DNA from: Pseudonocardia sp.
GTDB lineage: Bacteria > Actinomycetota > Actinomycetes > Mycobacteriales > Pseudonocardiaceae
Direction: 5' to 3'
NCBI GenBank assembly: GCA_035540535.1
Contig: DATLGI010000138.1
Span: forward strand, 6,924 to 70,923
Length of the DNA stretch: 64,000 nucleotides
Shown piece after piece: positions 1 through 64,000 of the stretch. How positions within the stretch are numbered: the stretch's first letter is position 1; each line of letters opens with the position of its first letter. Below the pieces are notes generated by a model. It had not been told where the DNA came from. It searched no databases and saw only the letters and a program-made list of their open reading frames with translations. The translations under genes were made by a program, and so were the position numbers.

Positions 1-1100
1 CCGATCCCGACCGGGGCGCCCTGCTGGTGCACGGGCACCTCGACGTGGTCCCGGCCGACCCTTCGGAGTGGTCGGTGCACCCGTTCTCCGGCGCCGTGCA
101 GGACGGCTACGTGTGGGGCCGCGGCGCGGTGGACATGAAGGACATGGTGGCGATGACGATCGCGGTCGCGCGCCGGTTCAAGCGCGACGGCACGGTCCCG
201 CCGCGCGACCTCGTGTTCGCCTTCGTCGCCGACGAGGAGGCGGGCGGCAGGTTCGGCGCCCAGTGGCTGGTCCAGCACCGGCCCGAGCTGTTCGACGGCT
301 GCACCGAGGCCGTCGGCGAGGTCGGCGGTTTCTCGCTGACCCTGGGCGAGGAGCAGCGGGTCTACCTGATCGAGTCCGCGGAGAAGGGCATCGCGTGGAT
401 GCGGCTGCGCGCCCGCGGCAAGCCGGGCCACGGCTCGTTCCTGCACGAGGACAACGCGGTGACCAAGATCGCCGAGGTGGTGGCGCGGCTCGGCAACCAC
501 ACGTTCCCGCTGGTGCTCACCGACACCGTCCGCGCGTTCCTGGAGCAGATCTCCGCGCTCACCGGCCTGGAGTTCGGAGAGAACGACCTGGACGGCTCGC
601 TGCGCAAGCTCGGCCCCCTCGCCCGCATCGTCGGGGCCACTGTGCGCGACACCGCCAACCCGACCATGCTCTCGGCGGGCTACAAGGCCAACGTCATCCC
701 GTCGTCGGCCGAGGCGGTGGTCGACTGCCGGGTGCTGCCCGGGCGGGAGGAGGCGTTCCTGCGCGAGGTCGACGACCTGCTCGGCCCGGACGTCACCCGC
801 GAGTGGGTGACGAACCTGCCGCCGGTGGAGACGCCCTTCGGCGGCCCGCTGGTGGACGCCATGGCCGCGGCCCTGGCCACCGAGGACCCGGGTGCGAAGA
901 TCGTGCCGTACATGCTCTCGGGCGGCACCGACGCGAAGCACTTCGCCGAGCTGGGCATGCGCTGCTACGGCTTCGCGCCGCTGCGGCTGCCGCCGGACCT
1001 GGACTTCGCCTCGCTGTTCCACGGCATCGACGAGCGCGTGCCCGTCGACGCGCTGACCTTCGGCACCCGGGTGCTGGAGACCTTCCTGAGGAGCTGCTGA
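1..1100 (+). CDS. M20/M25/M40 family metallo-hydrolase (dipeptidase/desuccinylase-like); 5' end lies outside the window
   Basis: ORF 27..1100 stays open in frame back to the window edge. It has the HGHLDVVPA and GRGAVDMKD metal-site motifs. Confidence 0.8.
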   Translation, partial: DPDRGALLVHGHLDVVPADPSEWSVHPFSGAVQDGYVWGRGAVDMKDMVAMTIAVARRFKRDGTVPPRDLVFAFVADEEAGGRFGAQWLVQHRPELFDGCTEAVGEVGGFSLTLGEEQRVYLIESAEKGIAWMRLRARGKPGHGSFLHEDNAVTKIAEVVARLGNHTFPLVLTDTVRAFLEQISALTGLEFGENDLDGSLRKLGPLARIVGATVRDTANPTMLSAGYKANVIPSSAEAVVDCRVLPGREEAFLREVDDLLGPDVTREWVTNLPPVETPFGGPLVDAMAAALATEDPGAKIVPYMLSGGTDAKHFAELGMRCYGFAPLRLPPDLDFASLFHGIDERVPVDALTFGTRVLETFLRSC

Positions 1101-1870
1101 TGGATCTCGGCGGGCAGGCTGCGCTGGTCACCGGCGGGGCGTCGGGGATCGGCGCCGCGGCGGTGCGCCGGCTCGTGGCGGCCGGCGCCGTCGTCGCGAT
1201 CTCCGACCGCGACGAGGCGGGCGCGCGGGCGCTCGCCGAGGAGGTCGGCGGGCTGGCGCTGCCCGGTGACGTCGCCGACCCGGACACGATGGCGATGGCG
1301 GTCGACGTGGCCGAGGACAGCCTCGGCCGGCTGAACGTCGTGCTGCTCAACGCCGGGATCACCTCGGGGCAGTCGGGCGTGGAGGCCCTCGACCTCACCG
1401 GCTACCGGCGGATCATGGGCGTGAACGTCGACCACGTGGTCTTCGGGCTCACCGCGGCCGTGCCCGCGCTGCGCCGGGCCGGCGGCGGCACGGTGATCGC
1501 GACGGCGTCGCTCGCCGGGCTGGTGCCGATGCCAGGTGACGCCCTCTACACGCTCACCAAGCACGCCGTCGTCGGTTACGTGCGCGCGGCGGCCCCGGTG
1601 CTCGCGGCGGAGGGCATCCGGGTCTGCGCGGTCTGCCCCGGCTTCGCCGACACCCCGCTGATCGCGCACGCCAAGGCGCGGTTCGGCGATTTCCCGCTGC
1701 TCACCGCGGACGACGTCGTCGACGCCGTCGAGGGGATCCTCGAGCGCGGCGCGGCCGGCGAGTGCTGGTTCGTGCAGCCGGGCCGCGAGCCCGGGCCGTA
1801 CGGGTTCCGCGGAGCCCCCGGACCGAGGGGCGGCACCCCCCCGCCTCCCGTCACCTGGAAGGACCACTAG
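1100..1870 (+). CDS. SDR family oxidoreductase
   Basis: Lies in the frame of ORF 68..1870. The ATG at 1100 overlaps the upstream stop (ATGA). Motifs: TGGASGIG Rossmann, LNAG, and the YTLTK catalytic YxxxK. Confidence 0.85.
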   Translation: MDLGGQAALVTGGASGIGAAAVRRLVAAGAVVAISDRDEAGARALAEEVGGLALPGDVADPDTMAMAVDVAEDSLGRLNVVLLNAGITSGQSGVEALDLTGYRRIMGVNVDHVVFGLTAAVPALRRAGGGTVIATASLAGLVPMPGDALYTLTKHAVVGYVRAAAPVLAAEGIRVCAVCPGFADTPLIAHAKARFGDFPLLTADDVVDAVEGILERGAAGECWFVQPGREPGPYGFRGAPGPRGGTPPPPVTWKDH

Positions 1871-2860
1871 ATGCGGGGCTGGCAGGTACACGAGCTCGGC
1901 GACCCGGCCGACGTCCTGACCTGGCACGACGACCTGCCCGACCCCGAGCCCGGGTCGGGGCAGGTGCTGGTGCGGGTGCAGGCGGTGGCGTGCAACTTCC
2001 CGGACATCCTGGTGTGCCAGGGCAGGTACCAGGAGCGCCCGCCGCTGCCGTTCACGCCGGGGATGGAGATCGCCGGCGAGGTCGTCGCGGCGGGGGAGGG
2101 GGCGCGGGCCGCGGTCGGTGACCGGGTGATCGGGACGCCGCCGATGAGCGAGGGCCGCGGCGGGTTCGCCGAGCTCGCCGTCCTCGACGCCGACGCCACC
2201 CTGCCCTGGCCGGACGGCATGAGCGCCGCCCAGGCCGCGGGCATGTTCATCGCCTACCAGACCGGCTACTGCGCGCTGCACCACCGCGGCCGGCTGCGCG
2301 AGGGCGAGACGCTGCTCGTGCACGCGGCCGCGGGCGGGGTCGGCAGCGCCGCGGTGCAGCTCGGCAAGGCCGCGGGCGCCAGGGTCATCGGCACCGCGGG
2401 CGGGCCCGAGAAGTGCGCGCTGGCGACGGAGCTCGGCGCGGACGACGTGGTGGACTACGCGAGCGAGGACATCGTCGCGCGGGTCAAGGAGCTCACCGGC
2501 GGCCGTGGCGCCGACGTGATCTTCGATCCGGTCAACGGCGACGTGTTCGACGCCTCCCGCCGGGTCGTCGCGTTCGAGGGTCGCATCCTGGTCATCGGGT
2601 TCGTCGCCGGCCGGTTCGCCGAGGCACCGACGAACCACGTCCTCGTCAAGAACTACGAGGTCGTGGGCGTGCACTGGGGCTTCTACCGGAAGATGGACCC
2701 GCAGCGGATCCCGCAGTGGCAGGACGCGCTGAACGAGCTGTGGGCCCAGCGGCTCATCGACCCGCTGGTCGGCGTCGAGCTGCCGCTGGACCAGGCGCCG
2801 GAGGCACTGCGCCGGCTCGGCTCGCGCGGCACCACCGGCAAGGTCGTGCTGACGCCGTAG
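1871..2860 (+). CDS. NADPH:quinone oxidoreductase / zinc-type MDR family oxidoreductase
   Basis: ORF 1871..2860 carries PFTPGMEIAGEV and the AAGGVGSAAVQLGK nucleotide-binding motif. Confidence 0.85.
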   Translation: MRGWQVHELGDPADVLTWHDDLPDPEPGSGQVLVRVQAVACNFPDILVCQGRYQERPPLPFTPGMEIAGEVVAAGEGARAAVGDRVIGTPPMSEGRGGFAELAVLDADATLPWPDGMSAAQAAGMFIAYQTGYCALHHRGRLREGETLLVHAAAGGVGSAAVQLGKAAGARVIGTAGGPEKCALATELGADDVVDYASEDIVARVKELTGGRGADVIFDPVNGDVFDASRRVVAFEGRILVIGFVAGRFAEAPTNHVLVKNYEVVGVHWGFYRKMDPQRIPQWQDALNELWAQRLIDPLVGVELPLDQAPEALRRLGSRGTTGKVVLTP

Positions 2861-2869
2861 GGGTCAGGG

Positions 2870-3148
2870 TCAGATCGAGAGTTCGGGGAGCATCCGCGAC
2901 GAGCGGCGGCGGCGCAGCCACACCTTGCGCACGCCGCCGGGATAGAGCCGGACGCGGGAAAGCTCCCAACCGCCGAACTCGGCCTGGATCGCGAGTCGTA
3001 CCGCCGCCGTCATCCGGGAGACGTCCCCGGGCAATCTGACGGGGCGGTACTCCCACTCCCCGTCGGCGTCCCCCTCGATCGTGCCGGTTGCGGTGCTGCG
3101 CTCCACCGGCTCACCTCCCGTGAACGGCAGACGAATTCCTGCCACCAT
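2870..3148 (-). CDS. small conserved actinobacterial protein (DUF5703-like)
   Basis: This is the C-terminal part of ORF 2870..3778, starting at the internal Met (MVAGIRLPF...). The tail EWEYRPVRLP...AEFGGWELSRVRLYPGGVRKVWLRR resembles the small protein usually found near uppP. Confidence 0.55.
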   Translation of the reverse strand: MVAGIRLPFTGGEPVERSTATGTIEGDADGEWEYRPVRLPGDVSRMTAAVRLAIQAEFGGWELSRVRLYPGGVRKVWLRRRRSSRMLPELSI

Positions 3149-3186
3149 AAGGCCGCCCCGGCCCCTCGGCCAGGCCCCGACCGCAC

Positions 3187-4122
3187 CTAGTCCGCGCTGA
3201 CGTCGTCGAGTGCCGCGCGGATCTCCGGAGGCAGGCTCACCGACTCCGCCCCGAGGGACGCGGCCAGCTGCGCCGCGTCCCGGGCCCCGACGACCGCCGC
3301 GGCCACGCCGGGCGCGTCGCGGACCCAGGCCAGCGCGACGGCGAGCGGGGAGGTGCCCAGACCGTCCGCGGCGGTCATCACCGCCTGCACGATCCGGGCC
3401 GAGCGCTCCCCCCGGCGGGCGTCGACGTACGGCGCGTGCGCGGGGGACGCGCCGCGGGAGTCGGCCGGCGTGCCGCCCGCGTACTTCCCGGTCAGCACGC
3501 CCCGGCCGAGCGGGGCCCACGCCAGCAGGCCCAGGCCGTGGTGCGCGGCGGCGGGCAGCAGGTCGGCCTCGGCGGCCCGGGCCAGCAGCGAGTACTCGGC
3601 CTGCACCGCCACCGGTGTGCGGCCGGCCCCGCGCGCCCGCTCGGCGACGGTCGCGAGCTGCCAGCCGGCCGGCGCGACCAGGCCGGTGTAGCGGGCGCGG
3701 CCGGAGTCGGCGGCGTGACGGGCGGCGTCGAGCGTCTCGTCCAGCGGCACGTCCGGATCCCAGCCGGGGAGCAACCACAGGTCGAGGTGGTCGGTGCCGA
3801 GCCGGACCAGCGCGGAGTCGAGCCCGCCGAGCAGGGCGGCGCGGCCGGCGCCGCCGCCGTGCGCCCCGAACTCCTCGACGCAGCGGGCGGCGAGCACCAC
3901 GTCACGGCGGTTCACGGTGCCCCGCAGGAGGCCGCCGAGCACCTGCTGGGCCGCGCCGCCGCCGTAGGCGTCCGCGGTCTCGACGAGGGTGCCGCCGGCG
4001 TCGACGAACGCGGTCAGCTGGGCCGCGGCACCGGGTGGATCGGTCTGGTCGCCCCAGCCCATTGTGCCCAGGCCGAGCCGCGACACCCGGAGCCCGCTCG
4101 CGCCCACCCGTCGTCGCCGCAC
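3187..4122 (-). CDS. aldo/keto reductase
   Basis: ORF 3187..4122 has an [10 protein letters not shown]-terminus and the typical AKR length and pattern. Confidence 0.85.
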
Positions 4123-4226
4123 GGGGGCCGAGCCTATGCGGAGGGTCGCCGGACCCGGCAGGTACGGTCGCTGCCCGTGACCGCTCCCCGCGACACCCCC
4201 GGCCCGTCGGCGCGGGACCGGCGCCG

Positions 4227-5048
4227 GTGAGCTGGCTGGAGGTCCTCGTCCTCGGCCTGGTGCAGGGCCTCACCGAGTTCCTGCCGATCTCGTCGTCGGC
4301 GCACCTGCGCATCACGTCGGAGGTGTTCTTCGGCCGCGACGCCGGGGCGGCGTTCACCGCGGTGACGCAGCTCGGCACCGAGGCGGCCGTGCTCGTGTAC
4401 TTCGCGCGCGACATCGGCCGGCTCGTCGCGGTGTGGTTGCGCGGCTTCCGCGACGCCTCCGTGCGCACCACGCCCGACTACCGGCTCGCCTGGCTGGTGA
4501 TCGTCGGCACGATCCCGATCGGGGTCCTCGGTGTGCTGTTCGAGACCCAGATCCAGACCGTGGCCCGCAACCTCTGGCTCATCGCCACCACGCTCGTCGT
4601 GTTCGGGCTGCTGCTCGGCCTGGCCGAGCGCGTCGGCCGGCAGCACCGGCCGCTCGAGCAGATGACGGTGGGCCAGGGCGTCGCCCTGGGGTTCGCACAG
4701 GCCATGGCGCTCATCCCCGGGGTGTCGCGATCCGGCGGCACGATCACCGTCGGGCTGTTCCTCGGCTTCCGGCGCGCCGCGGCCGTCCGTTACTCGTTCC
4801 TGCTGGCGATCCCCGCCGTCGTCGCGTCCGGGCTGTTCCAGCTTCCCGACGTGTTCGCCGGCGACGGGCCGAGCGGGCCGCAGATGGCCGTCGCCACCCT
4901 GCTCGCCTTCCTCGTGGGGTACGCCGCGATCGCCTGGCTGCTGCGCTACGTCGAGCGGCACACGGTCTACGTCTTCGTCTGGTACCGGGTCGCGCTCGGG
5001 CTGGTCCTGTTCCTCGCGCTGGGCGCAGGCTGGATCGCGGCCGGCTGA
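4227..5048 (+). CDS. uppP: undecaprenyl-diphosphate phosphatase
   Basis: GTG at 4227 in the frame of ORF 3210..5048. It has the [18 protein letters not shown] and PGVSRSGGT BacA motifs and is a multi-pass membrane protein. Confidence 0.9.
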
Positions 5049-5075
5049 CCCGGCCCCGCCCGCGCACGTAGGCTC

Positions 5076-5786
5076 GTGATCGTGACGACCCTGATCCTCC
5101 TGCGGCACGGACGGTCGTCGGCGAACGCCGCCGGCGTGCTCGCCGGGCGCACCGCCGGCGTGGACCTCGACGACGCCGGGCGGGCACAGGCCGCGACCGT
5201 GGTGCAGCGGCTGGCGGGGGTGCCGCTGGCCGGGATCGTCTGCTCGCCGCTGCAGCGGTGCGCGCAGACCGTGGCGCCGCTGGCGGCCGAGCGCGGGTTG
5301 CAGCCGGTGACCGAACCCGATCTCGCCGAGGTCGACTACGGGTCCTGGACCGGTGGGTCGCTCAAGACCCTGGCCAAGGAGAAGCTCTGGCGGGTGGTGC
5401 AGGCACACCCGTCGGCCGCGGTGTTCCCCGACGGCGAGGGGCTGGCTGCGATGCAGGCCCGCGCCGTCGCGGCCGTGCGCAGGCACGCCGAGCGGATCGG
5501 CGCCGAGCACGGCCCGCAGGCGGTGTGGCTGGCCTGCAGCCATGGCGACGTCATCAAGGCCGTCCTCGCCGACGCCCTGGCCACGCACCTGGACAACTTC
5601 CAGCGCATCATGGTGGACACCGCGTCGATCAGCGTCGTGCACTACACCGAGACCCGCCCGTTCGTGGCCCGCGTCAACGACCTCGGCGGGGACAAGTCCG
5701 GGCTGATCCCGCCGAAGCGGCGCGGCCGCCGGCGCGCCGCCCGCAGCTCGGACGCCGTCGTCGGCGGGAACACCGGGGTCGCCTGA
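5076..5786 (+). CDS. histidine phosphatase family protein (phosphoglycerate-mutase-like)
   Basis: ORF 5076..5786 has the LLRHGRS catalytic RHG motif. Confidence 0.8.
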   Translation: MIVTTLILLRHGRSSANAAGVLAGRTAGVDLDDAGRAQAATVVQRLAGVPLAGIVCSPLQRCAQTVAPLAAERGLQPVTEPDLAEVDYGSWTGGSLKTLAKEKLWRVVQAHPSAAVFPDGEGLAAMQARAVAAVRRHAERIGAEHGPQAVWLACSHGDVIKAVLADALATHLDNFQRIMVDTASISVVHYTETRPFVARVNDLGGDKSGLIPPKRRGRRRAARSSDAVVGGNTGVA

Positions 5787-5836
5787 CCGTCGCGGGTTCG
5801 CCGCGTGGCGCTCGGACGGTTACCCTCGACGACGTC

Positions 5837-6412
5837 ATGTCTCGCGTCATCCATGTCTTCCGCCAGCCCGAGCGCTTCGTCGCCGGGACCGTCGGCGAGC
5901 CCGGGGACCGCTCGTTCTACCTGCAGGCGATCGAGGAGGCCCGCATCGTGAGCGTGCTGCTGGAGAAGCAGCAGGTGTCGGTGCTGGCCGAGCGGATCGC
6001 CGCGCTGCTCGCCGAGGTCACCCGCCGGTTCGGCCCGGAGCTGCCGCCCGAGCCCGGCCCGGACGCCGACGCCGAACCGCTCGCCGTGCCGCTGGAGGAG
6101 GAGTTCCGGGTCGGCACGATGGGCCTGGGGTGGGACGCGGAGTCGCGATCCATCGTGGTGGAACTGCTCGCGGTCACCGAGGAGGAGGTCGACGAGTCCG
6201 TCGTGCTCGACGACACCGAGGAGGGCCCCGACGCGCTGCGCGTGTTCCTCTCGCCGATGCAGGCGAAGGCGTTCGCGGAGCGGGCCGAGCGGGTGGTCTC
6301 CGCGGGACGTCCGCCGTGCCCGCTGTGCGCGGCCCCGCTGGACCCCGAGGGGCACGTCTGCGCGCGGCTCAACGGGTACCACCAGAGGTCCCCGGTTCCG
6401 GACGCGGACTGA
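5837..6412 (+). CDS. DUF3090 family protein
   Basis: ATG at 5837 in the frame of ORF 5258..6412. It has a C-terminal CPLC...GHVC Cys/His cluster and sits in conserved synteny after the histidine phosphatase. Confidence 0.7.
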   Translation: MSRVIHVFRQPERFVAGTVGEPGDRSFYLQAIEEARIVSVLLEKQQVSVLAERIAALLAEVTRRFGPELPPEPGPDADAEPLAVPLEEEFRVGTMGLGWDAESRSIVVELLAVTEEEVDESVVLDDTEEGPDALRVFLSPMQAKAFAERAERVVSAGRPPCPLCAAPLDPEGHVCARLNGYHQRSPVPDAD

Positions 6413-6423
6413 CGCGCCTTCCC

Positions 6424-7218
6424 GTGGACCCTTCCGACCCGGCGGTGCCGGGACTGCTCCGGCGTGGCCGCATGGAGGTCACCGGCCGGCTCGTCGACGC
6501 GTCGAACACGACGTTGTACGGCACCGTCTCCGCCGACGGCGTGGATCTGCAGTGCGTCTACAAGCCCGTCCGCGGCGAGCGCCCGCTGTGGGACTTCCCC
6601 GACGGCACGCTGGCCGGGCGGGAGGTCGCCGCGTACCTGGTGTCCGAGGCGGGCGGGTTCGGCGTGGTGCCGCCGACGGTGCTGCGCGACGGGCCGTTCG
6701 GGCCGGGCATGGTGCAGGCCTGGGTGGACATCGACGACGAGCGCGAGCTCGTGGACGTGTGCGCACCGTCGGAGGTCACGCCCGGGTGGTGCGGGGTGCT
6801 GCGGGCCCGCGACGGCTACGGTGAGCTCGCGGTGCTCGTGCACGCCGACACCCCCGAGCTGCGGGCGATGGCGGCGTTCGACGTCGTCGCGAACAACGCC
6901 GACCGCAAGGGCGGGCACGTGCTCGCCGGCGTCGACGGGCGCACGTACGGCGTGGACCACGGCCTGTGCCTGCACGTGGAGGACAAGCTGCGCACCGTGC
7001 TGTGGGGATGGGTCGGCAAGCCGCTGCCCGCGGAGGTGTGCGCGATGCTGGGACGGCTGCGGGCGGCCCTCGACGCCGGGGTCGGCGAGGAGATCGGCGA
7101 GCACATCACCCGACGCGAGGTGAAGGCGCTGGCGAACCGGGTGGCCGGGCTGCTCGAGGAGGGGCGCTATCCCGAGCCGTCCGGCTACGGTCCCGCGATC
7201 CCCTGGCCGGCCTTCTGA
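6424..7218 (+). CDS. SCO1664 family protein (PI3/PI4-kinase-like fold)
   Basis: Lies in the frame of ORF 6130..7218. The start is GTG 6424 or ATG 6472. It has the VYKPVRGERPLWDFP and NNADRKGGH motifs. Confidence 0.7.
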   Translation: MDPSDPAVPGLLRRGRMEVTGRLVDASNTTLYGTVSADGVDLQCVYKPVRGERPLWDFPDGTLAGREVAAYLVSEAGGFGVVPPTVLRDGPFGPGMVQAWVDIDDERELVDVCAPSEVTPGWCGVLRARDGYGELAVLVHADTPELRAMAAFDVVANNADRKGGHVLAGVDGRTYGVDHGLCLHVEDKLRTVLWGWVGKPLPAEVCAMLGRLRAALDAGVGEEIGEHITRREVKALANRVAGLLEEGRYPEPSGYGPAIPWPAF

Positions 7219-7331
7219 CCCACCCGCGAGTCGCGGTCCACCCGTGCCGGGTCGGGCCGGAACCGTGCTCGAACCGGCGCGCGCAAGGCGCGACCCGGGC
7301 CCCCCGGCGCCCGGGGTGGCAGCATGGCGCC

Positions 7332-8165
7332 GTGGCTGCCGCGACCGCGTTCGTCCTGGGCGGTGGCGGGCTGCTGGGTGCCGTGCAGATCGGGATGCTG
7401 CACGCGCTGCTCGACGCGGGGATCGCACCGGACCTGGTGCTCGGCACGTCGGTCGGCGCCATCAACGGCCTGGTCCTCGCGGCGCTGCCGGCCGCCGAGG
7501 TCCCCGGCCGGTTGGACGCGCTGTGGCGGTCCCCGGCCGCGCGCGAGGTCTTCGCCGCCGGGCCGGTGCGGCGGCTGCGCGAGGTGGCCCGCACCGGCGT
7601 CGCGGCGCACTCGCCGGCGCCGCTGCGCCGGCTGCTGCGCGACGAGGTCGGCGACACGCGCATCGAGGACCTGCCGGTCGCCTTCCAGTGCTGCGCCGCC
7701 AGCATCGAGGACGCCGCCGAGCACTGGTTCAGCGGTGGGTCCGCGGTCGAGGCGGTGCTGGCCTCCACCGCCGTGCCGGGCCTCCTGCCGCCGGCCCGGA
7801 TCGGGAACCGGCACTTCCTCGACGGCGGTCTGGTGCACAGCATCCCGCTGGGCCGCGCGGTGGAGCTGGGGGCGCGACGGGTGTTCGTCCTGCAGGTCGG
7901 CCGGGTCGAGCAGCCGCTGCGGCCGCCGCGGCGGCCGTGGGAGGTCGGCGTCGTCGCGTTCGAGATCGCGCGCCGCCACCGGTTCGCGCGCGACCTCGCG
8001 AGCGTCCCCCGCGGCATCGAGGTGCACGTCCTGCCGGCCGGTGAGGGCGCCGCACCGCGCTGGGACTCCCGGGCGGCCCTGCGGTACCGCGACGTCGGCG
8101 GCATCGGACGGCGCATCGACGTCGCCCGCGCCGCGACGGCCGCCTACCTGGACGCGCTGGCGTGA
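7332..8165 (+). CDS. patatin-like phospholipase
   Basis: GTG at 7332 in the frame of ORF 6966..8165. It has the LGGGGLLG oxyanion motif, the GTSVG serine nucleophile box and a DGG motif. Confidence 0.85.
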   Translation: MAAATAFVLGGGGLLGAVQIGMLHALLDAGIAPDLVLGTSVGAINGLVLAALPAAEVPGRLDALWRSPAAREVFAAGPVRRLREVARTGVAAHSPAPLRRLLRDEVGDTRIEDLPVAFQCCAASIEDAAEHWFSGGSAVEAVLASTAVPGLLPPARIGNRHFLDGGLVHSIPLGRAVELGARRVFVLQVGRVEQPLRPPRRPWEVGVVAFEIARRHRFARDLASVPRGIEVHVLPAGEGAAPRWDSRAALRYRDVGGIGRRIDVARAATAAYLDALA

Positions 8166-8294
8166 GCCGGACGGCCCACCCGCACCCGAGTGCGGCCCAC
8201 GCCGCCGGCGGCGCCCGAGACCGCCGGAGCCGGGAGGTCCGCGCGACCGGTGACGCAAACACCCCGAACTGGGCGATCATGGATCGGAGCTGAC

Positions 8295-9296
8295 GTGACC
8301 GTGCCCCCGCGCCACGTGCGGCGAGCCGTGCTGGCCCCGCTGGTGCTGCTGCTCACCGGCGCGCTGCTGACCACCCTGCCGCTGTGGCTGCTGCTCGCGG
8401 CACTCGTCTCGCCGCTCCTGCCCGGGCGCCTGCGCGCGCTGCGGGTGCTCTGGGTCGTCGTGGTGGCGATGGTGCTGGAGAGCGTCGCGCTCGTGGCACT
8501 GTTCGCCCTGTGGGTGGCCGCCGGGTTCGGCGCGGCGGTGCGGACGCCGGCGTTCCAGCTGCTCCACTACCGCCTCGTCGGGCTCTACCTGCGGGTCCTG
8601 TACGCGGAGGCGGCCCGGGTGCTACGGCTGCGGGTGGAGGTCGAGGGCCCGGACCCCGACGAGTACCTCGACCGCCCGCTGCTCGTGTTCTGCCGCCACG
8701 CCGGTCCCGGTGACTCAATCCTGCTGATGCACGCGCTGGTCAACTGGTACGCCCGCGAGCCGCGGATCGTGCTCGCCGGCGAGCTGCAGTGGGCGCCGGC
8801 GATCGACGTCGTGCTCAACCGGCTGCCGAACCGCTTCCTCTCCGGCAGCGGGGACGACGTGGAGCGGCGGATCGGCGAGCTCGCCACCGCGCTCGACGGC
8901 GACGACGCCTTCGTGATCTTCCCCGAGGGCGGCAACTTCACCGAGCGACGCCGGCTCGCCGCGATCGGGCGCCTGCGCGCGCGGGGGTTCGAGGACATGG
9001 CGCGGCGTTCGGAGAACATGCGCCACGTGCTGGCGCCGCGGCCCGGTGGCGTCGCCGCGGCGCTGGCGGCGGCGCCCGAGGCGGACGTGGTGTGGGTGGC
9101 GCACGCGGGCCTGGACCACCTGTTCACCGTCGCCGACATCTGGCGGGAGCTGCCGCTGGACGGCACGGTCCGGATGCGCTGGTGGCGGGTGCCGAGCGCG
9201 GAGGTGCCCCGCGGCCGCGACGAGCAGGTCGACTGGTTGTACGGCTGGTGGGAGAAGATCGACGGCTGGGTCGACGGCACGCGGGAGAGCCGGTGA
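8295..9296 (+). CDS. lysophospholipid (1-acyl-glycerol-3-phosphate type) acyltransferase, membrane anchored
   Basis: GTG at 8295 in the frame of ORF 8190..9296. It has N-terminal TM helices, an H(x)4D motif (CRHAGPGD) and an FPEGGNFT motif. Confidence 0.75.
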   Translation: MTVPPRHVRRAVLAPLVLLLTGALLTTLPLWLLLAALVSPLLPGRLRALRVLWVVVVAMVLESVALVALFALWVAAGFGAAVRTPAFQLLHYRLVGLYLRVLYAEAARVLRLRVEVEGPDPDEYLDRPLLVFCRHAGPGDSILLMHALVNWYAREPRIVLAGELQWAPAIDVVLNRLPNRFLSGSGDDVERRIGELATALDGDDAFVIFPEGGNFTERRRLAAIGRLRARGFEDMARRSENMRHVLAPRPGGVAAALAAAPEADVVWVAHAGLDHLFTVADIWRELPLDGTVRMRWWRVPSAEVPRGRDEQVDWLYGWWEKIDGWVDGTRESR

Positions 9297-9350
9297 CGCG
9301 ACCGCTCGACGCGACCGCCGCCGCCCTGCTCGCCGGCCGTCGCGGGCGGG

Positions 9351-9635
9351 TCAGCCGCCCTGCAGCCTGAACTCCGTGTCCAGCCGGGCGGCGAGCTGCT
9401 CGAGCAGCTCCCCGGTCGGCGCGTCCCCGCCGTGCTCGGCGAGCAGCTCGCGCCGGGAGGCGACGACGATCCCGGTCGGCTCCGCGGCCACCCGGGCCCG
9501 TCCCTCCTCGACGACGAGCAGGGGATCGGGCAGGTCCGAGGCGAACAGCTCGCGCAGCGCTGTGGTGCTGATGGTCACCCGGCTCGCATACCCGGGGGTG
9601 CCGGGGCCCATGCCCGCCGCGCCCCTGGCATGCAC
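9351..9635 (-). CDS. hypothetical small protein
   Basis: ORF 9351..9635 has non-shadow-like composition in its C-terminal two thirds. I recognise no motif. Confidence 0.35.
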   Translation of the reverse strand: MHARGAAGMGPGTPGYASRVTISTTALRELFASDLPDPLLVVEEGRARVAAEPTGIVVASRRELLAEHGGDAPTGELLEQLAARLDTEFRLQGG

Positions 9636-9716
9636 GGTGGCAGCGTCACCGGCGGCGGCAGCGCGTGATCGGTAACGTCGCCGGCGGCGGACGTCTCACC
9701 GGAGCGGGGGAGCGGG

Positions 9717-11165
9717 ATGAACGACGGCGGGGCAGGCAGCCGGGTCGGGGTCACCGGGCTGGCGGTGATGGGGGCGAACCTGGCCCGCAACATCGCCGGC
9801 CGGGGGATCCCGGTGGCCGTGCACAACCGCACGGCGGCGCGGACGCGCGAGTTCGTCGCCGAGTACGGGCACGAGGGTCCGTTCACGGCCGCGGAGACGC
9901 TCGCCGACCTCGTCGCCGCGCTGGAGCGGCCGCGCCGGGTCGTCGTGATGGTCAAGGCGGGCGCTCCGGTGGACGCGGTGATCGACGAGCTCGCCCCGCT
10001 GCTCGACGACGGCGACATCGTCCTCGACGCCGGCAACTCGCACTTCGCCGACACCCGCCGGCGCGCGCAGGCCTGCGCGGCGCGCGGGCTGCGGTTCCTC
10101 GGCGTCGGCGTGTCCGGCGGTGAGGAGGGCGCCCTGCACGGCCCGAGCATCATGCCCGGCGGCGACGCGGGTGCCTACGCGGAGGTCGAGGACGTCCTGA
10201 CGGCGATCGCCGCGCGGGTGGACGGCACTCCGTGCTGCGTGCACGTCGGCCCGGACGGCGCCGGGCACTACGTGAAGATGGTGCACAACGGCATCGAGTA
10301 CGCCGACATCCAGCTCATCGCCGAGGCGTACGACCTGCTCACCCACGTCGCCGGGCTCGACGCGCCCGAGATCGCGGAGGTCTTCGCCGAGTGGAACTCC
10401 GGGGACCTGGAGTCGTTCCTGATCGAGATCACCGCGATCGTGCTGGCGAAGGACGACGAGCGCACCGGCGGCCCGCTGGTCGACGTCATCGCCGACCGGG
10501 CCGAGCAGAAGGGCACCGGCCGGTGGACGGCGATCGATGCACTGGAACTCGGCGTGCCGCTGACCGGGATCACCGAGGCGGTGTTCGCGCGCACGCTGTC
10601 CTCCCTGCACGAGGAGCGGCGGGCCGCGGCAGCGACCCTGGGCGGCCCGACCCCCGGCGGCGGTGCCGATCATCCAGAGCTGGTCGAGGACATCCGACGG
10701 GCCCTGTACGCGAGCAAGGTCGTCGCCTACGCGCAGGGTTTCGCGCAGATGCGGGCCGCGTCGATCGCGAACGGCTGGGACCTCGACCTCGGCGCGATGG
10801 CGACGATCTGGCGCGGCGGCTGCATCATCCGGGCCCGGTTCCTCGACCGGATCCGGGAGGCCTACGCCGAGCACCCCGACCTGGACAACCTGCTGATGGT
10901 GCCCTACTTCACCGAGGCCGTCGGCTCGGCGCAGGACGCATGGCGCCGGGTGGTCGTCACGGCCACCGAGCAGGGCGTCGCGGTTCCGGCGTTCGCGTCG
11001 TCACTGTCGTACTACGACGGCTACCGTCGCGAGCGGGGCCCGGCGAATCTGATCCAGGGCCTGCGCGACCACTTCGGCGCGCACACCTACCGGCGGATCG
11101 ACGCCGAGGGCGCCTTCCACACGCGGTGGGGGCAGGACGGCGCCGAGGTGCGCACCGACACGTGA
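9717..11165 (+). CDS. gnd: NADP-dependent decarboxylating 6-phosphogluconate dehydrogenase
   Basis: ORF 9717..11165 has GLAVMGANLARN and a full-length 6PGDH pattern (GTGRWT, HFGAHTYRRID). Confidence 0.95.
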   Translation: MNDGGAGSRVGVTGLAVMGANLARNIAGRGIPVAVHNRTAARTREFVAEYGHEGPFTAAETLADLVAALERPRRVVVMVKAGAPVDAVIDELAPLLDDGDIVLDAGNSHFADTRRRAQACAARGLRFLGVGVSGGEEGALHGPSIMPGGDAGAYAEVEDVLTAIAARVDGTPCCVHVGPDGAGHYVKMVHNGIEYADIQLIAEAYDLLTHVAGLDAPEIAEVFAEWNSGDLESFLIEITAIVLAKDDERTGGPLVDVIADRAEQKGTGRWTAIDALELGVPLTGITEAVFARTLSSLHEERRAAAATLGGPTPGGGADHPELVEDIRRALYASKVVAYAQGFAQMRAASIANGWDLDLGAMATIWRGGCIIRARFLDRIREAYAEHPDLDNLLMVPYFTEAVGSAQDAWRRVVVTATEQGVAVPAFASSLSYYDGYRRERGPANLIQGLRDHFGAHTYRRIDAEGAFHTRWGQDGAEVRTDT

Positions 11166-11200
11166 GGGTCGCTCCGTCCCCCATGGTCGATGCTGGTGGC

Positions 11201-12085
11201 ATGACACGCCTGCCCGGCTTCACCGACCACGACGTCGACGTCGACGGGGTGCGGATCCACGCCGCCGTCGGCGGGTCGGGGCCGCCGCTGCTGCTCCTGC
11301 ACGGCTACCCGCAGACCCATCTGATGTGGCACGCGGTGGCCCCGCGGCTCGCCGCGCGGTTCACGGTGGTGGCGGCCGACCTGCGCGGCTACGGCGGGTC
11401 GTCGCGCCCGCCCGGCGGCGACGACCACGCGGCCTACGCGAAGCGGGCGATGGCCGCGGACCAGGTCGGGCTGATGGAACGGCTCGGGTTCGAGCGGTTC
11501 GCCGTCGCCGGGCACGACCGCGGCGCGCGGGTGGTGCACCGCATGTGCCGCGACCACCCCGGCCGCGTCACCCGCGCCGCCGTGCTCGACATCGTGCCGA
11601 CGCTGCACGTGTTCGACCACACCGACCGCGCGCTGGCCACCGCCTACTACCACTGGTTCTTCCTCAGCCAGCCACCCGACCTGCCCGAGCGGCTCATCGG
11701 TGGCGCCCCCGAGTACTACCTGCGCCGCTGCCTCGCCGGCTGGAGCCGGCGCGACGGCGCCTTCGACGACGGCGTGGTCGCCGAGTACGTGCGCGCCTTC
11801 GCCGACCCGGCGACGATCGCGGCGACCTGCGAGGACTACCGGGCCGGGGCGTCGATCGACCTGGAGCACGACCGCGCCGACCCGCGCCGGGTGGCGTGCC
11901 CGCTGCTGGTGCTGTGGGGCGCCGACGGGTTCGTCGGGCGGAACTACGACGTGCTGGGCGTCTGGCGGGAGCAGGCCACCGACCCGTCGCTGGTGAGCGG
12001 CCGCGGCCTCCCGGGCGGGCACTTCGTGCCGGAGGAGGCGCCGGAGGAGACCTTCGGCGAGCTGCGCGCGTTCTTCACCGGCTAG
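11201..12085 (+). CDS. alpha/beta hydrolase (haloacetate dehalogenase/epoxide hydrolase-like)
   Basis: ATG at 11201 in the frame of ORF 10232..12085. It has LLLLHGYPQTHLMW, a GHDRGA nucleophile elbow and a GGHFVPEE tail. Confidence 0.85.
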   Translation: MTRLPGFTDHDVDVDGVRIHAAVGGSGPPLLLLHGYPQTHLMWHAVAPRLAARFTVVAADLRGYGGSSRPPGGDDHAAYAKRAMAADQVGLMERLGFERFAVAGHDRGARVVHRMCRDHPGRVTRAAVLDIVPTLHVFDHTDRALATAYYHWFFLSQPPDLPERLIGGAPEYYLRRCLAGWSRRDGAFDDGVVAEYVRAFADPATIAATCEDYRAGASIDLEHDRADPRRVACPLLVLWGADGFVGRNYDVLGVWREQATDPSLVSGRGLPGGHFVPEEAPEETFGELRAFFTG

Positions 12086-12219
12086 CCGAACGGGTACCCG
12101 TCCGGGTCGACGGGCTCGGTGCGGGCCACGCGGCCGGACGTCGATCGCGGCGGCGCCCCGGGTGGCGGGTCACCGGAGCCGGCCGTCCGGGGTGGCGGGG
12201 AGTGCGGGACGATCGGGGC

Positions 12220-12594
12220 ATGACCTCGATGACCCGTCTCACCCTTCTCACCGGTGGCACCCTCACCGTCCTGGGCGTCGTCGCCTACGTCCTGACCGGG
12301 GCGGCGAGCATCACCGCCCTCATCCCGACGTTCGTCGGCGTGCTGCTGCTGGTCTGCGGGGCGCTGGCCCGCCGGCCGCAGATGCACGCGCACGCGATGC
12401 ACGCCGCACTGGCGATCGCGCTGCTCGGCGCGCTCGGTTCGCTGATGCAGGTGGTGCGGCTCGGCGAGGTTTTCGCCGGTACCGCGGAACGGCCGGCGGC
12501 GGTGATCGTCAGCACGATCATGTTCGTGGTGCTGGTGGCCTTCCTGGTGCTGGGCGTGCGCTCGTTCGTCGCGGCCCGGCGCGCGCGGACCTGA
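12220..12594 (+). CDS. small integral membrane protein (4 predicted TM helices)
   Basis: ATG at 12220 in the frame of ORF 11326..12594. The sequence is hydrophobic throughout. Confidence 0.6.
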   Translation: MTSMTRLTLLTGGTLTVLGVVAYVLTGAASITALIPTFVGVLLLVCGALARRPQMHAHAMHAALAIALLGALGSLMQVVRLGEVFAGTAERPAAVIVSTIMFVVLVAFLVLGVRSFVAARRART

Positions 12595-12603
12595 CCGCCA
12601 CCC

Positions 12604-12667
12604 CCCGACATGGAGACATCTCGGGGTGCAGCGGGCGCATCCGACCCCGATGTGTGTCCATGTCGGG
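12604..12667. terminator. long bipartite hairpin between convergent genes (candidate bidirectional terminator)
   Basis: The outer stem is CCCGACATGGA / TCCATGTCGGG. The inner stem is CATC(TC)GGGGT / ACCCCGATG. Read directly from the sequence. Confidence 0.45.
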
Positions 12668-12682
12668 CGCGGGGTGGGGCGC

Positions 12683-14392
12683 TCACCGCAGGGGGACGAC
12701 CTCCGGTGCGCCCATCCGGGCGGAGTCGGCCGTCTCGTCGTCGGGCATCCGCTGGCTCTCGCGCTCGGCGTCCACCCGCTTGCGGTAGTGGTCGATCTCG
12801 AGCCGCACCTGCGCCTCGCTCCAGCCCAGCACCGGGGCGACCAGGCCCGCCACCTCCTCGACCGCACCCAGCCCGCGGTCGAAGGTCTCGATCGACACCC
12901 GGGTGCGGCGGGCCAGCACGTCGTCGAGGTGCCGCGCACCCTCGTGCGAGGCGGCGTAGACGATCTCGGCGCGCAGGTGGTCCGGCGCGCCGGTGACGGG
13001 CCGGCCGAGCTCCGGGTCGGCGACGACCAGGTCGAGCACCTCGTGCACCAGCGAGCCGTACCGCCGCAGCAGTTGCTCGATCCGCGCCTCGTGCACCCCG
13101 TACCGGCGGGCGAGCGCGTGGCGGGCGTTGCACAGCGCCGCGAACCCCTCCGCCCCGAGCAGCGGCACGTCCTCGGTCACCGACGGCGGCACCTTGGCGT
13201 CCAGCGCGTGCGCCGCCGCGTCGATGGCGTCCCGGGCCATCACCCGGTACGTCGTGTACTTCCCGCCGGCGACGACGACGAGGCCCGGCACCGTGTGCGC
13301 CACCGCGTGCTCGCGGGACAGCTTCGACGTCGACTCCGACTCCCCCGACAGCAGCGGCCGCAGCCCCGCGTAGACGCCCTCGACGTCGGCGTGCGTGAGC
13401 GGCTGCTCCAGCACGGCGTTGACGTGGTCGAGCAGGTAGTCGATGTCGGCGGCGCTCGCGGCGGGATGGGCCAGCCCGAGGTTCCAGTCGGTGTCGGTGG
13501 TGCCGATGATCCAGTGCCGGCCCCACGGGATGACGAACAGCACCGACTTCTCGGTGCGCAGGATCAGCCCCGCGTCGCCGTGGATCCGGTCCCGGGGCAC
13601 GACCAGGTGGATCCCCTTGCTCGCCCGGACGTGGAAGCGCCCGCGCTCGCCGGCAAGGCCCTGTGTCTCGTCGGTCCACACGCCGGTGGCGTTGACGACC
13701 TGGCGGGCGCGCACCTCGACCGTCCGGTCCGCCTCCAGGTCGTGCACCCGCGCGCCGACCACCCGCTCGCCTTCGCGCAGCAGCCCCACCACCCGGGCCC
13801 GCGACGCGACGTGCGCGCCGTACGCCGCCGCCGTGCGGGCGACGAACATCGTGTGGCGCGCGTCGTCGACCTGCGCGTCGTAGTACAGCAGCGCGCCCAC
13901 CAGCGCGTCCCGGCGCAGCGACGGGACCAGCCGGCGCGCGCCACCGCGGGTCAGGTGCCGGTGGTGCGGCACCCCGCGGGCCCGCCGGGAGAACAGCGCG
14001 AGCATGTCGTACAGCGCGACGCCCGCGCCGGCGTAGAGCCGTTCCCAGGCCCGATGACGCAGCGGGTAGAGGAACGGCACCGGCCGCACGAGGTGCGGGG
14101 CGAGCCGGTCGATCAGCAGCCCGCGCTCGGCCAGCGCCTCGGCGACCAGCCGGAAGTCGAGCATCTCCAGATAGCGCAGGCCGCCGTGGATCAGCTTGCT
14201 GGACCGGCTCGACGTGCCCGAGGCGAAGTCGCGCGCCTCGACGAGCCCGACCGTGAGCCCGCGGGTGGCGGCGTCCAGGGCACTGCCCGCGCCCACCACG
14301 CCGCCGCCCACGACCAGCACGTCGAGCTCGGTCGCGGCCATGGCCTCCAGCGCCGCCGCGCGGGCCGCCGGGGAGAGCGCGACCGATCTCAT
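12683..14392 (-). CDS. glpD: FAD-dependent glycerol-3-phosphate dehydrogenase
   Basis: Internal Met of ORF 12683..15046. It has the DVLVVGGGVVGAG FAD motif and SSRSSKLIHGGLRYL. Confidence 0.92.
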   Translation of the reverse strand: MRSVALSPAARAAALEAMAATELDVLVVGGGVVGAGSALDAATRGLTVGLVEARDFASGTSSRSSKLIHGGLRYLEMLDFRLVAEALAERGLLIDRLAPHLVRPVPFLYPLRHRAWERLYAGAGVALYDMLALFSRRARGVPHHRHLTRGGARRLVPSLRRDALVGALLYYDAQVDDARHTMFVARTAAAYGAHVASRARVVGLLREGERVVGARVHDLEADRTVEVRARQVVNATGVWTDETQGLAGERGRFHVRASKGIHLVVPRDRIHGDAGLILRTEKSVLFVIPWGRHWIIGTTDTDWNLGLAHPAASAADIDYLLDHVNAVLEQPLTHADVEGVYAGLRPLLSGESESTSKLSREHAVAHTVPGLVVVAGGKYTTYRVMARDAIDAAAHALDAKVPPSVTEDVPLLGAEGFAALCNARHALARRYGVHEARIEQLLRRYGSLVHEVLDLVVADPELGRPVTGAPDHLRAEIVYAASHEGARHLDDVLARRTRVSIETFDRGLGAVEEVAGLVAPVLGWSEAQVRLEIDHYRKRVDAERESQRMPDDETADSARMGAPEVVPLR

Positions 14393-14409
14393 GCGGAACT
14401 CCTTCGTCG

Positions 14410-15930
14410 TCAGTCCACGTCCACCCAGTCCAACGTCCGCTGCACCGCCATCTTCCACCGCGCGTAACCGGCGTCGCGCTGCTCCGCGCTCCAGGCCGGG
14501 TGCCAGCGCTTGTCCTCGTTCCAGTTCTGCCGCAGCTCGTCGGTGGAGCTCCAGAACCCGACGGCGAGACCGGCCGCGTACGCCGCGCCGAGTGCCGTCG
14601 TCTCCGCGACGACCGGCCGGCTGACCGGCACGCCGAGGACGTCGGCCTGGATCTGCATGCACAGCTCGTTCGCCGTGACCCCGCCGTCGACCTTGAGCAC
14701 CTCCAGGTGCACGCCCGAGTCGGACTCCATCGCCTCCGCGACGTCGCGGCTCTGGTAGCAGATCGCCTCCAGCGTCGCCCGCGCCAGGTGCGCGTTGGTG
14801 TTGTAGCGCGACAGCCCGACGATCGCGCCGCGGGCGTCCGAGCGCCAGTAGGGCGCGAAGAGGCCGGAGAACGCCGGGACGAAGTACACCCCGCCGTTGT
14901 CGGCCACCTGCCGCGCCAGCGCCTCGCTCTGCGCCGCGCCGGAGATGATGCCGAGCTGGTCGCGCAGCCACTGCACCGCCGAGCCGGTGACGGCGATCGA
15001 GCCCTCCAGCGCGTAGACGACGGGCTCGTCGCCGAACTTGTAGCACACCGTCGAGAGCAGCCCGGCCTGCGAGCGCACCAGCTCGGTGCCGGTGTTGAGC
15101 AGCATGAAGTTGCCCGTGCCGTAGGTGTTCTTCGCCTCACCCGGGGCGAAGCAGACCTGCCCGACGGTGGCGGCCTGCTGGTCGCCGAGGTCGCCGGTGA
15201 TCGGCACCTCGCCGCCGAGCGGGCCGTTCGCGCGGGTGGTCCCGTAGGGCTCCGGGGACGAGCTGGGCCGGATCTCGGGCAGCATCTGGCGCGGGATGCC
15301 GAAGAAGCCGAGCAGCTCGTCGTCCCAGTCGAGGGTCTCCAGGTCCATCAGCATCGTGCGGCTGGCGTTGGTGACGTCGGTGACGTGCACGCCGCCGTCG
15401 CGCCCGCCGGTGAGGTTCCACAGCAGCCAGGTGTCCGTGTTGCCGAACACGGCGTCGCCGCGCTCGGCCGCCTCGCGGGCGCCGTCGACGTTCTCCAGGA
15501 TCCACTGGACCTTCCCACCGGAGAAGTAGGTGGCCGGCGGGAGCCCGGCCTTGCGCCGGATCACGTCGCCGCGCCCGTCGCGCTCCAGGGCGGAGGCGAT
15601 CCGGTCCGTCCGCGTGTCCTGCCAGACGATGGCGTTGTAGAGCGGCCGGCCGGTGCGCCGGTCCCACACCACCGCCGTCTCGCGCTGGTTGGTGATCCCC
15701 AGCGCGACGAGGTCGGCCGCCGAGAGCCCGCTGCGGTTCAACGCCGACTGCAGCACCGACGACGTGCGCTCCCAGATCTCGACGGGGTCGTGCTCCACCC
15801 ACCCGGCCTGCGGGAGGATCTGCTGGTGCTCGAGCTGGTGGCGCCCCACCTCGTCGCCACCGTGGTCGAAGATCATGAAGCGGGTGCTGGTGGTTCCTTG
15901 GTCGACGGCGCCGACGAACTCGGCCATCAC
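14410..15930 (-). CDS. glpK: glycerol kinase
   Basis: ORF 14410..15930 has [11 protein letters not shown] and the full FGGY kinase pattern. Confidence 0.95.
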
Positions 15931-15939
15931 GGTCCTTCC

Positions 15940-16758
15940 TCACTCGTTGGGTCGGGGCTCGCCCACGGCCGGGGCCACCGGCTCGGCCTCGGTGGGCAGG
16001 TAGCGCTCGATCAGGGCCTTCCAGAGCAGGCCACCGACCACCGCGCCGATGATCGGGGCGACGATGGGCAACCAGAAGTACAGGTTCCCGTTCTGGTCGG
16101 ACCAGGCCGTGGAGTAGCCGGTGAGGAACGACGCCAGCCGCGGGCCGAAGTCGCGGGCCGGGTTGATCGCGTAACCGGCGTTGGCGCCCCAGGCCATCCC
16201 GATGCCGACGACGATCAGGCCGATCACCACCGGGCCGAGGTTCGCCAGCGGCGGGTTGTTCACCGCGGTCGTGACGGCGAGCACCAGGAACACGAGGATC
16301 GCCGTGCCGATCACCTGGTCCAGGAAGGCGGTCGGGATCCCGATCCCGTCGACGCCGTTGCCGGGCAGCGTCGAGAAGATGATCTGGCTGTCGATCGTCG
16401 TCCCCGGGTCGACCTTCGCGATCCAGTCGGCGTAGGCCACCCGCACGACCAGCGCCGCGACGAAAGCGCCCGCGGTCTGCGCCAGCGAGTACGGCAGCAC
16501 CTTGCGCCACGGGAAGCCGCGGAACAGAGCGAAGGCGATCGTCACCGCCGGGTTGATGTGGCCGCCGCTGATCCGGGCGGCGGTGTAGACCCCGAGGATC
16601 ACGCCGATGCCCCAGGCCCACGCGATCGAGTCGTGGTCGCCGAGGCTGCCGTCGGGGCTGGTCACCACCTGCGCGACGACGCCGAGGCCGAACAGGATGA
16701 GGATGAACGTGCCGGCGAATTCGGCGAACAGCTCGCCGGCGTACTTCTCCCGAGCCAT
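15940..16758 (-). CDS. glpF: aquaglyceroporin (MIP family glycerol facilitator)
   Basis: ORF 15940..16758 has two NPA boxes (GGHINPAVT, YAINPARDFGPR). Confidence 0.92.
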   Translation of the reverse strand: MAREKYAGELFAEFAGTFILILFGLGVVAQVVTSPDGSLGDHDSIAWAWGIGVILGVYTAARISGGHINPAVTIAFALFRGFPWRKVLPYSLAQTAGAFVAALVVRVAYADWIAKVDPGTTIDSQIIFSTLPGNGVDGIGIPTAFLDQVIGTAILVFLVLAVTTAVNNPPLANLGPVVIGLIVVGIGMAWGANAGYAINPARDFGPRLASFLTGYSTAWSDQNGNLYFWLPIVAPIIGAVVGGLLWKALIERYLPTEAEPVAPAVGEPRPNE

Positions 16759-16829
16759 GGATTGCCCCCGATCGGTCCGGATGAGGTCTGCGGACGGTAG
16801 GTAGCCCGTCCGACGCGGTCAACGGCACC

Positions 16830-16848
16830 TGTTCGGCATGGCCGAACA
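16830..16848. promoter_or_regulatory. perfect 8-3-8 palindrome TGTTCGGC-ATG-GCCGAACA (candidate GylR/IclR operator)
   Basis: Read directly from the sequence. It is centred on the annotated ATG of the IclR gene, in the glpF/regulator divergent region. Confidence 0.4.
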
Positions 16849-17656
16849 CCAGGTCGGGCGCAGGTCGCAGCCGGTGGCTACGGTGCGTGGCGTGGCGGGC
16901 CCGATCCGGTCGATCGAACGGGCGGCGGCGGTGCTGCGGCTGCTCGGCGGCGCCGGCCGGCCCCTCGGGCTGCGCGAGCTCGCCGCCGCGCTCGACCTGC
17001 CACCGCCGACGGCACACGGCATCGTCCGGACGCTCTGCGCGGTGGGCTTCGTGGACCAGGACCCGGACACCGCGCGGTACCGGCTGGGCCCGGGGTTGCG
17101 CGAGCTGCGCGCGGGTGGCTGGGACCGGCACGAGCTGCGGGCCCGGGCGATGGACTGGTCCGACTCGCTCGCCGGCAGCACCGGCCTGGCCGTCGTGCTC
17201 GGCGTGCCGGACGGCGCCGCGGTGCGCCTCGTGCACCACGTGTTCCGGCCGGACGGCTCGCCGCAGCGCATCCGCACCGGTGCGGTGCAGCCGCTGCACG
17301 CCACGGCGGCGGGGAAGTGCCTGCTGGCGTTCGCGCCGCTCGGCCTGCCGCCGCTGCGCGCGTTGCGGCTCGACCGCTACACCGGGAGGACGTGCACCGG
17401 CGCCGGCGCGTTGCAGGAGCAGCTCGCGCTGGCCCGCAGGCGCGGCTGGACGACGGACCACGGGGAGTACGAGCCCGGGGTCGGCGGCGCCGCGGCGGCG
17501 CTGCGCTCAGGCGGCGGGCTGGTGGTCGGCGCGCTCGGGGTGTGCGGCCCGGTCGAGGAGCTGTTCGGGTCCGGGGCCGAGCTGCGGCCGCGGCTGGCCG
17601 GTGAGCTGGCCGCGGCGGCACGGGAGGTGTCGGCGACGCTGGGGGCCCCGGGATGA
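16838..17656 (+). CDS. IclR family transcriptional regulator (GylR-like glycerol regulator)
   Basis: ORF 16838..17656 has an N-terminal wHTH ([12 protein letters not shown]...LRELAAAL) and is divergent from glpFKD. Confidence 0.85.
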
Positions 17657-19167
17657 GCCCGGACCGGGTGGTCGCCGCGATCGACCAGGGCACCACCTCG
17701 ACCCGGTGCCTGCTGTTCCACCGCTCCGGCCGGATGCTCGCCGTGGCCCGCCGCGAGCACCGCCAGCACTACCCGCGATCCGGCTGGGTCGAGCATGACG
17801 CCGAGGAGATCTGGCGCAACGTCGCCCGGGTCGTGCCGGCGGCCCTGCGCCGGGCCGGGCTGACCCCGGACTCGATCGTCGCGCTGGGCATCGCCAACCA
17901 GCGCGAGACGACGGTCGTGTGGGACCGGCACACCGGTGCTCCGTTGACCCGGGCGATCACCTGGCAGGACACCCGCACCGACGGCGTCGTCGCGCGCCTG
18001 GTGGCCGACGGGCACGGTGCCCTGTTCACGTCGATCTGCGGGCTGACCCCGGCGACCTACTTCGCGGGGCCGCGGCTGCGCTGGCTGCTCGACCACGTGC
18101 CCGGCGCCCGGGCGGGCGCCGAGGCCGGGGACGTGCTGTTCGGGACGATGGAGAGCTGGTTGATCTGGAACCTCACCGGCGGGCCCGACGGCGGCCGCCA
18201 CGTCACCGACGTGACCAATGCCAGCCGCACGATGCTCATGGACCTGCGCACCAAGACCTGGTCCGAGCCGCTGCTCGAGGTGCTGCGGGTGCCGCGGGCG
18301 ATGCTGCCCGAGATCCGGCCCAACGCGCAGGTGTACGGCACCTGCCGCAGCGTCCTGCCCGGCGTCCCGGTGGCCGGCGCCCTCGGCGACCAGCAGGCCG
18401 CGCTGGTCGGGCAGGCGTGCTTCGCGCCGGGCGAGGTCAAGTGCACCTACGGCACCGGGGCGTTCCTGCTGATGAACACCGGCGGGGCGATCGCGGAGTC
18501 CACCCACGGGCTCATCGCGACGGTCGGCTACGAGCTGGGCGAGGCGCGGGCCTACGCGCTGGAGGGCGCCATCGCGGTGACCGGCGCGCTCGTGCAGTGG
18601 TTCCGCGACGCGCTCGGAATGATCACCACGGCGGCGGAGATCGAGACGCTGGCGAGCTCCGTGCCGGACAACGGCGGCTGCTACATCGTCCCGGCCTTCT
18701 CCGGGCTGTACTCGCCGCGCTGGCACCCGGAGGCCCGCGGGGTGATGGTCGGGCTGACGTCGTTCGTGACCCGCGGGCACCTGGCCCGGGCGGTGCTGGA
18801 GGCCACCGGCTGGCAGACCCGCGAGGTGGTGGACGCCATGGACGCCGACTCGGGCCTGCCGGTCGCCCGGCTCAAGGTCGACGGCGGGATGACGGCGAAC
18901 CACCTGCTGATGCAGTTCGTCGCCGACGTGCTGGACGTGCCGGTGGAGCGCCCGCTGGGGTCGGAGGCGGTGTCGCTCGGTGCGGCCTACGCGGCGGGGT
19001 TGGCCGTCGGGCACTGGGCGGACCTGGAGGTGCTGCGCGGCAACTGGCGCCGGGCCGCGGCGTGGACCCCCCGGATGGACCCGGCGCTGCGGGCGGCCGA
19101 GCACGAGAACTGGTCGCACGCGGTCCAGCGCAGCTACGGATGGGTCCGCGAGCCCGGCCCGGAGTGA
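17653..19167 (+). CDS. glpK: glycerol kinase paralog
   Basis: ORF 17653..19167 overlaps the regulator stop (ATGA). It has [10 protein letters not shown] and the full FGGY kinase pattern. Confidence 0.9.
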
Positions 19168-19281
19168 TCGCATCCGCCGCCCGCCCCGCTCGCCGGGGGT
19201 CGTCGAGCTCCCCGGCGTGCCGCGCGTCGGCCAGTTGCGTACCTTCTGCTCCGGCGGGAGGGTCCCGCGGGGGAGGTCGGC

Positions 19282-20289
19282 GTGATCCAGATCACCGGGC
19301 TGACATGGGCGGTGACGATCGGGGTCATCATCGCGCTGCTCGCGCTGGACCTGCTGATCGGCTGGCTGAAGCCGCACCGGGTGGGCTTCCGCGAGGCGAC
19401 GGCGTGGTCGGTGTTCTACATCGCCGTGGCCATCGCGTTCGGGCTGTGGTTCACCTGGGCCTACGGCGGCACGGCCGGCACGGAGTACTTCGCCGGCTAC
19501 CTCGTGGAGAAGAGCCTGTCGGTCGACAACCTCTTCGTGTTCGTCATCATCATGACGACCTTCGCCGTGCCGGAGGAGCACCAGCACAAGGTGCTGACCT
19601 TCGGCATCGTGCTCGCGCTGATCATGCGCGCGATCTTCATCGCGCTGGGCGCGACGTTGATCTCGCTGTTCTCGTTCATGTTCCTGCTCTTCGGCCTCCT
19701 GCTGATCTACACCGCGGTGCAGCTCTTCCGGCACCGCGACGAGGACCCGGACGTCGAGGACAACGTCGTGGTGAAGACGGCGCGCCGGGTGCTGCCGGTC
19801 ACCGACGACTACGTGGGCGGGAAGATCATCACTCGCGTCGACGGCCGCCGGGTGGTGACACCGCTGCTGATCGTGCTGATCGCGATCGGCAGCGTCGACC
19901 TGCTGTTCGCGCTCGACTCGATCCCCGCGGTGTTCGGCATCACCCAGGAGCCCTACATCGTGTTCGCGGCGAACGCGTTCGCGCTGCTCGGCCTGCGGGC
20001 GCTGTTCTTCCTGGTCAAGGGCCTGCTCGACCGGCTGGTCTACCTCTCGGCCGGGCTCGCGCTCGTTCTCGCGTTCATCGGCGTCAAGCTGATCCTGCAC
20101 TGGGCGCACGAGGACATCTCCGAGGCGGTGCCGGAGATCACCACTCCGGTGAGCCTCGGCGTCATCGGCATCGTGCTGGTGGTCACCACCGTGGCGAGCC
20201 TGATCAAGACCCGCCGGGACCCGTCCGCGAAGGCGCACGCGGGCTCGCTCAAGGCCACCCGGTCGAAGGCCGATCAGCAGAGCGACTGA
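19282..20289 (+). CDS. TerC family integral membrane protein
   Basis: ORF 19282..20289 has the EKSLSVDNLFVF and ALDSIPAVFGIT repeat motifs. Confidence 0.9.
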   Translation: MIQITGLTWAVTIGVIIALLALDLLIGWLKPHRVGFREATAWSVFYIAVAIAFGLWFTWAYGGTAGTEYFAGYLVEKSLSVDNLFVFVIIMTTFAVPEEHQHKVLTFGIVLALIMRAIFIALGATLISLFSFMFLLFGLLLIYTAVQLFRHRDEDPDVEDNVVVKTARRVLPVTDDYVGGKIITRVDGRRVVTPLLIVLIAIGSVDLLFALDSIPAVFGITQEPYIVFAANAFALLGLRALFFLVKGLLDRLVYLSAGLALVLAFIGVKLILHWAHEDISEAVPEITTPVSLGVIGIVLVVTTVASLIKTRRDPSAKAHAGSLKATRSKADQQSD

Positions 20290-21248
20290 GCCGCCGGCGG
20301 CACCGGCCGCACCGCGCCCACCGGCTCGCCGTGCCCGAGCACCGGCACCCGGCCGAGCTCGTCCGGCACGGGCGCGGTGAGGCCGAGCGCCCGCAGGGCC
20401 GCGACGGCCACCGCGGGCACCGGCCGGGCCGCGCCGTCCAGGATCTTCAGCGCGAACGCCCGCCCGTCCGGCAGGGCCCCGGCGAACACGCCCTCCGCGC
20501 CGTCCTTGGCGACCAGGCCCGGCACGCCGGCGACCAGCCCGGTCACCGTGCGACCGGTGCCGCCGAGCAGCTGCGGGTGCGACCGGATCGCGGTGGCGAC
20601 GCGGTGCTCGACGCCGCCGGCGGGGGCGGTGGCGATCCTGGCGAACGCCCGGGCCAGCCCGGCGAGCGTGCAGGAGAACAGCGGCGCGCCGCAGCCGTCG
20701 ACGGTGGTGTGCGCGGGCGGTCCGTCGCCCGTCAGCTCGCCCGTCGTGGCCGCGATCGCCCGTTGCAGCGGATGCGCGGGGTCGCGGTAGGTCGCGGTCG
20801 GCCACCGGGCGGCGACGCACGTCGCGAGCATCGCGGCGTGCTTGCCCGAGCAGTTCCCGGCGAGCGCCGAGGCGGGCCGGCCCGCGCGGTGGTGCGCGAG
20901 GGCGGCGTCGTCGCCGAGCGGGAAGCCGGGCGTGTTCTGCAGGGCGCCGTCGTCGAGGCCGGCGCCGGCGAGGATCCGCTGCACCCCCACGAGGTGCTCG
21001 GGCTCCCCGGAGTGGCTGGAGCAGGCCAGCGCGAGCAGGTCGGGCGGGAGGTCCAGGCCGACGCGCAGCATCGCGACGGCCTGCACCGGCTTCACCGCGG
21101 AGCGCGGCAGGAACGTCAGATTCGGGTCACCCCGGCCGGTGGTCCCCCCGCTCGGGTCGAGCAGCGCCAGGTGACCCCGGTGCACCGACTCCACGATCGC
21201 GCCGCGGACGACGTGCGCGAGCGCCTCCGCCCCGTCGTCGATCGTCAC
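20274..21248 (-). CDS. asparaginase (Asparaginase_II / Rhizobium-type family)
   Basis: ORF 20274..21248 has VESVHRGH, SAVKPVQA and CSGKHAAML motifs. Confidence 0.8.
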   Translation of the reverse strand: MTIDDGAEALAHVVRGAIVESVHRGHLALLDPSGGTTGRGDPNLTFLPRSAVKPVQAVAMLRVGLDLPPDLLALACSSHSGEPEHLVGVQRILAGAGLDDGALQNTPGFPLGDDAALAHHRAGRPASALAGNCSGKHAAMLATCVAARWPTATYRDPAHPLQRAIAATTGELTGDGPPAHTTVDGCGAPLFSCTLAGLARAFARIATAPAGGVEHRVATAIRSHPQLLGGTGRTVTGLVAGVPGLVAKDGAEGVFAGALPDGRAFALKILDGAARPVPAVAVAALRALGLTAPVPDELGRVPVLGHGEPVGAVRPVPPAAQSLC

Positions 21249-21450
21249 GGGACGACGCTACGTCAGCGGCCCGGGTACCCGCCGACCCGGAACGACGCCG
21301 TGAGTCCGGCGAGGCCCGACCCGTCCAGGACGGCGTGCCGCGGGTGATCGCCACGACCATGGGTGTCGCGGGCCCCGGCCCGCTCGGCCGCGCTGCTTCC
21401 GGCCGGCGGGAGCATTTGCCGCGACGGCCTGCGGAAGCGACGATGGACAG

Positions 21451-23178
21451 ATGTCCGACCCCCAACCGCAGACGCCGCGGGAGATCGGCGAGCGCGCCGC
21501 GAACGTGCTCGCACCCGAGTCCGACCTCTTCGAGGACCTCGACGCCGCCGGTTTCGGCGCCGCCCTGACACAGGCGCTGCGCGCGAACCTGATGCACCCG
21601 TTCGTCCCGGTGCGGGCCGGGATCCAGCTCGCGGCCGACCTCGCCCTCATCCCCGCCGTCGCGGCGGCCCGCGTGACCGGGCAGCAGCCGGAGCCGCCGG
21701 TGCCCGTCGACCCGAGGGACCGGCGCTTCGCCGACCCCGCCTGGGAGGCCAACCCCGCCTTCTACGCGGTGCGCCAGGCCTACCTCGCGGCGTCGCGCTT
21801 CGCCCGCGAGTTGGTGGGCACGCAGCAACTCGACGCGGAGACCGCGCGTAAGGCGCAGATGGCCCTCGACCTGCTGCTCGATGCGGCCGCGCCGACGAAC
21901 TTCCTCCCGACGAACCCGGCGGCGCTCAAGCGCGCGTTCGACACCGGGGGTGCCAGCCTCGTCCGCGGTGCCCGGAACTTCGTGGACGACCTGCTGCACA
22001 ACGAGGGCCGCCCCCGCCAGGTCGACACGACCGGCTTCGAGGTCGGCCGCAACCTGGCCGTCACCCCGGCCAGGGTGGTCTACCGCAACGAGCTCATGGA
22101 ACTGCTCCAGTACGAGCCGCAGACCCCGAAGGTGCGCGCGGCGCCGCTGCTGTGCAGCCCTCCGTGGATCAACAAGTACTACGTCATGGACCTCGCGCCG
22201 GGCCGCAGCTTCATCGAGTGGGCGGTGCAGCACGGGCGCACCGTGTTCGCCATCAGCTACCGCAACCCGGGCCCGGAGATGGCCCGGACGTCGTTGGACG
22301 ACTACCTCGTGCACGGCCCGCAACAGGCGCTCGACGTCATCGCCGACATCACCGGGGCGGAGACCGTCGACATCGTCGGGCTCTGCCTCGGCGGCGCCCT
22401 CACCGCGATCACCGCGGCCTACCTCACCCAGGCCGGTGACGCCCGGGTCGGCACGCTGACGCTGCTCAACACGATGCTGGACTACACCGATCCGGGCGCG
22501 CTGGGCACCTTCACCGACGAGCGCACGGTCGCCAAGCTCGAGCGGAAGATGCGCCGCGAGGGCGGGCTGGAGGGCAAGTCCATGGCCGGGACGTTCGACA
22601 TCCTGCGGGCGAACGACCTGATCTTCAACTACGTCGTGTCGAACTGGCTCATGGGTGAGGACCCGCCGGCGTTCGACATCCTCGCCTGGAACGCGGACAG
22701 CACCCGGATGCCCGCCGAGATGCACGCGTTCTACCTGCGCAACTTCTACGTCGAGAACCGGCTGGCGGAGGGCACGCTGGAGATCGCGGGACGCACCATC
22801 GACCTCAGCGTCATCAAGTCGCCGACCTACGTCGTCAGCGCCGTCAACGACCACATCGTGCCGTGGGAGTCCGCCTACAAGACGGTGGGCCTGGTCAGCG
22901 GCCCGGTCCGCTACGTCCTGTCCAGCGGCGGGCACATCGCCGGGATCGTGAACCCGCCGGGACCGAAGGCGTGGTACCAGGTCAGCGAGACCGAGGAGGC
23001 GCTGCCACCCACCGGGGCGGCCTGGCGAAGCGTGGCGGAGCGGCGCGCGGGGTCCTGGTGGGAGGACTGGGCGGACTGGTCGGACGCCCACTCCGGTGAG
23101 CTCGGCACGCCCCCGGGGATCGGCAGCCGCGACCACCCGGACCTCGGCCCGGGCCCGGGGGACTACATCCGCACCTGA
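21451..23178 (+). CDS. phaC: class I poly(R)-hydroxyalkanoate synthase
   Basis: ORF 21451..23178 has the lipase-like box GLCLGG, the [12 protein letters not shown] motif, and matching length. Confidence 0.9.
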
Positions 23179-23246
23179 CCCGGCCGGGACACCGCCGCCA
23201 TCCCACTGGATGGTGCTAGGATGGCGTCCGGCTGGAAGGGGGCCGG

Positions 23247-23642
23247 ATGGCCGAGGTGGAGAAGAGCGAGAAGATCACCATCAACGTCGGGCTCGTCGAT
23301 CTGGGCCAGATCGACCTGCTCGTCGACGAGGGCTTCTACGCCAACCGCACCGACTTCATCCGCACCGCCATCCGGCGCCAGCTCGAGAGCCGGGCGGCCG
23401 CGGTGGACCACACGGTGGTGCGCCGGGCACTGACGCTCGGCACGCGGCACCTGAGCCGGCGCGACCTCGAGGCCCTGCGCGACGCGGGGCAGCAGATCGA
23501 GCTGCGCGTCCTCGGGCTCGCCACCGTCGCCGACGACGTCAGCCCGGAGCTGGCGTTGGCGACGATCGCGTCCGTCGAGGTGCTCGGCGCGTTCCGGGCG
23601 CCGCGGGCGGTGAAGGCCGCGCTCGCCCCGCGCACCGTCTGA
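23247..23642 (+). CDS. ribbon-helix-helix (CopG/Arc/MetJ-like) DNA-binding protein
   Basis: ORF 23247..23642 has an N-terminal KITINVG...[17 protein letters not shown] pattern and an 80-aa C-terminal domain of unknown type. Confidence 0.6.
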
Positions 23643-23716
23643 CGCGACGACGACGGACCCACGTGGAGCGTCGACCGACCGGTCGACGCCCGATCCCGCA
23701 CACCCGGAAGGCACCC

Positions 23717-24844
23717 ATGGACCACACCGCCGCCATGCCCGAGGCGCTGCGCCTCGTCCGCGCCGGACGCCTGCACGAGGCGACCGCGCTGCTGCAACGC
23801 ACGCTGGGCGGCGCCCCTCCCGCCCCGACGTCGCCTGCCGGCACCGACGACCCCGGACCGCGGACGCGACCGGCACCGCGCGACCTCGGGGGCCTGCGCG
23901 GCCGGCTGCGGGAGGCGCTCGGCACGGGTGGCGCGGCCGGCCTGCCGGGCCTGCTGCCCGGCGCCCGCCCGCACCCGGCACGGGCCGCCGCGGCCGCCGC
24001 GCCGGGCGGCGGGATCCGCCACCTCGTGCACACCGAGCCGGCCGGCACCCGCACCTACGACCTCTACGTCCCCACGGGTCACCCCGGCGAGCCCGTGCCG
24101 CTGGTCGTCATGCTGCACGGCGGCCGGCAGGACGCGCTCGACTGCGCGGCCGGCACCCGGCTGAACGAGCTCGCCGAGCGGCACACGTTCCTCGTCGCCT
24201 ATCCGGAGCAGGCCCGGCAGGCCAACCCCGGGGGGTACTGGAACTGGTTCGAGCCGGGCCACCAGCGGGCCGGGGCCGGGGAGCCCTCGATCCTCGCCGG
24301 CATCACCCGGCGGATCATGGCCGAGCACGCCGTCGACCCGGACCGGGTGTACGTCGCCGGGTTCTCCGCCGGCGGGGCGATGGCGGCGGTGCTCGCCGCG
24401 GTCCATCCCGAGCTCTACGCCGCCGCCGCGGTGCACTCCGGGATCGCGTACGGCACGGCGCACGACGTCGGGTCGGCGTTCGCGGCGATGCGCACGGGCG
24501 GCTCGCCGGGGCCGGGCGGCCGGGTGCCGCTGATCGTGTTCCAGGGCGACGCCGACGCCGTCGTCGCGCCGGTGAACGCCGCGACGCTGGTCGACGCGCG
24601 CCTGGCGGCCGCGGGACCGGCCGCCACCGCCACGACCGACCACCCGGGCGGCGCGAGGCGGGCGGTGACGCGGACCGTGCACGCGGACGCCGACGGCGAG
24701 GTGCTCGCCGAGTGCTGGACGGTGCACGGCGGCGGCCACACGTGGTTCGGCGGGAGCCCGGCCGGCTCGTACACCGATCCGTCGGGGCCGGACGCGTCCG
24801 CCGAGATGGTGCGGTTCTTCCTGGCTCACGGCCGCGGGGCCTGA
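23717..24844 (+). CDS. PHB depolymerase family esterase
   Basis: ATG at 23717 in the frame of ORF 23096..24844. It has [14 protein letters not shown]...NPGGYWNWF and a GFSAGGAM serine box. Confidence 0.85.
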
Positions 24845-24873
24845 GCCCGCGGGTGCCGGCACCGGCGCGGCCT

Positions 24874-24911
24874 GATCGGCGCTGCCGATCATCCCGGCCG
24901 CAACCGGCCGG
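24874..24911. terminator. two tandem perfect hairpins between convergent genes
   Basis: The hairpins are GATCGGC-GCT-GCCGATC (24874-24890) and CCGGCCG-CAAC-CGGCCGG (24894-24911). Confidence 0.4.
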
Positions 24912-24968
24912 TGATCACATTCTCCGATCGTGTTGCTGACCGGACGTCGCGGCACGCGGCCGCCGGGC

Positions 24969-26753
24969 TCAGACGGCGGTCCGGGTCAGCTTCCGCCACA
25001 CCCAGCTCGACGGCACCCGCCGCCCCGTCACGACGTACTCGCGCACGGCGTCCACGAGCAGTGTCGTGTCCAGCGCCCGCCGGGCGGCGGGCGACCCGAC
25101 GAGGAGCAGCTCGTCGTCGGGGGCCAGGAGGAAGTCGCCGTCCGGGGCGAGCGCGGCGTCGTCGCCGCGGCGGATCAGCAGCGTGACGGCGTGCAGCGGC
25201 TCGTCACGGTCCTCCGGGTTGCGCAGGAGATCACCCAGCCGGGCCCGGCCGGAAGCCGGCCAGTCGCCGAGCGCGGGGGCCTCCCGCGGGGTGAGCCGGA
25301 CCTTCCACAGCGACTGCAGGTGCGTCCCGCACACCTGCGTCAGCCGGTCGACGAGCGCGGCCGCCCAGGCGTCGCCCCGGGCCGGCAGCTCCCGCAGGAA
25401 CCGCCAGAGCAGCGGCGTGGACAGCTGCGCGTACACCTCGTGCGCGATGGTCTCGGTGGGAACGAGCAGCGCGTCGATCCGCATCGCGGCGAACAGCGGC
25501 GAGCTCGACGGCCGGTTCTGCCGCGCCGCGACGAACAGCCGCGGGTTGGCCCGCCGCGCGGCGGCGACCAGCGAGAGGTTCGTGGTGTCGTTGTCGGTGC
25601 CCGCGACGAACCCGGCGGCCCGGTCGAGGCCGACGGCGGCGAGCACCCGCGGGTCCGACCCGTCCGCGACGAGGACGTCGGAGTCCCCGTCGTCGGCGTG
25701 CGGGTCGATCGCGGTGACCCGCATGCCGGCCGCGCGCAGGTCCGCGCAGATCTCGTGGCCCAGGCGCCCGTACCCGCACACCACCCAGGCGCCGTGGCGC
25801 GGCGGGCACCCCCGCTCGGGCAGCGGCGCCCCGGGACCGTTCTCCAGCCAGCTGGTGAGCTGGTGGGCCGCCGGGGCCTGCAACGCCAGGCGCAGGTGGT
25901 CGCCGAAGCAGTCGAAGGGGTTGACGACGTTCGGGCTGCCGAACGCCCGCATCCGCTCGGCGAGCACGTGCGAGGTGGTCCGGGCGATCACGGGCAGCTC
26001 CGGGCGCAGCAGCGCCGCGGCCATGACGACCGCGAGGTTGGCCTCCTCGTCGTCGGTCAACGCGAGCACGGCCTCGCACGAGGGGTGGTCGAGCCCGGCG
26101 GCGCCGAGGTGCCCGGGATCGCGCGCGTCGGCGGCCAGGGCCGGCACGTCGGCGTGGAAGGTGCCCAGCTCCAGCTCGTCGACCCGGTTCCGGTCGCTGT
26201 CGAGGACGACGAACCGCCTGCCCAGCTTGTCGAAGGACCGCCCGAGCAGCTCCCCGGTGCGGCCGTACCCCACCATCAGCAGGAACGGCTCGCGCAGCCG
26301 CGCCACCTTGCGGCGGAAGTGCTGCAACGCCAGCGCCTGCCGGAACGCGCGGTCCTGTACCAGCGCCAGCAGCGACCCGATGGCGTAGGCCCAACCGACC
26401 ACCGTGAGGTAGATCGAGATCGTCACCCACATCCGCTGGCCGTAGGTGAAGGGGTACGGGATCTCGCCGAAGCCGATCGTCGAGGCCGTGTAGCTCATGA
26501 CGTAGAAGGCGTCGAAGAAGCCCATCCGCCACGGCCGGCCCTCGGGGTCCTCGCCGGGGATGAGCGTCAGACCGAGCACGCTGATCGCGAAGATCACGAT
26601 CAGGACGATCAGCGGCGCGCGCATGCGCCGCATCACCAGGAAGATCGTGGCGGTCGCCTCGGCGGCGGGCGCGGCCCCGACCCGGCGCCGCGGCCGCCGG
26701 TCCTCGTCCGCGCCGATCAGCTGCAGCCAGAACGCGAGGAGTGGGTTGGCCAC
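24969..26753 (-). CDS. potassium channel protein with two RCK/TrkA-N domains
   Basis: ORF 24969..26753 has a pore-helix/filter YTASTIGFGE and two Rossmann-like VGYGRTG / VCGYGRLG motifs. Confidence 0.85.
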   Translation of the reverse strand: MANPLLAFWLQLIGADEDRRPRRRVGAAPAAEATATIFLVMRRMRAPLIVLIVIFAISVLGLTLIPGEDPEGRPWRMGFFDAFYVMSYTASTIGFGEIPYPFTYGQRMWVTISIYLTVVGWAYAIGSLLALVQDRAFRQALALQHFRRKVARLREPFLLMVGYGRTGELLGRSFDKLGRRFVVLDSDRNRVDELELGTFHADVPALAADARDPGHLGAAGLDHPSCEAVLALTDDEEANLAVVMAAALLRPELPVIARTTSHVLAERMRAFGSPNVVNPFDCFGDHLRLALQAPAAHQLTSWLENGPGAPLPERGCPPRHGAWVVCGYGRLGHEICADLRAAGMRVTAIDPHADDGDSDVLVADGSDPRVLAAVGLDRAAGFVAGTDNDTTNLSLVAAARRANPRLFVAARQNRPSSSPLFAAMRIDALLVPTETIAHEVYAQLSTPLLWRFLRELPARGDAWAAALVDRLTQVCGTHLQSLWKVRLTPREAPALGDWPASGRARLGDLLRNPEDRDEPLHAVTLLIRRGDDAALAPDGDFLLAPDDELLLVGSPAARRALDTTLLVDAVREYVVTGRRVPSSWVWRKLTRTAV

Positions 26754-26765
26754 GACGACCTCCGA

Positions 26766-27152
26766 TCATCCGCGGCGGAACGACACCGTCTCGACGACCA
26801 GCAACACGACCGACACCACGTTCGCGACGAGCGCGCCGCCCGACAGCGACACGGCGCTGGCCGTCGCGCCGGCGGTGAGCCCCTCGGTCGAGACGTAGAC
26901 GGCGTAGCCCCACACCAGGCCGGCCGCGATCAGCTGCAGGTCCGCGACCAGGCTCGTCGCGAGGTGCACCGCACCGATCTGGGTACGGTCGCCGAACTTG
27001 AGCACCGTGGCGATGAGGTTCACCACGATCGCCGCGAACAGCTCGTAGGGGTTGTGCAGCACCGGGTTGTCGATGTCGCCGATGAAGAACCCGAAGTTCA
27101 GGGTCGCGGCGAGCAGCACGAAGAAGCCGAAGACGACCTTCTCCAGGTTCAT
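26766..27152 (-). CDS. small membrane protein co-transcribed with the K+ channel
   Basis: ORF 26766..27152 is hydrophobic (4 TM). Its stop lies 12 nt upstream of the channel start. Confidence 0.6.
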   Translation of the reverse strand: MNLEKVVFGFFVLLAATLNFGFFIGDIDNPVLHNPYELFAAIVVNLIATVLKFGDRTQIGAVHLATSLVADLQLIAAGLVWGYAVYVSTEGLTAGATASAVSLSGGALVANVVSVVLLVVETVSFRRG

Positions 27153-27195
27153 CCGTCCTCCTCGCCGCTCGGGAGGGACCGGCAGGTCGTCCAGG

Positions 27196-29019
27196 TCACG
27201 CGTTGATTCCGTACTGCCGGATCTTCCGGTAGAGCGATGAGCGTGCCAGGCCGAGCGCGGTGGCGGCGGCCACGCGGTTGCCGCCGGCTTCGCGCAGCGC
27301 GCTCACGATCGCGTCGCGCTCGGCCTCATCCACGGGGCGCAGCGCGCTGCGCGGCGTGCTCTGGCAGAACGCGGGCAGATCGGCCACCTCGATGCGGCCT
27401 ACGGGTCGTCGGCGCAGGGCGAACGCGAGCGCATCCCTGAGCTGGCGCACGTTGCCGGGCCACCCGTAGCGCCCCACCAGCCGCTGCGCCTCTCGGGACA
27501 GCCGCACGTCCCGGTGCGGGGCCAGCTCGGCCAGCACGGCGTCGACCAGGGCGGGCAGGTCGGAGCAGCGGCTCCGCAACGGTGGCACGGTCACCGACGT
27601 CCGGAACAACGCCAGCAGCGCGTCGTTCGCGGGGGTGGTCCGGGCGAACTCGGCGGCGGTGGCGGCGATCGACAGGGGGGCGTCCGCGCGGTTGGCGAGA
27701 GCGCCGAGAAGTCGGTCCACCGCCGTGCTGGACAGCCGATCGATATCGCGCAGCACGGGCAGCACGGGTGGCGATTGCGCCCGCAGGATCCGGGCGGCCA
27801 CGTCCCCGGGGGCTGCCTCGACCTGCTCGGCCTCGAGCGCGACGGCACGGCCCGTCTCGTGCGTGTGCCGGTAGAGGTCGGACAGAAGCGTGAACCGCCC
27901 GCTTCCGGCCTCGCCGAGGACGAGCACCGCCGCGTCGGCCCGCAGTGCCTTCGCCACGGTCGCCGCCGCGGCGCGCCACGCGGGGCAGCCGCTCTCCGCG
28001 GCCCCCACGGCCTGTGCGCGGGCCGGCCGGACCGGACGGTCGACCGCGGGCCGGAGGCGGGGGCCGGGGACGCCGTCGACCTCGTTCAGCACCGTGACCA
28101 CTCCGACCATCCCGGCGATGGCGCTGCCGACGGTCACGGTCGACCCCCGCAGCCGCACCCGGATCCCGGACGGCAGGTCGACCCGGTCGTCGACGGAGGG
28201 GTGGCGAAGCATGAGGAACCGGGCGTGGTCCTGCAAGGCCAACAGGTCGCCCGGGTCGAGCAGACCCTGCATCGGCGAGTTCGTCAGCACGGTCCGCTGT
28301 CCCACCGCCAGCACGGCCTGCCTGCTGCGCGCGTCGACACGCGTGTAGGCATCGAACAGCGCCTGCTGCAGCTGGTTGCGGTCGGTCAGCAGGTTGTTCT
28401 CGATTTGCGCCGCCGCCGAGCGGACGAGCGAGTGCAGGATCGGCGACGAGTGCTCGCTCAGGCAGCTGATGTCCAGCACACCCTCGATCCGGCCCGTGAA
28501 CGGGTCACGTACCGGAGCACCGGCACACGCATAGGGCTGCAGACTCTCGACGAAGTGCTCGGCCCCGACGATGTGCACGGACTCGCCGTACTCCAGGACC
28601 GTCCCGACGCCGTTGGTGCCGACCGATCCCTCGGCGTAGCCGAAGCCCTGCGCGAAGTACGCGGCGTCCGCGATGCGTCCCATCCACGAGCTGGCGTCCT
28701 TGCGGACGAGGAGACGGGCACGGTTGTCCGTCAGCGCCACACACGTGGGGATCTCCGCGATCTGCTCGACGAGCTGCTCGATCACCGGTCGCGCACAGCG
28801 GACGAGGCGCGAGCCGAAGTCGAGATCGGCGCAGTACTCGTTGGCCACGACGCTGGGATCGATCCCGTTGGAGATGCTGCGTCGCCAGGACGCGGCCACA
28901 TGGTCGGGCACGCCGCTCAGATCCACGTCCGGGCGCCTCAGCAACTGGGCGCGGGCGGACGCGAGCAGCAGCCGGCGATCAGCGAGGTCCCCCATGGCCC
29001 ACACCCCCCGGTGCGACAT
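27196..29019 (-). CDS. AcoR/Fis-type transcriptional regulator (GAF + degenerate AAA+ + C-terminal HTH)
   Basis: ORF 27196..29298 with the likely start at Met 29019 or 28995. It has the N-terminal VAASWRRS motif, a degenerate Walker A (GEAGSGRF), WPGNVRQL, and a Fis-type HTH (AAATALGLARSSLYRKI). Confidence 0.8.
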   Translation of the reverse strand: MSHRGVWAMGDLADRRLLLASARAQLLRRPDVDLSGVPDHVAASWRRSISNGIDPSVVANEYCADLDFGSRLVRCARPVIEQLVEQIAEIPTCVALTDNRARLLVRKDASSWMGRIADAAYFAQGFGYAEGSVGTNGVGTVLEYGESVHIVGAEHFVESLQPYACAGAPVRDPFTGRIEGVLDISCLSEHSSPILHSLVRSAAAQIENNLLTDRNQLQQALFDAYTRVDARSRQAVLAVGQRTVLTNSPMQGLLDPGDLLALQDHARFLMLRHPSVDDRVDLPSGIRVRLRGSTVTVGSAIAGMVGVVTVLNEVDGVPGPRLRPAVDRPVRPARAQAVGAAESGCPAWRAAAATVAKALRADAAVLVLGEAGSGRFTLLSDLYRHTHETGRAVALEAEQVEAAPGDVAARILRAQSPPVLPVLRDIDRLSSTAVDRLLGALANRADAPLSIAATAAEFARTTPANDALLALFRTSVTVPPLRSRCSDLPALVDAVLAELAPHRDVRLSREAQRLVGRYGWPGNVRQLRDALAFALRRRPVGRIEVADLPAFCQSTPRSALRPVDEAERDAIVSALREAGGNRVAAATALGLARSSLYRKIRQYGINA

Positions 29020-29178
29020 GCACAGATCGCGTTCTCGGTCAAGGGGCCGGGGTGTCCGACTTTGGGACGGGTCGTGCCCCACGACGTCCGCATACCGTGA
29101 CCAGTATTCCGCCTCCCGCCGACCGGCGCAGGAGACCGACGTGATCAAGAGCAATCGATGCGCACAGAAGGTAGGGCC

Positions 29179-30695
29179 ATGACGACGACTGCACCCGCAA
29201 CGGCTCCGGAACAGGGCACGGACGAGGTCCGCGACACCGAGCACGTCGACGTCCTCATCGTCGGCGCCGGGGTCTCCGGGCTCGGCGCCGCGCAACACCT
29301 GCAGAAGCGGTTCCCCGACCGGACCTTCGTCGTCCTCGAGGCCCAGGACGACCGTGGCGGCACGTGGTGGACCAACCGGTTCCCGGGTATCCGCTCCGAC
29401 AGCGACCTGTTCACCTACGGCTCCGGGACAAGCCCTGGCGTGGGCCGTCGATCGCGGCCGGGGAGGAGATCCTCAAGTACCTCGACGAGGTCATCGAGGA
29501 GAACGACCTCGCCCAGCACATCCGATACCACCACCGGGTCACCGCCGCCGCCTGGGACACCGAAGAGCGCCGGTGGACCGTGGAGGTCACCCGGGGTGAC
29601 ACCGGGGAGCGGGTGCGCTTCACCACCGACTTCCTGTGGATGTGCCAGGGCTACTACAACCACGACAAGCCCTACCAGCCGCGCTGGGAAGGCATGGACC
29701 GGTTCCAGGGCACGATCGTGCACCCACAGCAGTGGCCGCAGGACCTCGACTACGCCGGCAAGCGCGTCGTCGTGATCGGTTCCGGCTCCACCGCCTCGAC
29801 GCTGGTCCCGGCGCTCGCGCAGAAGGCGGCGCACGTCACGATGGTGCAGCGCTCGCCCTCCTACTACTTCGCCGCGCCGACCACCCACGAGCTCGCCGTG
29901 CAGCTGGAGCCGCTGGACCTCCCGCCGGAGTGGACGCACGAGATCCTGCGCCGCCAGTACCTCTCGCAGTTCCACTGGTTGGCCAGGACGTCGCTGGAAG
30001 CGCCCGACGAGCTGCACGCGTTCCTCATCGAGGGGATCCGGCCACTGCTGCCCGAGGGATTCGACATCGAGAAGCACTTCACCCCGCGGTACCGCCCGTG
30101 GCAGCAGCGCATCGCCATCGTCCCGGACGGCGACTTCTTCGCGGCCCTGCGCGAGGGGAAGGCCTCGATCGTCACCGACACGATCGAGGAGTTCACCGAG
30201 ACGGGAATCCGCGTCAGCTCCGGCGAGGAGCTCGAGGCCGACATCGTCGTCACCGCGACCGGCTTCAACCTCTCGGCGTTCGGCGACATCCCGTTCACCG
30301 TCGACGGCGAGGCGGTCGACTTCACCGAGCGGATCACCTGGCGCGGCATCATGATCACCGGGGTGCCGAACATGGCCTACGTGTTCGGCTACTTCCGGCA
30401 CAGCTGGACGCTGCGTGCGGACCTCGTCAGCGACGTGGTGATCCGACTCATGGAGAACATGCAGCTCAAGGACGCCACGATGGTCGTCCCGACGCTGCGG
30501 CCCGAGGATTCCGACATGCAGATCCGGCCGTGGTCGGACCCGGAGAACTTCAACTCCGGCTACGTCATGCGCTCACAGCACGTGTTGTTCAAGCAGGGCG
30601 ACCGCGAGCCGTGGACCCACATGCTGGAGCACGACGAGGAGCTGGAGCTCCTGCCGAAGGCCGACCTCGACGACGGGACGCTCGTCTACCGCTGA
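29179..30695 (+). pseudogene. flavin-containing (Baeyer-Villiger type) monooxygenase disrupted by a 1-nt frameshift near 29422
   Basis: The N-terminal FAD motif (VLIVGAGVSGLGAA ... GGTWWTNRFPGIRSDSDLFTYG) is in the frame of ORF 29158. The rest (RDKPWRGPSIAAGEEILKYL ... VVVIGSGSTA ...) is in the frame of ORF 29364. The total length is not a multiple of 3. Confidence 0.8.
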
Positions 30696-30732
30696 ACCCG
30701 ACCGTTCACATCCGACCATCGAGGAGATCCCC

Positions 30733-31548
30733 GTGCCCCTGACGACCGTCCGCACCGGAGTCCGGCTGAACTACGAGATCAGCGGAGAGGGGGAGCCCCT
30801 GCTGCTCGTCATGGGCACCTCCGGCTCCATGCTTCTGTGGGCCGAGCTGTTGCCCCGCCTCGCCGAGCGCTACCGGGTCATCGCCTTCGACAACCGCGGC
30901 CTCGGGGGCAGCGAGCGCGGCGAGGGCCCGATCACCGTGGCGTCCATGGCCGAGGACGCCTCCGCGCTGCTCGAAGCCCTCGACGTGCCGACGGCCCACG
31001 CCATGGGCTGGTCCCTCGGGTCGGCCGTCGTGCAGGAACTCGCCCTGGCCCATCCGCAGCAGGTCGCCTCCGCCGTCCTCTACGCGACCTGGGGCCGCTG
31101 CGACGGCTTCCAGCGCTCGGTGCTGGCCGCGCTCCGGCTGCCCTACGTCGTCCGTGACATGGAGTCGGCGCTGGCTGTGTCGGGGCTGGCGTTCTCCCCG
31201 CAGCTGCTCGACCATCCCGACTTCGCGCAGATGCTCGAACCGATGCTGCCCGCCTTCCCGCAGAACGAGGAGCAGATGGCGGTCACCGTCGAGCAGTGGG
31301 ACGCCGACCTGGCGCACGACACGCTCGATCGGCTCGGTGGGATCCAGGCCCCCACCGTGGTGGTGGTCGGCGAGCAGGACCTGCTCACGCCGCCATGGCA
31401 GGCGAAGGCCGTCGCCGACGCCGTTCCCGGAGCTCGCTACGAGCTGCTGACCGGGCCCGGGTCGAGCCACGGTCTGCACATCGAACGCCCGGACGACCTG
31501 ATGAAGATCGTCACCGGCTTTATCGACGAGCATCGAATGCACGGGTGA
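30733..31548 (+). CDS. alpha/beta hydrolase
   Basis: ORF 30733..31548 has a GWSLGS nucleophile elbow and a typical fold pattern. Confidence 0.85.
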   Translation: MPLTTVRTGVRLNYEISGEGEPLLLVMGTSGSMLLWAELLPRLAERYRVIAFDNRGLGGSERGEGPITVASMAEDASALLEALDVPTAHAMGWSLGSAVVQELALAHPQQVASAVLYATWGRCDGFQRSVLAALRLPYVVRDMESALAVSGLAFSPQLLDHPDFAQMLEPMLPAFPQNEEQMAVTVEQWDADLAHDTLDRLGGIQAPTVVVVGEQDLLTPPWQAKAVADAVPGARYELLTGPGSSHGLHIERPDDLMKIVTGFIDEHRMHG

Positions 31549-31633
31549 GTCGCTCCTCGGATGACACGGGTGACAGCAGGCACTTCTGGCCGCAAGCCGC
31601 GGTGACTGCCGGCCGCGGTGGAGTCCCAAGGGA

Positions 31634-31881
31634 TGCTGCTACCGCACCGGGGACGCCGTCACCCTCGTCGACGCGGCGGACCCGAACCAGGGCCTGATGT
31701 TCGACGGGCGCATCGCCGAGGACTTCAAGCTGTTCACGGGAACCGGGGCGGCGTCGCCGGCGTCCGCACCGCTGCACCTCGCGGGCGGCTCGACGTTATC
31801 GTTGGTGCTCGTAGCCGATGCGCAGAGCAGACCCGGGATGCGGCGGCTCGTCCATCCACCCGCCGTCGAGGGGGCCTGATG
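31634..31881 (+). pseudogene. 3' remnant of an AMP-dependent synthetase (feruloyl-CoA synthase-like)
   Basis: An in-frame translation reads [36 protein letters not shown] with no upstream body. Downstream the similarity drifts into another frame. Confidence 0.6.
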
Positions 31882-32310
31882 CGCCTGCCCGCAGCAGAAG
31901 CCCGGGCCCGGTTCGGCGATGCGCGGGTCGCCCGGCTGGCCACCGTCTCGGCTGCCGGCGTGCCGCACCTGGTGCCGGTCACCTTCGCCGTCCTCGGCGA
32001 GCGGATCGTGTTCGTCGTCGACGACAAGCCGAAGAGCACGACGCGGCTGCGGCGGCTCGACAACATCGCGGCCCGGCCGTCCGTGTGCCTCCTGGTCGAC
32101 GTCTACGACGACGACTGGACCCGGCTGTGGTGGGCGCGCGCCGACGGCACCGCCACCGTGCTCGCCACCGATGCCGAGGCGATCGACGCGCTCGCGGTCC
32201 GCTACCCGGCCTATGTCGAGCGCCGCCCGAGCGGCCCGGTCGTCTCGATCGAGGTCACCGCCTGGACCGGCTGGGCCGCGACCGGAACGCCCGACACCGC
32301 GTCATCCTGA
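31879..32310 (+). CDS. PPOX-class F420-dependent oxidoreductase (TIGR03668-like)
   Basis: ATG at 31879 in the frame of ORF 31618..32310. It has the RVARLATV...PHLVPVTF and LLVDVYDDDW pattern. Confidence 0.75.
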   Translation: MRLPAAEARARFGDARVARLATVSAAGVPHLVPVTFAVLGERIVFVVDDKPKSTTRLRRLDNIAARPSVCLLVDVYDDDWTRLWWARADGTATVLATDAEAIDALAVRYPAYVERRPSGPVVSIEVTAWTGWAATGTPDTASS

Positions 32311-32432
32311 CGGCGGACGCCCCGGCGAGCCGGAACCGGCGGCCGACGGACATCTCCGCCACTTCCCGCCCGGCTCCACACGTCTGAGCCCACGCCGCGG
32401 GGCGTGGGCTCAGACGGTCGCCGGGCGGGCAC

Positions 32433-33422
32433 TCAGCTGGCGTTGACCTTGGGCATGATCTCCTCGGTCAGGCGCTTGAGGTCGTCGAGGGTCTTGGAGG
32501 TCGGCACGTCCCGGAACGGCGGCCACAGCAGCGGCATCGTCATGCCGGCCTCCTTGTAGCGCTTGAGCATGTCCTCGACCTGCTGGGCGGTGCCCGCCAG
32601 CAGGTTCGTGCCCTTGCCGGCCGGGGACTGGTCCATCGGCTCGTCGGTGATGACGAACCAGATCATGCTGCACATGTCGAAGCCCTCGGGGAAGGTCTTG
32701 CCGAGCTCGCCCAGCTCGCGCTCCATCTCGCCCTTCCAGAGCTTGATGTCGTCCGGGGAGTCCTGGATGCCGATCCAGCCCTGCAGGCCGTACTTCGCGA
32801 TGCGCTTGGCCGAACGCTTCGGGTCCTTCAGGCCGGAGAAGTAGATCGGCGGGCCGGGCTGCTGGACCGGCTTGTGGCCGAAGCCGGAGAGCGGGAAGTC
32901 GGCGAACTCGCCGTGGTACTCGAACAGCTCGTTGGACCAGATGCCCTGCATGATCTCGATCGTCTCGCGCACGTGGGCGTGCCGGCGCGGGAACAGGTGC
33001 GGGACGCTGGCGGCGGCGAACTCCTCGGGCATCCAGCCGGAGCCGATGCCGACGTTGAGCCGGCCGTTCGAGAGCTGGTCGACGGTGGCCAGCTCCGTGG
33101 CGAGGACACCGGGTCCGCGGAACGGGGTGTTGGTGATGCTCATGCCGATCCGGAGCTTGGTGGTCTTCGCGGCGAGCCACGGGATCAGCGGCCAGCCCTG
33201 GAACCACTTGCCCCGGGCGATCACGGGCAAGGCGTTGGGGAAGTCGGTCATCATCCCGAACGGGAACTGCAGCTCGACGCGGTCGGAGGCCTCCGGGACG
33301 ACGATCCGGTCGAGCGTCCAGACGGAGTCGAAGTCGAGGTCCTCGGCGAGGGCTGTCAGGTCCTCGAGCTCCTTGACTGTCACCTCGTCGCGGAAGTTCG
33401 GAAGGTAGAGAGCGAGCTTCAT
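32433..33422 (-). CDS. LLM class (luciferase-like) F420-dependent oxidoreductase
   Basis: ORF 32433..33422 shows the typical LLM TIM-barrel pattern. Confidence 0.8.
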   Translation of the reverse strand: MKLALYLPNFRDEVTVKELEDLTALAEDLDFDSVWTLDRIVVPEASDRVELQFPFGMMTDFPNALPVIARGKWFQGWPLIPWLAAKTTKLRIGMSITNTPFRGPGVLATELATVDQLSNGRLNVGIGSGWMPEEFAAASVPHLFPRRHAHVRETIEIMQGIWSNELFEYHGEFADFPLSGFGHKPVQQPGPPIYFSGLKDPKRSAKRIAKYGLQGWIGIQDSPDDIKLWKGEMERELGELGKTFPEGFDMCSMIWFVITDEPMDQSPAGKGTNLLAGTAQQVEDMLKRYKEAGMTMPLLWPPFRDVPTSKTLDDLKRLTEEIMPKVNAS

Positions 33423-33784
33423 GCGTTCGGCCTCCTCGGGGTCTCATCGTCGAGCGGTCCCGGCTCCGGGTAGTGCCGGTCTGGCTGGGTTGTTCAGGTC
33501 GTGCGGCCCTGGTCGGAGTTCCGGTGCGTTCCACCAGGGTGCGTGAGCGTGCGGACGACGCTGCGGCGGATTCTGGCACGAAGTGTGCTTCGGCCATATC
33601 AATTCGATCTCACGTGGATCTCAACGCCCGATCAACACGCAGGCCACCGGCGGCGAGCGGCGCAGGACGGGCCGCACCGCCGCCGTCGACATGGTGGTCG
33701 CCACCGCCGGCCGCCCCTATGTTCCACACATGGACCCCGTCCGACGACCTCTGTCGCCGACGCCTGCACGGTGAGGCGGTGCCG

Positions 33785-35743
33785 ATGACCGACACGCTCT
33801 GGAGCCCGACGGCGGCCCGCATCGAGGGCTCCGCGCTGCGCGAGTACCTGAACTGGCTGGAGAAGCGCGAGAGGCGGCCGTTTCCCGACCACGACGCCTT
33901 CTGGGCCTGGTCGGTCGAGGACCTGGACCGGTTCTGGATCTCCCTGGTCGACTACTACGAGGTCGACTTCTCCACGCCGTGGACGCAGGTGCGCACCGCC
34001 GACCCGATGCCGCGCACCCGGTGGTTCACCGGGGCGCGGCTGAACTGGGCGCAGCACCTGCTGCGCAGCGGGGCCGACGACGCCGTCGCGCTGCTGTGTG
34101 TCCAGGAGGGTGGGCGGCCCGCGCGCGAGATCACCTTCGGCGCCCTCCGTCGATCGGTGGCGGCGGCGGCGGGCTGGCTGCGTCGGGCGGGCGTGCGTCC
34201 CGGCGACCGGGTCTGCGCCTACCTGCCGAACACCGAGCACGCGGTGATCGCCTCCCTCGCCGCCGCCGCGGTCGGCGCGGTGTGGGCGTGCTGCTCCCCG
34301 GACTTCGGTGCCGATGGCACCATCGGTCGTCTCGCGCAGCTCGAGCCCAGCGTGCTGATCGCGACGGACGGCTACCACTGGAACGGCAAGGTGGTCGACC
34401 GCAGCGACGTCGTCGCGCAGCTGCGCGCGAAGCTCCCGACGCTGCGTCATGTCGTCGCAGTCCCGTACGTGTTCGACCGGCCGCACCCGGACGGCTCGAC
34501 CCCGTGGGACGAGCTGATGGCCGTCGACGAGCCGCTCGCCTTCGAGCAGGTCGAGTTCTCGCACCCGCTGTGGGTGCTGTTCACCTCCGGCACCACCGGG
34601 CTGCCCAAGGGCCTGGTGCACGGGCACGGCGGCATCACGTGCGAGGGCCTGAAGTGGGCCGGCCTCTACGCCGGGATGCGGAGGGGCGAGCGGATGTTCG
34701 CGGTCACCTCCACGGGTTGGGCGCTGTGGAACATGCAGATCAACGTGCTGATGCACGGCGCGGGCATCGTGCTGTACGAGGGCAGCCCCGGCTTCCCGGC
34801 GGGCGCGGTGTGGGAGGTCGCGGCCCGCACCGGCGCGCAGGTCACGCTCATCGGCGCTGCGGTGATCATGGCGACGGCCGGCACCGCGGTCTGCCCGAAG
34901 CAGGACCACGACCTGAGCCGGTTGCGGCACGTGATGGTCAGCGGCTCGGCCCTGCCCTCGGCCGGCTACCACTGGGTCATGGAGAATGTCAGCCCGGACC
35001 TGAGGATCGACTCGACCAGCGGCGGCACCGACATCTCCGGGGCGTTCGTCGGGGCGAACGAGTACAGCCCGGTCCAGGTGGGTCGGATCGGCGGCAAGCT
35101 CGCGGGCGTCGACTGCGCGGCCTGGGACGAGGACGGCGAGCCGGTCGTCGACTCGGTGGGCGACCTCGTCGTCACCCAGGCGATGCCGTCGATGCCGGTG
35201 TACCTCTGGAACGACCCCGACGCGGTGCGTTACACCGAGTCCTACTTCGACACCTGGCCCGGTGTGTGGCGGCACGGCGACTGGGTGACGATGCACTCCG
35301 ACGGCTCGATCTCCATCCACGGTCGGTCCGACTCGACGCTCAACCGGCAGGGCGTGCGGCTGGGCAGCAGTGACTTCTACGACGTGCTGGAGACCATGCC
35401 GGAGATCACCGAGACCCTGGTGGTCGGGGTCGACCTGCCCGACGACGGGTACTGGCTGGGGCTGTTCGTGGTCCCTGCGCCCGGGCACGCGCTGGACGAC
35501 GACCTGAAGCGGAAGATCGTCACCACGTTGCGCACGCGACTGACGCCCCGTCACGTTCCCGACGAGATCCTCGCCGCACCCGCCGTGCCGCACACGCTGA
35601 GCGGCAAGAAGCTCGAGGTCCCGATCAAGAAGCTGCTGACCGGAAGACCCCTGGACAAGGCCGCGAACACCGCCTCCGTCGACGACCCCGACGCGCTGCG
35701 CTGGTACGCGCGGTTCGCGGCGGACCGGCTGGACTCGCGGTAG
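33785..35743 (+). CDS. acetoacetate-CoA ligase (acetoacetyl-CoA synthetase)
   Basis: ATG at 33785 in the frame of ORF 33473..35743. It has FTSGTTGLPKG and WRHGDW motifs, and the N-terminal pattern typical of AACS. Confidence 0.85.
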   Translation: MTDTLWSPTAARIEGSALREYLNWLEKRERRPFPDHDAFWAWSVEDLDRFWISLVDYYEVDFSTPWTQVRTADPMPRTRWFTGARLNWAQHLLRSGADDAVALLCVQEGGRPAREITFGALRRSVAAAAGWLRRAGVRPGDRVCAYLPNTEHAVIASLAAAAVGAVWACCSPDFGADGTIGRLAQLEPSVLIATDGYHWNGKVVDRSDVVAQLRAKLPTLRHVVAVPYVFDRPHPDGSTPWDELMAVDEPLAFEQVEFSHPLWVLFTSGTTGLPKGLVHGHGGITCEGLKWAGLYAGMRRGERMFAVTSTGWALWNMQINVLMHGAGIVLYEGSPGFPAGAVWEVAARTGAQVTLIGAAVIMATAGTAVCPKQDHDLSRLRHVMVSGSALPSAGYHWVMENVSPDLRIDSTSGGTDISGAFVGANEYSPVQVGRIGGKLAGVDCAAWDEDGEPVVDSVGDLVVTQAMPSMPVYLWNDPDAVRYTESYFDTWPGVWRHGDWVTMHSDGSISIHGRSDSTLNRQGVRLGSSDFYDVLETMPEITETLVVGVDLPDDGYWLGLFVVPAPGHALDDDLKRKIVTTLRTRLTPRHVPDEILAAPAVPHTLSGKKLEVPIKKLLTGRPLDKAANTASVDDPDALRWYARFAADRLDSR

Positions 35744-35754
35744 GGCGGGCACGC

Positions 35755-36501
35755 GTGCGGTTGGGTGCCTCCCTCGCCCACCTGTCCCCCGCCCCGCCCT
35801 ACCCGGTGGCCGAGTGGGCGCGCCGCCTGGCGGGGGCGGGTTTCGAGAGCCTGTGGGTACCCCAGATCATCGGCCGCGGCTTCCTGGTCCCGGACGTGTT
35901 CGTGACGCTGGCGGCGGCGGCCACGGCCACCGAGGGCGTGGAGGTGGGGACGGCCACCGTGCAGGTCCCGATGCACCATCCCGCCGACCTCGCCCACCGG
36001 GTCCTGTCGCTCATGTCGGTGTGCGGGGACCGCCTGACCCTCGGCGTCAGCCCCGGGTCGACCGAAGCCGACTTCGCCACCCTCGACCGCGACCACGCCG
36101 CGCGCTTCCGGACCTTCAAGGAGAACCTGCCGCGGCTGCGGGGCCTGCTCGCCCACGGGCGCGACGACCGCGCCGATCTCGCCCCCGCCCCGGTGGCCAC
36201 GCCGCCGCTCCTGCTCGGCTCGTGGGGCGCCAACGTCGAGAAGGCCGCCCGCGAGTTCGACGGCTGGCTGGCCTCCGCCTACCGGCGCACCCCGGACCAG
36301 ATTCTCGCCGCCCACGAGCGGTACCGGGCCGCCGGCGGCCGACGGGCGATCGCGTGCTACATCCAGCTGTCCGGGAGCGACGACCTCGGACCCACCGGCG
36401 AGCTGCTCCAGCGGTATGCGGCGGCCGGCTTCGACGACGCCGTCGTGCTGATCGAACCAGGAGGGCCGGATCCCGAACAGGTCAGAGCCCTCCTCCCATG
36501 A
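35755..36501 (+). CDS. LLM class flavin/F420-dependent oxidoreductase (short form)
   Basis: ORF 35755..36501 shows a luciferase-like pattern (ESLWVPQ, GVSPGS). Confidence 0.7.
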   Translation: MRLGASLAHLSPAPPYPVAEWARRLAGAGFESLWVPQIIGRGFLVPDVFVTLAAAATATEGVEVGTATVQVPMHHPADLAHRVLSLMSVCGDRLTLGVSPGSTEADFATLDRDHAARFRTFKENLPRLRGLLAHGRDDRADLAPAPVATPPLLLGSWGANVEKAAREFDGWLASAYRRTPDQILAAHERYRAAGGRRAIACYIQLSGSDDLGPTGELLQRYAAAGFDDAVVLIEPGGPDPEQVRALLP

Positions 36502-36789
36502 GCGACGGGCGGATCCTGCTGACGGTGATCTCGCCGAGGCGCAGCTCGCCGAGTCACGGTGGTCGGTTGACTGCTCCGGTGCTGGTCAGAGCCGCTCGAG
36601 GTCGCGCCGTGGAACGGTGAGCCGCAGCATGCCGGCAACCCGGACGGGCCGGTCAGCCGCTTGGCACTTCGGGCGCGAAGGTGCCGGGCAGCCTGCGCCG
36701 GGGCTCGGCCAGCGTGAACCGTACGGGAACTGTCGGTGCTCGTCCCTACGCTGTGCTGGCGAGCCCGACCTGGCGCTGAAGGGTTGCTG

Positions 36790-38217
36790 GTGGACTTCGA
36801 GGCGATCGAGACACTGCGGGAGAGGCATCCCGCGTGGCGGCTCCTGCGCGCACAGAACGCCTCGCTGACCCTCTCGTTCCTGGGCAGCCACTTCGTGGAG
36901 GCCAACCACGGAGCGACGGAGGCGGCGAGCCTGGTCGAGGCGCTCGATGAGCACCTCTACGTGCTCAACGCGAATGCTGACGAGCCCCGGTATCCGCGCC
37001 CACCACAGGAGTACCTCGACGCCTGGTCGGCCCCCGAGTCCGGCTGGCTGCGCCGCTTCTATCCCGCGAGCGGCGACGAGATCCACTACGACGCGACGCC
37101 GGCGTTCGAGAAGGCTTACGCGTGGGTCTCCGGGCTGCGCAGCCGCTCGTTCGTCGGCACGGAGTCCCGGCTGCACACGGTGGTCGATCTCCTCCGGCAG
37201 ATCGTGCACGGCACCGAGAGTGATCCAGAGTCGCGCCTGGAGCTGCTCCGCAGGCAGCGGGCCGAGCTCGACAGGCAGATCGAGGACGCCGAACGGGGCG
37301 AGGTCGCCGTGCTGAGTGACACCGCGGTACGCGACCGCTACCAGCAGTTCGCCGCAACGGCGCGCGAGCTGCTGTCGGACTTCCGCGAGGTGGAGGAGAA
37401 TTTCCGGGGGCTCGATCGAGCGGCGCGCGAGCGGATCGCCGCGTGGGACGGCGCCAAGGGCGAACTACTGACCGCGCTGGTGTCGAGTCGCGCCGACATC
37501 AACAGCTCCGACCAGGGCAGTAGCTTCCAGGCGTTCTACGACTTCCTGCTCTCCGAGAGCCGGCAGGACGAGCTCGCACTGCTCCTCGCCAGGGTGCAGG
37601 AGCTGGCGCCGATCGATGCGGACCAGCGGCTGCGCACCATCCACCACGACTGGTCCGATGCCGCCGAGCGCACCCAGCGGACGGTTCGTCAGATCTCGGA
37701 GCAGCTGCGCCGGTTTCTCGACGACCAGGTCTGGCTGGAGAACCGGCGGGTGCTGGAGCTGGTCCGCTCGATCGAATCCACCGCGCTCGAGTGCCGGGAG
37801 AATCCGCCCGATCTCGGACTCGCGGTCGAGGTTCCCGGCGTCCAGATCGCACTGCCCTTCGAGCGACCGCTCTACGATGCCCGTCCGGCAGCGCGTGTCG
37901 AGAGCATGCTCGATCCCGTCGACGAGGAGGAGATCGATGTCTCGGCGCTGTTCAGCCAGACGTTCGTCGACCAGGGCCGACTGGCGGAGAACGTACGGTC
38001 GCTGCTGCCCAGACGCAGCAGCGCGCTGCTGGACGACATCATCGCCCTGTACCCGGTCGAGCGCGGTGTGGCGGAGATCATCGGCTACCTGTCCCTGACC
38101 GAGGAGGACCTCACCGTCACTCTCGACGAGACCGAGGAGACGGTTCTCGACTACCTCGACGTCGAGGGCCGACCCCGCCGGGCGAGAATGCCGAAGGTGA
38201 CGGTGAGCCGCCGATGA
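36790..38217 (+). CDS. jetA: Wadjet JetA (DUF3375, MksF/EptA kleisin-like subunit)
   Basis: Lies in the frame of ORF 36736..38217. The likely start is GTG 36790. It has an N-terminal ETLRERHPAWRLLRAQNASLTLSFL motif, is about 475 aa, and is first in the four-gene coupled operon. Confidence 0.75.
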   Translation: MDFEAIETLRERHPAWRLLRAQNASLTLSFLGSHFVEANHGATEAASLVEALDEHLYVLNANADEPRYPRPPQEYLDAWSAPESGWLRRFYPASGDEIHYDATPAFEKAYAWVSGLRSRSFVGTESRLHTVVDLLRQIVHGTESDPESRLELLRRQRAELDRQIEDAERGEVAVLSDTAVRDRYQQFAATARELLSDFREVEENFRGLDRAARERIAAWDGAKGELLTALVSSRADINSSDQGSSFQAFYDFLLSESRQDELALLLARVQELAPIDADQRLRTIHHDWSDAAERTQRTVRQISEQLRRFLDDQVWLENRRVLELVRSIESTALECRENPPDLGLAVEVPGVQIALPFERPLYDARPAARVESMLDPVDEEEIDVSALFSQTFVDQGRLAENVRSLLPRRSSALLDDIIALYPVERGVAEIIGYLSLTEEDLTVTLDETEETVLDYLDVEGRPRRARMPKVTVSRR

Positions 38218-38807
38218 GGACCCCGGAGGAGCACGCCGTCGCGAGCGCGATCATCGACCTGATGCGCGGCGTCGTCTACCGCGAGTCGCGGGAGGACGCC
38301 TGGAACACCGTGAACCGCCACGGCGCCGCTGTTCGGGATCACTTCGGCACCATCGGCGTCGATGTCGTCATCGACGACGCGGAGGGATACGCCTACCTGC
38401 GCAGCCAGGAGGAGAGCGAAGCTGCCGAGCCCCTGCCGCGGCTGGTCAGGCGGCGCAGCCTCACCTACCACGTCAGCCTCCTGCTCGTGCTGTTGCGCAA
38501 GCGACTCGTGGAGTTCGAGACCACCGGCAGCGAGGGCAAGCTCGTGCTGAGCCGGGACCAGATCGTCGAGATGCTGCGCGTGTTCCTGGCCGACTCCACG
38601 AACGAGGCCCGGGTGATCGATCGGGTCGACACCACTCTCAAGCAGGTGGCCGAGCTCGGCTTCCTCCGGCAGCTGCGTCGACAGCAGGATCAGTGGGAGG
38701 TACGGCGAATCCTGAAGGCGTACGTCGACGCGCAGCTGCTCGCGGACTACGCCGGCAAGCTCCGGGAGTACGCCGACGCCGTCCGCGGGGGGACGACCGA
38801 TGGGTGA
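38214..38807 (+). CDS. jetB: Wadjet JetB (DUF4194, MksE/EptB-like subunit)
   Basis: ATG at 38214 overlaps the jetA stop (ATGA). It is 197 aa and acidic. Position and size match JetB. Confidence 0.7.
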
Positions 38808-41800
38808 GGCACTCTTCTCCGCCGCCGAGCCGGCTGCAGCGGGCCGGGCGGGATTTCGGCTGCGGCATCTCGAGGTGTTCAACTGGGGCACCTTCGACAA
38901 GCGGGTTTGGCGGCTGACACCCGGCGGCGACACCTCGCTGCTCACCGGCGACATAGGCAGCGGCAAGTCCACCCTGGTCGACGCCGTCACCACGCTGCTC
39001 CTGCCCGCGCACAAGATCGCGTACAACAAGGCCGCCGGAGCGGAGTCCAAGGAACGCACGCTTCGCAGCTACGTCGAAGGGCACTACAAGGCGGAGCGGA
39101 TCGAGAGCACCGGCGCCTCCAAGGCCATCGGCCTGCGCGACCACCGGTCGTACTCGGTCGTCCTCGGGGTGTTCGTCAACGACGGGTACGACGAGACCGT
39201 CAGCCTCGTGCAGGTCTTCCACCAGAAGGACCGCGCCGGCCAGCCCGACCGCTTCTTCGTGATCTCCACCAAGCAGCTGAGCATCGAGGCCGACTTCACC
39301 GACTTCGGGTCCGACCTCAACGAGCTGCGCCGGCGGCTGCGGTCGGCGGGCGCGACCATCAGCCCGGGGTTCCCGGAGTACTCCCGCCAGCTGCGTCGGC
39401 TGCTGGGGATCCGCTCGGAGCAGGCGCTGGACCTGTTCCACCAGACCGTGTCGATGAAGTCGGTCGGCAACCTCAACGAGTTCGTCCGCAGCCACATGCT
39501 GGAACCGGTGGACGCCACGGAACGGGTCGGCGCGATCGTCGGGCACTTCGAGGACCTCACCAAGGCGCACGAGGCGGTTCGCCGTGCCCGCGAGCAGCTC
39601 GCGGCGCTCGAGCCGCTGGTCGCCACCGCGCAGCGGTACGACGAGGCACGCACCCGCCGCTCGGCTGCGGAGCGCCAGCGCGACGCCGTTCGCCTCTATT
39701 TCGGCGAGCTGCGGATCCGGCTCCTCGCCGCCGAGGTCTCCACCAACCAGGCCGCCCGCACTGTGCACGAGCGCGAGGAGACCGACGCCGACGCGGCCCT
39801 CGTGCGGCTCACCGCCGAGCGGGACGGCCTCATCGCCGAGCGAGCGGCGGCGGGTGGCGACCGTCTCGGCGAGCTCGAACGCGTGGAGGCCGAGGCCGCG
39901 CGGGACGCGAACACCCGGCGGGAGCGTCGCGGGCGATTCGCCGCCGCGGTCACCGCAGCCGGGCTCGACCCGGTCGCGGACGCGGCGGGATTCACGAGCC
40001 TCGCCCGACGGATCGCCGGGATGCGCGAGTCATCGCAGGCCGAGCGCGCGGTGGTCGACTTACGGTCGACCGGGATCGCGACCCGGCGCAACGAGGTGGA
40101 CCGCCAGGGCGCCGAGCTCCGTGCCGAGCTGGAGAGCCTGGCGGGGCGGCGCAACAACCTTCCCCGCAGCCACCTCGACGTCCGCGCCCAGCTCTGCGCC
40201 GACCTCGGTCTCGACCCCGACGTGCTGCCGTACGCCGGCGAGCTCATCGACGTCGCCGAGGAGCACGCGCAGTGGCGGGGCGCGGCCGAGCGCGTCCTGC
40301 GGGGGTTCGCCCTGTCCCTGCTGGTCCCGCAGGAGCACTACCCCGCGGTATCCCGCTGGGTCAACGAGCACCGCCTCACCTACCGGAGGGACGGCGGGGA
40401 CCGGCGCGGGATGCGCCTGGTCTACGAGCGGGTGCCGCGCCGGCAGGTCAGGCTGCAGCCGCCGGTCGGACCCGGTGGGCTGGTGCTGGCCGAGACACTG
40501 GAGATCGTAGAGGGCCCGTTCGCCGGGTACCTGCGCGACCAGCTCGCCCGCCGGGCCGACCACGCCTGCACGGAGACGCTCGCCGCCTTCCAGATGGCGG
40601 CCCGGGCGGTCACCCGCGAGGGTCAGGTCCGGGCCGGCGACCGGCACGAGAAGGACGACCGCAGCCGGATCGACGACCCGCGGACCTGGGTCCTCGGCTG
40701 GGCCAACGAGCAGAAGATCGCAGCGCTGACCGGGCAGCTCACGGACCTCCAGGCCGAGGTCCTGACGCTCCAGCAGGAGGCGGACTCCGCGGCGGCCGCG
40801 CGCAGCCGCCTGCAGGACCGCCTGGACGCGCTGGCCACGCTGGAGGCCTACCCCGATTGGTTCGACCTCGACTGGGAGCAGGCGCGAGCGCGGGCGCAGG
40901 AGGCGCGCGAGGAGCGGGAGCGGCTGCTTGCCGGGTCCTCGCGGCTGGCCGAGATCGGCCGGCGGCTCGCGGCGAACGAGGCGCATGCCAAGGCGCAGCG
41001 CGTGCGTTTGCGAGAGCTACGGTCGCTGATCTCGGTGCTCGACGACCGGGTCGCGCGGTCCACGCGGTCACGAGACGAGGAGGCAGCGCACCGCGACGCC
41101 CATCCCCCGGAGGTGCTGGCGGCCGCCCGGGAGGCATACGACGAGCTCACCGCTCGCCTCGGCCCGCGGGTGCCGAACGAACCTGACGCCTGCCTGCCCG
41201 CCGCGGCCGCGCTGACCGCCGACATCCAGCGTGGGATCGAGCGGAACGACAAGGAGATCGGCGGCTACGTGCAGAGCTTGCTGGGCTACATGAACGAGGT
41301 ACGCCGCCGCTGGCCGGAGGCGACCACCGAGATGGACGCCCACCTCGACTCGCTGCCGGAGTTCCGCTCGTTCCGGGACCGGGTCGCCAACGACGACCTG
41401 CCGGCGTTCGAGGAGGAGTTCAAGCGTCAGCTCAACACCAACACCATCCGGGAGCTGGCCGGCTTCGCCAGCTGGCTGCGCCGCGAGGCCGAGGACATCC
41501 AGCTGCGGGTGGACCGGATCAACGAGGCGCTCGGAGCCATCGACTACAGCGCCGGCCGCTACATCACGCTGGTCGCCGAGCGCACCGTCAACCAGGAGGT
41601 CCAGGCCTTCCGCGCTGACCTGCGGGCAGCCACCGACGACACGCTCGGCCCGGACGACGACCGCTACTCCGAGCAGAGGTTCCTCGACGTCGCCCGGATC
41701 ATCGAGCGGTTCCGCGGCCGGCCGGGCCACGCGGACGCGGACAAGGCGTGGACCCGGCGGGTGACCGACGTGCGGAACTGGTTCACCTTCTCCGCCTCCG

Positions 41801-42204
41801 AGCGCCACCGTGACACCGACGAGGAGTGGGAGCACTACCGCGACTCCGACGGCAAGTCCGGCGGCCAGAAGGAGAAGCTCGCCTACACCATCCTGGCGGC
41901 CTCCTTGGCCTATCAGTTCGGCCTGGAGTGGGGCGTCGAGCGGTCACGGGACTTCCGGTTCGCTGTGATCGACGAGGCGTTCGGGCGTGGATCGGACGTG
42001 TCGACACGTTATGCCCTCGAACTGTTCGCCAAGCTCGGCCTACAACTGCTGATCGTCACGCCGCTGCAGAAGGTGCACGTGATCGAGTCCTACGTCCGAG
42101 CGATCGGTTTCGTCGACAACCCCACGGGGAGCTACTCGCGGCTCCAGTCGCTGACCATCGAGGAGTTCCACGCCCGTCGGGCCGGCATGGCCCCCGACGG
42201 ATGA
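38800..42204 (+). CDS. jetC: Wadjet JetC (SMC-like ATPase, MksB/EptC)
   Basis: ORF 38800..42204 has Walker [10 protein letters not shown], a long Arg/Glu/Ala/Leu-rich central region, the ABC signature [11 protein letters not shown] and Walker [14 protein letters not shown]. Confidence 0.9.
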
Positions 42205-43352
42205 CCTGCGCCTGGACGACGTCGACGGAGCTGGCGCGGAGGGTCCGCCGACGCTGGGACGACGGGACGCTGCTCTCCGCTCTGGCCGCCGGCGACCCCT
42301 TCCCGGGGCTGGATCTTCCCGTCCGCGGCCCCCATCCGTCGGAGATCGGCGATGACTTGGCCGCGGTGCAGCGCTGGGTCGCCGAGCTGGAGGCGGGCAG
42401 CCGCAACGGCCGGAGCTACGAGCTCGTCCACGCCACCATCGGTGGGCGGCACTTCGGGCGCAACCGGATCCCGGCCCGCGCCCGCGTCACAACCTATGAG
42501 CAGGCATGGCAACTGTTGGGCGTCGCCGCCCATGTGGCCGCGTACCGGCGAATTCTGGATCTGAGTGCATCGGTTCCTGCGGTTCGTTCCTGGGCAGCCG
42601 CCTGCCCGCTACGAGCGCTCGACGTCGCGGACGAGTGGGAGCCGCTCGTCGCCGCCTACTCCTGGTTGGACGCGGCCCGCGGCTCTGGCCGCTACTTGCG
42701 CGAGATCACCGCCCCGGGGGTGGACACGAAGTTCGTCGAGCGGCACCGGTCGGTGCTGAGCCACCTGCTCGGCACCGACCGCTCCGCCAGGGGGTTCCTT
42801 TCCGCGCTGGGACTGCGAGTGAAGCCGGAGACGGTGCGGCTGCGGTTCGATCCCGCCGTATTGGGCATGCCGGCCGCCCTCACCGAGGCGGAGCTGCGGG
42901 TCGAGGAGCTGGCCGCGCTCCCGGCCGCCGTCCGCACGGCAGCGATCATCGAGAATGAGACTACGTACCTCACGGTCCCGGTCCCAAGCAGTGGTGTGGT
43001 CATGTGGGGGAAGGGCTTCGAGGTGAGCCGGGCCGGTGCGTTGCCCTGGCTCCGCGATGCCGACGTGTACTACTGGGGTGACCTCGACACCCACGGTTTC
43101 GCGATCCTCGACCGGCTGCGCGCCTGGCTGCCCTGCTCCGAATCGTTCCTGATGGACCGGGGGACGCTGCTGGCCCACCGCGACCGCTGGGTCCGCGAGG
43201 GATCACCGACGTCGGCAAGCCTCGACCGGCTCAACCCGGACGAGGCCGCCCTGTACCGCGACCTCGTCGCCGACCAACTCGGTGACGGCGTCCGCCTGGA
43301 GCAGGAGCGCATCGACTGGGCGTGGGCGAGTAAACGCATTCCCTACGAATGA
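42201..43352 (+). CDS. jetD: Wadjet JetD (DUF3322 + Toprim-like DUF2220 nuclease subunit, MksG/EptD)
   Basis: ATG at 42201 overlaps the jetC stop (ATGA). It has C-terminal Toprim-like IIENETTYL ... [16 protein letters not shown]. Confidence 0.85.
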
Positions 43353-43560
43353 TCGGTCAACGCGACATCTGCCCGCGCAAGGGCCTGCCGGGCGGCGGTG
43401 CGGGTGCGGCCGTGCTTCTCGATTGCGCCGCGACGGAGTGCGCCGGTCGGCGCGGTGAAAGCGCAGGTTGCGGTCGCGCCAGTACAGCGTCCAGGACCGC
43501 CGGGTGTGGTCGGCCTCGAGCGGGCGCCCGTCGAGCCGCGCGCGCCGGGTCGGTGCCTAC
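43343..43560 (-). mobile_element. possible 3' remnant of an IS110-family transposase (frameshifted)
   Basis: The minus-strand translation ...LYWRDRNLRF / TAPTGALRRGAIEKHGRTRTAARQALARADVAL weakly resembles the ...YY.RR.AEGKTKREAIRCLKRY... C-terminus of IS110 transposases. It is broken across two frames. Confidence 0.25.
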
Positions 43561-43874
43561 CTGCGCGGGCTACTCGCGGGGTTGGAGCGCAAGACTGACG
43601 CTGACACCCCCACATGACGTGGACACACGCCGTGCGCCGCCGCGAGCGGGCGTTCCTGCAGGTCACTCCCTTGATTCAAGGTTCGACGCCTGCCCACGAT
43701 CTGCGGAACCCGGGGACACGGACGCTGCTCACCGGGCGATCCGTACTCGCGCCAGCCACCCGTCCGGCGCCCGTGGTCCCCACCGCTCCAGCCATAACGA
43801 CCATGATTGTCTTTTTCATCTATAGCCGCTAGCGTCGTCCGGGACCCGTCACCGTCGAGAAGGATGGTCCCGCC

Positions 43875-44630
43875 GTGCACGCACCGAAGCTGGAAGGCCG
43901 CAACGCGATCGTCACCGGAGGGTCGCGCGGCATCGGCCGCGGCATCGCCCTGCTGCTCGCCGAGCACGGCGCGAACATCGCGTTCAACCACTACCGCGAC
44001 GGCGAGAAGGCCGCGCAGACCCTCGGCGAGATCGAGGCGCTGGGCCGCAAGGCCTACCAGGCCGAGTGCGACGTCTCCTCGGTGCCCGGGGTGCGGCAGT
44101 TCTACGCCGACGCCAAGGCCGCGCTCGGTGCGATCGACGTCCTGGTCAACAACGCCGGCCACAACGTCACGTCGAAGTTCGAGGACATCACCGAGGAGGA
44201 TTTCGACCGGATGCACGGGGTGCACGTCAAGGGCACCTTCTTCATGACCCAGGCCGCGTACCCGGACATGCTCACGCGCGGCGAGGGCCGGATCATCAAC
44301 ATCACCTCCCAGCTCGCCTACAAGGGCGCCGGGCTGCTGACCCACTACGCGTCGGCCAAGGGCGCGAACATGACGTTCACCCGCTCGCTGGCGCTGGAGT
44401 GCGGCGGAACCGGCGTGCTGGTCAACGCGGTCGCGCCGGGCGTCACGAACACCGACCTGCTTACCCCGCTCGCGCAGGAGCTGCTGGACAACCTGAGAGC
44501 GACCATTCCGCTGGGCCGTTTCGCCGAGGTCGACGAGATCGCCCCGGCCGCGCTACTGCTCGCCGCCCCCGAGGGCAGCTTCTTCCACGGCACCTGCATC
44601 TCACCCAACGGCGGCGAGGTCATGCTGTGA
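43875..44630 (+). CDS. SDR family oxidoreductase (FabG-like)
   Basis: ORF 43875..44630 (GTG start) has TGGSRGIGRG, NNAG and YASAK motifs. Confidence 0.85.
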   Translation: MHAPKLEGRNAIVTGGSRGIGRGIALLLAEHGANIAFNHYRDGEKAAQTLGEIEALGRKAYQAECDVSSVPGVRQFYADAKAALGAIDVLVNNAGHNVTSKFEDITEEDFDRMHGVHVKGTFFMTQAAYPDMLTRGEGRIINITSQLAYKGAGLLTHYASAKGANMTFTRSLALECGGTGVLVNAVAPGVTNTDLLTPLAQELLDNLRATIPLGRFAEVDEIAPAALLLAAPEGSFFHGTCISPNGGEVML

Positions 44631-44700
44631 CCGAACTGGCGGAGTCACATTCCCGCGCCGGAACCCGCGCGGACCGGATCGTCACCACCGGAGTTGACCG

Positions 44701-45534
44701 GTGACGGCCGGCGCCCCGCCGCTCGCGCCCACCGACACCGCACGGGACTTCCTCGCCCCGGCCGTGTGGCGCGCGGTCGCGTCCCTGCGGCTGCCGGCGG
44801 GCGCATGGGTGCTCGATGCGGGCACCGGGAGCGGCGGGGCGCTGCCCGCGCTCGCGCGGGCGGCCGGCAGGGCGGGTCGGGTGCGCGGCGTCGACCTCGA
44901 TCCAGCTGCGGTGCAGGAGGCCCGTGCCTACGTCGGCCGCCACGGCATCCAGCAGGTGTCCGTGGAGACGGCCGACGCCCTCGAGACCGCCGGCCTCGCG
45001 GCCACCGACCCGGGCGGCGGCTTCGACGCGATCTGGGCGGCCGAGCTCGTCGCGCGCTTCGAACGTCCCGCCACAGCGGTCGCGGTGCTGGCCGAGGCGC
45101 TGCGCCCGGGCGGGGTGCTCGCTCTGTTCTGCGCCAACGAGCAGCAGGCCGTTCTCATGCCCGGGCACGCCCGGCTGGAGCGCCTGGCCCGCGCGGCGCT
45201 AGACCGACACGCCCGCGCGGCCGTCGACGCATCGTCGTTGCTGCCGTGGCTGCGCGCGGCGGGCCTGGAGCGGCTTACGCTCGAGGCGTTCCCGCGCGTG
45301 GCCTTCCGCGCCGACGCCGACCCGACAGCACGTGAGCACCTCGAGGCGACCGTCTGGCCCCGGCTGCGCGCGGCCGTCGCCGCCGACCCCAGCGTCGACG
45401 AGCGCGACCGGGCCGACCTCCTCGCGCTCAGCACGCCCGGCGGGCCACGCTACGCGCTCGACGAGCCGGGCTGGTACGTGCTTCAGCCGACGATTGTCGC
45501 CACCGGGCGCCGCGGCCGTGCCGGCCGGCGTTGA
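44701..45534 (+). CDS. class I SAM-dependent methyltransferase
   Basis: ORF 44701..45534 has the VLDAGTGSGG motif I. Confidence 0.7.
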   Translation: MTAGAPPLAPTDTARDFLAPAVWRAVASLRLPAGAWVLDAGTGSGGALPALARAAGRAGRVRGVDLDPAAVQEARAYVGRHGIQQVSVETADALETAGLAATDPGGGFDAIWAAELVARFERPATAVAVLAEALRPGGVLALFCANEQQAVLMPGHARLERLARAALDRHARAAVDASSLLPWLRAAGLERLTLEAFPRVAFRADADPTAREHLEATVWPRLRAAVAADPSVDERDRADLLALSTPGGPRYALDEPGWYVLQPTIVATGRRGRAGRR

Positions 45535-45760
45535 CGCGCAGGGCGAGCTGGTGAGCCCTTACACCGAGTACGCCGCTTCGACCGCGGGCTGCGGTGCGCG
45601 GTGGCTCCCGGGTCCGCGCCCAGCCGCCTCCGTGCTCGTGGTCGTTACCGGCGTCGGCGCCGCCGGGCGGCGGGGTCTGCTCACGGTCCGCTCCCGCGCC
45701 TCGCTGAGGACGTCGGCCGCGGCGAGCCGGGTCAGCTCCGCGCGGTCTCCGCCGCGGTCG

Positions 45761-46066
45761 TCACCAGCTGGACTTGCGGACTCCGGGAAGGCACCCCGCG
45801 TGGGCCAGCTCGCGCAGCCGGATGCGCGAGACCCCGAACGCGCGCAGGTACCCGCGGGGCCGGCCGTCAACGGCGTCCCGGTTGCGCAACCGGGTCGCGC
45901 TGGCGTCGCGAGGCTGGCGGCGCAGCTCGCGGGCGGCGGCGGCGCGCTCCTCGGTGGGGGTGGCCGGGGAGGAGATGAGCCGCTTGAGCTGTGCGCGGCG
46001 CTGCGCGTGGCGTGCGACCACAGCCCGGCGCTGCCGCTCGCGGGCGATCTTGCTCTTCGTGGCCAT
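45761..46066 (-). CDS. rpsN: 30S ribosomal protein S14, long Cys-less (zinc-independent) form
   Basis: Internal Met of ORF 45761..46291. It begins [14 protein letters not shown], ends LPGVRKSSW, is 101 aa, and has no CxxC pairs. Confidence 0.9.
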
Positions 46067-46302
46067 CAGATCCGCTCCCCCCGTGCGCGGACGCGCGCGA
46101 CGGCGGCCTCGACCCCCAGCCTGTCCACGGTCTTGATCCCCTTGGCCGAGAGCTGCAGGCGCACGTAGCGGTTCTCGGCGGCGAGCCAGTACCGCCTCGT
46201 CTGGACGTTCGGATCCCAGCGGCGGGGGGTGCGGCGCTGCGAGTGCGAGACCCGCTTGCCGAAGCCCGGCTCGCGGCCGGTGAGCTGGCAACGTCGCGAC
46301 AC
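46066..46302 (-). CDS. rpmB: 50S ribosomal protein L28 paralog (single Cys, no CxxC pairs)
   Basis: Lies in the frame of ORF 46066..46311 with a GTG start. It reads [34 protein letters not shown]. Confidence 0.85.
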
Positions 46303-46307
46303 CGTCC

Positions 46308-46550
46308 TCACCCCCGCCCGGCGTGCGGGTAGGGCAGCAGGGCCATCTCTCGGGCGTTGCGGATCGCGGTGGCGACCTGACGCTGCTGGCGGGGCCTGAG
46401 CCCGGTGACCCGGCGAGCGCGGATCTTGCCGCGATCGGAGACGAACGTGCGCAGCAGCCCGATGTCCTTCCAGTCCACGGCCTCGATGCCCTTGACGTCG
46501 AGCGGGTTGACCCGACGCCGCAGCGGGGCCTTGCGAGCGCGCTGCGGCAT
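46308..46550 (-). CDS. rpsR: 30S ribosomal protein S18 paralog (Cys-less)
   Basis: C-terminal part of ORF 46308..46748. It has [20 protein letters not shown]. Confidence 0.88.
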
Positions 46551-46717
46551 CACCGCTCCTCGCGGAACTTGACGTGTCGGCGCACGACCTTGTCGTACTT
46601 GCGCAGCACCAGCCGGTCCGGATCGTTGCGGCGGTTCTTGCGCGTGACGTAGGTGACGCCGGTGCCTGCGGTCGACCGCAGCTTGACGATCGGCCGGAGC
46701 TCGGTACTGCGGGCCAC
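46550..46717 (-). CDS. rpmG: 50S ribosomal protein L33 paralog (Cys-less)
   Basis: GTG start within ORF 46550..46744. It reads [35 protein letters not shown]. Confidence 0.88.
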
Positions 46718-46733
46718 TCGCCTCACCCCTCTC

Positions 46734-46752
46734 AATAATGACAATCATTACC
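46734..46752. promoter_or_regulatory. Fur-family (Zur-type) box AATAATGACAATCATTACC
   Basis: This AT-rich 6-3-6 palindrome (TAATGA-CAA-TCATTA) matches 16 of 19 positions of the classical GATAATGATAATCATTATC Fur box. It lies in the 76-bp divergent region between the alternative ribosomal protein operon and the COG0523 gene. Confidence 0.7.
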
Positions 46753-46793
46753 GTCTAGAGTGACGGTAGCAGGAGACGAGGGAGGGACGAGCG

Positions 46794-48032
46794 ATGGGTG
46801 GACGAGCCGAGCTGATCATGCTGGCCGGCGGGACCACGCCCGCGGCAGCCGAGGGCGCCGAGCGGGTGATCGACCGGATCCGCGCCGAGGAGCCCCGCAC
46901 GGTGGTGCTGCACCACGACCTGCGCGACGCCGGCCGCGGCCTCGTGCGCCGACGGATGCGGCTCGGCAACGCGGACCAGGTCACCGTGCTCGAGCTCGCG
47001 CACGGCTGCGTGTCGTGCACGCTGCGCGAGGACGTGCTGCCGCTACTGCGCGAGCTCGGGCGCCGCAGACACGTCGAACGGATCGTTCTGCACCTTGATC
47101 CCGTCCTCGAACCCGAGCAGGTGTGCTGGACGGTTCGGCACGTGCTCGTCAACGGCGCACCGGTCACCGACGCGGTCGAGCTGCGCGGGGTGATCACCAT
47201 CCTGGACGCCGAAGCCTGGCTCGCCGACGTCGCCGGCGCCGACGATGTCGCCGACCGCGACCTGGCCGTCCTGCCCGACGACGACCGCACCCTCGCGCAG
47301 CTGGTGGTCGCCCAGGCCGAGTTCGCCGACCTGCTCGTGCACACCGGCGCCGCCGAGCCCTGGCAGGCCGCGCGTACCGAGGCCGTGCTCGCCCGGCTGG
47401 CGCCGTGCGCGGTCCGGCTGCCACTCGACCGGCTCGACCGGCGAGTGCTGCTCGAGCGGCTCCCGGCCGGCGCTCGCCGAGGTGTCACCGACGACCTGCA
47501 CGCAGCGCTGCTGCACGGCCAGCCCCCGCTGCACGCCGACGCCGGCGTGCAGCTGGTGACGTTCAACGCACGCCGCCCGTTCCATCCCGAGCGGTTGCAC
47601 GCCGCGGTCGACGTGCTCCTCGACGGGGTGATCCGAACCCGCGGCCGGATCTGGCTCGCCACCCGGCCCGACGCAGTGCTCTGGCTGGAGTCCGCGGGCG
47701 GTGGCCTGCGGCTCGGGCACGCAGGAGGCTGGCTCGCGGCCGACCCCGAGGCCTGGGAACACGCCGACCCCGAGCGCCGAGCCGCCGCCGCACTGCGCTG
47801 GCACGACCGCTGGGGCGACCGCGCCCAGGAGCTCACCATCCTCGTCCACGACGCGGACCCCGCCGTCGTCGACGCCGGGCTGCGCGAGGCGCTGCTCACC
47901 GACCGCGAGCTGGCCGCCGGTGAGAGCGCCTGGCGTCACTACCCGGATCCCTTCGGCTGGTGGCACACCGACCCCTGCGACGACATCACACCCCAACCGG
48001 TGACCGGACGACACCAGGAGGACCAGGCGTGA
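46794..48032 (+). CDS. CobW/COG0523-family protein with degenerate P-loop
   Basis: ORF 46794..48032 shows the COG0523 pattern ([20 protein letters not shown], a C-terminal CobW_C-like region), but the N-terminus reads [15 protein letters not shown] instead of GxxGxGK[ST]. Confidence 0.75.
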
Positions 48033-48277
48033 AACCCGGCATCCACCCCGACTACCACCCCGTCGTGTTCCAGGACAGCTCGACCGGCGACGCGTTCCTC
48101 ACCCGCTCCACCGCGACCTCGTCACGGACCATCGAGTGGGCCGACGGCAACACCTACCCGCTGATCTTCGTCGACGTCAGCGCCGCCTCCCACCCGTTCT
48201 GGACCGGGAAGCAGCGCGTCCTCGACGGCGCCGGCCAGGTCGAGAAGTTTCGCCGCCGTTACGGGAGCCGGGGCTGA
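48029..48277 (+). CDS. rpmE2: 50S ribosomal protein L31 type B (Cys-less)
   Basis: GTG at 48029 overlaps the COG0523 stop. It has [15 protein letters not shown] ... HPFWTGKQR. Confidence 0.9.
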
Positions 48278-48447
48278 TGGCGGTCCCGAAGCGGCGCACC
48301 TCGCGCAGCAACACCCGCCACCGACGCGCCCGGTGGAAGGCGCAGTCGCCGGACCTGGTGCCGGTGGCCCTCGACGGCCGGCGCCACCTGGTGCCGCGTC
48401 GGCTGGTCCGCGCCCACCAGCGCGGCCTGCTGCCACCGCCGGACTGA
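48277..48447 (+). CDS. rpmF: 50S ribosomal protein L32 paralog (Cys-less)
   Basis: ATG at 48277 in the frame of ORF 48136..48447. It begins [18 protein letters not shown]. Confidence 0.88.
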
Positions 48448-48459
48448 CCGCGCCGCGCC

Positions 48460-50099
48460 TCAGCGCCATGCCGCGGCGCGCAGCAGCCGCAGCCCGTTGA
48501 GCGCGACGAGGATCGTGGAGCCCTCGTGGCAGGCCACCCCGACGGGCAGCGGCAGGGTCCCGGCGAGGTCCCACGTCACGAGCACGGCGATCGCGGTGCC
48601 GGCGAGGACGAGGTTCTGCACGACCAGCCGGCGAGCGCGGCGGGACAGCGCGACCGCGGCGGGAACGGCGGCGAGCTCGTCGCGTACCAGCACCGCGTCG
48701 GCGGTCTGCAACACCAGGTCGGAACCGACGCCGCCCATGGCGACGCCGAGCTCGGCGGTGGCCAGCGCCGGCGCATCGTTCACGCCGTCACCGACCATCA
48801 GCACGTGCTCGCCCGACGCCTGCAGCTCCGCGACCACCTCCGCCTTGTCCTGCGGAAGCAACCCGGCGCGCCGACGACCGCACGCACCCGGCGGCCCGGT
48901 TCGGCGCGGAACTCCTCGGACCGCGCGGCCGCGACCCCGTGCTCGCGCGCGTGGGAGACGACCGCGCGCGCCAGCGGGTGCTCGCTCGGCGCCTCCGCGG
49001 CCGCGGCGAGCGCGAGCACTGCATCCGCGTCCCAGCCCGGCAGCGGGCGGACCGCGACCAGCCGCGGCGTGCCCTCGGTCAGCGTTCCGGTCTTGTCGAG
49101 GACCGCGACGGTGGCGGTGCCGAGCCGTTCCATGACCACCGAGGACTTGACGAGCACCCGGTGCCGGCCCGCGGTGGCGATCGCCGCGAGCAGCGGCGGC
49201 ATCGTCGCCAGCACCAGCGCACACGGCGAGGCGACGATCATGAAGGTCATCGCGCGCAGCAGCGTCTCCCGCAGCGCCGCGCCGAACAGGAGCGGCACGG
49301 TGAACAGGGCGAGCGTCCCGACCACCACGCCGACCGAGTAGCGCTGTTCGACCCGCTCGATGAACAGCTGGGTCGGCGCCTTGGTGGCACTCGCGCGCTC
49401 GACCATCGCGGCGATCCGCGCGACGACGCTGTCGGCCGCGGCCCGGCCGACCCGCACCAGCACCGAGCCGGTGCCGTTCACGGTGCCGGCGTACACCTCA
49501 TCGCCCGGGGTCACAGGCACCGGAAGCGGCTCGCCGGTGACCCCGGCCTGGTCGACCTCGCTGCGCCCGTCGACGACCTCGCCGTCCGCGCCGATCAGCT
49601 CGCCGGGGCGTACCAGGATCACGTCACCGATGGCGAGATCCGCGACCGCGACGGTGTCCTCCTCCCCGTCGGTGCGGATCCGGTTCGCCTGCTCCGGAGC
49701 GAGTTCGAGCAGGCTGTGCACGGAGTCCGCGGTCCGCCGCGTCGCCAGCGCCTCCAGCGCGCCCGACGTCGCGAAGATGACGATGAGCAGCGCACCCTCG
49801 AACACCTGGCCGATCGCCGCGGCGCCGAGTGCCGCGACCACCATCAGCAGGTCCACGTCCAGCGTGCGCTCCCGGAGCGCGCGCAGGCCCGCCAGCCCGG
49901 GCGCCCAGCCGCCGGCCAGGTAGCAGGCGCCGTAGTACGCGCCCGTCACCGTCGCGGGCGCGCCGGCGAGGTCGAGCAGCGCGGCGACCGCGAACAGGAC
50001 GGTGGCTGCGGCGGCCCAGCGAACCTCGGGCAACACCCAGGCGGCGGTGCGGCGCCGGGGGAGCGCGGCGTGTCGCCGTGGCACGGTCGAGGTGGTCAC
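48460..50099 (-). pseudogene. P1B-4-type heavy-metal (Co/Ni/Zn) P-type ATPase with an internal out-of-frame deletion
   Basis: The gene is split between ORF 48798..50342 (TGE, the SPC TM motif, DKTGTLT) and ORF 48460..49224 ([25 protein letters not shown]). The frames join near 48862-48875. The TGD region is absent. The 1640-nt span is not a multiple of 3. Confidence 0.75.
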
Positions 50100-50118
50100 G
50101 GCGGTGGACGATACCTGC

Positions 50119-50138
50119 ACGCGCAGATAGCTGCGTGT
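50119..50138. promoter_or_regulatory. imperfect 20-bp palindrome ACGCGCAGATAGCTGCGTGT (candidate ArsR/SmtB operator)
   Basis: 16 of 20 positions are self-complementary. It lies between the divergent ATPase and ArsR genes. Confidence 0.35.
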
Positions 50139-50176
50139 ATACGAAGGAAGTTGCCCAAGCGCGGTATTCTGGGCTC

Positions 50177-50500
50177 GTGCACGAGACCGTGCCCGGCTTC
50201 CGAATGCCTGACGACGTCCAGGTGCGGCGCGCCAGCGAGGCGTTCCGGCTGCTCGCCGACCCCACCCGCGTGCGTATCCTGTGGGCTCTGCTGCAGGGGG
50301 AGTCCTCGGTCGCCTGCCTGGCCGAGATCGTCGGAGCGGCACCGACAGCCGTCAGCCAACACCTGGCGAAGCTGCGTCTGGCCGGTCTGGTCCAGGATCG
50401 CCGCGAGGGGACGTACCGCTACTACGTCGCCGAGGACGACCACCTGCGCCGCCTGCTCACCGAGGCCCTGGCCCCCACGGCCGGAGCGGCACCGACGTAG
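50177..50500 (+). CDS. ArsR/SmtB family metalloregulator
   Basis: Lies in the frame of ORF 49829..50500 (GTG 50177 or ATG 50204). It has FRLLADPTRVRILWALL ... VSQHLAKLRLAGLV. Confidence 0.85.
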   Translation: MHETVPGFRMPDDVQVRRASEAFRLLADPTRVRILWALLQGESSVACLAEIVGAAPTAVSQHLAKLRLAGLVQDRREGTYRYYVAEDDHLRRLLTEALAPTAGAAPT

Positions 50501-50539
50501 TCGGACCGCTGACGCGGCTGTCGGAGTTGCTCTCGGCAA

Positions 50540-50658
50540 CCTCCCACCAAGGATCGCCAGGTCTAGGATTCTGGAGCCGTGGCGGGCACTTCGCCGCGCT
50601 CGAGCAACCCGACCTGTCGGTCGAGGACCTCCGCGAGTTCTTCCGTGAGCTGTGGTGA
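50540..50658 (+). pseudogene. C-terminal remnant of an epoxide hydrolase-like alpha/beta hydrolase
   Basis: The tail of ORF 50281..50658 reads GFWSRGGHFAALEQPDLSVEDLREFFRELW. No upstream body is present. Confidence 0.5.
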
Positions 50659-50719
50659 CGCCGTCCCCGCCCCGGCCCGAAGCAGCGCAGGCCCAGTACG
50701 CGCAGCCGCCCGCGGAACG

Positions 50720-52246
50720 TCATGCCGAGAACTGTTTGAGCAGCTCCCTGCGCATGATCTTGCCGGTGGACGTCTTGGGCAGATCGTCGACGAAGCGAAC
50801 GAGTCGGGGCCGCTTGTAAGCGGCCAGCGATCGGCCGGCGAACTCGATGAGCTCCTCGTCGGTGGCGGTCGCCCCTGGTGCGAGGACGACGTAGGCGCAG
50901 GCCAGCTCGCCCTTCACCGGGTCCGGCACCGGCCCGGCCGCGACCATCGCCACCGCCGGGTGCGCGGCCAGCACGCGCTCGATCTCGGCGGGGTAGACGT
51001 TGTAGCCGGCACTGTTGATCATGTCCTTGCGCCGGTCGACTACGAAGACGTGCCCGGTGTCGGACATCGTCGCGATGTCGCCGGTGTGCAGCCAGCCGTC
51101 CGGCTCGATCGTCTCCGCGGTGGCCTCGGGCCGATTGTGGTAGCCGAGCATCACCAGCGGGCCGCGCACCATCAGCTCGCCGGGCTCGCCGTACGGGGCG
51201 TCGCGGGTGACGTCGGCGAGATCGGCGATGCGCACCTGCAGCCCCGGCAGCGACACTCCGATCGACCCGAGCACGGGCGGGGCGTGCAGCGCGTGCGTGG
51301 TGCCCAGGCCGGCGATCTCGGTCATCCCCCACAGCTCGATCAGCGGGGCTCCGGAGCGCTCCTGCCAGCGCTGCATGGTCGAGACCGGCATCGTCTGCCC
51401 GCCGACGGTGCACCGGGTGAGGCTCGACAGGTCGGTCCCGGGCAGCGACGGGTCGGCCAGCATTGTCGCGTACATCGCCGGGACGCCCTCGAACATCGTC
51501 GCCCGGTGCTCCGCGATCAGCGTGAGCGCCTCGGCCGGGGCGAAGCGCTCCATCAGCACCACGGTGCCACCGACCATGAAGATCGAGTTGATGACGACGT
51601 TGCCGTAGACATGTGGCGCCGGCAGCGCGGTGACGACGACGTCGGCGGCGGTGCGGCCGTGCATCGTCGCGGTGTGGGCACAGTTGAGCAGCACCGCGCG
51701 GTGCGACTGCACGGCGCCCTTCGGGTGGCCGGTGGTCCCGGACGTGTAGCCGATCGTCGACGGCCCCGCCGGGTCGATCTGCACCTCGGGCACGGAGCCG
51801 TCCGAGCCCAGCAGCTCGGTGAACCCGACCGCTCCCTTCGGCGCGTCACCGAAGGCGACGACCGCGCACGGCCCGGGCAGGTCGCGGGCCAACTCGACCA
51901 CGCCCGCGGCCTGCTGGGCGCTGGTGAACACCGCGGCCGACCTGCAGTCGCGCAGCACGTACGCCAGTTCCTCGGGGGTGAGCATGACGTTGACCGGGTT
52001 GACGACCGCCCCGGCTTTGAGCGCGCCGTGGTAGGCGATGACCCATTCCCAGCGGTTCTGCGTGTACAGCGACACCGGCTGTCCCGGCCGAATCCCGCGG
52101 GCCGCCAGCCCGGCGGCGACGCGGTCGCTCTCCACGTCCAGCTCGCGGAAGGTCAGGGTACGGGCGGCGGTGACCAGCGCGGGCTTGTCCCCGAACCGCC
52201 GTGCGGCCGCCGGCAGGATCCCGGCAGGCGAGACGACGTCGTCCAT
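50720..52246 (-). CDS. AMP-dependent acyl-CoA synthetase/ligase
   Basis: Internal Met of ORF 50720..52285, preceded by a GAGGAGG RBS. It has YTSGTTGHPKG and GWLHTGD motifs. Confidence 0.88.
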   Translation of the reverse strand: MDDVVSPAGILPAAARRFGDKPALVTAARTLTFRELDVESDRVAAGLAARGIRPGQPVSLYTQNRWEWVIAYHGALKAGAVVNPVNVMLTPEELAYVLRDCRSAAVFTSAQQAAGVVELARDLPGPCAVVAFGDAPKGAVGFTELLGSDGSVPEVQIDPAGPSTIGYTSGTTGHPKGAVQSHRAVLLNCAHTATMHGRTAADVVVTALPAPHVYGNVVINSIFMVGGTVVLMERFAPAEALTLIAEHRATMFEGVPAMYATMLADPSLPGTDLSSLTRCTVGGQTMPVSTMQRWQERSGAPLIELWGMTEIAGLGTTHALHAPPVLGSIGVSLPGLQVRIADLADVTRDAPYGEPGELMVRGPLVMLGYHNRPEATAETIEPDGWLHTGDIATMSDTGHVFVVDRRKDMINSAGYNVYPAEIERVLAAHPAVAMVAAGPVPDPVKGELACAYVVLAPGATATDEELIEFAGRSLAAYKRPRLVRFVDDLPKTSTGKIMRRELLKQFSA

Positions 52247-52466
52247 GTGCACCTCCTCGACGCCTCCGCAGTGTCCGGTCCCCACGACGCGACGCCGCTA
52301 TCCAGCACGGACAAGGCGGTCGGGCAGTTTTGTCCGCACCGTCCATCGGCGAGAGTGGAAAGCCACGGCACTGTGACGTCCGCAACGCCGTGCGCCGGGG
52401 CCGTCCACCGCACTCCCTGGTGATCACGCCGGTAGGAGCCACGACCCCAGTTCAAGGAGGAACCTG

Positions 52467-52886
52467 ATGGCCGAAGTGCTGGCCGAGGGCTACAACGTCT
52501 TCGACACCGCCAAGTCCCCCAGCGGCACGATCAAGTACCTGTCCTCGCCCGCGGACGTGATCGGGCTGATCAAGTCCGGCAAGCTGAAGGACCACATCCT
52601 GCTCGTCCGCGGGGGGACGACGACGTTCCTCGCCCCGGCACTGTCGATGGGTGCGATCGGGGTGATCACGATGTCGGGCGCGCCCGAGTCGCACCTCGGG
52701 ATCCTGTCGCGGGAGTTCCAGACCCCGTGCGTGATGACGGCCTACCTGACGAGCAGCGACTCCCGCTACGAGGTCGGCAAGACCGGCGACAGCCACTTCG
52801 AAGAGATCGCGAAGGCCCTCGACGGCCGCCGGGTCCGGCTCGACTGCACCGACCACGAGGTCGGGCGCGTCGTCGCCGACGACTGA
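52467..52886 (+). CDS. stand-alone PEP-utilising-enzyme mobile (swivel/phosphohistidine) domain protein
   Basis: ORF 52467..52886 has ILLVRGGTTTFLAPALSMGAIGVITMSGAPESHLGILSREFQTPCVM, which matches the swivel-domain pattern with the conserved His (codon at 52692-52694). Confidence 0.7.
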   Translation: MAEVLAEGYNVFDTAKSPSGTIKYLSSPADVIGLIKSGKLKDHILLVRGGTTTFLAPALSMGAIGVITMSGAPESHLGILSREFQTPCVMTAYLTSSDSRYEVGKTGDSHFEEIAKALDGRRVRLDCTDHEVGRVVADD

Positions 52887-52920
52887 CACCCATCCCACGA
52901 GGCACGGACAAGGAGCAGAC

Positions 52921-54354
52921 GTGACGACGACCGAGGGCAAGCGCGCCACCTACAAGCAGCGGTACGAGCAGGGTGACGACGGTCTGCGCTTCCAGGAGCT
53001 GACCTACACCGGCAACTTCGTCGGGATGGAGCCCGTCACGGACGGGATCAAGGGCGACCGGATGATGCGCGAGCGCGCCAAGAGCGGTGTGCTCGAGAAG
53101 GTGTCGAAGGAGGACGTCCTCCGCGACCAGTTCACGATCGACGAGCTCAACGACCTCAACAACTACCTGGCCTGGAACATCTGGGACGTGCTGGTCATGC
53201 GCGCCACCGAGGGCGTGAGCGGCATGATCCCCCGCCAGGAGTACGAGATCCTGGCCTTCATGCACGAGTTCTACCGCTGGCCGGAGATCCTGCGCATGGC
53301 CACCGACGAGGTCGGCGGCGGCCAGGGAGTCCTGGACATCGGCGCCACCGCCCGCCGGGAGATCGGCACCAAGGTCAACGCGGTGCACGACTGGTGCATC
53401 GGCGCCGTCGGGTTCGGCATGGGCCGCTGCGGCCTGCTCGCGCTGGAGGTGATCGGCCCGGACGATTACGTCGAGGAGTCCAACGAGATCCTCAAGTTCA
53501 TGCAGCGGATCCTGTGGGGCAAGCGCCAGGACGGCTACATCCTCAACTCCCAGGACAACTACCGCTGCCGCATCCATGAGGCCGACTTCCTCGAGCAGAT
53601 CACCGCGCAGCTCGAGCCGCTGGAAGCCGACAGCCCCAAGCACGGCGCGTTCACCCAGTTCAACGCCGCCGCGGAGCTGCTCTCGTTCCTCGACCACTAC
53701 GACTGCCGGCTCGGCCTCGGCGACACGGGGCCGTACGAGCTGCCGAACGGGCAGCTGCTGATCCTGCGCGACCTCTTCGTCAACGAGGAGGTGTTCCACT
53801 GGAGCGACGTCTGCGACGACGAGGGCCTGCCGCACTGCTACACCCTCGCGCTGACGATCGACCCGGAGAAGATGGCGCTGGCCGAGATCCGGGTGAACGA
53901 CATCTCCACCACCTTCACCCGGCCGAAGAACTACATCGAGGCCATCACCGGCGGTGCGGTGTTCGTCCGGGAGAAGTGGAACACCCCGATGGGCGAGGTG
54001 TACCCGGTCGCGATCGACGATTTGGGCCCGCACCTGGAGCGGGTGCAGAACGCGACGCTGAAGCTCTACGCGAAGACGGCCCGGATGAACCGGCGCGACC
54101 TCATCTGGAACGGCCAGTACGTCTACTACGTCGACATGATCCTCCCGCACCTGCGGCTGGCCGGCGCGTACGAGAAGGCGTGCACGGACTACCAGCTCTG
54201 GGAGGTCGACCAGCGCGTCGCCAACTACTACTACGACATCACCAAGCGCGGCTTCGCCCAGGAGACCGTGCCGCAGAAGATCTTCTCCGGCGCGGGTTAC
54301 CTGCCCTTCTCCGACAACGCCGACCGCCGCCGCTCGAAGTACCGCTGGCTGTAG
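52921..54354 (+). CDS. conserved-looking protein of unknown function (477 aa)
   Basis: ORF 52921..54354 has a GTG start with a GGAG RBS. Its composition is clearly coding (rich in W/Y/F/N/K/I, unlike shadow ORFs). I recognise no motif. Confidence 0.7.
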   Translation: MTTTEGKRATYKQRYEQGDDGLRFQELTYTGNFVGMEPVTDGIKGDRMMRERAKSGVLEKVSKEDVLRDQFTIDELNDLNNYLAWNIWDVLVMRATEGVSGMIPRQEYEILAFMHEFYRWPEILRMATDEVGGGQGVLDIGATARREIGTKVNAVHDWCIGAVGFGMGRCGLLALEVIGPDDYVEESNEILKFMQRILWGKRQDGYILNSQDNYRCRIHEADFLEQITAQLEPLEADSPKHGAFTQFNAAAELLSFLDHYDCRLGLGDTGPYELPNGQLLILRDLFVNEEVFHWSDVCDDEGLPHCYTLALTIDPEKMALAEIRVNDISTTFTRPKNYIEAITGGAVFVREKWNTPMGEVYPVAIDDLGPHLERVQNATLKLYAKTARMNRRDLIWNGQYVYYVDMILPHLRLAGAYEKACTDYQLWEVDQRVANYYYDITKRGFAQETVPQKIFSGAGYLPFSDNADRRRSKYRWL

Positions 54355-54422
54355 ACGCCGGACACCGACGGGCGGCGCGGCACCTCGCCGCGCCGCCCGT
54401 CCTCGTGCAGGAGGACTCCACC

Positions 54423-55043
54423 GTGACAGCGCTCTCCCTGAGCAGGACCGACTACGACGTGCTCAACGCCGTGGTCGTCAAGAAGATGGCCACCGCCGAC
54501 GCGGTGGTGGCGGCCTCGGGTGTGGACGCCGCGCAGGTCTCCGAGATCCTCGCCGCGCTCGAGGGCCGGGGCCTCCTCGTCGTCGCAGGCGACTCGGCGC
54601 TGCCCACGGACGAGGCTGAGCCGGTGCTGATGGAGGTGGCGGCCACCCGGTACTCAGGCGTCCGCGAGGACGCCGACATCGCCCGGCTCGTGGACCGCTT
54701 CGAGACGACCAACGCGCAGTTCCTCACGACGATGTCGTCCTGGCAGCAGATCGACAGCGGCGGCCGCAAGGTGGCCAACGACCACTCCGACCCCGAGTAC
54801 GACGGAAAGGTCATCGACCGGCTGAACAAGCTGGTGGCTCGCCTGACCCCGCTGTTGGACGCACTCGCCGGGCACGACGCGCGGTTCGGCCGCTACCCCG
54901 AACGCTTCGCCATCGCGCTGGCCGCCGTCGACGCCGGGGACCACGACCTGGTGTCGTCCCCGGTCCGCGACTCGGTGCACAACATCTGGTTCGAGTTCCA
55001 CGAGGATCTGCTACGGACCCTCGGCAAGGTCCGGACCGAATGA
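54423..55043 (+). CDS. protein of unknown function with N-terminal winged-helix-like segment (206 aa)
   Basis: GTG at 54423 in the frame of ORF 53976..55043, with an AGGAGG RBS upstream. The stop overlaps the next start (ATGA). Confidence 0.6.
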   Translation: MTALSLSRTDYDVLNAVVVKKMATADAVVAASGVDAAQVSEILAALEGRGLLVVAGDSALPTDEAEPVLMEVAATRYSGVREDADIARLVDRFETTNAQFLTTMSSWQQIDSGGRKVANDHSDPEYDGKVIDRLNKLVARLTPLLDALAGHDARFGRYPERFAIALAAVDAGDHDLVSSPVRDSVHNIWFEFHEDLLRTLGKVRTE

Positions 55044-57559
55044 GCAGCCCGAGCACGACGACGCCTGGCCCGGGCGACGTCGCCGATGGGGTGTTCACCC
55101 GCAGGTTCGCCGAGGCCGATCCCGCAGACGTGGGGTGGCTCGGTGGCAAGGGCGCGGGCCTGGCCCGCATGACTCAGCAGGGCCTGCGCGTGCCGCCCGG
55201 CTACGTCATCGGGACCGACGCCTGCCGTCGCTACCTCGCGGAGCGGGCGCTCCCCGCGGGACTCGACGACGAGGTGTTCGCCCGGCTGTCCGAGCTGGAG
55301 CGGGCCGCCGGCAAGACCTTCGGCGGCGGTCCGGTGCCGCTGCTGCTCTCGGTGCGGTCCGGCGCGCCGATCTCCATGCCCGGGATGATGGACACCATCC
55401 TCAACCTCGGACTGAATCGCACCGCTGCGATCGCGCTCGGGGAGGCGACGGGGGACGCGCGGTTCGTCGCCGACCTCGTCACCCGCTTCCACGCGATGTA
55501 CGCCGAGACCGTGCTGGACGCAACGGATCCCGGCGAGGGCATCGGCGAGCTGGTCGCGCAGGTCGGCGCGGGTGACGACCCGGGCGCCGTCTACGACCGA
55601 ATCTGGGACGCCTGCCAGCGGGCGCTGGCCGACGACACCGGCGATTCGGTGCCCGACGACCCACGGGAGCAGCTGCTGGGCGCGGTGGAGGCGGTGTTCC
55701 GCTCCTGGAACACCCGCCGAGCCCGCACCTACCGCGACCACCACAAGATCCCGCACGACCTCGGGACCGCCGTGGTCGTGCAGTCCATGGTGTTCGGCAA
55801 CCTCTCGGCGGACTCGGGCTCCGGTGTGGTGTTCACCCGCAACCCGGCGACCGGGGAGCCGGGCCTGTTCGGCGAGTACCTCGCGCACAGCCAGGGTGAG
55901 GACGTCGTCGCCGGGACCCGCACGCCCGATCCTGTCACCGAGGCCCTCGCGCCCGCGGTACTCGACGAGCTGCGCGTGACCTGCGCCGATCTCGAGCGAA
56001 GCCAGGGCGACGTCCTCGACATCGAGTTCACCGTCGAGCGGTCCGCGCTGTACTTCCTGCAGGTGCGCAGCGCAAAGCGCACGCCCGAAGCGGCGGTGCG
56101 AATCGCGGCCGACTTCCTCGCCGAGGGCAGTGTCGCGCCGTCGAAGGCGATACGGAACGTCTCGGCGGCCCAGGTGCGACAGGTGCAGCGGCCCGGGTTC
56201 GACCCCGACGAGGTCGAGAAGGCGCGGGCCGGCGGGCGACTGCTCACGAGGGGGATCGGAGCCTGCCCGGGTCAGGTCGGCGGCGCGCTGGTGCTCGACC
56301 CGGACCGGGCGAAGGCGGCCGCTGACGCCGGTCGGGACGTCATCCTCGCCCGTCCGGTCACGAGCCCCGCCGACCTGCACGGAATGATCGCCTCGCGCGG
56401 TATCGTCACGGCCACCGGTGGGTCGACGAGCCACGCCGCCGTCGTCGCGCGGGCGCTCGGCACAGCCTGCGTGGTCGGCGCCGGTGAGATCCGCGTCGAC
56501 GAGGCCGCTCGCGTGCTGACCGTCGGCGGGCGGACCCTGGCCGAGGGCGACGAGGTGTCCCTGGACGGAGCGACCGGCGAGCTGTTCGCCGGGCGCTTCG
56601 CGACGTCGACGCCGGCGGCCGCGACGGGGGCTCTGGCGGCGCTGCTGGGCATCGCCTCCCGCGCCAGCGCTTGCTCAGTGCTCAGCCGCGTCACCCTGCC
56701 CGGCGACGTCGAGCCCGCCCGCGAGGCCGGAGCCGACGGGCTGGTGACCGCGGTGGACGACGTACTGGCCGCCACCGGTCACCTCGACGGCCTCGTGGCG
56801 GGTCTGCTCGGCGCGAGCGCGGACGGGTTCGACGGTATCGCGGCAATGGTGGAGGCCGAGTTCACGCCGCTGCTGGCGGTCGCCGGCGACCTGGAGGTGG
56901 GCGTCCGGGCGATCGATCTCGTCGCCGACGAGGCGCGCGAGCTGCTCCAGCAGACGGCCATGACGACCCGGCACCCCGAGCTGTCGGTCCCACTGGGTCG
57001 CCCGGAGCTGGTGCGGGCACAGCTGGAGGGGCTGGCCCGGGCCGTGCGGGAGTCCGGGGGGCGCGCCCGCGTCCACCTCGCCCTGCGACACGTCAGCGAC
57101 CCGGCCGAGGCCCGCGCACTGCGCGCGCTCGCCGGCGAGGTCGGGTCAGCGGTCTCCATCGGGACTTATCTGACCAGCCCGCGGGCAGCCCACGGCGCCG
57201 TCGACATCGCGGCGGCCAGCGACGTCGTGTGGCTCGAGGTGCGCACGCTGCAGGCGGCGATGTTCGGCATCCCCGCGCGGCAGCTGCTCACCGCCGAACC
57301 GCTCGACGGCTACCTGCGGCGCGGGCTGCTCGGCTGCGACCCGCGCACCACGCTCGACCCCTCGGTGCAGCGCCTGCTTGCCGATGTCGCGGCGGCGGCC
57401 GACACCGCCGGGCGCCGGGTCGGGATGCGGCTGTCCGGGGAGGTGTCCGAGGCGGTCGCCGCGCAGCTGTACGCCCTGGGCTTCCGCCGCTTCGCCGTCG
57501 ACGCTGCGGAGACGCGCCCGGTGGTCCTCGCGCTCGGTAAAGCGGCTCTCGCGGCCTGA
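55040..57559 (+). CDS. pyruvate,phosphate dikinase-like protein (ATP-grasp + phosphohistidine domain; degenerate C-terminal domain)
   Basis: ORF 55040..57559 has GGKGAGLARM, LLLSVRSGAPISMPGMMDTILNLGLN, GEYLAHSQGEDVVAGTRTP and GGSTSHAAVVARALG. The C-terminal ~300 aa lack the PPDK catalytic motifs. Confidence 0.8.
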   Translation: MSSPSTTTPGPGDVADGVFTRRFAEADPADVGWLGGKGAGLARMTQQGLRVPPGYVIGTDACRRYLAERALPAGLDDEVFARLSELERAAGKTFGGGPVPLLLSVRSGAPISMPGMMDTILNLGLNRTAAIALGEATGDARFVADLVTRFHAMYAETVLDATDPGEGIGELVAQVGAGDDPGAVYDRIWDACQRALADDTGDSVPDDPREQLLGAVEAVFRSWNTRRARTYRDHHKIPHDLGTAVVVQSMVFGNLSADSGSGVVFTRNPATGEPGLFGEYLAHSQGEDVVAGTRTPDPVTEALAPAVLDELRVTCADLERSQGDVLDIEFTVERSALYFLQVRSAKRTPEAAVRIAADFLAEGSVAPSKAIRNVSAAQVRQVQRPGFDPDEVEKARAGGRLLTRGIGACPGQVGGALVLDPDRAKAAADAGRDVILARPVTSPADLHGMIASRGIVTATGGSTSHAAVVARALGTACVVGAGEIRVDEAARVLTVGGRTLAEGDEVSLDGATGELFAGRFATSTPAAATGALAALLGIASRASACSVLSRVTLPGDVEPAREAGADGLVTAVDDVLAATGHLDGLVAGLLGASADGFDGIAAMVEAEFTPLLAVAGDLEVGVRAIDLVADEARELLQQTAMTTRHPELSVPLGRPELVRAQLEGLARAVRESGGRARVHLALRHVSDPAEARALRALAGEVGSAVSIGTYLTSPRAAHGAVDIAAASDVVWLEVRTLQAAMFGIPARQLLTAEPLDGYLRRGLLGCDPRTTLDPSVQRLLADVAAAADTAGRRVGMRLSGEVSEAVAAQLYALGFRRFAVDAAETRPVVLALGKAALAA

Positions 57560-57615
57560 CACTGTGGCTGCGGGCGGGCCGCCGGGACGTTCGCGGCGAT
57601 GGTTGGACCGCCAGG

Positions 57616-58341
57616 TCACACCAGCAGGCCCTCCCGCAGGCGGGCGAGCTCGTGGTCGGTGATCCCGCGCGAGTGGGCCCAGCCGGCAGCGCCCCCGTGG
57701 CGGGAGTCGAGCGCGGCGAGGAAGCCGGTGATGGTGTGCTCCTCGGCGTCGTAGACCTCGGGCGGCACCGTCGCCATGTGGGCGCTGTAGTGCGGCCAAC
57801 CGCGGAAGCGTTCGACGATCCGCGCCATGGCGGGTCCGCTGCGCAGGTAGTCGGCCACGATGTCGTCGTCGTCCACGCCGAGCAGGCGCAGCAGCAGCGC
57901 GGTCACCAGGCCGGTCCGGTCCTTGCCGGCCGCGCAGTGCACGAGCACCGGCCGGCCGGCCAGCGCGCACACGATCCGCACGACCGTCGCGACTTGCGAG
58001 GTCGGCGACCCGACGTGCATGAGGTAGAACGCCAAGCTCTGCTCGCGCGGCGGCAGGTCGCTCGCGGGGGCCTCGGACAGCGGTGCGTTCAGGTAGCAGA
58101 CCGGCGTGGCCGCGAGCGGCCCGCGCCCCTGCTCGACGGCCTCCGGGCCGCGGCGCAGGTCGACGACGAGCTCCAACCCGAGCTTCTCGACGAGGTAGGC
58201 GACGTCGTCGGCGGTCAACGCCTGCAGGGTGTCGCTGCGGAACAGCGCGCCGGACCGGACCTGCAGGTCCGGTCCGGCGCGGAGACCACCGAGATCACGG
58301 AAGTTGAAGGCGCCGCGGAGCCCGCTCACGGAATCGGTCAC
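57616..58341 (-). CDS. tyrosine-protein-phosphatase-like protein (Y_phosphatase3 family, CX5R)
   Basis: Lies in the frame of ORF 57616..58734 with GTG 58341 after a GAGGAG RBS (alternative GTG at 58398). It has NFRDLGG and the HCAAGKDRTG active-site loop. Confidence 0.8.
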   Translation of the reverse strand: MTDSVSGLRGAFNFRDLGGLRAGPDLQVRSGALFRSDTLQALTADDVAYLVEKLGLELVVDLRRGPEAVEQGRGPLAATPVCYLNAPLSEAPASDLPPREQSLAFYLMHVGSPTSQVATVVRIVCALAGRPVLVHCAAGKDRTGLVTALLLRLLGVDDDDIVADYLRSGPAMARIVERFRGWPHYSAHMATVPPEVYDAEEHTITGFLAALDSRHGGAAGWAHSRGITDHELARLREGLLV

Positions 58342-58411
58342 GGGAGCTCCTCGCTGGCGCTCGTCGCCCGTGACCGGGTCGCTGCGCTGATTGGTGACCT
58401 CGCAAGCTCGG

Positions 58412-59383
58412 TCACGGGGCGCACAGCCGGCGGATGGCGGCCAGCAACTCGTCATCCGCGGTGGTTCGCGCGCCGGCGGCGACGCTCGTGGTGCCGGTGA
58501 CTCGAGCGGCTGCCGCGCGCCGGCGATCGCGCCGGACGGCGGCTGCCCGGGCGACGACGTCATCACCCGTGCCGTCGGACCCGTCGCACCCGCAGCCGCA
58601 TGCCGACGCCGGCGCGCCCTGCTGGTCGACGGCGGCAACCGGTACGGCGCACGCGCCGGTGGCGGGAAGGGCGGCGGCGTCCCCCAGCAGGTACGGGGCG
58701 ATCTCCTGCGGCCAGAGCGCGACGAACTCGGCACCGGCGGCGGTGAGCTCCTCCACGGAGTGCATGCCCCAGGCCACGCCGATGACCCGGATCCCGACCT
58801 CGAGCGCGTCCCGCACGTCGCCCGCGGTGTCGGTCACCAGCACGGTGCTGGAGCCGTCGAGGTCCGCCGGCCGGCCGGCCTCGTCGTAGTCCGCACTGCA
58901 GCGGCGGCCGAAGCCGCTGCCGGCGTCGGCGAGGAAGGCGCGCATGGCCGTGCGCTTGTCCGGGGCTGCGTCGCCGCCGAAGACGTGCGCGAAGCAGAAC
59001 GCGATCCCGTTCGACTCCAGGACGCGGCGGAGCACCTGCGTCGCGTTGGACGACATCACCGCGAGCGTGCAGTCGGCAGCGAGACGGCGCACGACGTCGC
59101 CCACGCCGGGGACCAGCGGCGGCGTGTACTCCTCGCGCAACAGGCGCAGGAACGCGTCCTTCACCTCGCCGGCCTGCGCCTCGTCGCGGCACAGCTTCGC
59201 GATCGAGGCGTAGACGTTGCCCTGGAACAGGTCGAAGTACTGTTCGGGGCGATCGACGCCGAGCCCGAACCGCTTGTTGATCTTCTCGAACACCTCCCAC
59301 GACGCCACGCGTGTCTGGACGAGGGTGCCGTCGAGGTCGAAGATCACTGCCCGGACCGGTGACCGGCCGGTGCCGGCGGTCAT
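58412..59383 (-). CDS. HAD family hydrolase with ~90-aa C-terminal extension
   Basis: Internal Met of ORF 58412..59530 overlaps the upstream stop (ATGA). It has the FDLDGTLV motif I. The tail is low-complexity Ala/Gly/Cys-rich and ends ADDELLAAIRRLCAP. Confidence 0.8.
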   Translation of the reverse strand: MTAGTGRSPVRAVIFDLDGTLVQTRVASWEVFEKINKRFGLGVDRPEQYFDLFQGNVYASIAKLCRDEAQAGEVKDAFLRLLREEYTPPLVPGVGDVVRRLAADCTLAVMSSNATQVLRRVLESNGIAFCFAHVFGGDAAPDKRTAMRAFLADAGSGFGRRCSADYDEAGRPADLDGSSTVLVTDTAGDVRDALEVGIRVIGVAWGMHSVEELTAAGAEFVALWPQEIAPYLLGDAAALPATGACAVPVAAVDQQGAPASACGCGCDGSDGTGDDVVARAAAVRRDRRRAAAARVTGTTSVAAGARTTADDELLAAIRRLCAP

Positions 59384-60384
59384 GCGCGTGCGGCGGCGTG
59401 CACCCGGTCGTAGGCGGTGCCGAGCTCGCCCAGGCCGATGAAGTCCATGCACTCGCCGTGGCCGACCTGCCCGTTCACCGTCCAGCGCAGCAGGCAGTTG
59501 TGCCCCACCGTCCCCGGCCAGGCCTGCCACGGGAACGTGGTGAGCGCAGTGCCCTCGAGCTCCCAGGTCCGGTCCGCCGAGTCCGTGACCGTCAGCTGGA
59601 TCGCCTCCGGGTAGAAGTCATGGCGGTATGTGGTGCCCCCGCCCGCCTTGAGGCCGTAGACCTTGCCGTGGTCGAGCACGTAGCCGTGGGTCATCGTCTG
59701 GGTCGAGGGTGCGTCCGGTCCGCCGTCGGTGGAGAAGTCGCAGATGACGTGGATCGCCAGGTCGGGGGAGACGTGGGCGTGCTGCCACGACAGCCGTGAG
59801 GTCTGGCGCTCGGCGCGGACCCCCCAGCTGTGGTCCATCGTCGACACGCAGTCGATCGGGGTTGTCGCGCCGCGCAGGACGATCTCGCCCTCGAAGCGGC
59901 CCGTCTGGTCGAAGTGCCCCGCGTAGGCGTGGCCCCAGGTCTTGTCCATGTCCCGCCCGGCGGCCATCGGGTCCATCTCCGGGTCGTTGATGTCGTAGGG
60001 CTCCATCAGCGCCGAGTAGCGGAAGTGCAGCTCCAGGCCGGCGGCGGGATCGGAGTAGTCGACGTCCCACACCTTGTTGGGCTCGGCGCATCGGACCTTC
60101 AGCCCGTTCGCCAGCGCGTAGTCGAGCAGGTTCGACGGCTGCGGCACCACGAGGTGCTGCCACGCGTCCCAGTAGTCCGCGGCCCACGGCATGGTCACCC
60201 GCCGGGAGTTGACCGACACCGTCGAGCCGACCACTCCGATCGGCTCGCGGAACAGTCCGTAGACACCGATGTTCATCGGCCGGTCGGCGTCCTGGCCGGC
60301 GTACAGGCCGAAGTAGTTGGTCTCGGCCCAGAGCGGGTCGTCTGTCGTCGGGGGGTGGAACTGCGCGTCCTCGGGACGGATCAC
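59380..60384 (-). CDS. hypothetical protein (possibly AttH/CrtC-like beta-rich fold)
   Basis: Lies in the frame of ORF 59380..60504 with GTG 60384 after a GAGGAGG RBS. The composition is coding-like (W/Y/H/D rich). The family assignment is uncertain. Confidence 0.6.
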   Translation of the reverse strand: MIRPEDAQFHPPTTDDPLWAETNYFGLYAGQDADRPMNIGVYGLFREPIGVVGSTVSVNSRRVTMPWAADYWDAWQHLVVPQPSNLLDYALANGLKVRCAEPNKVWDVDYSDPAAGLELHFRYSALMEPYDINDPEMDPMAAGRDMDKTWGHAYAGHFDQTGRFEGEIVLRGATTPIDCVSTMDHSWGVRAERQTSRLSWQHAHVSPDLAIHVICDFSTDGGPDAPSTQTMTHGYVLDHGKVYGLKAGGGTTYRHDFYPEAIQLTVTDSADRTWELEGTALTTFPWQAWPGTVGHNCLLRWTVNGQVGHGECMDFIGLGELGTAYDRVHAAARA

Positions 60385-60571
60385 CGGTGAACCTCCTCGT
60401 GGCGGGTTGCGGCCTCGCCCTCTCGTCCCCGCGAGCGTGTCCCCTGCGCGCGGCGGGAGCCACTGTGCCCGGGGACAACGAGGCAGGCAGCCGTTGTCCT
60501 TCACGGATAACGTCGTCCGATTCTGCCCGCCCTACTGTCCGGTGCAGCGAACCGAGAAGAGGTGACCGGGC

Positions 60572-60865
60572 ATGCAGCTGGCCAAGGTGCTCGGCCAGGT
60601 CGTCTCGACGGTCAAGGAACCCGGCCTGGACCGGTTCACGCTGCTCCTGGTGCAGGAGGCCTCCGGGGCTGACCCCGAGCGGACGAGCGGTGCCGCATAC
60701 GTCGCGGTCGACCTCGTCGGCGCCGGCGTCGGTGAGGTGGTTCTCGTCGCCACGGGCGGCGCGGCCCGGGTCGCGGCCGGCGCCGACGCCCCGACCGACC
60801 GAGCCGTCGTCGCCATCGCCGACACGGTGGTGCGGTCCGGCTCGGTCGCCTACCGCAAGTCATGA
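60572..60865 (+). CDS. bacterial microcompartment vertex protein (EutN/CcmL family, BMV)
   Basis: ORF 60572..60865 reads [15 protein letters not shown] ... [23 protein letters not shown] ... [11 protein letters not shown]. Confidence 0.9.
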
Positions 60866-61251
60866 CCACCGCAGCGGCTCTGCCCACTCATTCCGCCGTC
60901 GGACGAGACCACCTGGAGGACGACATGGCTCCCACCACAGCAGGCGCGAACGGGGGGACCACCATGCGCGGTGCCCTCGGCCTGATCGAGACGAAGGGCC
61001 TCGTCGGGGCCATCGAGGCCGCGGACGCGATGGTGAAGGCGGCCAACGTGCAGGTCGTCGGGCACCGTGAGATCGGTGGCGGCCTCGTGACGGTGATGGT
61101 GCGAGGCGACGTCGGGGCCGTCAAGGCCGCGACCGACGCCGGCGCGGTGGCCGCGGGCAAGGCCGGCGAGGTCGTGTCGGTACACGTCATCCCGCGCCCG
61201 CACGACGAGACCGAGGGCATCCTCGCCGTCCTCACCCGCCCGAAGGGCTGA
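60862..61251 (+). CDS. BMC-H shell protein (PduA/EutM/CcmK-type BMC domain) with N-terminal extension
   Basis: ORF 60862..61251 overlaps the BMV stop (ATGA). It has [30 protein letters not shown] ... [19 protein letters not shown] ... SVHVIPRPH. Confidence 0.92.
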
Positions 61252-61336
61252 ACCGATACCGCCCCGTCCGGGACGGCGTCGCGGCGCCGACCTCCGGGCG
61301 GGCACCCGGCCACCGGAGTCCGAACCGAGGTGAGGA

Positions 61337-62737
61337 ATGACCACACTCGTCGAACCAGGGCTGGATGCCGACCTCGCCGCGCTCGCCGACGTGCGAGCCA
61401 AGGCTCGTGCCGCCCGCCGAGCCTTCGAGGCGCTGGAAGGCGCGGACCAGGAGACGCTGGACCGTTACGTCCGCGCGATGGCGCTGGCCGGCACCAAGGC
61501 CGCCGAGGAGCTCGCCCGGCTGGCCGTGGACGAGACCGGATACGGCGTCTACGAGCACAAGATCTACAAGAACCGGTACAACACGGGTTTCGTCGCCAGG
61601 TGGATGCTGGAGCGCCGCGCCGTCGGTGTGCTCTGGGTGGACGACGCCGCTCGCGTCACCGCCGTCGGCACCCCGATGGGAGTGATCGCCGGCATCATCC
61701 CGGTCACCAACCCGACGTCGACCGCACTGTTCAAGAGCCTGGCCGCCGTGAAGTCGGGCAACGCGATCGTGCACGCCCCGCATCCACGGGCGGCTCGGTG
61801 CACGCTCCGAACGGCGGAGATCATGGCCGACGCCCTGGTGTCCGCCGGTGCCCCGGAGGGCCTGGTGTCCTGTCTGGTCGAGCCGTCGTTGGCGTCGACG
61901 CAGGAGCTGATGCGCAGGCCGGAGGTCGCACTGGTGCTCGCCACGGGCGGGCCCGGCATGGTGCGCGCGGCGTACTCGAGCGGGAAGCCGACCATCGCGG
62001 TCGGGGCGGGAAACGTGCCCGCCTACGTCGGCGCCAGCGTTCCGGACGCGGCCGAGGCCGCCGAAATGATCATCACGTCGAAGTCGTTCGACAACGGAAC
62101 GGCGTGTGTGGCCGAGCAGTCCGTCGTCGTCGTCGACGGCGTGGCGCCGGCCTTCCTCGCCGCGTTCGAGGCGAAGGGCGCGTACTGCCTCAACGCACCG
62201 CAGCAGGCGGCGCTCGTCCGGGTGCTGTTCGACGAGCGGGGCGCGCTGCGTCCGGCGTCGGTCGGGCAGACCGCGGTGCGGCTGGCCGAGCTCGCCGGTT
62301 TCACCGTGCCCTCGACGACGCGGGTCCTGGCAGCGGAGCTCGACGCCGTCGGCCTGGAGACGCCGCTCTCACGGGAGATCCTCGGCCCGGTCCTGTCCGT
62401 GTACCGCGTCCGGGATGCGGCGGCCGGTCTCGCGCGCTGCCGCGAGGTCCTGGCGCTGGACGGCGAAGGCCACACCGCCGCCGTGCACGCCGGCGACCCC
62501 GAGGAGATCGCACCGTTCGGCGCCCTGCCCGCCGGCCGGATCGTGATCAACACGCCGGCTCTGTTCGGCGGCATGGGCTACTCCACCGAGGTCGACCCCT
62601 CGTTCCAGCTCGGCACCGGCACGTGGAGCGGCTCGATCTGCTCGGACAACGTCACGCCGCTGCACCTGATCAACATCAAGCGGATCGCCCATGAGGTGCG
62701 GCCCTGGCGAACCGTCTACGACCCGGTGGAGCTCTAG
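61337..62737 (+). CDS. acylating (CoA-dependent) aldehyde dehydrogenase, EutE/PduP-like
   Basis: ORF 61337..62737 has IIPVTNPTST and the FDNGTACVAEQS catalytic Cys region. Confidence 0.88.
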   Translation: MTTLVEPGLDADLAALADVRAKARAARRAFEALEGADQETLDRYVRAMALAGTKAAEELARLAVDETGYGVYEHKIYKNRYNTGFVARWMLERRAVGVLWVDDAARVTAVGTPMGVIAGIIPVTNPTSTALFKSLAAVKSGNAIVHAPHPRAARCTLRTAEIMADALVSAGAPEGLVSCLVEPSLASTQELMRRPEVALVLATGGPGMVRAAYSSGKPTIAVGAGNVPAYVGASVPDAAEAAEMIITSKSFDNGTACVAEQSVVVVDGVAPAFLAAFEAKGAYCLNAPQQAALVRVLFDERGALRPASVGQTAVRLAELAGFTVPSTTRVLAAELDAVGLETPLSREILGPVLSVYRVRDAAAGLARCREVLALDGEGHTAAVHAGDPEEIAPFGALPAGRIVINTPALFGGMGYSTEVDPSFQLGTGTWSGSICSDNVTPLHLINIKRIAHEVRPWRTVYDPVEL

Positions 62738-63559
62738 GTGATGGCGCTGGCCTGCGACCCGCGGGAGCTGCTCGCGGCGGCGTCCGCCCGGATGGGTGCC
62801 GAGCCCGTGCTGCCGGCCGGGCCGCTGCACGATGTCCGCGTCGGAGTCGACCTGGGTACCGCGAGCTGCGTCCTCGTCGTCCTCGACGCCGACGGCGCGC
62901 CCGTATGGCTCGACGCGCACCCGTCCGGGGCGTTGCGCGACGGCGTGGTCGTCGATTTCGCCCGCGCCATCGACACGGTGCGTCGGCTGCGCGAGGCCGC
63001 GGAGACCGCGCTCGGCGTCGAGCTGCGGCGCACCGCGACCGCCTACCCGCCGTGCATCCCGGCGGAGGACGCCCGGGCCTGCACCTACGTCTGCGAGTCG
63101 GCGGGCTTCGCCGACGTCGTCCTCGTCGACGAGGTGACCGCCGCGCAGCGGACACTCGAGGTGGGCGACGGCGTCGTCGTCGACGTCGGCGGTGGTTCGA
63201 CCGGCGTCGGGGTGTTCCGCGACGGTCGCCTCGTTCAGCTCGACGACCGCCCCGGCGGCGGGCACCACCTCGATCTCGTCCTGGCTGGGGCGCTGCGCAT
63301 CCCGCTGGACGAGGCCGAACCCTGGAAGCGCGCACATCCCGCTGACGCGTTGCCCATCCTGGTGCCCGGCCTGCAACGCATCGCCGAGAACGTGCGTGCC
63401 CTGACCCGAGGCGCCGACGACCTGCCGCTGCACCTCGCCGGCGGCGCCCTCATGATCGCCGGCGCGGGTGACGTGCTGGCCTCCTACCTGGAGCGACCTG
63501 TCGTGACCTATCCGCACGCCCTGCTGATCACCCCCCTCGGCATCGCGAGGTCGGCATGA
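62738..63559 (+). CDS. eutJ: EutJ-like actin/Hsp70-fold protein
   Basis: ORF 62738..63559 has VGVDLGTAS and VVDVGGGSTGV phosphate-binding motifs. Confidence 0.85.
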   Translation: MMALACDPRELLAAASARMGAEPVLPAGPLHDVRVGVDLGTASCVLVVLDADGAPVWLDAHPSGALRDGVVVDFARAIDTVRRLREAAETALGVELRRTATAYPPCIPAEDARACTYVCESAGFADVVLVDEVTAAQRTLEVGDGVVVDVGGGSTGVGVFRDGRLVQLDDRPGGGHHLDLVLAGALRIPLDEAEPWKRAHPADALPILVPGLQRIAENVRALTRGADDLPLHLAGGALMIAGAGDVLASYLERPVVTYPHALLITPLGIARSA

Positions 63560-64000
63560 GCGAGCCCACGCTGCGCACCTACGCCTTCGTCGACCGGATG
63601 CAGCCGCAGTGTGCCGCGCACATCGCGGCCACCAGCCCCGGAGACGTGCCCCTCGCGGGAATGGCCGAGCTGTACATCGAGATGGCACCCGGCAACGAGG
63701 TGTTCCGTGCCGCCGACATCGCCCTCAAGGCGGCGGGCGTGCGCCCGGCGCTGCAGATCATCGAGCGCGAGTTCGGCCTGCTGGAGATCCACTCCGAGCA
63801 GCAGGCCGAGGTGCTGGCCTCCGGACAGGCCATCCTCGACGAGCTGGGGATGACCGAGGCGGACCGCCTGAAGCCGGTGATCGCGTCCACGCAGTTCATC
63901 ACGAACGTCCACCCCTACCAGGCCCAGCTGCTCAACAAGTGGCGCAAGGGGTCGATGCTCATGCCGGGGCAGAGCTTGTTCGTGATGGAGGTGGCGCCGG
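63556..64000 (+). CDS. BMC-domain-like shell protein (probable tandem/BMC-T type); 3' end lies outside the window
   Basis: My own translation from ATG 63556, which overlaps the eutJ stop (ATGA): MSEPTLRTYAFVDRMQPQCAAHIA...LYIEMAPGNEVFRAADIALKAAGV...FGLLEIHSEQQAEVLASGQAIL. The frame is open to the window end, so it is absent from the ORF track. Confidence 0.55.
   Translation, partial: MSEPTLRTYAFVDRMQPQCAAHIAATSPGDVPLAGMAELYIEMAPGNEVFRAADIALKAAGVRPALQIIEREFGLLEIHSEQQAEVLASGQAILDELGMTEADRLKPVIASTQFITNVHPYQAQLLNKWRKGSMLMPGQSLFVMEVAP

Follow-up and report, generated by a model that had tools for sequence, protein, structure and literature searches.

A complete type I Wadjet operon in an uncultured Pseudonocardia species

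The window analyzed here is a stretch of 64,000 nucleotides of Pseudonocardia DNA. We are highly confident that its positions 36790-43352 hold a complete, apparently functional, chromosomal Wadjet system of type I (jetABCD, which corresponds to mksFEBG and eptABCD). The host species is known solely as a metagenome-assembled genome. The operon is real, complete and ordinary, and it is already labelled in public databases. The assignment is supported directly by the set of genes and their order, by their intact frames and conserved overlaps, by the families to which all four proteins belong, by the conserved catalytic residues and by the predicted folds.

Four co-directional open reading frames of 475, 197, 1134 and 383 aa without a single internal stop make up the operon on the + strand. 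They are jetA (36790..38217, GTG start), coding for a kleisin of the MksF/EptA type, jetB (38214..38807) for a KITE subunit of the MksE/EptB type, jetC (38800..42204) for an SMC/MukB-like ATPase of the MksB/EptC type and jetD (42201..43352) for a nuclease of the MksG/EptD type. Each gene overlaps the next one. The sequence ATGA is shared by jetA and jetB (4 nt, 38214-38217) as well as by jetC and jetD (4 nt, 42201-42204), and ATGGGTGA is shared by jetB and jetC (8 nt, 38800-38807). Two homologous cassettes (L083 and L084) show the identical 4/8/4-nt pattern, and the closest homologues repeat the cassette with matching gene lengths and overlaps. By analogy, the four genes are probably translationally coupled. 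The ORF sizes, overlaps and motifs quoted in the first-pass annotation were all re-found at the positions given there.

Independent gene calls on public contigs arrive at the same lengths (475, 197, 1134 and 383 aa); the JGI call lets jetA start at a TTG at 36784 and gives 477 aa. A longer in-frame start is possible at a GTG at 36736. We do not favour it because profile alignments start with the first residue of the 475-aa protein and because a Shine-Dalgarno-like GAAGGG lies 6 nt 5′ of the GTG at 36790. The third-position GC of the operon genes is 0.87-0.93 and thus as high as coding sequence should be. Identical proteins have been deposited at NCBI, among them that of JetA (HVL84860.1) and that of JetD, which carries the title Wadjet JetD domain-containing protein (HVL84863.1).

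All four proteins match the PADLOC type I models JetA1, JetB1, JetC1 and JetD1 from end to end with E-values from 0 to 1e-100, and they also align with solved JetA, JetB, JetC and JetD or MksG chains. JetA was proposed to be a DUF3375 kleisin-like protein. It indeed matches Pfam DUF3375 (PF11855, E = 2.4e-139) with residues 9-471 on profile positions 2-473 of 474, and JetA1 (E = 3.2e-192) with residues 1-474; the solved JetA chains 8q72_E, 8as8_E and 8dk1_A are found at E about 1e-20. JetB, for which membership in DUF4194 had been suggested from its size, is a single domain without tandem duplication that is recognized by DUF4194 (PF13835, E = 2.4e-44), by MksE (PF21980, E = 1.2e-19) and by JetB1 (E = 9e-101). 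JetC matches AAA_29 at residues 21-81 (E = 1.6e-23), SbcC_Walker_B at residues 987-1077 (E = 3.3e-24) and JetC1 at residues 13-1129 (E = 0). JetD consists of an N-terminal DUF3322/CAP-like domain (42225-42770, +; PF11795, E = 2.6e-46) and, at its C terminus, a Toprim domain, JetD_C (42810-43337, +; PF09983, E = 1.9e-51), and matches JetD1 with E = 4e-122. The Pfam and PADLOC searches were thus positive for each of the four proteins. Since the profile E-values span 1e-44 to 0, chance similarity is ruled out. None of the NCBIfam models matched the four proteins. As this library apparently contains no family model for them, the blank result does not speak against Wadjet membership.

The type had been assigned from gene order and protein size, and the order kleisin, KITE subunit, SMC ATPase and Toprim nuclease agrees with it. 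For every subunit the top PADLOC model is of type 1. The types II and III were rejected, as JetC2 scores just 1.5e-7 and JetD3 just 4e-5 compared to E-values of 0 to 1e-100 for type I. Lamassu, which combines LmuB with LmuA and has neither kleisin nor KITE subunit, was rejected as well: the LmuB model matches with E = 2.6e-5 and covers the P-loop residues 20-163 alone, and kleisin and KITE subunit are both present here.

The SMC-like head that had been recognized in JetC could be traced motif by motif. The Walker A sequence GDIGSGKST (38947..38973, +) covers residues 50-58 with Lys56, was verified in the sequence and is invariant from G50 to T58 in 30 homologues. The ABC signature SGGQ (residues 1020-1023) and the Walker B motif FAVIDE (D1058/E1059) lie at 41857..41976 (+) and are likewise verified and invariant in 30 homologues; the Walker B stretch quoted earlier begins at residue 1054. 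Across these homologues K56, Q142, S1020-Q1023 and D1058/E1059 show no variation, and H1093 is conserved in at least 90%. In Corynebacterium glutamicum the Walker B mutant E1042Q of MksB is ATPase-dead (PMC10123090). Over its full length JetC aligns with the solved JetC chains 8dk2_C (E = 7e-57) and 8as8_A (E = 2e-50). It is identical to a protein from a metagenome-assembled genome of Pseudonocardia sp. (P0001).

Between its terminal motifs JetC is SMC-like, with two long predicted helical arms which flank a predicted hinge domain. Coiled coil and hinge, for which a structure prediction had been proposed as a check, are both present in the AlphaFold2 model. The putative ascending arm (about residues 240-470; 39517..40209, +) is modelled as helices 240-349, 358-386, 395-447 and 456-469 with pLDDT mostly from the mid-80s to the low 90s and of 65-80 at the breaks. 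Its composition is consistent with a coiled coil, being rich in A, E, R, L, Q and K and poor in Pro and Gly with heptad periodicity. Pro and Gly are frequent in the central part of the protein. Here the model predicts a mixed alpha/beta hinge domain (about residues 480-625; 40237..40674, +; pLDDT mostly 71-93 but 55 in a single block and down to about 50 over residues 617-625), and a Foldseek search with the JetC model matched the SMC hinge-plus-coiled-coil structures 4rsj and 4rsi. The predicted descending arm (about residues 633-912; 40696..41535, +) comprises helices 633-683, 693-709, 715-766, 770-790, 795-837 and 849-912 with pLDDT mostly 84-93 and of 64-81 around residues 700-720. JetC and MukB are the top structural matches of the model. 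The ATPase head is modelled with a pLDDT below 50, and its geometry is therefore read from sequence homology alone.

JetD was predicted to end in a Toprim-like E...DxD module, and both the profiles and the invariant residues E251, D294 and D296 agree with this. The metal-binding residues E251, located in IIENE, and D294/D296 were placed by alignment at 42945..43097 (+), with F273 in between; the quoted motif IIENETTYL starts at residue 249 and the DxD-bearing segment at residue 291. Without exception E251, F273, D294, D296, E367 and E369 are conserved across 27 homologues. In the alignment E251 corresponds to E. coli JetD E248, the residue changed in E248A, and to MksG E236, and D294 corresponds to MksG D279; mutation of these three residues showed that they are required for cleavage. 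The JetD sequence matches the solved chains 8b7f (MksG, E = 8e-27), 7til and 8q72_M. Its AlphaFold2 model reaches a pLDDT of 91, and Foldseek retrieves MksG 8b7f as best hit (E = 3e-24, TM 0.72/0.75); JetD, Topo VI-A and Spo11 come next.

The nuclease gene bears on a different reading of the operon, namely that it encodes a chromosome-organizing condensin of the MukBEF/MksBEF type and that JetD is accessory or inactive. JetABC is homologous to MukBEF, JetB also matches the MksE family, the JetC model resembles MukB, and a separate MksB condensin, whose role is chromosomal, is present in mycobacteria (PMC11329512). However, it is the JetD gene which divides Wadjet from the three-gene MksBEF, and here the 3′ end of jetC overlaps with a fourth gene, whose product has DUF3322 and JetD_C domains and no variation in any of the Toprim metal ligands. 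Moreover, the best PADLOC models are those of Wadjet type I, and the actinobacterial four-gene systems MksBEFG of C. glutamicum and EptABCD of Mycobacterium smegmatis act on plasmids (PMC10123090, PMC7083940, PMC10586767). The absence of the operon from this locus in 80 related species is also unlike core chromosome maintenance. We therefore rejected a nuclease-free MukBEF/MksBEF system and consider the condensin reading extremely improbable.

For the type I Wadjet system we suggest, by homology to studied systems, that the reaction would proceed in the following steps (10.1101/2022.10.04.510915, PMC10889018, 10.1101/2023.11.03.565488, PMC10123090, PMC10586767). JetC would dimerize like an SMC protein, with ATPase heads, a hinge and long coiled-coil arms that run antiparallel. 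Ring closure would be the task of the kleisin JetA, to which the KITE subunit JetB would bind and which would also join two motor units, so that a dimer of dimers results. This complex could then load onto DNA and extrude loops powered by ATP. Once a small circle is fully extruded the two motors would collide, and this collision state might recruit or activate the Toprim nuclease JetD, which would cut the DNA. Neither linear DNA nor the large chromosome would be attacked. Only the systems of E. coli, Bacillus, Pseudomonas aeruginosa and C. glutamicum are known to cut small DNA circles with the help of ATP, to leave linear DNA alone and to restrict plasmids. By analogy to these, the Pseudonocardia operon may be expected to encode a loop extruder that discriminates DNA by shape and size and cleaves it, and to confer an anti-plasmid phenotype.

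An intergenic region of 288 bp lies upstream of the operon (36502..36789, +) and one of 522 bp downstream (43353..43874), very close to the lengths noted before (288 bp and about 520 bp). The upstream region has no coding signal in any frame and presumably contains promoter and leader. A consensus scan of positions 36300-44000 found neither a sigma-70-like promoter nor a terminator. As the consensus is of the E. coli type and fits actinobacteria poorly, and as the genome has about 72% GC, this result says little. Public contigs have no called gene in the downstream region. At about 43400-43560 there is a possible gene remnant on the minus strand, where the GC3 of the local frame is about 1.0. 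A match to DUF3024 in this gap stays below threshold (E = 5e-4, 20.7 bits with a cut-off of 24.9), and the ORFs of the gap (107 aa minus, 158 aa plus) have no matches in Pfam. Directly 5′ of the SDR gene the gap contains an AT-richer stretch. A nearby P-type ATPase gene looks split, which indicates some local decay or assembly noise.

One could argue from the blank scan, the possible remnant and the apparently split ATPase gene that the operon has an intact sequence and yet is silent or without function in its host, as an unexpressed passenger heading for decay. This is countered by the four open frames, the conserved catalytic residues, the coding-like third-position GC and the overlaps kept as in homologues; the promoter consensus, moreover, is ill-suited to actinobacterial promoters. 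In our view a silent passenger is very improbable, and we keep to an apparently functional Wadjet system.

The first-pass annotation had further described the operon as an inserted accessory module and had referred to its long flanking gaps. This description is borne out only in part. The accessory status rests on three observations, whereas for the insertion we found neither an empty site nor an integrase or mobility gene, tRNA or flanking repeat. First, at 80 loci of related species anchored on the upstream AMP-binding gene the block LLM1-AcsA-LLM2 is retained, and none of the 80 carries the Wadjet genes or the downstream genes of the window. Second, the closest Wadjet homologues have neighbourhoods unrelated to the site of the operon. 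Third, the composition is mildly atypical. The length of the intergenic gaps does not count as evidence for insertion. When metagenomes were scanned with the downstream SDR protein, only relatives of at most 75% identity in unrelated contexts came up. Searches for direct or inverted repeats flanking the operon gave just short, low-identity, chance-like matches, and neither a tRNA nor an Rfam family was detected anywhere in the window. We also saw no sign of a plasmid-borne origin of the window when a plasmid database was searched with JetC: all matches are below 50% identity, and the 15 listed sit on records of 0.5-2.7 Mb, mostly from Ralstonia, which are megaplasmids, chromids or chromosome-sized records.

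The main use of this analysis is the correct annotation of the operon, and its reach beyond that is small. The host is uncultured, and its genus draws interest for both natural products and symbiosis. Genetic work that relies on small circular plasmids should be harder in the presence of an intact Wadjet system; replicons that are linear or very large should escape.

In comparison with two studied type I systems, JetABCD of E. coli GF4-3 (8as8, 8bfn, 8q72, 9qx*) and of P. aeruginosa PA14 (8dk1-3, 7til), the gene order is the same and all four subunits are homologous, JetC over its full length. The sequence match of JetD to its counterparts there is confined to the C-terminal half (residues 160-372). 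A further difference concerns JetB. In E. coli GF4-3 and PA14 this protein has 249-250 aa and an N-terminal extension with an IFDR motif, which contacts the CAP domain of JetD and tethers the nuclease (PMC10586767; 10.1101/2025.03.10.642339). Here JetB has 197 aa and the extension is missing. Its N-terminus is about 50 residues shorter, and the alignment with the solved chains (E = 1e-7), which have 250 aa, opens at about their residue 55. The short form is also kept in L083 and L084, and a scan of JetA, JetB, JetC and JetD for the motif [ILVM]F[DE][RK] found it in none of the four. The recruitment of JetD may therefore differ from that in E. coli and PA14. We note that the long JetB with IFDR is a trait of the E. 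coli GF4-3/PA14 subgroup and does not define Wadjet overall.

Closest to the nuclease is MksG of C. glutamicum, whose operon mksFEBG (cg3106-cg3103, MksBEFG) is likewise actinobacterial and chromosomal and consists of four genes arranged as here. JetD matches MksG best both by sequence and by structure, yet the identity is just about 26%. Conserved are MksG E236, D279 and the glutamates E349/E351 (here E367/E369), the latter having been proposed as alternative nucleophiles (PMC10123090). Tyr258 of MksG, the proposed nucleophile and reportedly conserved among other actinobacterial homologues (PMC10123090), is in contrast replaced by Phe273, which is fixed in the 27 homologues of this clade. Thus, in a large actinobacterial clade all metal-binding and glutamate residues of JetD are kept without the nucleophile tyrosine of MksG or the IFDR tether of JetB. 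It is conceivable, though rather unlikely, that in this clade with a short untethered JetB and a Phe273 JetD the coupling between SMC complex and nuclease differs from every studied Wadjet, with another docking interface and purely hydrolytic cleavage via E367/E369. Were this true, the clade would supply evidence from nature that speaks against a tyrosine mechanism of the Topo VI/Spo11 kind in Wadjet nucleases. These differences can guide mutagenesis on JetD recruitment and cutting.

EptABCD of M. smegmatis is another actinobacterial four-gene operon of the Wadjet type, to which we liken the present one from its published description (PMC10123090, whose Fig. 1 depicts the operon). In strain mc2155, plasmid transformation is efficient owing to the loss of eptC (PMC10586767). 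With Wadjet of type II (Neobacillus vireti, 9qe0) and type III the operon shares the logic of an SMC sensor and a Toprim nuclease, and 9qe0 is among the structural matches of the JetC model. Type II has a longer coiled coil, a hinge without a channel and a KITE subunit in tandem form (10.1101/2025.03.10.642339), whereas the Pseudonocardia system has the single short KITE protein JetB.

The operon at 36790-43352 is a textbook type I Wadjet system. It consists of four co-directional open reading frames on the plus strand, none of which has an internal stop: jetA (ORF1, 36790-38217, GTG start, 475 aa), jetB (ORF2, 38214-38807, 197 aa), jetC (ORF3, 38800-42204, 1134 aa) and jetD (ORF4, 42201-43352, 383 aa). 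Both our reading of the frames and the public gene calls agree with the first-pass annotation in the places and lengths of these genes, and the motifs which it had quoted were all found at their residues. At the junctions jetA/jetB, jetB/jetC and jetC/jetD the genes share ATGA, ATGGGTGA and ATGA, that is, overlaps of 4, 8 and 4 nt. These overlapping stops and starts are kept in homologues and are consistent with, though no proof of, translational coupling and fixed subunit ratios. The GC content of the window is about 72%, and a further in-frame start of jetA is possible at GTG 36736. This start is disfavored, since the profile alignments cover the 475-aa form from its first residue and a Shine-Dalgarno-like GAAGGG motif lies 6 nt before 36790. 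In public contigs with the identical sequence the same gene lengths are called, with the sole exception of the JGI call of jetA (477 aa, start TTG 36784).

The profile searches matched all four proteins to the JetA, JetB, JetC and JetD families. With Pfam, ORF1 is assigned to DUF3375 (E = 2.4e-139), ORF2 to DUF4194 (E = 2.4e-44) as well as MksE, ORF3 to AAA_29 and SbcC_Walker_B, and ORF4 to DUF3322 and JetD_C. The top PADLOC models are JetA1, JetB1, JetC1 and JetD1, aligned end to end with E values from 9e-101 to 0. None of the NCBIfam models matches any of the four ORFs. Against solved chains, the whole length of ORF3 aligns to JetC of P. aeruginosa (7e-57) and E. coli (2e-50), ORF1 to JetA (E about 1e-20) and ORF2 to JetB (1e-7), and ORF4 finds C. 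glutamicum MksG best (8e-27), followed by two JetD structures. We also considered related systems. Type II and type III Wadjet models reach E values of merely 1.5e-7 and 4e-5 in PADLOC, far from those of type I, and Lamassu is represented just by a match to the LmuB model (E = 2.6e-5).

The predicted folds agree with this assignment. By composition JetC has A/E/R/L/Q/K-rich, Pro/Gly-poor arms at about 250-480 and 645-790, with a Pro/Gly-rich middle at about 505-590. The AlphaFold2 model (mean pLDDT 72) has long helices at 240-470 and 633-912, whose pLDDT is for the most part in the mid-80s to low 90s but drops at helix breaks, and between them, at about 480-625, a mixed alpha/beta domain; both head halves are badly modelled (pLDDT below 50). 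The structural matches of the model are JetC of E. coli, N. vireti and P. aeruginosa, then MukB, and further on Smc5/6, condensin and SMC hinge fragments. With these arms and matches, an ORF3 lacking a long coiled coil, which would have spoken against the Wadjet reading, is not what the model shows. The JetD model (pLDDT 91) is closest to MksG (E = 3e-24, TM 0.72/0.75), followed by PA14 JetD, topoisomerase VI-A and Spo11.

The residues expected for activity are retained. In 30 JetC homologues of 63-87% identity K56, Q142, S1020-G-G-Q1023 and D1058-E1059 are invariant, and H1093 is at least 90% conserved. In 27 JetD homologues E251, N252, E253, D294, D296, E367 and E369 are invariant. Using the MksG residues from PMC10123090, E251 aligns to MksG E236 and to the residue mutated in the JetD(E248A) chain of E. 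coli, D294 to MksG D279, and E367/E369 to MksG E349/E351. E. coli JetD does not cleave with E248A (10.1101/2022.10.04.510915), and the MksG nuclease is impaired by E236A and by D279A (PMC10123090).

By analogy with characterized systems, from which all mechanistic statements for this operon derive, its product would act on plasmids. Type I Wadjet cuts circular DNA and spares linear DNA independently of sequence; cleavage requires ATP, the SMC ATPase and JetD, and in vivo the upper limit on size is roughly 50-100 kb (10.1101/2022.10.04.510915). In the current model circles are sensed by loop extrusion to completion and subsequent motor collision (PMC10889018, 10.1101/2023.11.03.565488, PMC10586767). 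MksBEFG of C. glutamicum reduces the copy number of plasmids, MksG being the nuclease (PMC7083940, PMC10123090), and the loss of EptABCD explains the efficient plasmid transformation of M. smegmatis (PMC10586767).

The operon lies among metabolic genes. Two luciferase-like monooxygenases and an AMP-binding gene similar to acetoacetyl-CoA synthetase lie upstream, and an SDR and a methyltransferase lie downstream; among the genes scanned, everything else in the window belongs to ordinary chromosomal metabolism. These genes include no integrase or transposase, and scans of the window gave no tRNA or Rfam RNA. We compared 80 species-representative loci, which were anchored on the upstream AMP-binding gene (66-90% identity) and came from Pseudonocardia, Amycolatopsis, Nakamurella, Gordonia, Rhodococcus and others. 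The monooxygenase/AMP-binding block (LLM1-AcsA-LLM2) is kept across these loci and Wadjet is present in none (0/80). The downstream genes of the window are likewise missing there, and therefore none of the loci is an empty site. The closest JetC homologues (87% and 73% identity) are part of the same cassette of four genes, overlaps included, but their neighbors are unrelated. The tetranucleotide correlation of the operon with the window is 0.967, the lowest of all 6.5-kb stretches (mean 0.987, sd 0.007), with the 27-35 kb region nearly as low, and the GC3 of jetA and jetD is within the lowest 5-9% of the window genes. Thus the cassette is accessory and was probably acquired horizontally. The first-pass annotation had called it an inserted module; its accessory status stands, but the insertion event itself is not demonstrated, with neither an empty site nor flanking repeats around the operon, and with no relative of the SDR above 75% identity in a metagenome scan. 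The gaps of 288 bp upstream and 522 bp downstream had also been read as a sign of insertion, yet gap length alone is no evidence; apart from this over-reading the earlier interpretation was right in every testable respect.

At 4983-7624 of L084 (a Mycobacteriales MAG, GCA_040902655.1), the Wadjet cassette with 73% identity has as its direct neighbors a PIN/PhdYeFM toxin-antitoxin pair, a gene with a Macro domain and a PDDEXK gene of restriction-endonuclease-like type, a defense-island-like setting in contrast to the metabolic one here. On the minus strand of the gap downstream of jetD, 43400-43560 has a third-position GC of about 1.0 and a sub-threshold DUF3024 match (E = 5e-4, 20.7 bits where the cut-off is 24.9) that is broken by a stop codon; at the operon's right edge, this stretch may be what is left of a gene. 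The SDR gene (43875-44630) may itself be a recent acquisition. Its closest metagenomic relatives are just 69-75% identical, and in the 80 related actinobacterial loci no orthologue exceeds 37%. Some contigs with SDR relatives bear marine-survey names, e.g., a TARA scaffold.

Several other loci in the window deserve mention. At 45761-48447 is a divergent cluster of extra ribosomal-protein paralogues, with S14, L28, S18 and L33 on the minus strand and a CobW-type GTPase, L31 and L32 on the plus strand. Such a layout is usual for an actinobacterial zinc-starvation (Zur) regulon; the S14 and L28 copies are devoid of CxxC pairs, as zinc-independent paralogues are. The 76-bp L33/CobW intergenic region contains a 6-3-6 palindrome (TAATGA-CAA-TCATTA, 46736-46750) that looks like a putative Zur-box operator. 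At about 48460-50120 on the minus strand (19661-21321 of L081, a public contig with the window's sequence) a P-type (E1-E2) ATPase gene next to an ArsR/HTH_20 regulator is split into two overlapping public calls (125 aa and 440 aa), which a frameshift, a pseudogene or misassembly could explain. At 27196-31548 a MimR-type regulator with GAF, AAA lid and Fis HTH domains (publicly annotated with MimR_N) is divergent from a flavin/Baeyer-Villiger-type monooxygenase and an alpha/beta hydrolase, a layout reminiscent of clusters for the oxidation of ketones or acetone; the region has an atypical tetranucleotide signature in common with the Wadjet operon. A bacterial microcompartment locus (60572-64000), with a EutN/CcmL vertex protein and a shell protein with a BMC domain as well as an aldehyde dehydrogenase and an actin-like protein of the MreB/FtsA fold, continues past the window end.

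The operon is already annotated in public records and is nothing new. JetC has a 100% identical counterpart in the metagenome-assembled genome of a Pseudonocardia sp. (72,291-bp ENA contig), and JetA, JetB and JetD are identical to HVL84860.1, HVL84861.1 and HVL84863.1 at NCBI, the last already named a Wadjet JetD domain-containing protein. The family is a very large one: JetC has 7,687 relatives at E 1e-30 or better among the scored candidates.

Compared with the studied systems two departures stand out. JetB has 197 aa instead of the 249-250 aa in E. coli and PA14, and in the alignments those chains are covered from about residue 55 onward; two homologous cassettes (L083 and L084) have kept the short N-terminus. 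In E. coli and PA14 an IFDR motif connects JetB with the CAP domain of JetD (PMC10586767; 10.1101/2025.03.10.642339), and an IFDR-like motif is absent from all four proteins of the operon. MksG Tyr258 of C. glutamicum, the proposed nucleophile that other actinobacterial homologues reportedly share (PMC10123090), corresponds to Phe273 in our JetD, which is invariant in the clade (27 homologues); the alternative glutamates of MksG are retained. The short JetB and Phe273 are features of a subgroup and do not define Wadjet, so membership is unaffected. Since dedicated PADLOC models for type I systems with short JetB match our JetB end to end, this form is already catalogued.

Follow-up and report, generated by a model that had tools for sequence, protein, structure and literature searches.

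Four genes that lie beside a microcompartment (BMC) locus in the 64,000-nucleotide stretch of Pseudonocardia sp. DNA analysed here (the window) probably encode an ATP-driven phosphotransfer enzyme that prepares the substrate of the compartment. In the reading that we favour, and that we hold to be reasonably though not strongly probable, the quartet would be a two-part, PPDK-derived dikinase that makes a phosphoester for a lyase-like protein and an encapsulated HAD phosphatase and that acts as the activation module of the compartment. The adjacent BMC is of the MIC1 type, which the first reading had not identified and which has been catalogued without a signature enzyme (PMC4207490; PMC8217296 supplement); if our reading is true, the quartet supplies the activation or 'signature' module that this metabolosome seemed to lack. 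No characterisation of the quartet was found in the literature searched, in agreement with the first-pass annotation of this DNA, which had named no characterised function for the gene combination.

All four genes are encoded on the forward strand. The first, g1 (52467..52886, 139 aa), encodes a stand-alone phosphohistidine swivel domain and has a strong ribosome-binding site, AAGGAGG, 7 nt upstream of its ATG. The second, g2 (52921..54354, 477 aa), an orphan that is very highly conserved, and the third, g3 (54423..55043, 206 aa), a winged-helix and helical protein, both start with GTG, preceded by AAGGAG and AGGAGG, respectively. The product of g4 (55040..57559, 839 aa) combines a PPDK-derived ATP-grasp, a swivel domain carrying His465 and a degenerate PEP/pyruvate domain. 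The ORF calls and the upstream motifs bear out the earlier description of four co-directional genes with good ribosome-binding sites; GC3 of the four is 0.84–0.95 and their codon-position GC is gene-like. The ATGA overlap reported for the last two genes was found at 55040-55043, and through it g3 is predicted to be translationally coupled to g4. An AMP-binding acyl-CoA synthetase gene (50720..52285, reverse strand; PF00501 and PF13193) is divergent from g1 and belongs to the gene set only optionally, being present at 14 of the 55 full-flank loci, i.e., those with at least 9 kb on both flanks, drawn from 80 fetched loci.

The BMC genes begin at 60572, at about the 3 kb distance originally given, and are all on the forward strand: a BMC-P (EutN/CcmL) shell pentamer (60572..60865; PF03319, E 3.6e-24), a BMC-H shell hexamer (60862..61251; PF00936, E 5e-28), a CoA-acylating aldehyde dehydrogenase of the EutE/AdhE type (61337..62737; PF00171), which is the core enzyme of the MIC1 BMC, and a EutJ/MreB-like protein of the BMC locus with MreB_Mbl and FtsA domains (62738..63559). 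The aldehyde dehydrogenase matches the NCBIfam models of acetylating acetaldehyde dehydrogenases at E of about 1e-138 to 1e-145, below their curated cut-offs. The MIC1 aldehyde dehydrogenase is reported to be closest to that of MIC2 (PMC8217296 supplement), for which RMM1 is the next closest characterised type.

The quartet is syntenic across all 80 fetched loci and, as a check of the gene neighbourhood shows, strictly co-conserved across two phyla: at the full-flank loci g1 is present in 55/55, g3 in 54/55 and g4 in 53/55. The DUF7064 and HAD genes discussed below accompany it in 48/55 each, the BMC shell genes in 46/55, the aldehyde dehydrogenase in 47/55 and the EutJ-like gene in 45/55; about 46 of the 48 loci with the DUF7064 and HAD neighbours also have a MIC1-type BMC alongside. 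The linkage of quartet and BMC holds despite two gene orders, one in Actinobacteria and the other in Proteobacteria, and is consistent with the functional link to a metabolosome that had been hypothesised. At the four BMC-less loci for which maps were read, the acyl-CoA synthetase (ligase) gene is co-operonic with the quartet, and genes for a Zn-alcohol dehydrogenase, an aldehyde dehydrogenase, DUF7064 and HAD also adjoin it; some genomes carry the quartet alone, with no partner genes within 10 kb. Loci of the quartet type carry their own PucR/GAF regulator.

The only domain found in g1 is the PEP-utilizers mobile domain (PF00391, E 1.6e-7), just as the first reading of the sequence had it; its His76, located within GAPESHLGILSREF, does not vary among 18 orthologs and aligns to the catalytic His465 of g4. 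The PPDK ATP-grasp motifs and the separate GGSTSHAA swivel ascribed to g4 were likewise recovered, as Pfam PPDK_N (E 2e-43) and PEP-utilizers (E 4e-20) domains, and His465 is invariant in 22 orthologs. Residues 22-568 match the Clostridium symbiosum PPDK (phmmer E 1.7e-129), and over the N-terminal two-thirds g4 passes the NCBIfam 'short PPDK' model NF004531 (511 bits, cut-off 456), while it falls far below TIGR01828 (557 bits, cut-off 843). The C-terminal 280 aa, searched alone, gave no match in the PDB and contain few invariant positions among orthologs. Profile alignment of the PEP/pyruvate site shows R561 replaced by V/A, E745 by T and N768 by R, D769 variable and C831 deleted; R617 of PPDK is retained as R623. 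Judged from the sequence, g4 cannot be a normal PPDK because these residues (R561, E745, N768, D769 and C831) of the PEP/pyruvate domain have been lost, and the C-terminal domain is predicted to be catalytically dead. The earlier view that this is not a central-metabolism PPDK agrees with the failure of g4 in the PPDK membership test within this domain, although the loss of activity from the domain had been overlooked at first.

The orphan status of g2 was upheld: sequence and profile searches of Pfam, NCBIfam and the PDB gave no match, comparison with the PPDK domains revealed no relation, and a Foldseek search with a low-confidence AF2 model (pLDDT 65) returned nothing better than E = 1, so that no characterised family or known fold could be assigned on that model. 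Its identity is nevertheless 74–91% across 80 genomes of Actinobacteria, Proteobacteria and Vulcanimicrobiota; the median identity of proteobacterial orthologs from the same operons to the window proteins is 77% for g2, 39% for g4 and 35% for g3. In distant relatives the swivel, g2 and g3 are joined in one polypeptide (P0129, P0138), as are g2 and g3 (P0131, P0160) and the swivel and g2 (P0144, P0243, P0252), the g1-like swivel being N-terminal to the g2-like domain in P0129, P0138, P0144, P0243 and P0252. Because of these fusions, g1, g2 and g3 are read as split pieces that form a single enzyme, a relation that the first reading had missed. Fusions and conservation together suggest that g2 is most likely the substrate-binding, phosphoryl-acceptor subunit. 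A winged helix was indeed detected in g3, weakly (TrmB/MarR_2, residues 3-53, 26.6 bits against a cut-off of 25.6), and by homology g3 corresponds to the last ~160 aa of two fused proteins, P0129 (BLASTP 2e-16) and P0160 (7e-7). As such a piece, g3 is probably an enzyme subunit or domain and not a stand-alone regulator. The absence of the PPDK site from g4 and the co-conservation of the quartet support the initial comparison with split, PEP-synthase-like small-molecule kinases.

Paralogous systems contain short PPDKs without the third domain, operonic with g3-like and g2-like genes, and the pairing of g3 with g4 is retained in such a system at 30% and 46% identity. In M. petroleiphilum PM1, a distant paralog comprises DUF7064, g2-like, swivel and g3-like genes with a PucR/GAF regulator; its neighbours are annotated generically as a B12-binding protein, an AMP-binding protein, MeaB and a methylmalonyl-CoA mutase family protein, a cluster that we take to encode 2-hydroxyisobutyryl-CoA mutase in the tertiary-alcohol (MTBE) pathway.

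Convergent with g4 on the reverse strand, the operon previously described as one of phosphatases does encode phosphatases, but that description was incomplete, as a DUF7064/DUF7065 gene (59380..60384, 334 aa; PF23212 and PF23213) also belongs to it and proved more informative than any other neighbour. Its product is an AttH-like double beta-barrel (AF2 model, pLDDT 92.7) whose best Foldseek matches in the PDB are 25-phosphosteroid lyase structures (9G4C, 9FZN and 9G2I; E 1.4e-13, TM 0.64/0.60, probability 1.0), followed by AttH and then kievitone hydratase. There was no profile match to the 25-phosphosteroid lyase, and at 17% identity the likeness is at the level of the fold only, a fold that also includes hydratases and pericyclases; from the model, the protein is a putative phosphoester C–O lyase. 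An ATGA overlap at the DUF7064 stop codon connects this gene with that of a HAD-family phosphatase (58412..59383; HAD_2/Hydrolase domains), the nearest solved relatives of which are phosphoglycolate-phosphatase-like proteins. At its C terminus the HAD protein continues into a linker and a helix, DDELLAAIRRLCAP (about 58415-58456), that resembles an encapsulation peptide and had escaped the first reading; an 80–130-aa tail ending in [DE]ELLxA[VI]RR[VI] is found at 41/41 BMC-linked loci versus 0/4 BMC-less loci. No encapsulation-type extension was carried by the quartet or DUF7064 proteins inspected. The Y_phosphatase3-family gene next to g4 (57616..58341, start codon approximate; PF13350, E 5e-51) occurs at 21/55 full-flank loci and is replaced by a SurE-type phosphatase gene in Gordonia and Rhodococcus loci.

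We infer the overall function of the quartet, including the direction of phosphotransfer, the lyase chemistry and the steps that run inside the shell, to be as follows. The ATP-grasp of g4 would phosphorylate a swivel-domain histidine, its former PEP/pyruvate domain being a dead remnant probably used for docking, and the acceptor half would consist of the second swivel (g1), the novel ~470-aa domain of g2, which would bind the substrate and most likely receive the phosphoryl group, and g3, pairing with g4. This cytosolic enzyme would convert a small hydroxylated metabolite to a phosphoester at the expense of ATP, probably to AMP; the candidate substrate is a small alcohol of the tertiary or vicinal type, for instance 2-methyl-1,2-propanediol, 1,2-propanediol or 2-methyl-3-buten-2-ol. 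The phosphoester would be passed to the DUF7064/65 protein, which would eliminate the phosphate or rearrange the compound by way of a carbocation, and also to the HAD phosphatase. Because the latter carries an encapsulation peptide, phosphate would be released inside the MIC1 BMC, giving an aldehyde directly from the enol or via the conserved Zn-alcohol dehydrogenase, and the acylating aldehyde dehydrogenase would convert the aldehyde to acyl-CoA. There is precedent for ATP-dependent dehydration via a tertiary phosphoester, and the use of a dikinase would be rationalised by the group-transfer potential of such an ester, which is about that of ATP (PMC7411048, PMC8449060). In its logic the quartet would parallel the related RMM1/aminoacetone BMC, which uses a kinase and a phospho-lyase.

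Several observations sit uneasily with the phosphoester scheme. A plain kinase-plus-lyase pathway needs no phosphatase, yet the HAD is conserved, along with a second phosphatase that may be either Y_phosphatase3 or SurE in family; the encapsulation signal sits on the HAD; and the scheme does not account for a swivel domain in g1 besides that within g4. Moreover, the paralogs linked to biotin carboxylase point to an alternative enol-phosphate chemistry, in which PPDK-type phosphorylation would act on the enolate oxygen of a small ketone (acetone or acetol) and not on pyruvate, with the downstream enzymes using the enol phosphate, a scheme akin to phenylphosphate synthase or to the half-reaction with which acetone carboxylase begins. 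Dikinase energetics suit such high-energy enol phosphates, as in PPDK and PEP synthase, and a paralogous module of R. pyridinivorans (swivel, g2-like, g3-like and short PPDK genes), whose g3-like protein is widely conserved in the same genera, forms an operon with genes for a biotin carrier, biotin carboxylase and carboxyltransferase. MimR_N-like or AcoR-like regulators flank some loci; in mycobacteria, MimR activates mimABCD in response to acetone. Also in favour of this alternative, a BVMO and hydrolase gene pair lies upstream in R. oxybenzonivorans pRB98, and a similar pair ~22 kb upstream in the window. However, none of the 80 loci has a carboxylase linked within 10 kb to a MIC1-type quartet, the sole case being at the far end of the pRB98 locus, ~16 kb from g2; an enol phosphate processed by an AttH-fold enzyme and a phosphatase offers no sensible route to an aldehyde and returns only the starting ketone; and the best structural analogue of DUF7064 acts on an alkyl (tertiary) phosphoester and not an enol phosphate. 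Enol-phosphate activation thus seems to us unlikely.

Still less likely is a regulatory phosphorelay, in which g4, acting like VadK, would pass phosphate to g1 and control the enzymes or the transcription of the BMC and propionyl-CoA pathway through the winged helix of g3, the Pfam cut-off for which is exceeded. The short-PPDK model whose cut-off the N-terminal two-thirds of g4 surpasses presumably represents the Rv1127c/VadK family (PRK05878 origin), and Rv1126c is, we assume, 201 aa long. VadK of M. tuberculosis, the sole characterised relative of g4, undergoes autophosphorylation on His; a regulatory role has been proposed for it, in modulating methylcitrate-cycle enzymes, and its operonic partner Rv1126c aids its solubility (PMC13400623). 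Against such a relay, g3 forms the C-terminal domain of fused enzymes, which is atypical for a DNA-binding regulator, and a dedicated PucR/GAF regulator is already present in the loci; a catalytic subunit is the better fit for g2, given its 77% identity across phyla and its tight linkage to catabolic enzymes, and the quartet persists in operons with ADH, ALDH and CoA ligase even at loci that have no BMC to regulate.

That the quartet is simply a central-metabolism PPDK or PEP synthase plus accessory proteins, for which the strong similarity of g4 to the C. symbiosum enzyme might speak, is effectively refuted at the sequence level by the lost Mg2+, pyruvate and PEP site residues and the TIGR01828 score, and the poorly conserved C-terminal domain and the catabolic, BMC-linked context also count against it. 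Outside the coding regions, a GC-rich stem-loop with a 10-bp stem, GGCGGCGCGG-cacctcg-CCGCGCCGCC, was read from the g2–g3 spacer (54373..54399, forward strand).

The first-pass annotation had described four co-directional genes with good ribosome-binding sites, and their open reading frames proved to be real: g1 (52467–52886, +), which encodes a PEP-utiliser swivel domain, g2 (52921–54354, +), an orphan of 477 amino acids, g3 (54423–55043, +), with a weak winged-helix-turn-helix, and the PPDK-like g4 (55040–57559, +). All four have gene-like codon-position GC in a window of about 72% GC, Shine-Dalgarno motifs precede g1, g2 and g3, and g3 and g4 overlap by ATGA, as had been noted. Domain searches agree that g1 is a PEP-utiliser mobile domain only, and they find in g4 both the PPDK ATP-grasp and the GGSTSHAA swivel that had been read there. 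His76 of g1 is invariant among orthologs and pairs with the catalytic His of g4 in the alignment. The statement that neither g2 nor g3 matches anything nameable holds for g2, whereas g3 has a marginal N-terminal winged-helix match, and nothing else, in Pfam, NCBIfam and the PDB. The g2 protein is 100% identical to a protein of a Pseudonocardia sp. metagenome-assembled genome. As described earlier, the operon converges on phosphatase genes (Y_phosphatase3 and HAD, together with DUF7064/7065), and a bacterial microcompartment (BMC) locus lies close by, with BMC-P, BMC-H, acylating aldehyde dehydrogenase (AldDh) and EutJ-like genes from 60572. A promoter and terminator scan gave nothing informative. 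In the 68-nt spacer between g2 and g3 a perfect GC stem of 10 bp closes a loop of 7 nt (54373–54399); judging from its sequence, this hairpin could be an mRNA-stabilising or attenuating element that sets the subunit ratio.

The four genes travel together. A scan of species-representative genomes yielded 182 relatives, of which the best 80 loci were analysed with 10-kb flanks, and co-occurrence was counted in the 55 loci that had 9 kb or more on either side. The quartet is co-conserved, with g1 in 55/55, g3 in 54/55 and g4 in 53/55 of these loci. The DUF7064/65 and HAD genes are each present in 48 of the 55, BMC shell genes in 46 and the acylating AldDh in 47. In six of the seven loci lacking DUF7064 inside 10 kb the BMC locus is inverted and downstream, so that DUF7064 would fall past the flank; in Rhodococcus oxybenzonivorans pRB98, which has the inverted arrangement, it lies about 13 kb from g2. 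In Actinobacteria the neighbours are convergent and downstream of the quartet, in Proteobacteria they lie upstream of it in the same orientation, the shell genes being divergent, and the gene set is identical between the two. The presence of shell and AldDh genes at such frequencies, in two gene arrangements, bears out the proposed link of the quartet to a metabolosome. When all ORFs are clustered, a Zn-alcohol dehydrogenase (Zn-ADH), an MDH/LDH-like protein, BMC-T and a PucR/GAF regulator also prove to be conserved. The association is frequent but not universal: in four mapped BMC-less loci (Methylocella silvestris, Xanthobacter, Allosphingosinicella and Paraburkholderia) one cluster contains Zn-ADH, acyl-CoA ligase, an NAD-type aldehyde dehydrogenase, DUF7064, HAD, the quartet and a regulator, and in a few genomes the quartet occurs without these partners inside 10 kb. 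No prpC or prpD was seen in the loci examined.

Conservation is uneven within the quartet. Among the best 80 of the 182 relatives the g2 homologs are 74–91% identical, and they occur in Pseudonocardia, Nakamurella, Amycolatopsis, Actinomycetospora, Rhodococcus and Gordonia as well as in Bradyrhizobium, Methylocella, Xanthobacter, Variovorax and a Vulcanimicrobiota genome. The median identity of the proteobacterial orthologs to the window proteins is 77% for g2, 67% for g1, 39% for g4 and 35% for g3; since these genes share the same operons, the difference points to constraint on g2 rather than to a recent transfer of the whole operon. At about 77% between phyla, with partners at 35–39%, g2 is among the most conserved orphans one is likely to meet. 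Near-invariant residues across the superfamily, which counts 257 clusters at E <= 1e-3, include R94, Y108, R263, G270-P271-Y272, R283 and Y402. No match was obtained for g2 in Pfam or NCBIfam, for its sequence against PDB sequences (phmmer), or for a profile of 35 superfamily members against the PDB; hhalign detected no relation to the PPDK-like g4 family, and Foldseek with the AF2 model (pLDDT 65, pTM 0.61) returned nothing under E = 1. None of these searches (Pfam, NCBIfam, PDB, Foldseek) assigns g2 to a characterised family outside phosphotransfer. The proposed acceptor subunit, g2, likewise has no homology to known PEP-utiliser acceptor domains in Pfam, NCBIfam, profile–profile or PDB-profile comparison; a new fold is not thereby proven, because the model reaches a pLDDT of only 65.

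An exhaustive HMMER search recovered remoter relatives of g2 (27–46% identity), several of which are fusions. Two of them, P0129 and P0138 (777–794 aa), consist of a swivel, a g2-like domain and a C-terminal region that matches g3 (BLASTP 2e-16); g2 and g3 are fused in P0131 and P0160, and the swivel and g2 in P0144, P0243 and P0252. The fusions argue that g3 is a domain or subunit of the enzyme rather than a free-standing transcription factor, and we rejected the latter candidate role on account of the C-terminal fusion. By this comparison of sequences g1, g2 and g3 are parts of one enzyme. The acceptor half (g1-g2-g3) is a single polypeptide in relatives, g4 is separate and the quartet is strictly syntenic, from which we infer that g4 and g1-g2-g3 act together as a split dikinase. 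The earlier likening of the operon to split PEP-synthase-like small-molecule kinases is sustained in that the ATP module (g4) and the carrier and acceptor (g1–g3) reside on separate polypeptides; homology of the acceptor is lacking. Paralogous systems on Rhodococcus plasmids pair g2-like proteins with short PPDKs (570–579 aa) and retain the g3-g4 adjacency at 30% and 46% identity, and they suggest that the recurrent unit has two parts, an ATP-loading PPDK remnant accompanied by a g3-like protein and a g2-like domain joined to a swivel.

One such paralogous system, a second split-dikinase module, lies on R. pyridinivorans plasmid pA (locus L090, 15668–25230). Its genes encode a swivel, a g2-like protein of 525 aa, an AMP-binding enzyme, a g3-like protein and a short PPDK, and share an operon with those for a biotin carrier, a biotin carboxylase and a carboxyltransferase; from this gene content the module may be a new ATP-dependent carboxylation system. 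A search with the g3-like paralog, meant to link g3 with M. tuberculosis Rv1126c, had close actinomycete orthologs as its sole matches. The g3-like protein of L090 is 67–99% conserved among the matches listed, which come from Rhodococcus, Amycolatopsis, Pseudonocardia and other genera, and g3-like genes of this type often share genomes with the microcompartment-linked quartet. On Rhodococcus opacus B4 pROB02 (L084, 989–16875) a 793-aa fusion of swivel, g2 and g3 and a short PPDK of 570 aa are clustered with a P450, ferredoxin, a reductase, an aldehyde dehydrogenase, a Zn-ADH, an ADP-forming CoA ligase, two APH/EcKL-type kinases, one tyrosine-phosphatase-family protein and a 372-aa protein that is weakly DUF7064-like (hhalign E 4e-4). 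A remote version on the Methylibium petroleiphilum PM1 plasmid RPME01 (L085, 10369–17406) consists of DUF7064/65, a 415-aa g2-like protein, a 153-aa unknown protein, a swivel, a MarR-like g3 and a PucR/GAF regulator, with IS elements upstream and no PPDK-like gene near the module. It directly adjoins genes annotated for a B12-binding protein, an AMP-binding protein, MeaB and the methylmalonyl-CoA mutase family. This neighbourhood offers one hint at the substrate, since we take it to be the 2-hydroxyisobutyryl-CoA mutase (hcm/hcl/meaH) cluster that belongs to the MTBE/tert-butanol pathway. A Vulcanimicrobiota metagenome-assembled genome (L074, 9110–16300) has g1 and g2 together with DUF7064, HAD and BMC genes. 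A tblastn search did not find g3 or g4 there, and their place 3' of g2 is taken by a BMC-H gene and by three unrelated ORFs of 319, 465 and 544 aa; possibly this locus uses a different ATP-loading partner.

[quoted passage not shown] The window contains BMC-P, BMC-H, AldDh, EutJ-like, HAD and Y_phosphatase3; the remaining genes lie past its end and are present in the syntenic loci of R. oxybenzonivorans pRB98 (L083) and Pseudonocardia benzenivorans (L088). Looking up the EutJ-like protein of the window, in order to extend the locus, gave no match. In the portion of the catalogue trees available (Sutter 2021, PMC8217296) two shell proteins from genomes of the present set carry the label MIC1, namely BMC-T(dp) from Pseudonocardia DSM 43832 and BMC-H from Rhodococcus ACS1; next to the latter stands the Rhodococcus S2-17 BMC-H, whose own label is not visible. 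By its genes, the BMC of the window is the catalogued MIC1 type. The available portions of Axen 2014 (PMC4207490) and Sutter 2021 (PMC8217296) give MIC1 as missing its signature enzyme and make no mention of the PPDK-like quartet, of the lyase-like fold of DUF7064 or of an encapsulation peptide on the HAD; those of the latter describe its shell composition and an AldDh without encapsulation peptide that is closest to the AldDh of MIC2, for which RMM1 is the next closest characterised type. MIC1 as catalogued is actinobacterial, whereas proteobacterial versions were also found here. For a compartment whose published catalogue entries, as far as those portions go, hold no aldehyde-generating signature enzyme, the dikinase, the lyase-like protein and the encapsulated phosphatase constitute a candidate module, the HAD tail supplies a candidate encapsulation peptide, and the question of MIC1 function becomes testable by a few feasible experiments.

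The lyase-like character of the DUF7064/65 protein comes from its structure. The AF2 model is confident (pLDDT 92.7), and its best PDB matches in Foldseek are the 25-phosphosteroid lyase (25-PSL) structures 9G4C, 9FZN and 9G2I, released in January 2026 (E 1.4e-13, probability 1.0), with TM scores of 0.64/0.60 and 17% identity, a likeness at the level of the fold only; AttH (2ICH), kievitone hydratase and fungal pericyclases follow. The DUF7064 sequence profile had no match in the PDB, the structure search alone being informative, and the protein is accordingly to be placed in the fold and not in the enzyme family of 25-PSL. Its gene overlaps that of the HAD by ATGA. In all 41 of the 41 BMC-linked loci the HAD ends in a tail of 80–130 low-complexity residues closing with a conserved amphipathic helix, [DE]ELLxA[VI]RR[VI] (the last ~20 residues of the window protein are DDELLAAIRRLCAP), whereas the HADs of the BMC-less loci (n = 4) end 16–46 residues past the catalytic core without the helix. 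Such a helix is the signature expected of a BMC encapsulation peptide and is a candidate for one; no BMC-specific extension was found on the quartet or DUF7064 proteins. The second phosphatase, which follows the HAD, varies in family by genus, being Y_phosphatase3 or SurE.

We propose that the quartet is a cytosolic split dikinase in which g4 would load a phosphate of ATP onto the swivel His and the g1 swivel would pass the phosphoryl group to a site in g2 and on to the hydroxyl of a small metabolite. The substrate would reach the MIC1 compartment as this phosphoester, and there the lyase-like DUF7064 protein and the encapsulated HAD would release the phosphate. An aldehyde would arise in this way directly, through an enol in the case of a diol-type substrate or through a hydride shift, or else via a primary or allylic alcohol that the conserved Zn-ADH oxidises, and the acylating AldDh would capture it as acyl-CoA. 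The general scheme, that of a split dikinase whose phosphoester feeds MIC1, appears to us on balance probable. It does not account for the need for two swivel domains, for the part played by g3, for the conservation of two phosphatases where a kinase and a lyase would suffice, or for the placement of the targeting helix on the HAD instead of the lyase-like protein. A more specific reading, which we offer as tentative and somewhat doubtful, would make the quartet, DUF7064/65 and the encapsulated HAD a cofactor-independent, ATP-driven dehydratase or isomerase of small tertiary or vicinal alcohols, using neither B12 nor a glycyl radical; this would be the missing signature system of MIC1, would extend to the BMC-less operons of Methylocella, Xanthobacter, Bradyrhizobium and Paraburkholderia, and would have g2 as a new-fold phosphoryl-acceptor domain that defines a split-dikinase superfamily.

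Both precedents for such chemistry differ from the quartet in their enzymes. In Sterolibacterium denitrificans a kinase (25-HSK) and 25-PSL carry out the ATP-dependent dehydration of a tertiary alcohol, the lyase eliminating phosphate from the kinase-made tertiary phosphoester, whose group-transfer potential is close to that of ATP (Keq 0.34), and tert-butanol has been suggested as a similar case (PMC7411048, PMC8449060, PMC11061730). The likeness is that here too the genes of a phosphorylating enzyme are linked to that of a protein with the 25-PSL fold and phosphate would be the leaving group. Such costly phosphoesters would, by analogy, fit a dikinase, since spending two anhydride bonds would make the phosphorylation of a tertiary alcohol irreversible. 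However, 25-HSK is a 40-kDa phosphotransferase-family protein that converts ATP to ADP and is not clustered with the lyase (PMC7411048, PMC8449060); it is unrelated to g1–g4, which have PEP-utiliser, PPDK and orphan domains only, and its substrate is a steroid side chain, whereas the BMC, small-molecule HAD, ADH and ALDH context here points to a small metabolite. In RMM1/AAUM, as in the scheme for MIC1, a kinase makes a phosphoester, from which a phosphate-releasing enzyme generates the aldehyde that an acylating AldDh uses within a BMC; the RMM1/AAUM pair is 1-amino-2-propanol kinase and a phospho-lyase yielding propionaldehyde. There, however, the kinase is of the APH type and the lyase has the PLP-dependent class-III aminotransferase fold, families unlike the quartet and DUF7064, and the amino-group chemistry has no counterpart here. 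The swivel-His dikinase principle is already known, as is a BMC pathway in which a kinase precedes an enzyme that releases phosphate; new with respect to the sources searched are the acceptor subunit, the split architecture, the link of the quartet to a 25-PSL-like protein and to MIC1, and the candidate encapsulation peptide of the HAD. A widespread unannotated branch of PEP-utilising enzymes is defined in this way. If phosphorylation and elimination do take place, the ATP-dependent dehydration lately discovered in the anaerobic degradation of steroids would reach small molecules in aerobic soil bacteria, with a bearing on how fuel oxygenates, diols and biogenic volatile alcohols are degraded.

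The same genes might instead form an enol phosphate from a ketone, for which the paralogous module operonic with biotin carboxylase would speak; we consider this unlikely, as it leaves no sensible path to the aldehyde. A regulatory phosphorelay seems distinctly less credible still, although it has a model in VadK (Rv1127c) of M. tuberculosis, a truncated PPDK that autophosphorylates on His, has no PPDK activity and has been proposed to regulate methylcitrate-cycle enzymes via protein–protein contact (PMC13400623). Like g4, VadK is a PPDK remnant without pyruvate/PEP chemistry and has an operonic partner of about 200 aa, comparable to g3; unlike VadK, g4 has a degenerate third domain, g1 and g2 as partners and a linkage to lyase-like, phosphatase and BMC genes. 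The g1-g2-g3 fusions in relatives, the dedicated PucR/GAF regulator of the loci and the BMC-less operons with ADH, ALDH and CoA ligase all argue against a relay. The split-dikinase reading suggests, conversely, that truncated PPDKs such as this virulence factor are worth viewing as halves of split dikinases, and those of actinomycetes, VadK included, may be the ATP-loading halves of such systems.

That g4 is an ordinary PPDK is hardly conceivable, being refuted by its sequence, in which the PEP/pyruvate residues are lost. Residues 22–568 are strongly similar to Clostridium symbiosum PPDK (1KBL/9PZL; phmmer E 1.7e-129), the ATP-grasp and swivel being alike and GGSTSHAA common to both: the ATP-grasp (PF01326, E 2.4e-43) retains the GGKG and SVRSGA..SMPGMMDT motifs, and His465 of the swivel is invariant in 22 orthologs. 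The last 280 residues alone had no match among PDB sequences. The profile of the 22 orthologs, however, aligns with 9PZL across the full PPDK length, which shows the third domain to be derived from the PEP/pyruvate barrel. The residues of that site are R561, R617, E745, N768, D769 and C831 in C. symbiosum numbering; against the 9PZL profile R561 has become V/A, E745 T and N768 R, D769 is not conserved, C831 is deleted, and R617 is the only one retained. The third domain is a degenerate remnant of 270 aa, whereas the short PPDKs of L084 and L090 have total lengths of 570–579 aa. The Pfam PEP-utilizers_C match is under the cut-off (E 0.018), and ortholog invariants, dense in the ATP-grasp and swivel, number about ten in the third domain. 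The protein fails the PPDK equivalog TIGR01828 (557 bits, cut-off 843) and passes the 'short PPDK' model NF004531 over residues 33–577 (511 bits, cut-off 456); the latter (NF004531/PRK05878) is presumably the family of Rv1127c. The first-pass view that g4 is not a central-metabolism PPDK is therefore confirmed both in the PEP/pyruvate domain and at TIGR01828. The quartet further differs from PPDK in having three additional proteins, among them a second swivel and the unrelated 477-aa subunit. Phenylphosphate synthase PpsABC, rifampicin phosphotransferase and PigC/RedH use an ATP-grasp and a swivel His on a non-pyruvate acceptor, with multi-subunit forms that have a small third protein. Their dikinase logic is that of the quartet, but g2 has no detectable homology to them, and in NCBIfam g4 matches the models for RIF phosphotransferase, PigC and RedH through shared domains only and scores far under their cut-offs.

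Further clues to the substrate come from few loci each. MimR_N-like or AcoR-like regulators adjoin some of them: at the far end of the MIC1 locus of P. benzenivorans (L088, 1–1173) lies a regulator with MimR_N-like, AAA-lid and Fis-HTH domains, and a similar one (cluster c48) precedes an aldehyde dehydrogenase-CoA ligase-quartet operon in L058, L071 and L073 (Gordonia and Williamsia). Pairs of a Baeyer-Villiger monooxygenase (BVMO) and an esterase occur upstream in R. oxybenzonivorans pRB98 (L083), where the BVMO and hydrolase genes are directly 5' of the quartet operon, and about 22 kb upstream in the window. The latter pair, a FMO-like/Baeyer-Villiger-type monooxygenase (29175–30695) and an alpha/beta hydrolase (30442–31548), is accompanied by a divergent GAF/AAA-lid/Fis-HTH (AcoR/MimR-like) regulator (27196–29472, −), and the stretch 27196–31548 looks like a ketone-to-ester-to-alcohol module. 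Beside the BMC of plasmid pRB98 lie, in addition, genes for a carboxyltransferase, a biotin carboxylase and a MaoC hydratase; this trio presumably resembles the AccD1-AccA1-Rv2499c methylcrotonyl-CoA carboxylase cluster of mycobacteria. In the other loci no such trio was found close to the quartet. The NCBIfam names of the CoA ligase, ADH and ALDH are generic and give no pointer to a substrate. In agreement with the first-pass statement that the gene combination has no characterised function, a literature search (microcompartment with dikinase, MIC1, acetone/propane/acetol, ATP-dependent dehydration, tert-butanol) found the gene set nowhere described.

Elsewhere in the window, a PhaC-type polyhydroxyalkanoate synthase is encoded at 21304–23178 (+). 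A ribosomal protein S18 paralog with an N-terminal extension (46308–46748, −) stands beside a CobW/COG0523 GTPase (46794–48032), a pairing characteristic of zinc-starvation (Zur) regulons. Positions 36718–43352 (+) encode a complete Wadjet/JetABCD-type anti-plasmid condensin system, made up of DUF3375 (JetA, 36718–38217, +), DUF4194/MksE (JetB, 38214–38807, +), an SbcC-like ATPase (JetC, 38716–42204, +) and a DUF3322 protein with JetD_C (JetD, 42201–43352, +).

What the first reader, a model, noticed from the sequence alone, without database searches (positions are those of the whole stretch)
56642..57559. The PPDK-like protein lacks the PEP/pyruvate catalytic motifs in its C-terminal domain
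In canonical PPDK the C-terminal TIM barrel carries GIGLCRTEHMF, LDPPLHEF, FSFGTNDLTQ and the catalytic Cys in GICGE. The aligned positions here read GADGLVTAVDDVL, VGVRAIDLVADEA, VWLEVRTLQAAMFG and VGMRLSGE. The Arg/Glu/His, Asn-Asp and Cys residues are therefore all replaced.

The N-terminal and central domains are well conserved. The protein probably still forms a phosphohistidine from ATP but cannot do the pyruvate/PEP half-reaction, which implies a different acceptor or a partner protein.
Basis: partly seen in the sequence, partly recalled or inferred. Interest (0 to 1): 0.65.

Follow-up and report, generated by a model that had tools for sequence, protein, structure and literature searches.

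The report
PPDK relative with dead barrel
This gene encodes a relative of pyruvate phosphate dikinase that keeps its ATP and phospho-histidine machinery but has a catalytically dead last domain, and it always sits with three partner genes next to a bacterial microcompartment of unknown function, so it probably passes phosphate to a different target.

Summary
The 839-aa protein (55040-57559, +) aligns colinearly with canonical PPDK. Its ATP-grasp and swivel-histidine residues are intact. In the C-terminal TIM barrel, R561, E745, N768, D769 and C831 become A571, T712, R735, T736 and R797, and the NPMLGxRGCR loop is deleted. Only the R617 equivalent (R623) survives.

The barrel still folds in the AF2 model. 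Across the wider family it has no conserved polar residue and about half the sequence identity of the other two domains. I read it as a relic, not a retuned active site.

The gene is the last of a four-gene cassette:
- a free-standing swivel-His protein,
- a very conserved 477-aa protein of an undescribed family,
- a wHTH-like protein,
- this PPDK-like protein.

The cassette adjoins a MIC1-type microcompartment locus in 9 of 9 actinobacterial loci. A Rhodococcus plasmid fuses the first three genes into one protein beside a barrel-less short PPDK.

Best reading: it is an ATP-driven phosphohistidine donor for a multi-component dikinase or phosphorelay. The nearest characterised relatives are M. 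tuberculosis VadK and the HpeHI/CreHI/PpsAB dikinases. The substrate is unknown.

The parts
55040..57559 (+). PPDK-like protein, 839 aa. Its ATG overlaps the stop of the upstream gene (ATGA).
   Evidence: More than 120 homologues at 63-85% identity, all with PF01326 and PF00391 only.
55097..56224 (+). ATP-grasp nucleotide-binding domain (aa 20-395). Catalytic residues intact.
   Evidence: K37, R106, D327, E329, Q341 and R343 are invariant. Mean pairwise identity 51% in the broad family.
56225..56599 (+). Central swivel phosphohistidine domain (aa 396-520). The His465 codon is at 56432-56434.
   Evidence: GG(S/A)xSHAAV is invariant. Mean pairwise identity 55%.
56672..57556 (+). C-terminal TIM barrel (aa 545-839), a degenerate copy of the PEP/pyruvate domain. 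This is the finding itself.
52467..52886 (+). Free-standing swivel (PEP-utilizers mobile) domain protein, 139 aa, with putative phospho-acceptor His76 in GAPESHLGILSRE.
   Evidence: The motif is invariant in orthologues, and the SH(L/A) core with the His is kept in all paralogues. 70-86% identical across the loci compared.
52921..54354 (+). 477-aa protein of an undescribed family ('unk477'), the most conserved protein of the locus.
54370..54398 (+). Perfect 12-bp G+C hairpin between unk477 and the next gene.
   Evidence: A hairpin is present at the same place in 6 other loci, with an unrelated stem sequence in L091.
54423..55043 (+). 206-aa protein with an N-terminal TrmB/MarR-like winged helix. 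GTG start, GGAGGA ribosome-binding site. Translationally coupled to the PPDK-like gene.
   Evidence: It forms the C-terminal part of the pROB02 fusion protein.
50720..52285 (-). Acyl-CoA ligase (AMP-binding), a recurrent neighbour of the cassette.
   Evidence: 61% identical in pRB98 and 52% in Paraburkholderia. Paralogues lie in the pA cluster and the Nocardioides cluster.
57616..58341 (-). Y_phosphatase3-family phosphatase. The likely start is the GTG at 58341; the open frame runs to 58734.
   Evidence: Adjacent in related loci. One homologue is fused to a short PPDK-like protein (P0361).
58412..59383 (-). HAD-family phosphatase. Likely start is the ATG at 59383.
59380..60384 (-). DUF7064/DUF7065 (Rv3169-family) protein. 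Likely start is the GTG at 60384.
60572..63559 (+). Start of the MIC1-type microcompartment operon: BMC-P (60572-60865), BMC-H (60862-61251), aldehyde dehydrogenase (61337-62737) and an EutJ-like protein (62738-63559). The operon runs off the window.
   Evidence: The MIC1 assignment rests on gene content and on Pseudonocardia and Nakamurella MIC1 entries in PMC8217296 and PMC4207490.

Best explanation
The gene encodes a paralogue of pyruvate phosphate dikinase that has stopped being a PPDK.

What the domains look like:
- The ATP-grasp domain and the swivelling phosphohistidine domain (His465) are intact.
- The C-terminal TIM barrel keeps the fold of the PEP/pyruvate domain but has lost the Mg2+ ligands, the pyruvate-binding Arg, the Asn and the proton-donor Cys. 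It has not gained any polar residue that is conserved across the family.
- I therefore read the barrel as a structural relic. By analogy with the PPDK dimer interface and swivel docking face (from my own knowledge), it probably serves dimerisation or docking.

Proposed role: the protein is the ATP-driven phosphoryl-donor subunit of a multi-protein dikinase or phosphorelay. The other parts are encoded just upstream: a free-standing swivel-His protein, a 477-aa protein of an unknown family, and a wHTH-like protein translationally coupled to it.

Proposed steps:
1. ATP phosphorylates His465, releasing AMP.
2. The phosphoryl group passes to the upstream module, either directly or via His76 of the free swivel protein.
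3. The 477-aa protein presents a small-molecule acceptor.
4. The phosphorylated compound is oxidised by the alcohol and aldehyde dehydrogenases of the adjoining MIC1 microcompartment.
5. The neighbouring HAD and Y_phosphatase3 enzymes remove the phosphate. This follows the logic of the Cre and Hpe pathways.

What is shown here: loss of the PEP/pyruvate site, retention of the donor half, and the conserved partnership, gene fusions and microcompartment linkage. What is inferred: autophosphorylation, the direction and route of transfer, the small-molecule nature of the acceptor, and the role of the barrel.
For: Dead site with a live donor half:
- PF02896 is below threshold.
- The C-domain query finds only 88 proteins among 1.84 billion representatives, none a canonical PPDK.

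Relic rather than new site:
- In 15 diverse members the barrel has only G567, A668, G814 and L830 invariant.
- The clade-specific R683, H684, Y710, R715, R735 and R797 are not kept in the other clade.
- Mean pairwise identity is 28.5% for the barrel against 51% and 55% for the other two domains. Canonical PPDKs give 59/58/59%.
- Barrel dN is about 1.2-2 times that of the ATP-grasp domain, with omega still below 1.
- The fold is retained.

The barrel is dispensable: relatives of 532-579 aa without it sit beside paralogous swivel plus unk477-like genes in R. opacus pROB02, R. pyridinivorans pA, Gordonia terrae and Nocardioides.

Partnership:
- The order swivel, unk477, wHTH, PPDK-like is kept in 9 actinobacterial loci, in a Rhodospirillaceae MAG and on a Paraburkholderia plasmid where the PPDK-like protein is only 40-42% identical.
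- The first three are fused in that order in a 793-aa pROB02 protein.
- A short PPDK-like protein is fused to Y_phosphatase3 (P0361).
- The His of the free swivel protein is invariant.

Precedents:
- VadK autophosphorylates on the equivalent His (PMC13400623).
- HpeHI, CreHI and PpsAB are split dikinases followed by oxidation or carboxylation and a HAD-type phosphatase (PMC12167813, PMC9618137).
Against: - No biochemistry was done here.
- The protein has its own swivel His, so the purpose of a second, free-standing swivel protein is unexplained. Swivel-to-swivel transfer has no precedent that I know of.
- The 477-aa protein has no recognisable fold or ligand site. Its AF2 model has pLDDT 60, and Foldseek, PDB profile and Pfam searches find nothing.
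- Within the actinobacterial clade the barrel carries about 20 invariant charged residues at the catalytic face, including R623, R683/H684, R735 and R797. They could form a clade-specific anion site.
- R623 (the R617 equivalent) is kept in 13 of 15 members, so some phosphate contact at the barrel may persist.
- VadK is reported to act on enzymes, not small molecules.
- The Paraburkholderia cassette has no microcompartment genes within 14 kb.
Confidence: 0.6

Rival explanations
1. Regulatory histidine kinase of the VadK type. The protein autophosphorylates and then modifies or binds enzymes to tune flux, for example the 477-aa protein, the aldehyde dehydrogenase or other microcompartment cargo. 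Y_phosphatase3 would be the opposing protein phosphatase. No small molecule is phosphorylated.
For: - VadK is the only characterised PPDK derivative without a working C-domain. It interacts with methylcitrate-cycle enzymes (PMC13400623).
- The protein passes the NCBIfam model NF004531, a 534-position profile (511 bits against a 456-bit cut-off). From memory, that model represents the Rv1127c-type short PPDK.
- Y_phosphatase3 belongs to a protein-tyrosine-phosphatase-like superfamily and is once fused to a short PPDK-like protein.
- A wHTH-like protein is translationally coupled to it.
Against: - The same cassette type recurs in catabolic clusters whose layout matches the Cre and Hpe pathways, where phosphorylation is a chemical step. 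These contain a P450 with ferredoxin and reductase, ADH and AldDh, or a biotin carboxylase, plus a phosphatase.
- A HAD phosphatase of the kind used as HpeD is adjacent.
- The wHTH-like protein is a domain of the fused enzyme in pROB02, not a separate regulator.
- The locus has its own PucR-type regulator.
Confidence: 0.2
2. The barrel is a re-specialised active site, at least in the actinobacterial clade. It binds a different anionic acceptor through R623, R683/H684, R715, R735 and R797, and receives the phosphoryl group from His465 without Mg2+.
For: - About 20 charged or aromatic residues are invariant among 32 actinobacterial members. Several replace canonical catalytic positions with Arg: N768 becomes R735 and C831 becomes R797.
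- They lie at the C-terminal ends of strands 3 to 7 of the modelled barrel.
- The barrel is under purifying selection, with omega 0.27-0.69.
Against: - These residues are not conserved in the sister clade (L002, L003, Paraburkholderia, P0283, P0285, P0286, P0291), which carries the same cassette.
- The barrel evolves faster than the rest of the protein.
- Barrel-less relatives keep the same partners.
- The 32 sequences are 63-85% identical overall, so many invariant columns are expected from limited divergence.
Confidence: 0.15
3. It is an ordinary PPDK whose catalytic residues sit at shifted positions, or a decaying pseudogene.
For: - Public annotation calls every homologue 'pyruvate, phosphate dikinase'.
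- The overall fold matches PPDK.
Against: - The profile-profile and pairwise alignments are colinear, with no shifted Arg/Glu/Asn-Asp/Cys set.
- There is no conserved Cys in the domain.
- TIGR01828 scores 557 bits against a cut-off of 843.
- Against a pseudogene: the reading frame is intact in all eight sequences translated (no stop codons) and full-length in nearly all of the >120 listed homologues, omega is below 1, and synteny is conserved.
Confidence: 0.03

Closest known systems
Canonical pyruvate phosphate dikinase (C. symbiosum 1KBL/1DIK, maize 1VBG)
   Same: It has the same three-domain order and fold (Foldseek TM 0.76 over 887 columns). The ATP-grasp and swivel domains match at E 1e-129 with all nucleotide-site residues and the catalytic His kept.
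   Different: The PEP/pyruvate site is destroyed: R561, E745, N768, D769 and C831 are replaced and the NPMLGxRGCR loop is deleted. The barrel is only about 20% identical to canonical barrels. It fails TIGR01828 and PF02896. Its genomic context is a four-gene cassette beside a microcompartment.
VadK (Rv1127c) of Mycobacterium tuberculosis, a PPDK-derived autophosphorylating histidine kinase (EMBO Rep 2026, PMC13400623)
   Same: Both derive from PPDK, keep the ATP-grasp and catalytic His, and cannot carry out the pyruvate/PEP half-reaction. This protein passes the NCBIfam model NF004531.
   Different: VadK is 490 aa with the barrel deleted, whereas here the barrel is kept as a degenerate domain. 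VadK is linked to methylcitrate-cycle genes, not to a swivel/unk477/wHTH cassette or a microcompartment. I could not obtain the VadK sequence, so orthology is untested.
Two-component small-molecule dikinases HpeHI, CreHI and PpsAB, and rifampin phosphotransferase
   Same: In both, the ATP-grasp component is separate from an acceptor component that carries a swivel His, and AMP-forming phosphorylation of a small molecule starts a catabolic pathway. Neighbours follow the same logic (ADH, AldDh, P450 or biotin carboxylase, then a phosphatase).
   Different: The ATP component here is PPDK-type and carries its own swivel His plus a dead barrel. The acceptor side is split into three proteins. The 477-aa protein shows no detectable similarity to HpeH or to the rifampin-binding domain.
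MIC1 bacterial microcompartment locus (Axen 2014, Sutter 2021)
   Same: The adjacent genes match the published MIC1 content: BMC-P, BMC-H, AldDh without an encapsulation peptide, MreB/EutJ-like protein, BMC-T(dp), Ldh-like and Zn-ADH dehydrogenases, a hydrolase and a phosphatase.
   Different: The published descriptions say MIC1 lacks a signature enzyme. The main texts of both papers and the supplementary files of Sutter 2021 hold no occurrence of 'dikinase'. The linkage reported here appears undescribed in the papers I could search.

Membership tests
Pyruvate phosphate dikinase (EC 2.7.9.1) | N-terminal ATP-grasp with the nucleotide/Pi-site residues (K22, R92, D321, E323, Q335, R337) | tested here: met
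   K37, R106, D327, E329, Q341 and R343 align with them and are invariant in the family. The residue roles are from my knowledge of the C. symbiosum literature.
Pyruvate phosphate dikinase (EC 2.7.9.1) | Central swivel domain with the catalytic His455 | tested here: met
   H465 lies in GGSTSHAAVVAR.
Pyruvate phosphate dikinase (EC 2.7.9.1) | C-terminal PEP/pyruvate TIM barrel with R561, R617, E745, N768, D769 and C831 | tested here: not met
   Only R617 (R623) is kept. The others are A571, T712, R735, T736 and R797. PF02896 scores 19 bits, below 22.8. TIGR01828 scores 557, below 843.
VadK-type PPDK-derived histidine kinase | ATP-grasp plus catalytic His retained and no functional PEP/pyruvate domain | tested here: met
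   NF004531 scores 511 bits, above its 456-bit cut-off.
VadK-type PPDK-derived histidine kinase | Truncation after the swivel domain (about 490 aa) | tested here: not met
   The protein is 839 aa with a folded barrel. Barrel-less relatives of 532-579 aa exist in other clusters.
VadK-type PPDK-derived histidine kinase | ATP- and Mg2+-dependent autophosphorylation, and interaction with methylcitrate-cycle enzymes | not testable with these tools
   This needs biochemistry. No prpC/prpD-type genes were seen in the part of the window I annotated (about 29-64 kb); the first ~29 kb was not annotated.
VadK-type PPDK-derived histidine kinase | Orthology to Rv1127c by phylogeny | not tested
It was not among the 120 listed hits.
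Two-component small-molecule dikinases (HpeHI/CreHI/PpsAB) | Separate ATP-grasp component and swivel-His acceptor component encoded together | tested here: met
   Conserved cassette and fusion.
Two-component small-molecule dikinases (HpeHI/CreHI/PpsAB) | Acceptor component homologous to HpeH/PpsA or the RPH substrate-binding domain | tested here: not met
   Neither the single sequence nor the profile of unk477 matches RPH or any PDB chain. There is no Pfam match. The AF2 model is too weak to test fold similarity.
Two-component small-molecule dikinases (HpeHI/CreHI/PpsAB) | AMP-forming phosphorylation of a small molecule | not testable with these tools
   This needs an enzyme assay.
MIC1 microcompartment locus | BMC-P, BMC-H, BMC-T(dp), AldDh without an encapsulation peptide, MreB/EutJ-like protein, Ldh-like and Zn-ADH, hydrolase, phosphatase; found in Actinobacteria | tested here: met
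   In the window: BMC-P, BMC-H, AldDh, EutJ-like, HAD and Y_phosphatase3. The rest of the set is seen in syntenic loci. Pseudonocardia and Nakamurella are listed as MIC1 in PMC8217296. Absence of an encapsulation peptide on the AldDh was not checked here.

The most novel reading that the evidence does not exclude
The four-gene cassette is a new class of multi-component dikinase.
- A PPDK-derived donor with a fossil barrel feeds one or both ATP phosphoryl groups through two separate swivel-histidine domains.
- The acceptor is bound by a protein of a novel, extremely conserved family (unk477).
- This system would be the long-missing signature (substrate-activating) enzyme of the MIC1 metabolosome, which would then be a microcompartment that processes a phosphorylated aldehyde.
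Probability: 0.3. Interest if true: 0.85.

Novelty: new variant of a known kind. Interest (0 to 1): 0.68.

Why it matters
1. Annotation. Every homologue seen here is labelled 'pyruvate, phosphate dikinase'. That label is almost certainly wrong. It would put a false PEP-pyruvate link into metabolic models of Pseudonocardia, Amycolatopsis, Nakamurella, Rhodococcus and related genera.

2. Evolution. This protein shows a stage that the truncated VadK does not: a PPDK that has lost its second active site but still carries the domain.

3. An open question becomes testable. MIC1 microcompartments have been listed since 2014 as lacking a signature enzyme. A cassette found beside them in 9 of 9 actinobacterial loci, containing the most conserved protein of the locus plus a phosphoryl donor and two phosphatases, is a concrete candidate. 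It can be tested with four recombinant proteins.

4. Reach. Paralogous cassettes in P450 and biotin-carboxylase clusters suggest a wider, uncharacterised family of 'phosphorylate, transform, dephosphorylate' catabolic pathways.

Tried and rejected
- **Genome scan.** It was useless for synteny statistics. I reused it as the canonical control set, and it happened to yield two distant family members (L002, L003).
- **Structure of the 477-aa protein.** The AF2 model had mean pLDDT 60. Foldseek against PDB found nothing at E ≤ 0.001. phmmer and a 19-sequence profile against PDB found nothing. Pfam and NCBIfam found nothing. No fold or function could be assigned.
- **Missing records.** P0051 was not on record for a context look-up. 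The Cre pathway paper (Du 2016, PMC4813557) is not held, so Cre details rest on memory and on citations in PMC9618137 and PMC12167813.
- **MarK (PMC12624787).** I checked it as a possible relative of a weak Novosphingobium hit. It belongs to the unrelated UPF0261 family.
- **ACI microcompartment type.** I considered it from memory and rejected it, because ACI stands for Acidobacteria.
- **dN/dS.** dS is compressed by the extreme GC3 bias, so only the between-domain comparison is used, not absolute omega values.
- **NJ tree.** It has no bootstrap support, and the placement of the pROB02 short PPDK is unreliable. I use it only for monophyly of the degenerate-barrel family.
- **Upstream window genes (29-50 kb).** Pfam annotation gave no pathway clue.
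- **Promoter/terminator scan of the cassette.** It found nothing above shuffled expectation.
Full report
**The gene and the observation**

The finding lies in the ORF at 55040-57559 (+), 839 aa, in a window of about 72% G+C. Coordinates 56642-57559 correspond to residues 535-839.

The N-terminal two thirds are clearly PPDK:
- phmmer against PDB aligns residues 22-568 with C. symbiosum PPDK 7-557 at E 1e-129. The remainder gives only a 0.8-bit stretch.
- Pfam reports PPDK_N and the PEP-utilizers mobile domain but no PEP-utilizers_C. The C-domain alone reaches 19 bits against a 22.8-bit cut-off.
- NCBIfam's full-length PPDK model TIGR01828 fails (557 against 843 bits). The 534-position model NF004531 passes (511 against 456 bits). 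From memory, that model represents the short Rv1127c type. This probably explains why homologues are publicly named 'pyruvate, phosphate dikinase'.

**A proper alignment**

I aligned 32 family members (A1). From other fetched loci I built a control alignment of 40 canonical PPDKs.

| Canonical residue (C. symbiosum) | Residue here |
|---|---|
| R561 | A571 |
| E of RTEH | D573 |
| H of RTEH | D574 |
| R617 | R623 (retained) |
| NPMLGxRGCR loop | deleted |
| E745 | T712 |
| N768 | R735 |
| D769 | T736 |
| C831 | R797 |

The E745, N768 and D769 equivalences are also visible directly in the PDB alignment, with C. symbiosum numbering. There are no shifted copies of these residues. The two cysteines of the domain (C545, C766) are poorly conserved and lie far from strand 7. 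The one correction is that a canonical phosphate-binding Arg survives.

**Is it still a barrel, and is it still a site?**

The fold is kept:
- AF2 with the family alignment gives mean pLDDT 82.9, and eight beta-alpha units in residues 546-838.
- Foldseek matches whole PPDK structures (1KBL, TM 0.76). The C-domain matches the Enzyme I and PpsA PEP-binding domains (TM 0.6-0.72 normalised to the target).
- The C-domain profile alone still recognises the canonical barrel (hhalign probability 87%, E 4e-6; reversed control E 0.32).

The sequence has drifted far from its parent:
- A phmmer search with the C-domain over 1.84 billion representative proteins finds only 88 hits. All are C-terminal parts or fragments of roughly 830-aa proteins of this kind, and none is a canonical PPDK.

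Fifteen diverse full-length members (A3, 38-65% identical to the window protein) separate the domains sharply:
- The invariant columns include K37, R106, D327, E329, Q341, R343 and H465, the equivalents of K22, R92, D321, E323, Q335, R337 and H455.
- In the barrel only G567, A668, G814 and L830 are invariant. R623 is kept in 13 of 15.
- The charged residues that are invariant within the actinobacterial clade (R683, H684, Y710, R715, R735, R797) are replaced in the sister clade.

Rates point the same way:
- Mean pairwise identity is 51% (ATP-grasp), 55% (swivel) and 28.5% (barrel). A comparable sample of canonical PPDKs gives 59, 58 and 59%.
- Barrel dN is roughly 1.2-2 times that of the ATP-grasp domain, while omega stays below 1. 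Absolute omega values are unreliable at this GC3.

I conclude that the barrel is a maintained fold under relaxed constraint, with no family-wide active site.

**Genomic context**

The gene is the last of four co-oriented genes:
1. 52467-52886: a 139-aa free-standing PEP-utilizers swivel domain, with His76 in GAPESHLGILSRE.
2. 52921-54354: a 477-aa protein with no Pfam, NCBIfam or PDB match ('unk477').
3. 54423-55043: a 206-aa protein with an N-terminal TrmB/MarR-like winged helix. Its stop overlaps the PPDK-like ATG (ATGA).
4. 55040-57559: the PPDK-like gene.

Downstream on the other strand lie a Y_phosphatase3 phosphatase, a HAD phosphatase and a DUF7064/7065 protein. After them comes a divergent operon starting with BMC-P, BMC-H, an aldehyde dehydrogenase and an EutJ-like protein.

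Context look-ups for homologues from Amycolatopsis, Pseudonocardia, Actinomycetospora, Nakamurella and metagenomes all show the same cassette, and the same phosphatase/HAD/DUF7064 trio. The R. oxybenzonivorans plasmid pRB98 and a Kineosporiaceae MAG have the cassette and the microcompartment genes too, though there the trio is absent or only partly seen within the stretch examined. The same microcompartment operon continues with BMC-T(dp), an Ldh-like and a Zn-ADH dehydrogenase and a PucR-type regulator. That makes 9 of 9 actinobacterial loci with enough flanking sequence.

This gene content is that of the MIC1 locus type of Axen 2014 and Sutter 2021. Those papers describe MIC1 as lacking a signature enzyme. 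[quoted passage not shown]

**Evidence that the cassette proteins work together**

- In a Rhodospirillaceae MAG (L002) and on a Paraburkholderia plasmid (L087) the PPDK-like protein is only 40-42% identical. The order swivel, unk477, wHTH, PPDK-like is still intact, with unk477 at 66-70% and the swivel protein at 71% identity.
- unk477 is the most conserved protein of the locus: 77-93% identical across actinobacterial genera.
- On R. opacus B4 plasmid pROB02 a 793-aa 'PEP-utilizing enzyme' is a fusion, in the same order, of a swivel domain, an unk477-like region (36% identical) and a TrmB-like winged helix. A Y_phosphatase3 gene follows immediately, and a 570-aa PPDK-like protein without a barrel lies a few genes away.
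- Barrel-less PPDK-like proteins of 532-579 aa also sit beside swivel plus unk477-like pairs in R. pyridinivorans pA (with biotin-carboxylase genes), in Gordonia terrae and in Nocardioides. The latter two clusters carry a P450, ferredoxin, reductase, AldDh and Zn-ADH, plus Y_phosphatase3 or DUF7064.
- One short homologue is fused to Y_phosphatase3, and several are fused to ferredoxin domains.
- The His of the free swivel protein is invariant in all orthologues and paralogues.
- An unbootstrapped NJ tree of the ATP-grasp plus swivel region places all degenerate-barrel proteins in one clade, apart from canonical PPDKs.

**What it most likely does**

Two bodies of published work frame the mechanism.
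- M. tuberculosis Rv1127c (VadK) is a truncated PPDK. It autophosphorylates on the equivalent His with ATP and Mg2+, and it acts through interaction with methylcitrate-cycle enzymes (PMC13400623).
- HpeHI, CreHI and PpsAB are split dikinases. An ATP-grasp component loads a swivel His on a second component, which phosphorylates a small molecule. The phosphorylated compound is then carboxylated or oxidised and finally dephosphorylated; in the Hpe pathway the phosphatase is HAD-type (PMC12167813, PMC9618137).

The gene sets around the paralogous cassettes reproduce that logic. I therefore favour the following model (confidence about 0.6). The PPDK-like protein is the ATP-driven phosphohistidine donor of a multi-component dikinase. 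Its acceptor side is the swivel/unk477/wHTH unit. Its product is handled by the MIC1 dehydrogenases and the two phosphatases. The barrel serves only as scaffold or docking surface.

What is shown here:
- loss of the PEP/pyruvate site;
- integrity of the donor half;
- the partnership and the gene fusions;
- the microcompartment linkage.

What is inferred:
- autophosphorylation and the route of transfer;
- that the acceptor is a small molecule;
- the role of the barrel.

The main unexplained point is why two swivel-His domains are needed.

**Rivals**

- A VadK-like regulatory kinase acting on proteins (about 0.2).
- A clade-specific re-specialised anion site in the barrel (about 0.15).
- A true PPDK or a pseudogene (about 0.03). 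The alignments, the intact frames translated together with the full-length homologues, and omega below 1 contradict this.

**Novelty**

PPDK-derived non-PPDK kinases and split dikinases are known, so the kind is not new. Several features appear undescribed in the literature I could search:
- retention of a fossil barrel;
- the second free swivel protein;
- the unk477 family;
- the fixed association with MIC1.

I rate the finding a new variant of a known kind, with interest 0.68.

Noticed in passing
window 54370-54398 (between 54354 and 54423); same position in L001, L082, L085, L090, L091, L092: A perfect 12-bp G+C hairpin (MFE -43.9 kcal/mol, z -4.85) sits between unk477 and the wHTH gene. 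All six other loci checked have a 10-17 bp hairpin in the same gap, with an unrelated stem sequence in L091. The structure, not the sequence, is conserved. It may be an intra-operon terminator or an mRNA 3'-end stabiliser that sets the ratio of swivel plus unk477 to wHTH plus PPDK-like.
   Followed up: partly
window 52921-54354: unk477 is far more conserved than its neighbours: 77-93% identical across actinobacterial genera and 66-70% to Proteobacteria. Invariant residues across distant paralogues include Y108, R169, R263, Y272, R283 and W294. The gene lies in the lowest-G+C stretch of the window (0.676). No Pfam, NCBIfam, PDB or Foldseek match was found.
   Followed up: partly
window 36736-42204: A DUF3375 protein (36736-38217) is followed by a 1134-aa SbcC/SMC-like ATPase (38800-42204). 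From memory this resembles the JetA and JetC parts of a Wadjet/MksBEFG-type anti-plasmid system. The small gene between them and the gene after them were not examined.
   Followed up: no
P0361; P0334, P0336, P0355, P0365, P0367: Barrel-less PPDK-like proteins occur fused to a Y_phosphatase3 domain (789 aa), or to C-terminal ferredoxin domains (about 600 aa). This points to kinase-phosphatase coupling and to a link with P450 electron transfer.
   Followed up: no
L088 (Methylibium petroleiphilum PM1 plasmid RPME01, 480-495 kb): A cassette variant (DUF7064, unk477-like, swivel, wHTH-like, PucR-type regulator, no PPDK-like gene nearby) lies directly beside a B12-dependent mutase, MeaB, an AMP-ligase and a TPP enzyme. 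From memory these are the 2-hydroxyisobutyrate genes (hcmAB/hcl) of the MTBE pathway. It is a weak lead to the substrate class.
   Followed up: no
L090 4411-7255: In a Pseudonocardia thermophila-like contig, LutABC-type lactate-utilisation genes (CCG, LUD, LUD) sit immediately upstream of the cassette. This is another weak substrate lead (lactate or lactaldehyde).
   Followed up: no
all homologues: All named homologues, with or without the barrel, carry PPDK-type names: almost all 'pyruvate, phosphate dikinase', a few 'PEP/pyruvate-binding domain-containing protein' or 'phosphate kinase'. This is probably through NCBIfam NF004531, which this protein passes. It is likely a systematic misannotation.
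   Followed up: partly
L001 19314-20558, L090 19065-20354, L091 20057-21280 versus L082 19436-20359, L083 19862-20812: The Ldh-like dehydrogenase of the MIC1 operon is called at 407-429 aa in some loci and 307-316 aa in others. This could be a roughly 100-aa N-terminal extension (a possible encapsulation peptide) or inconsistent start calls.
   Followed up: no
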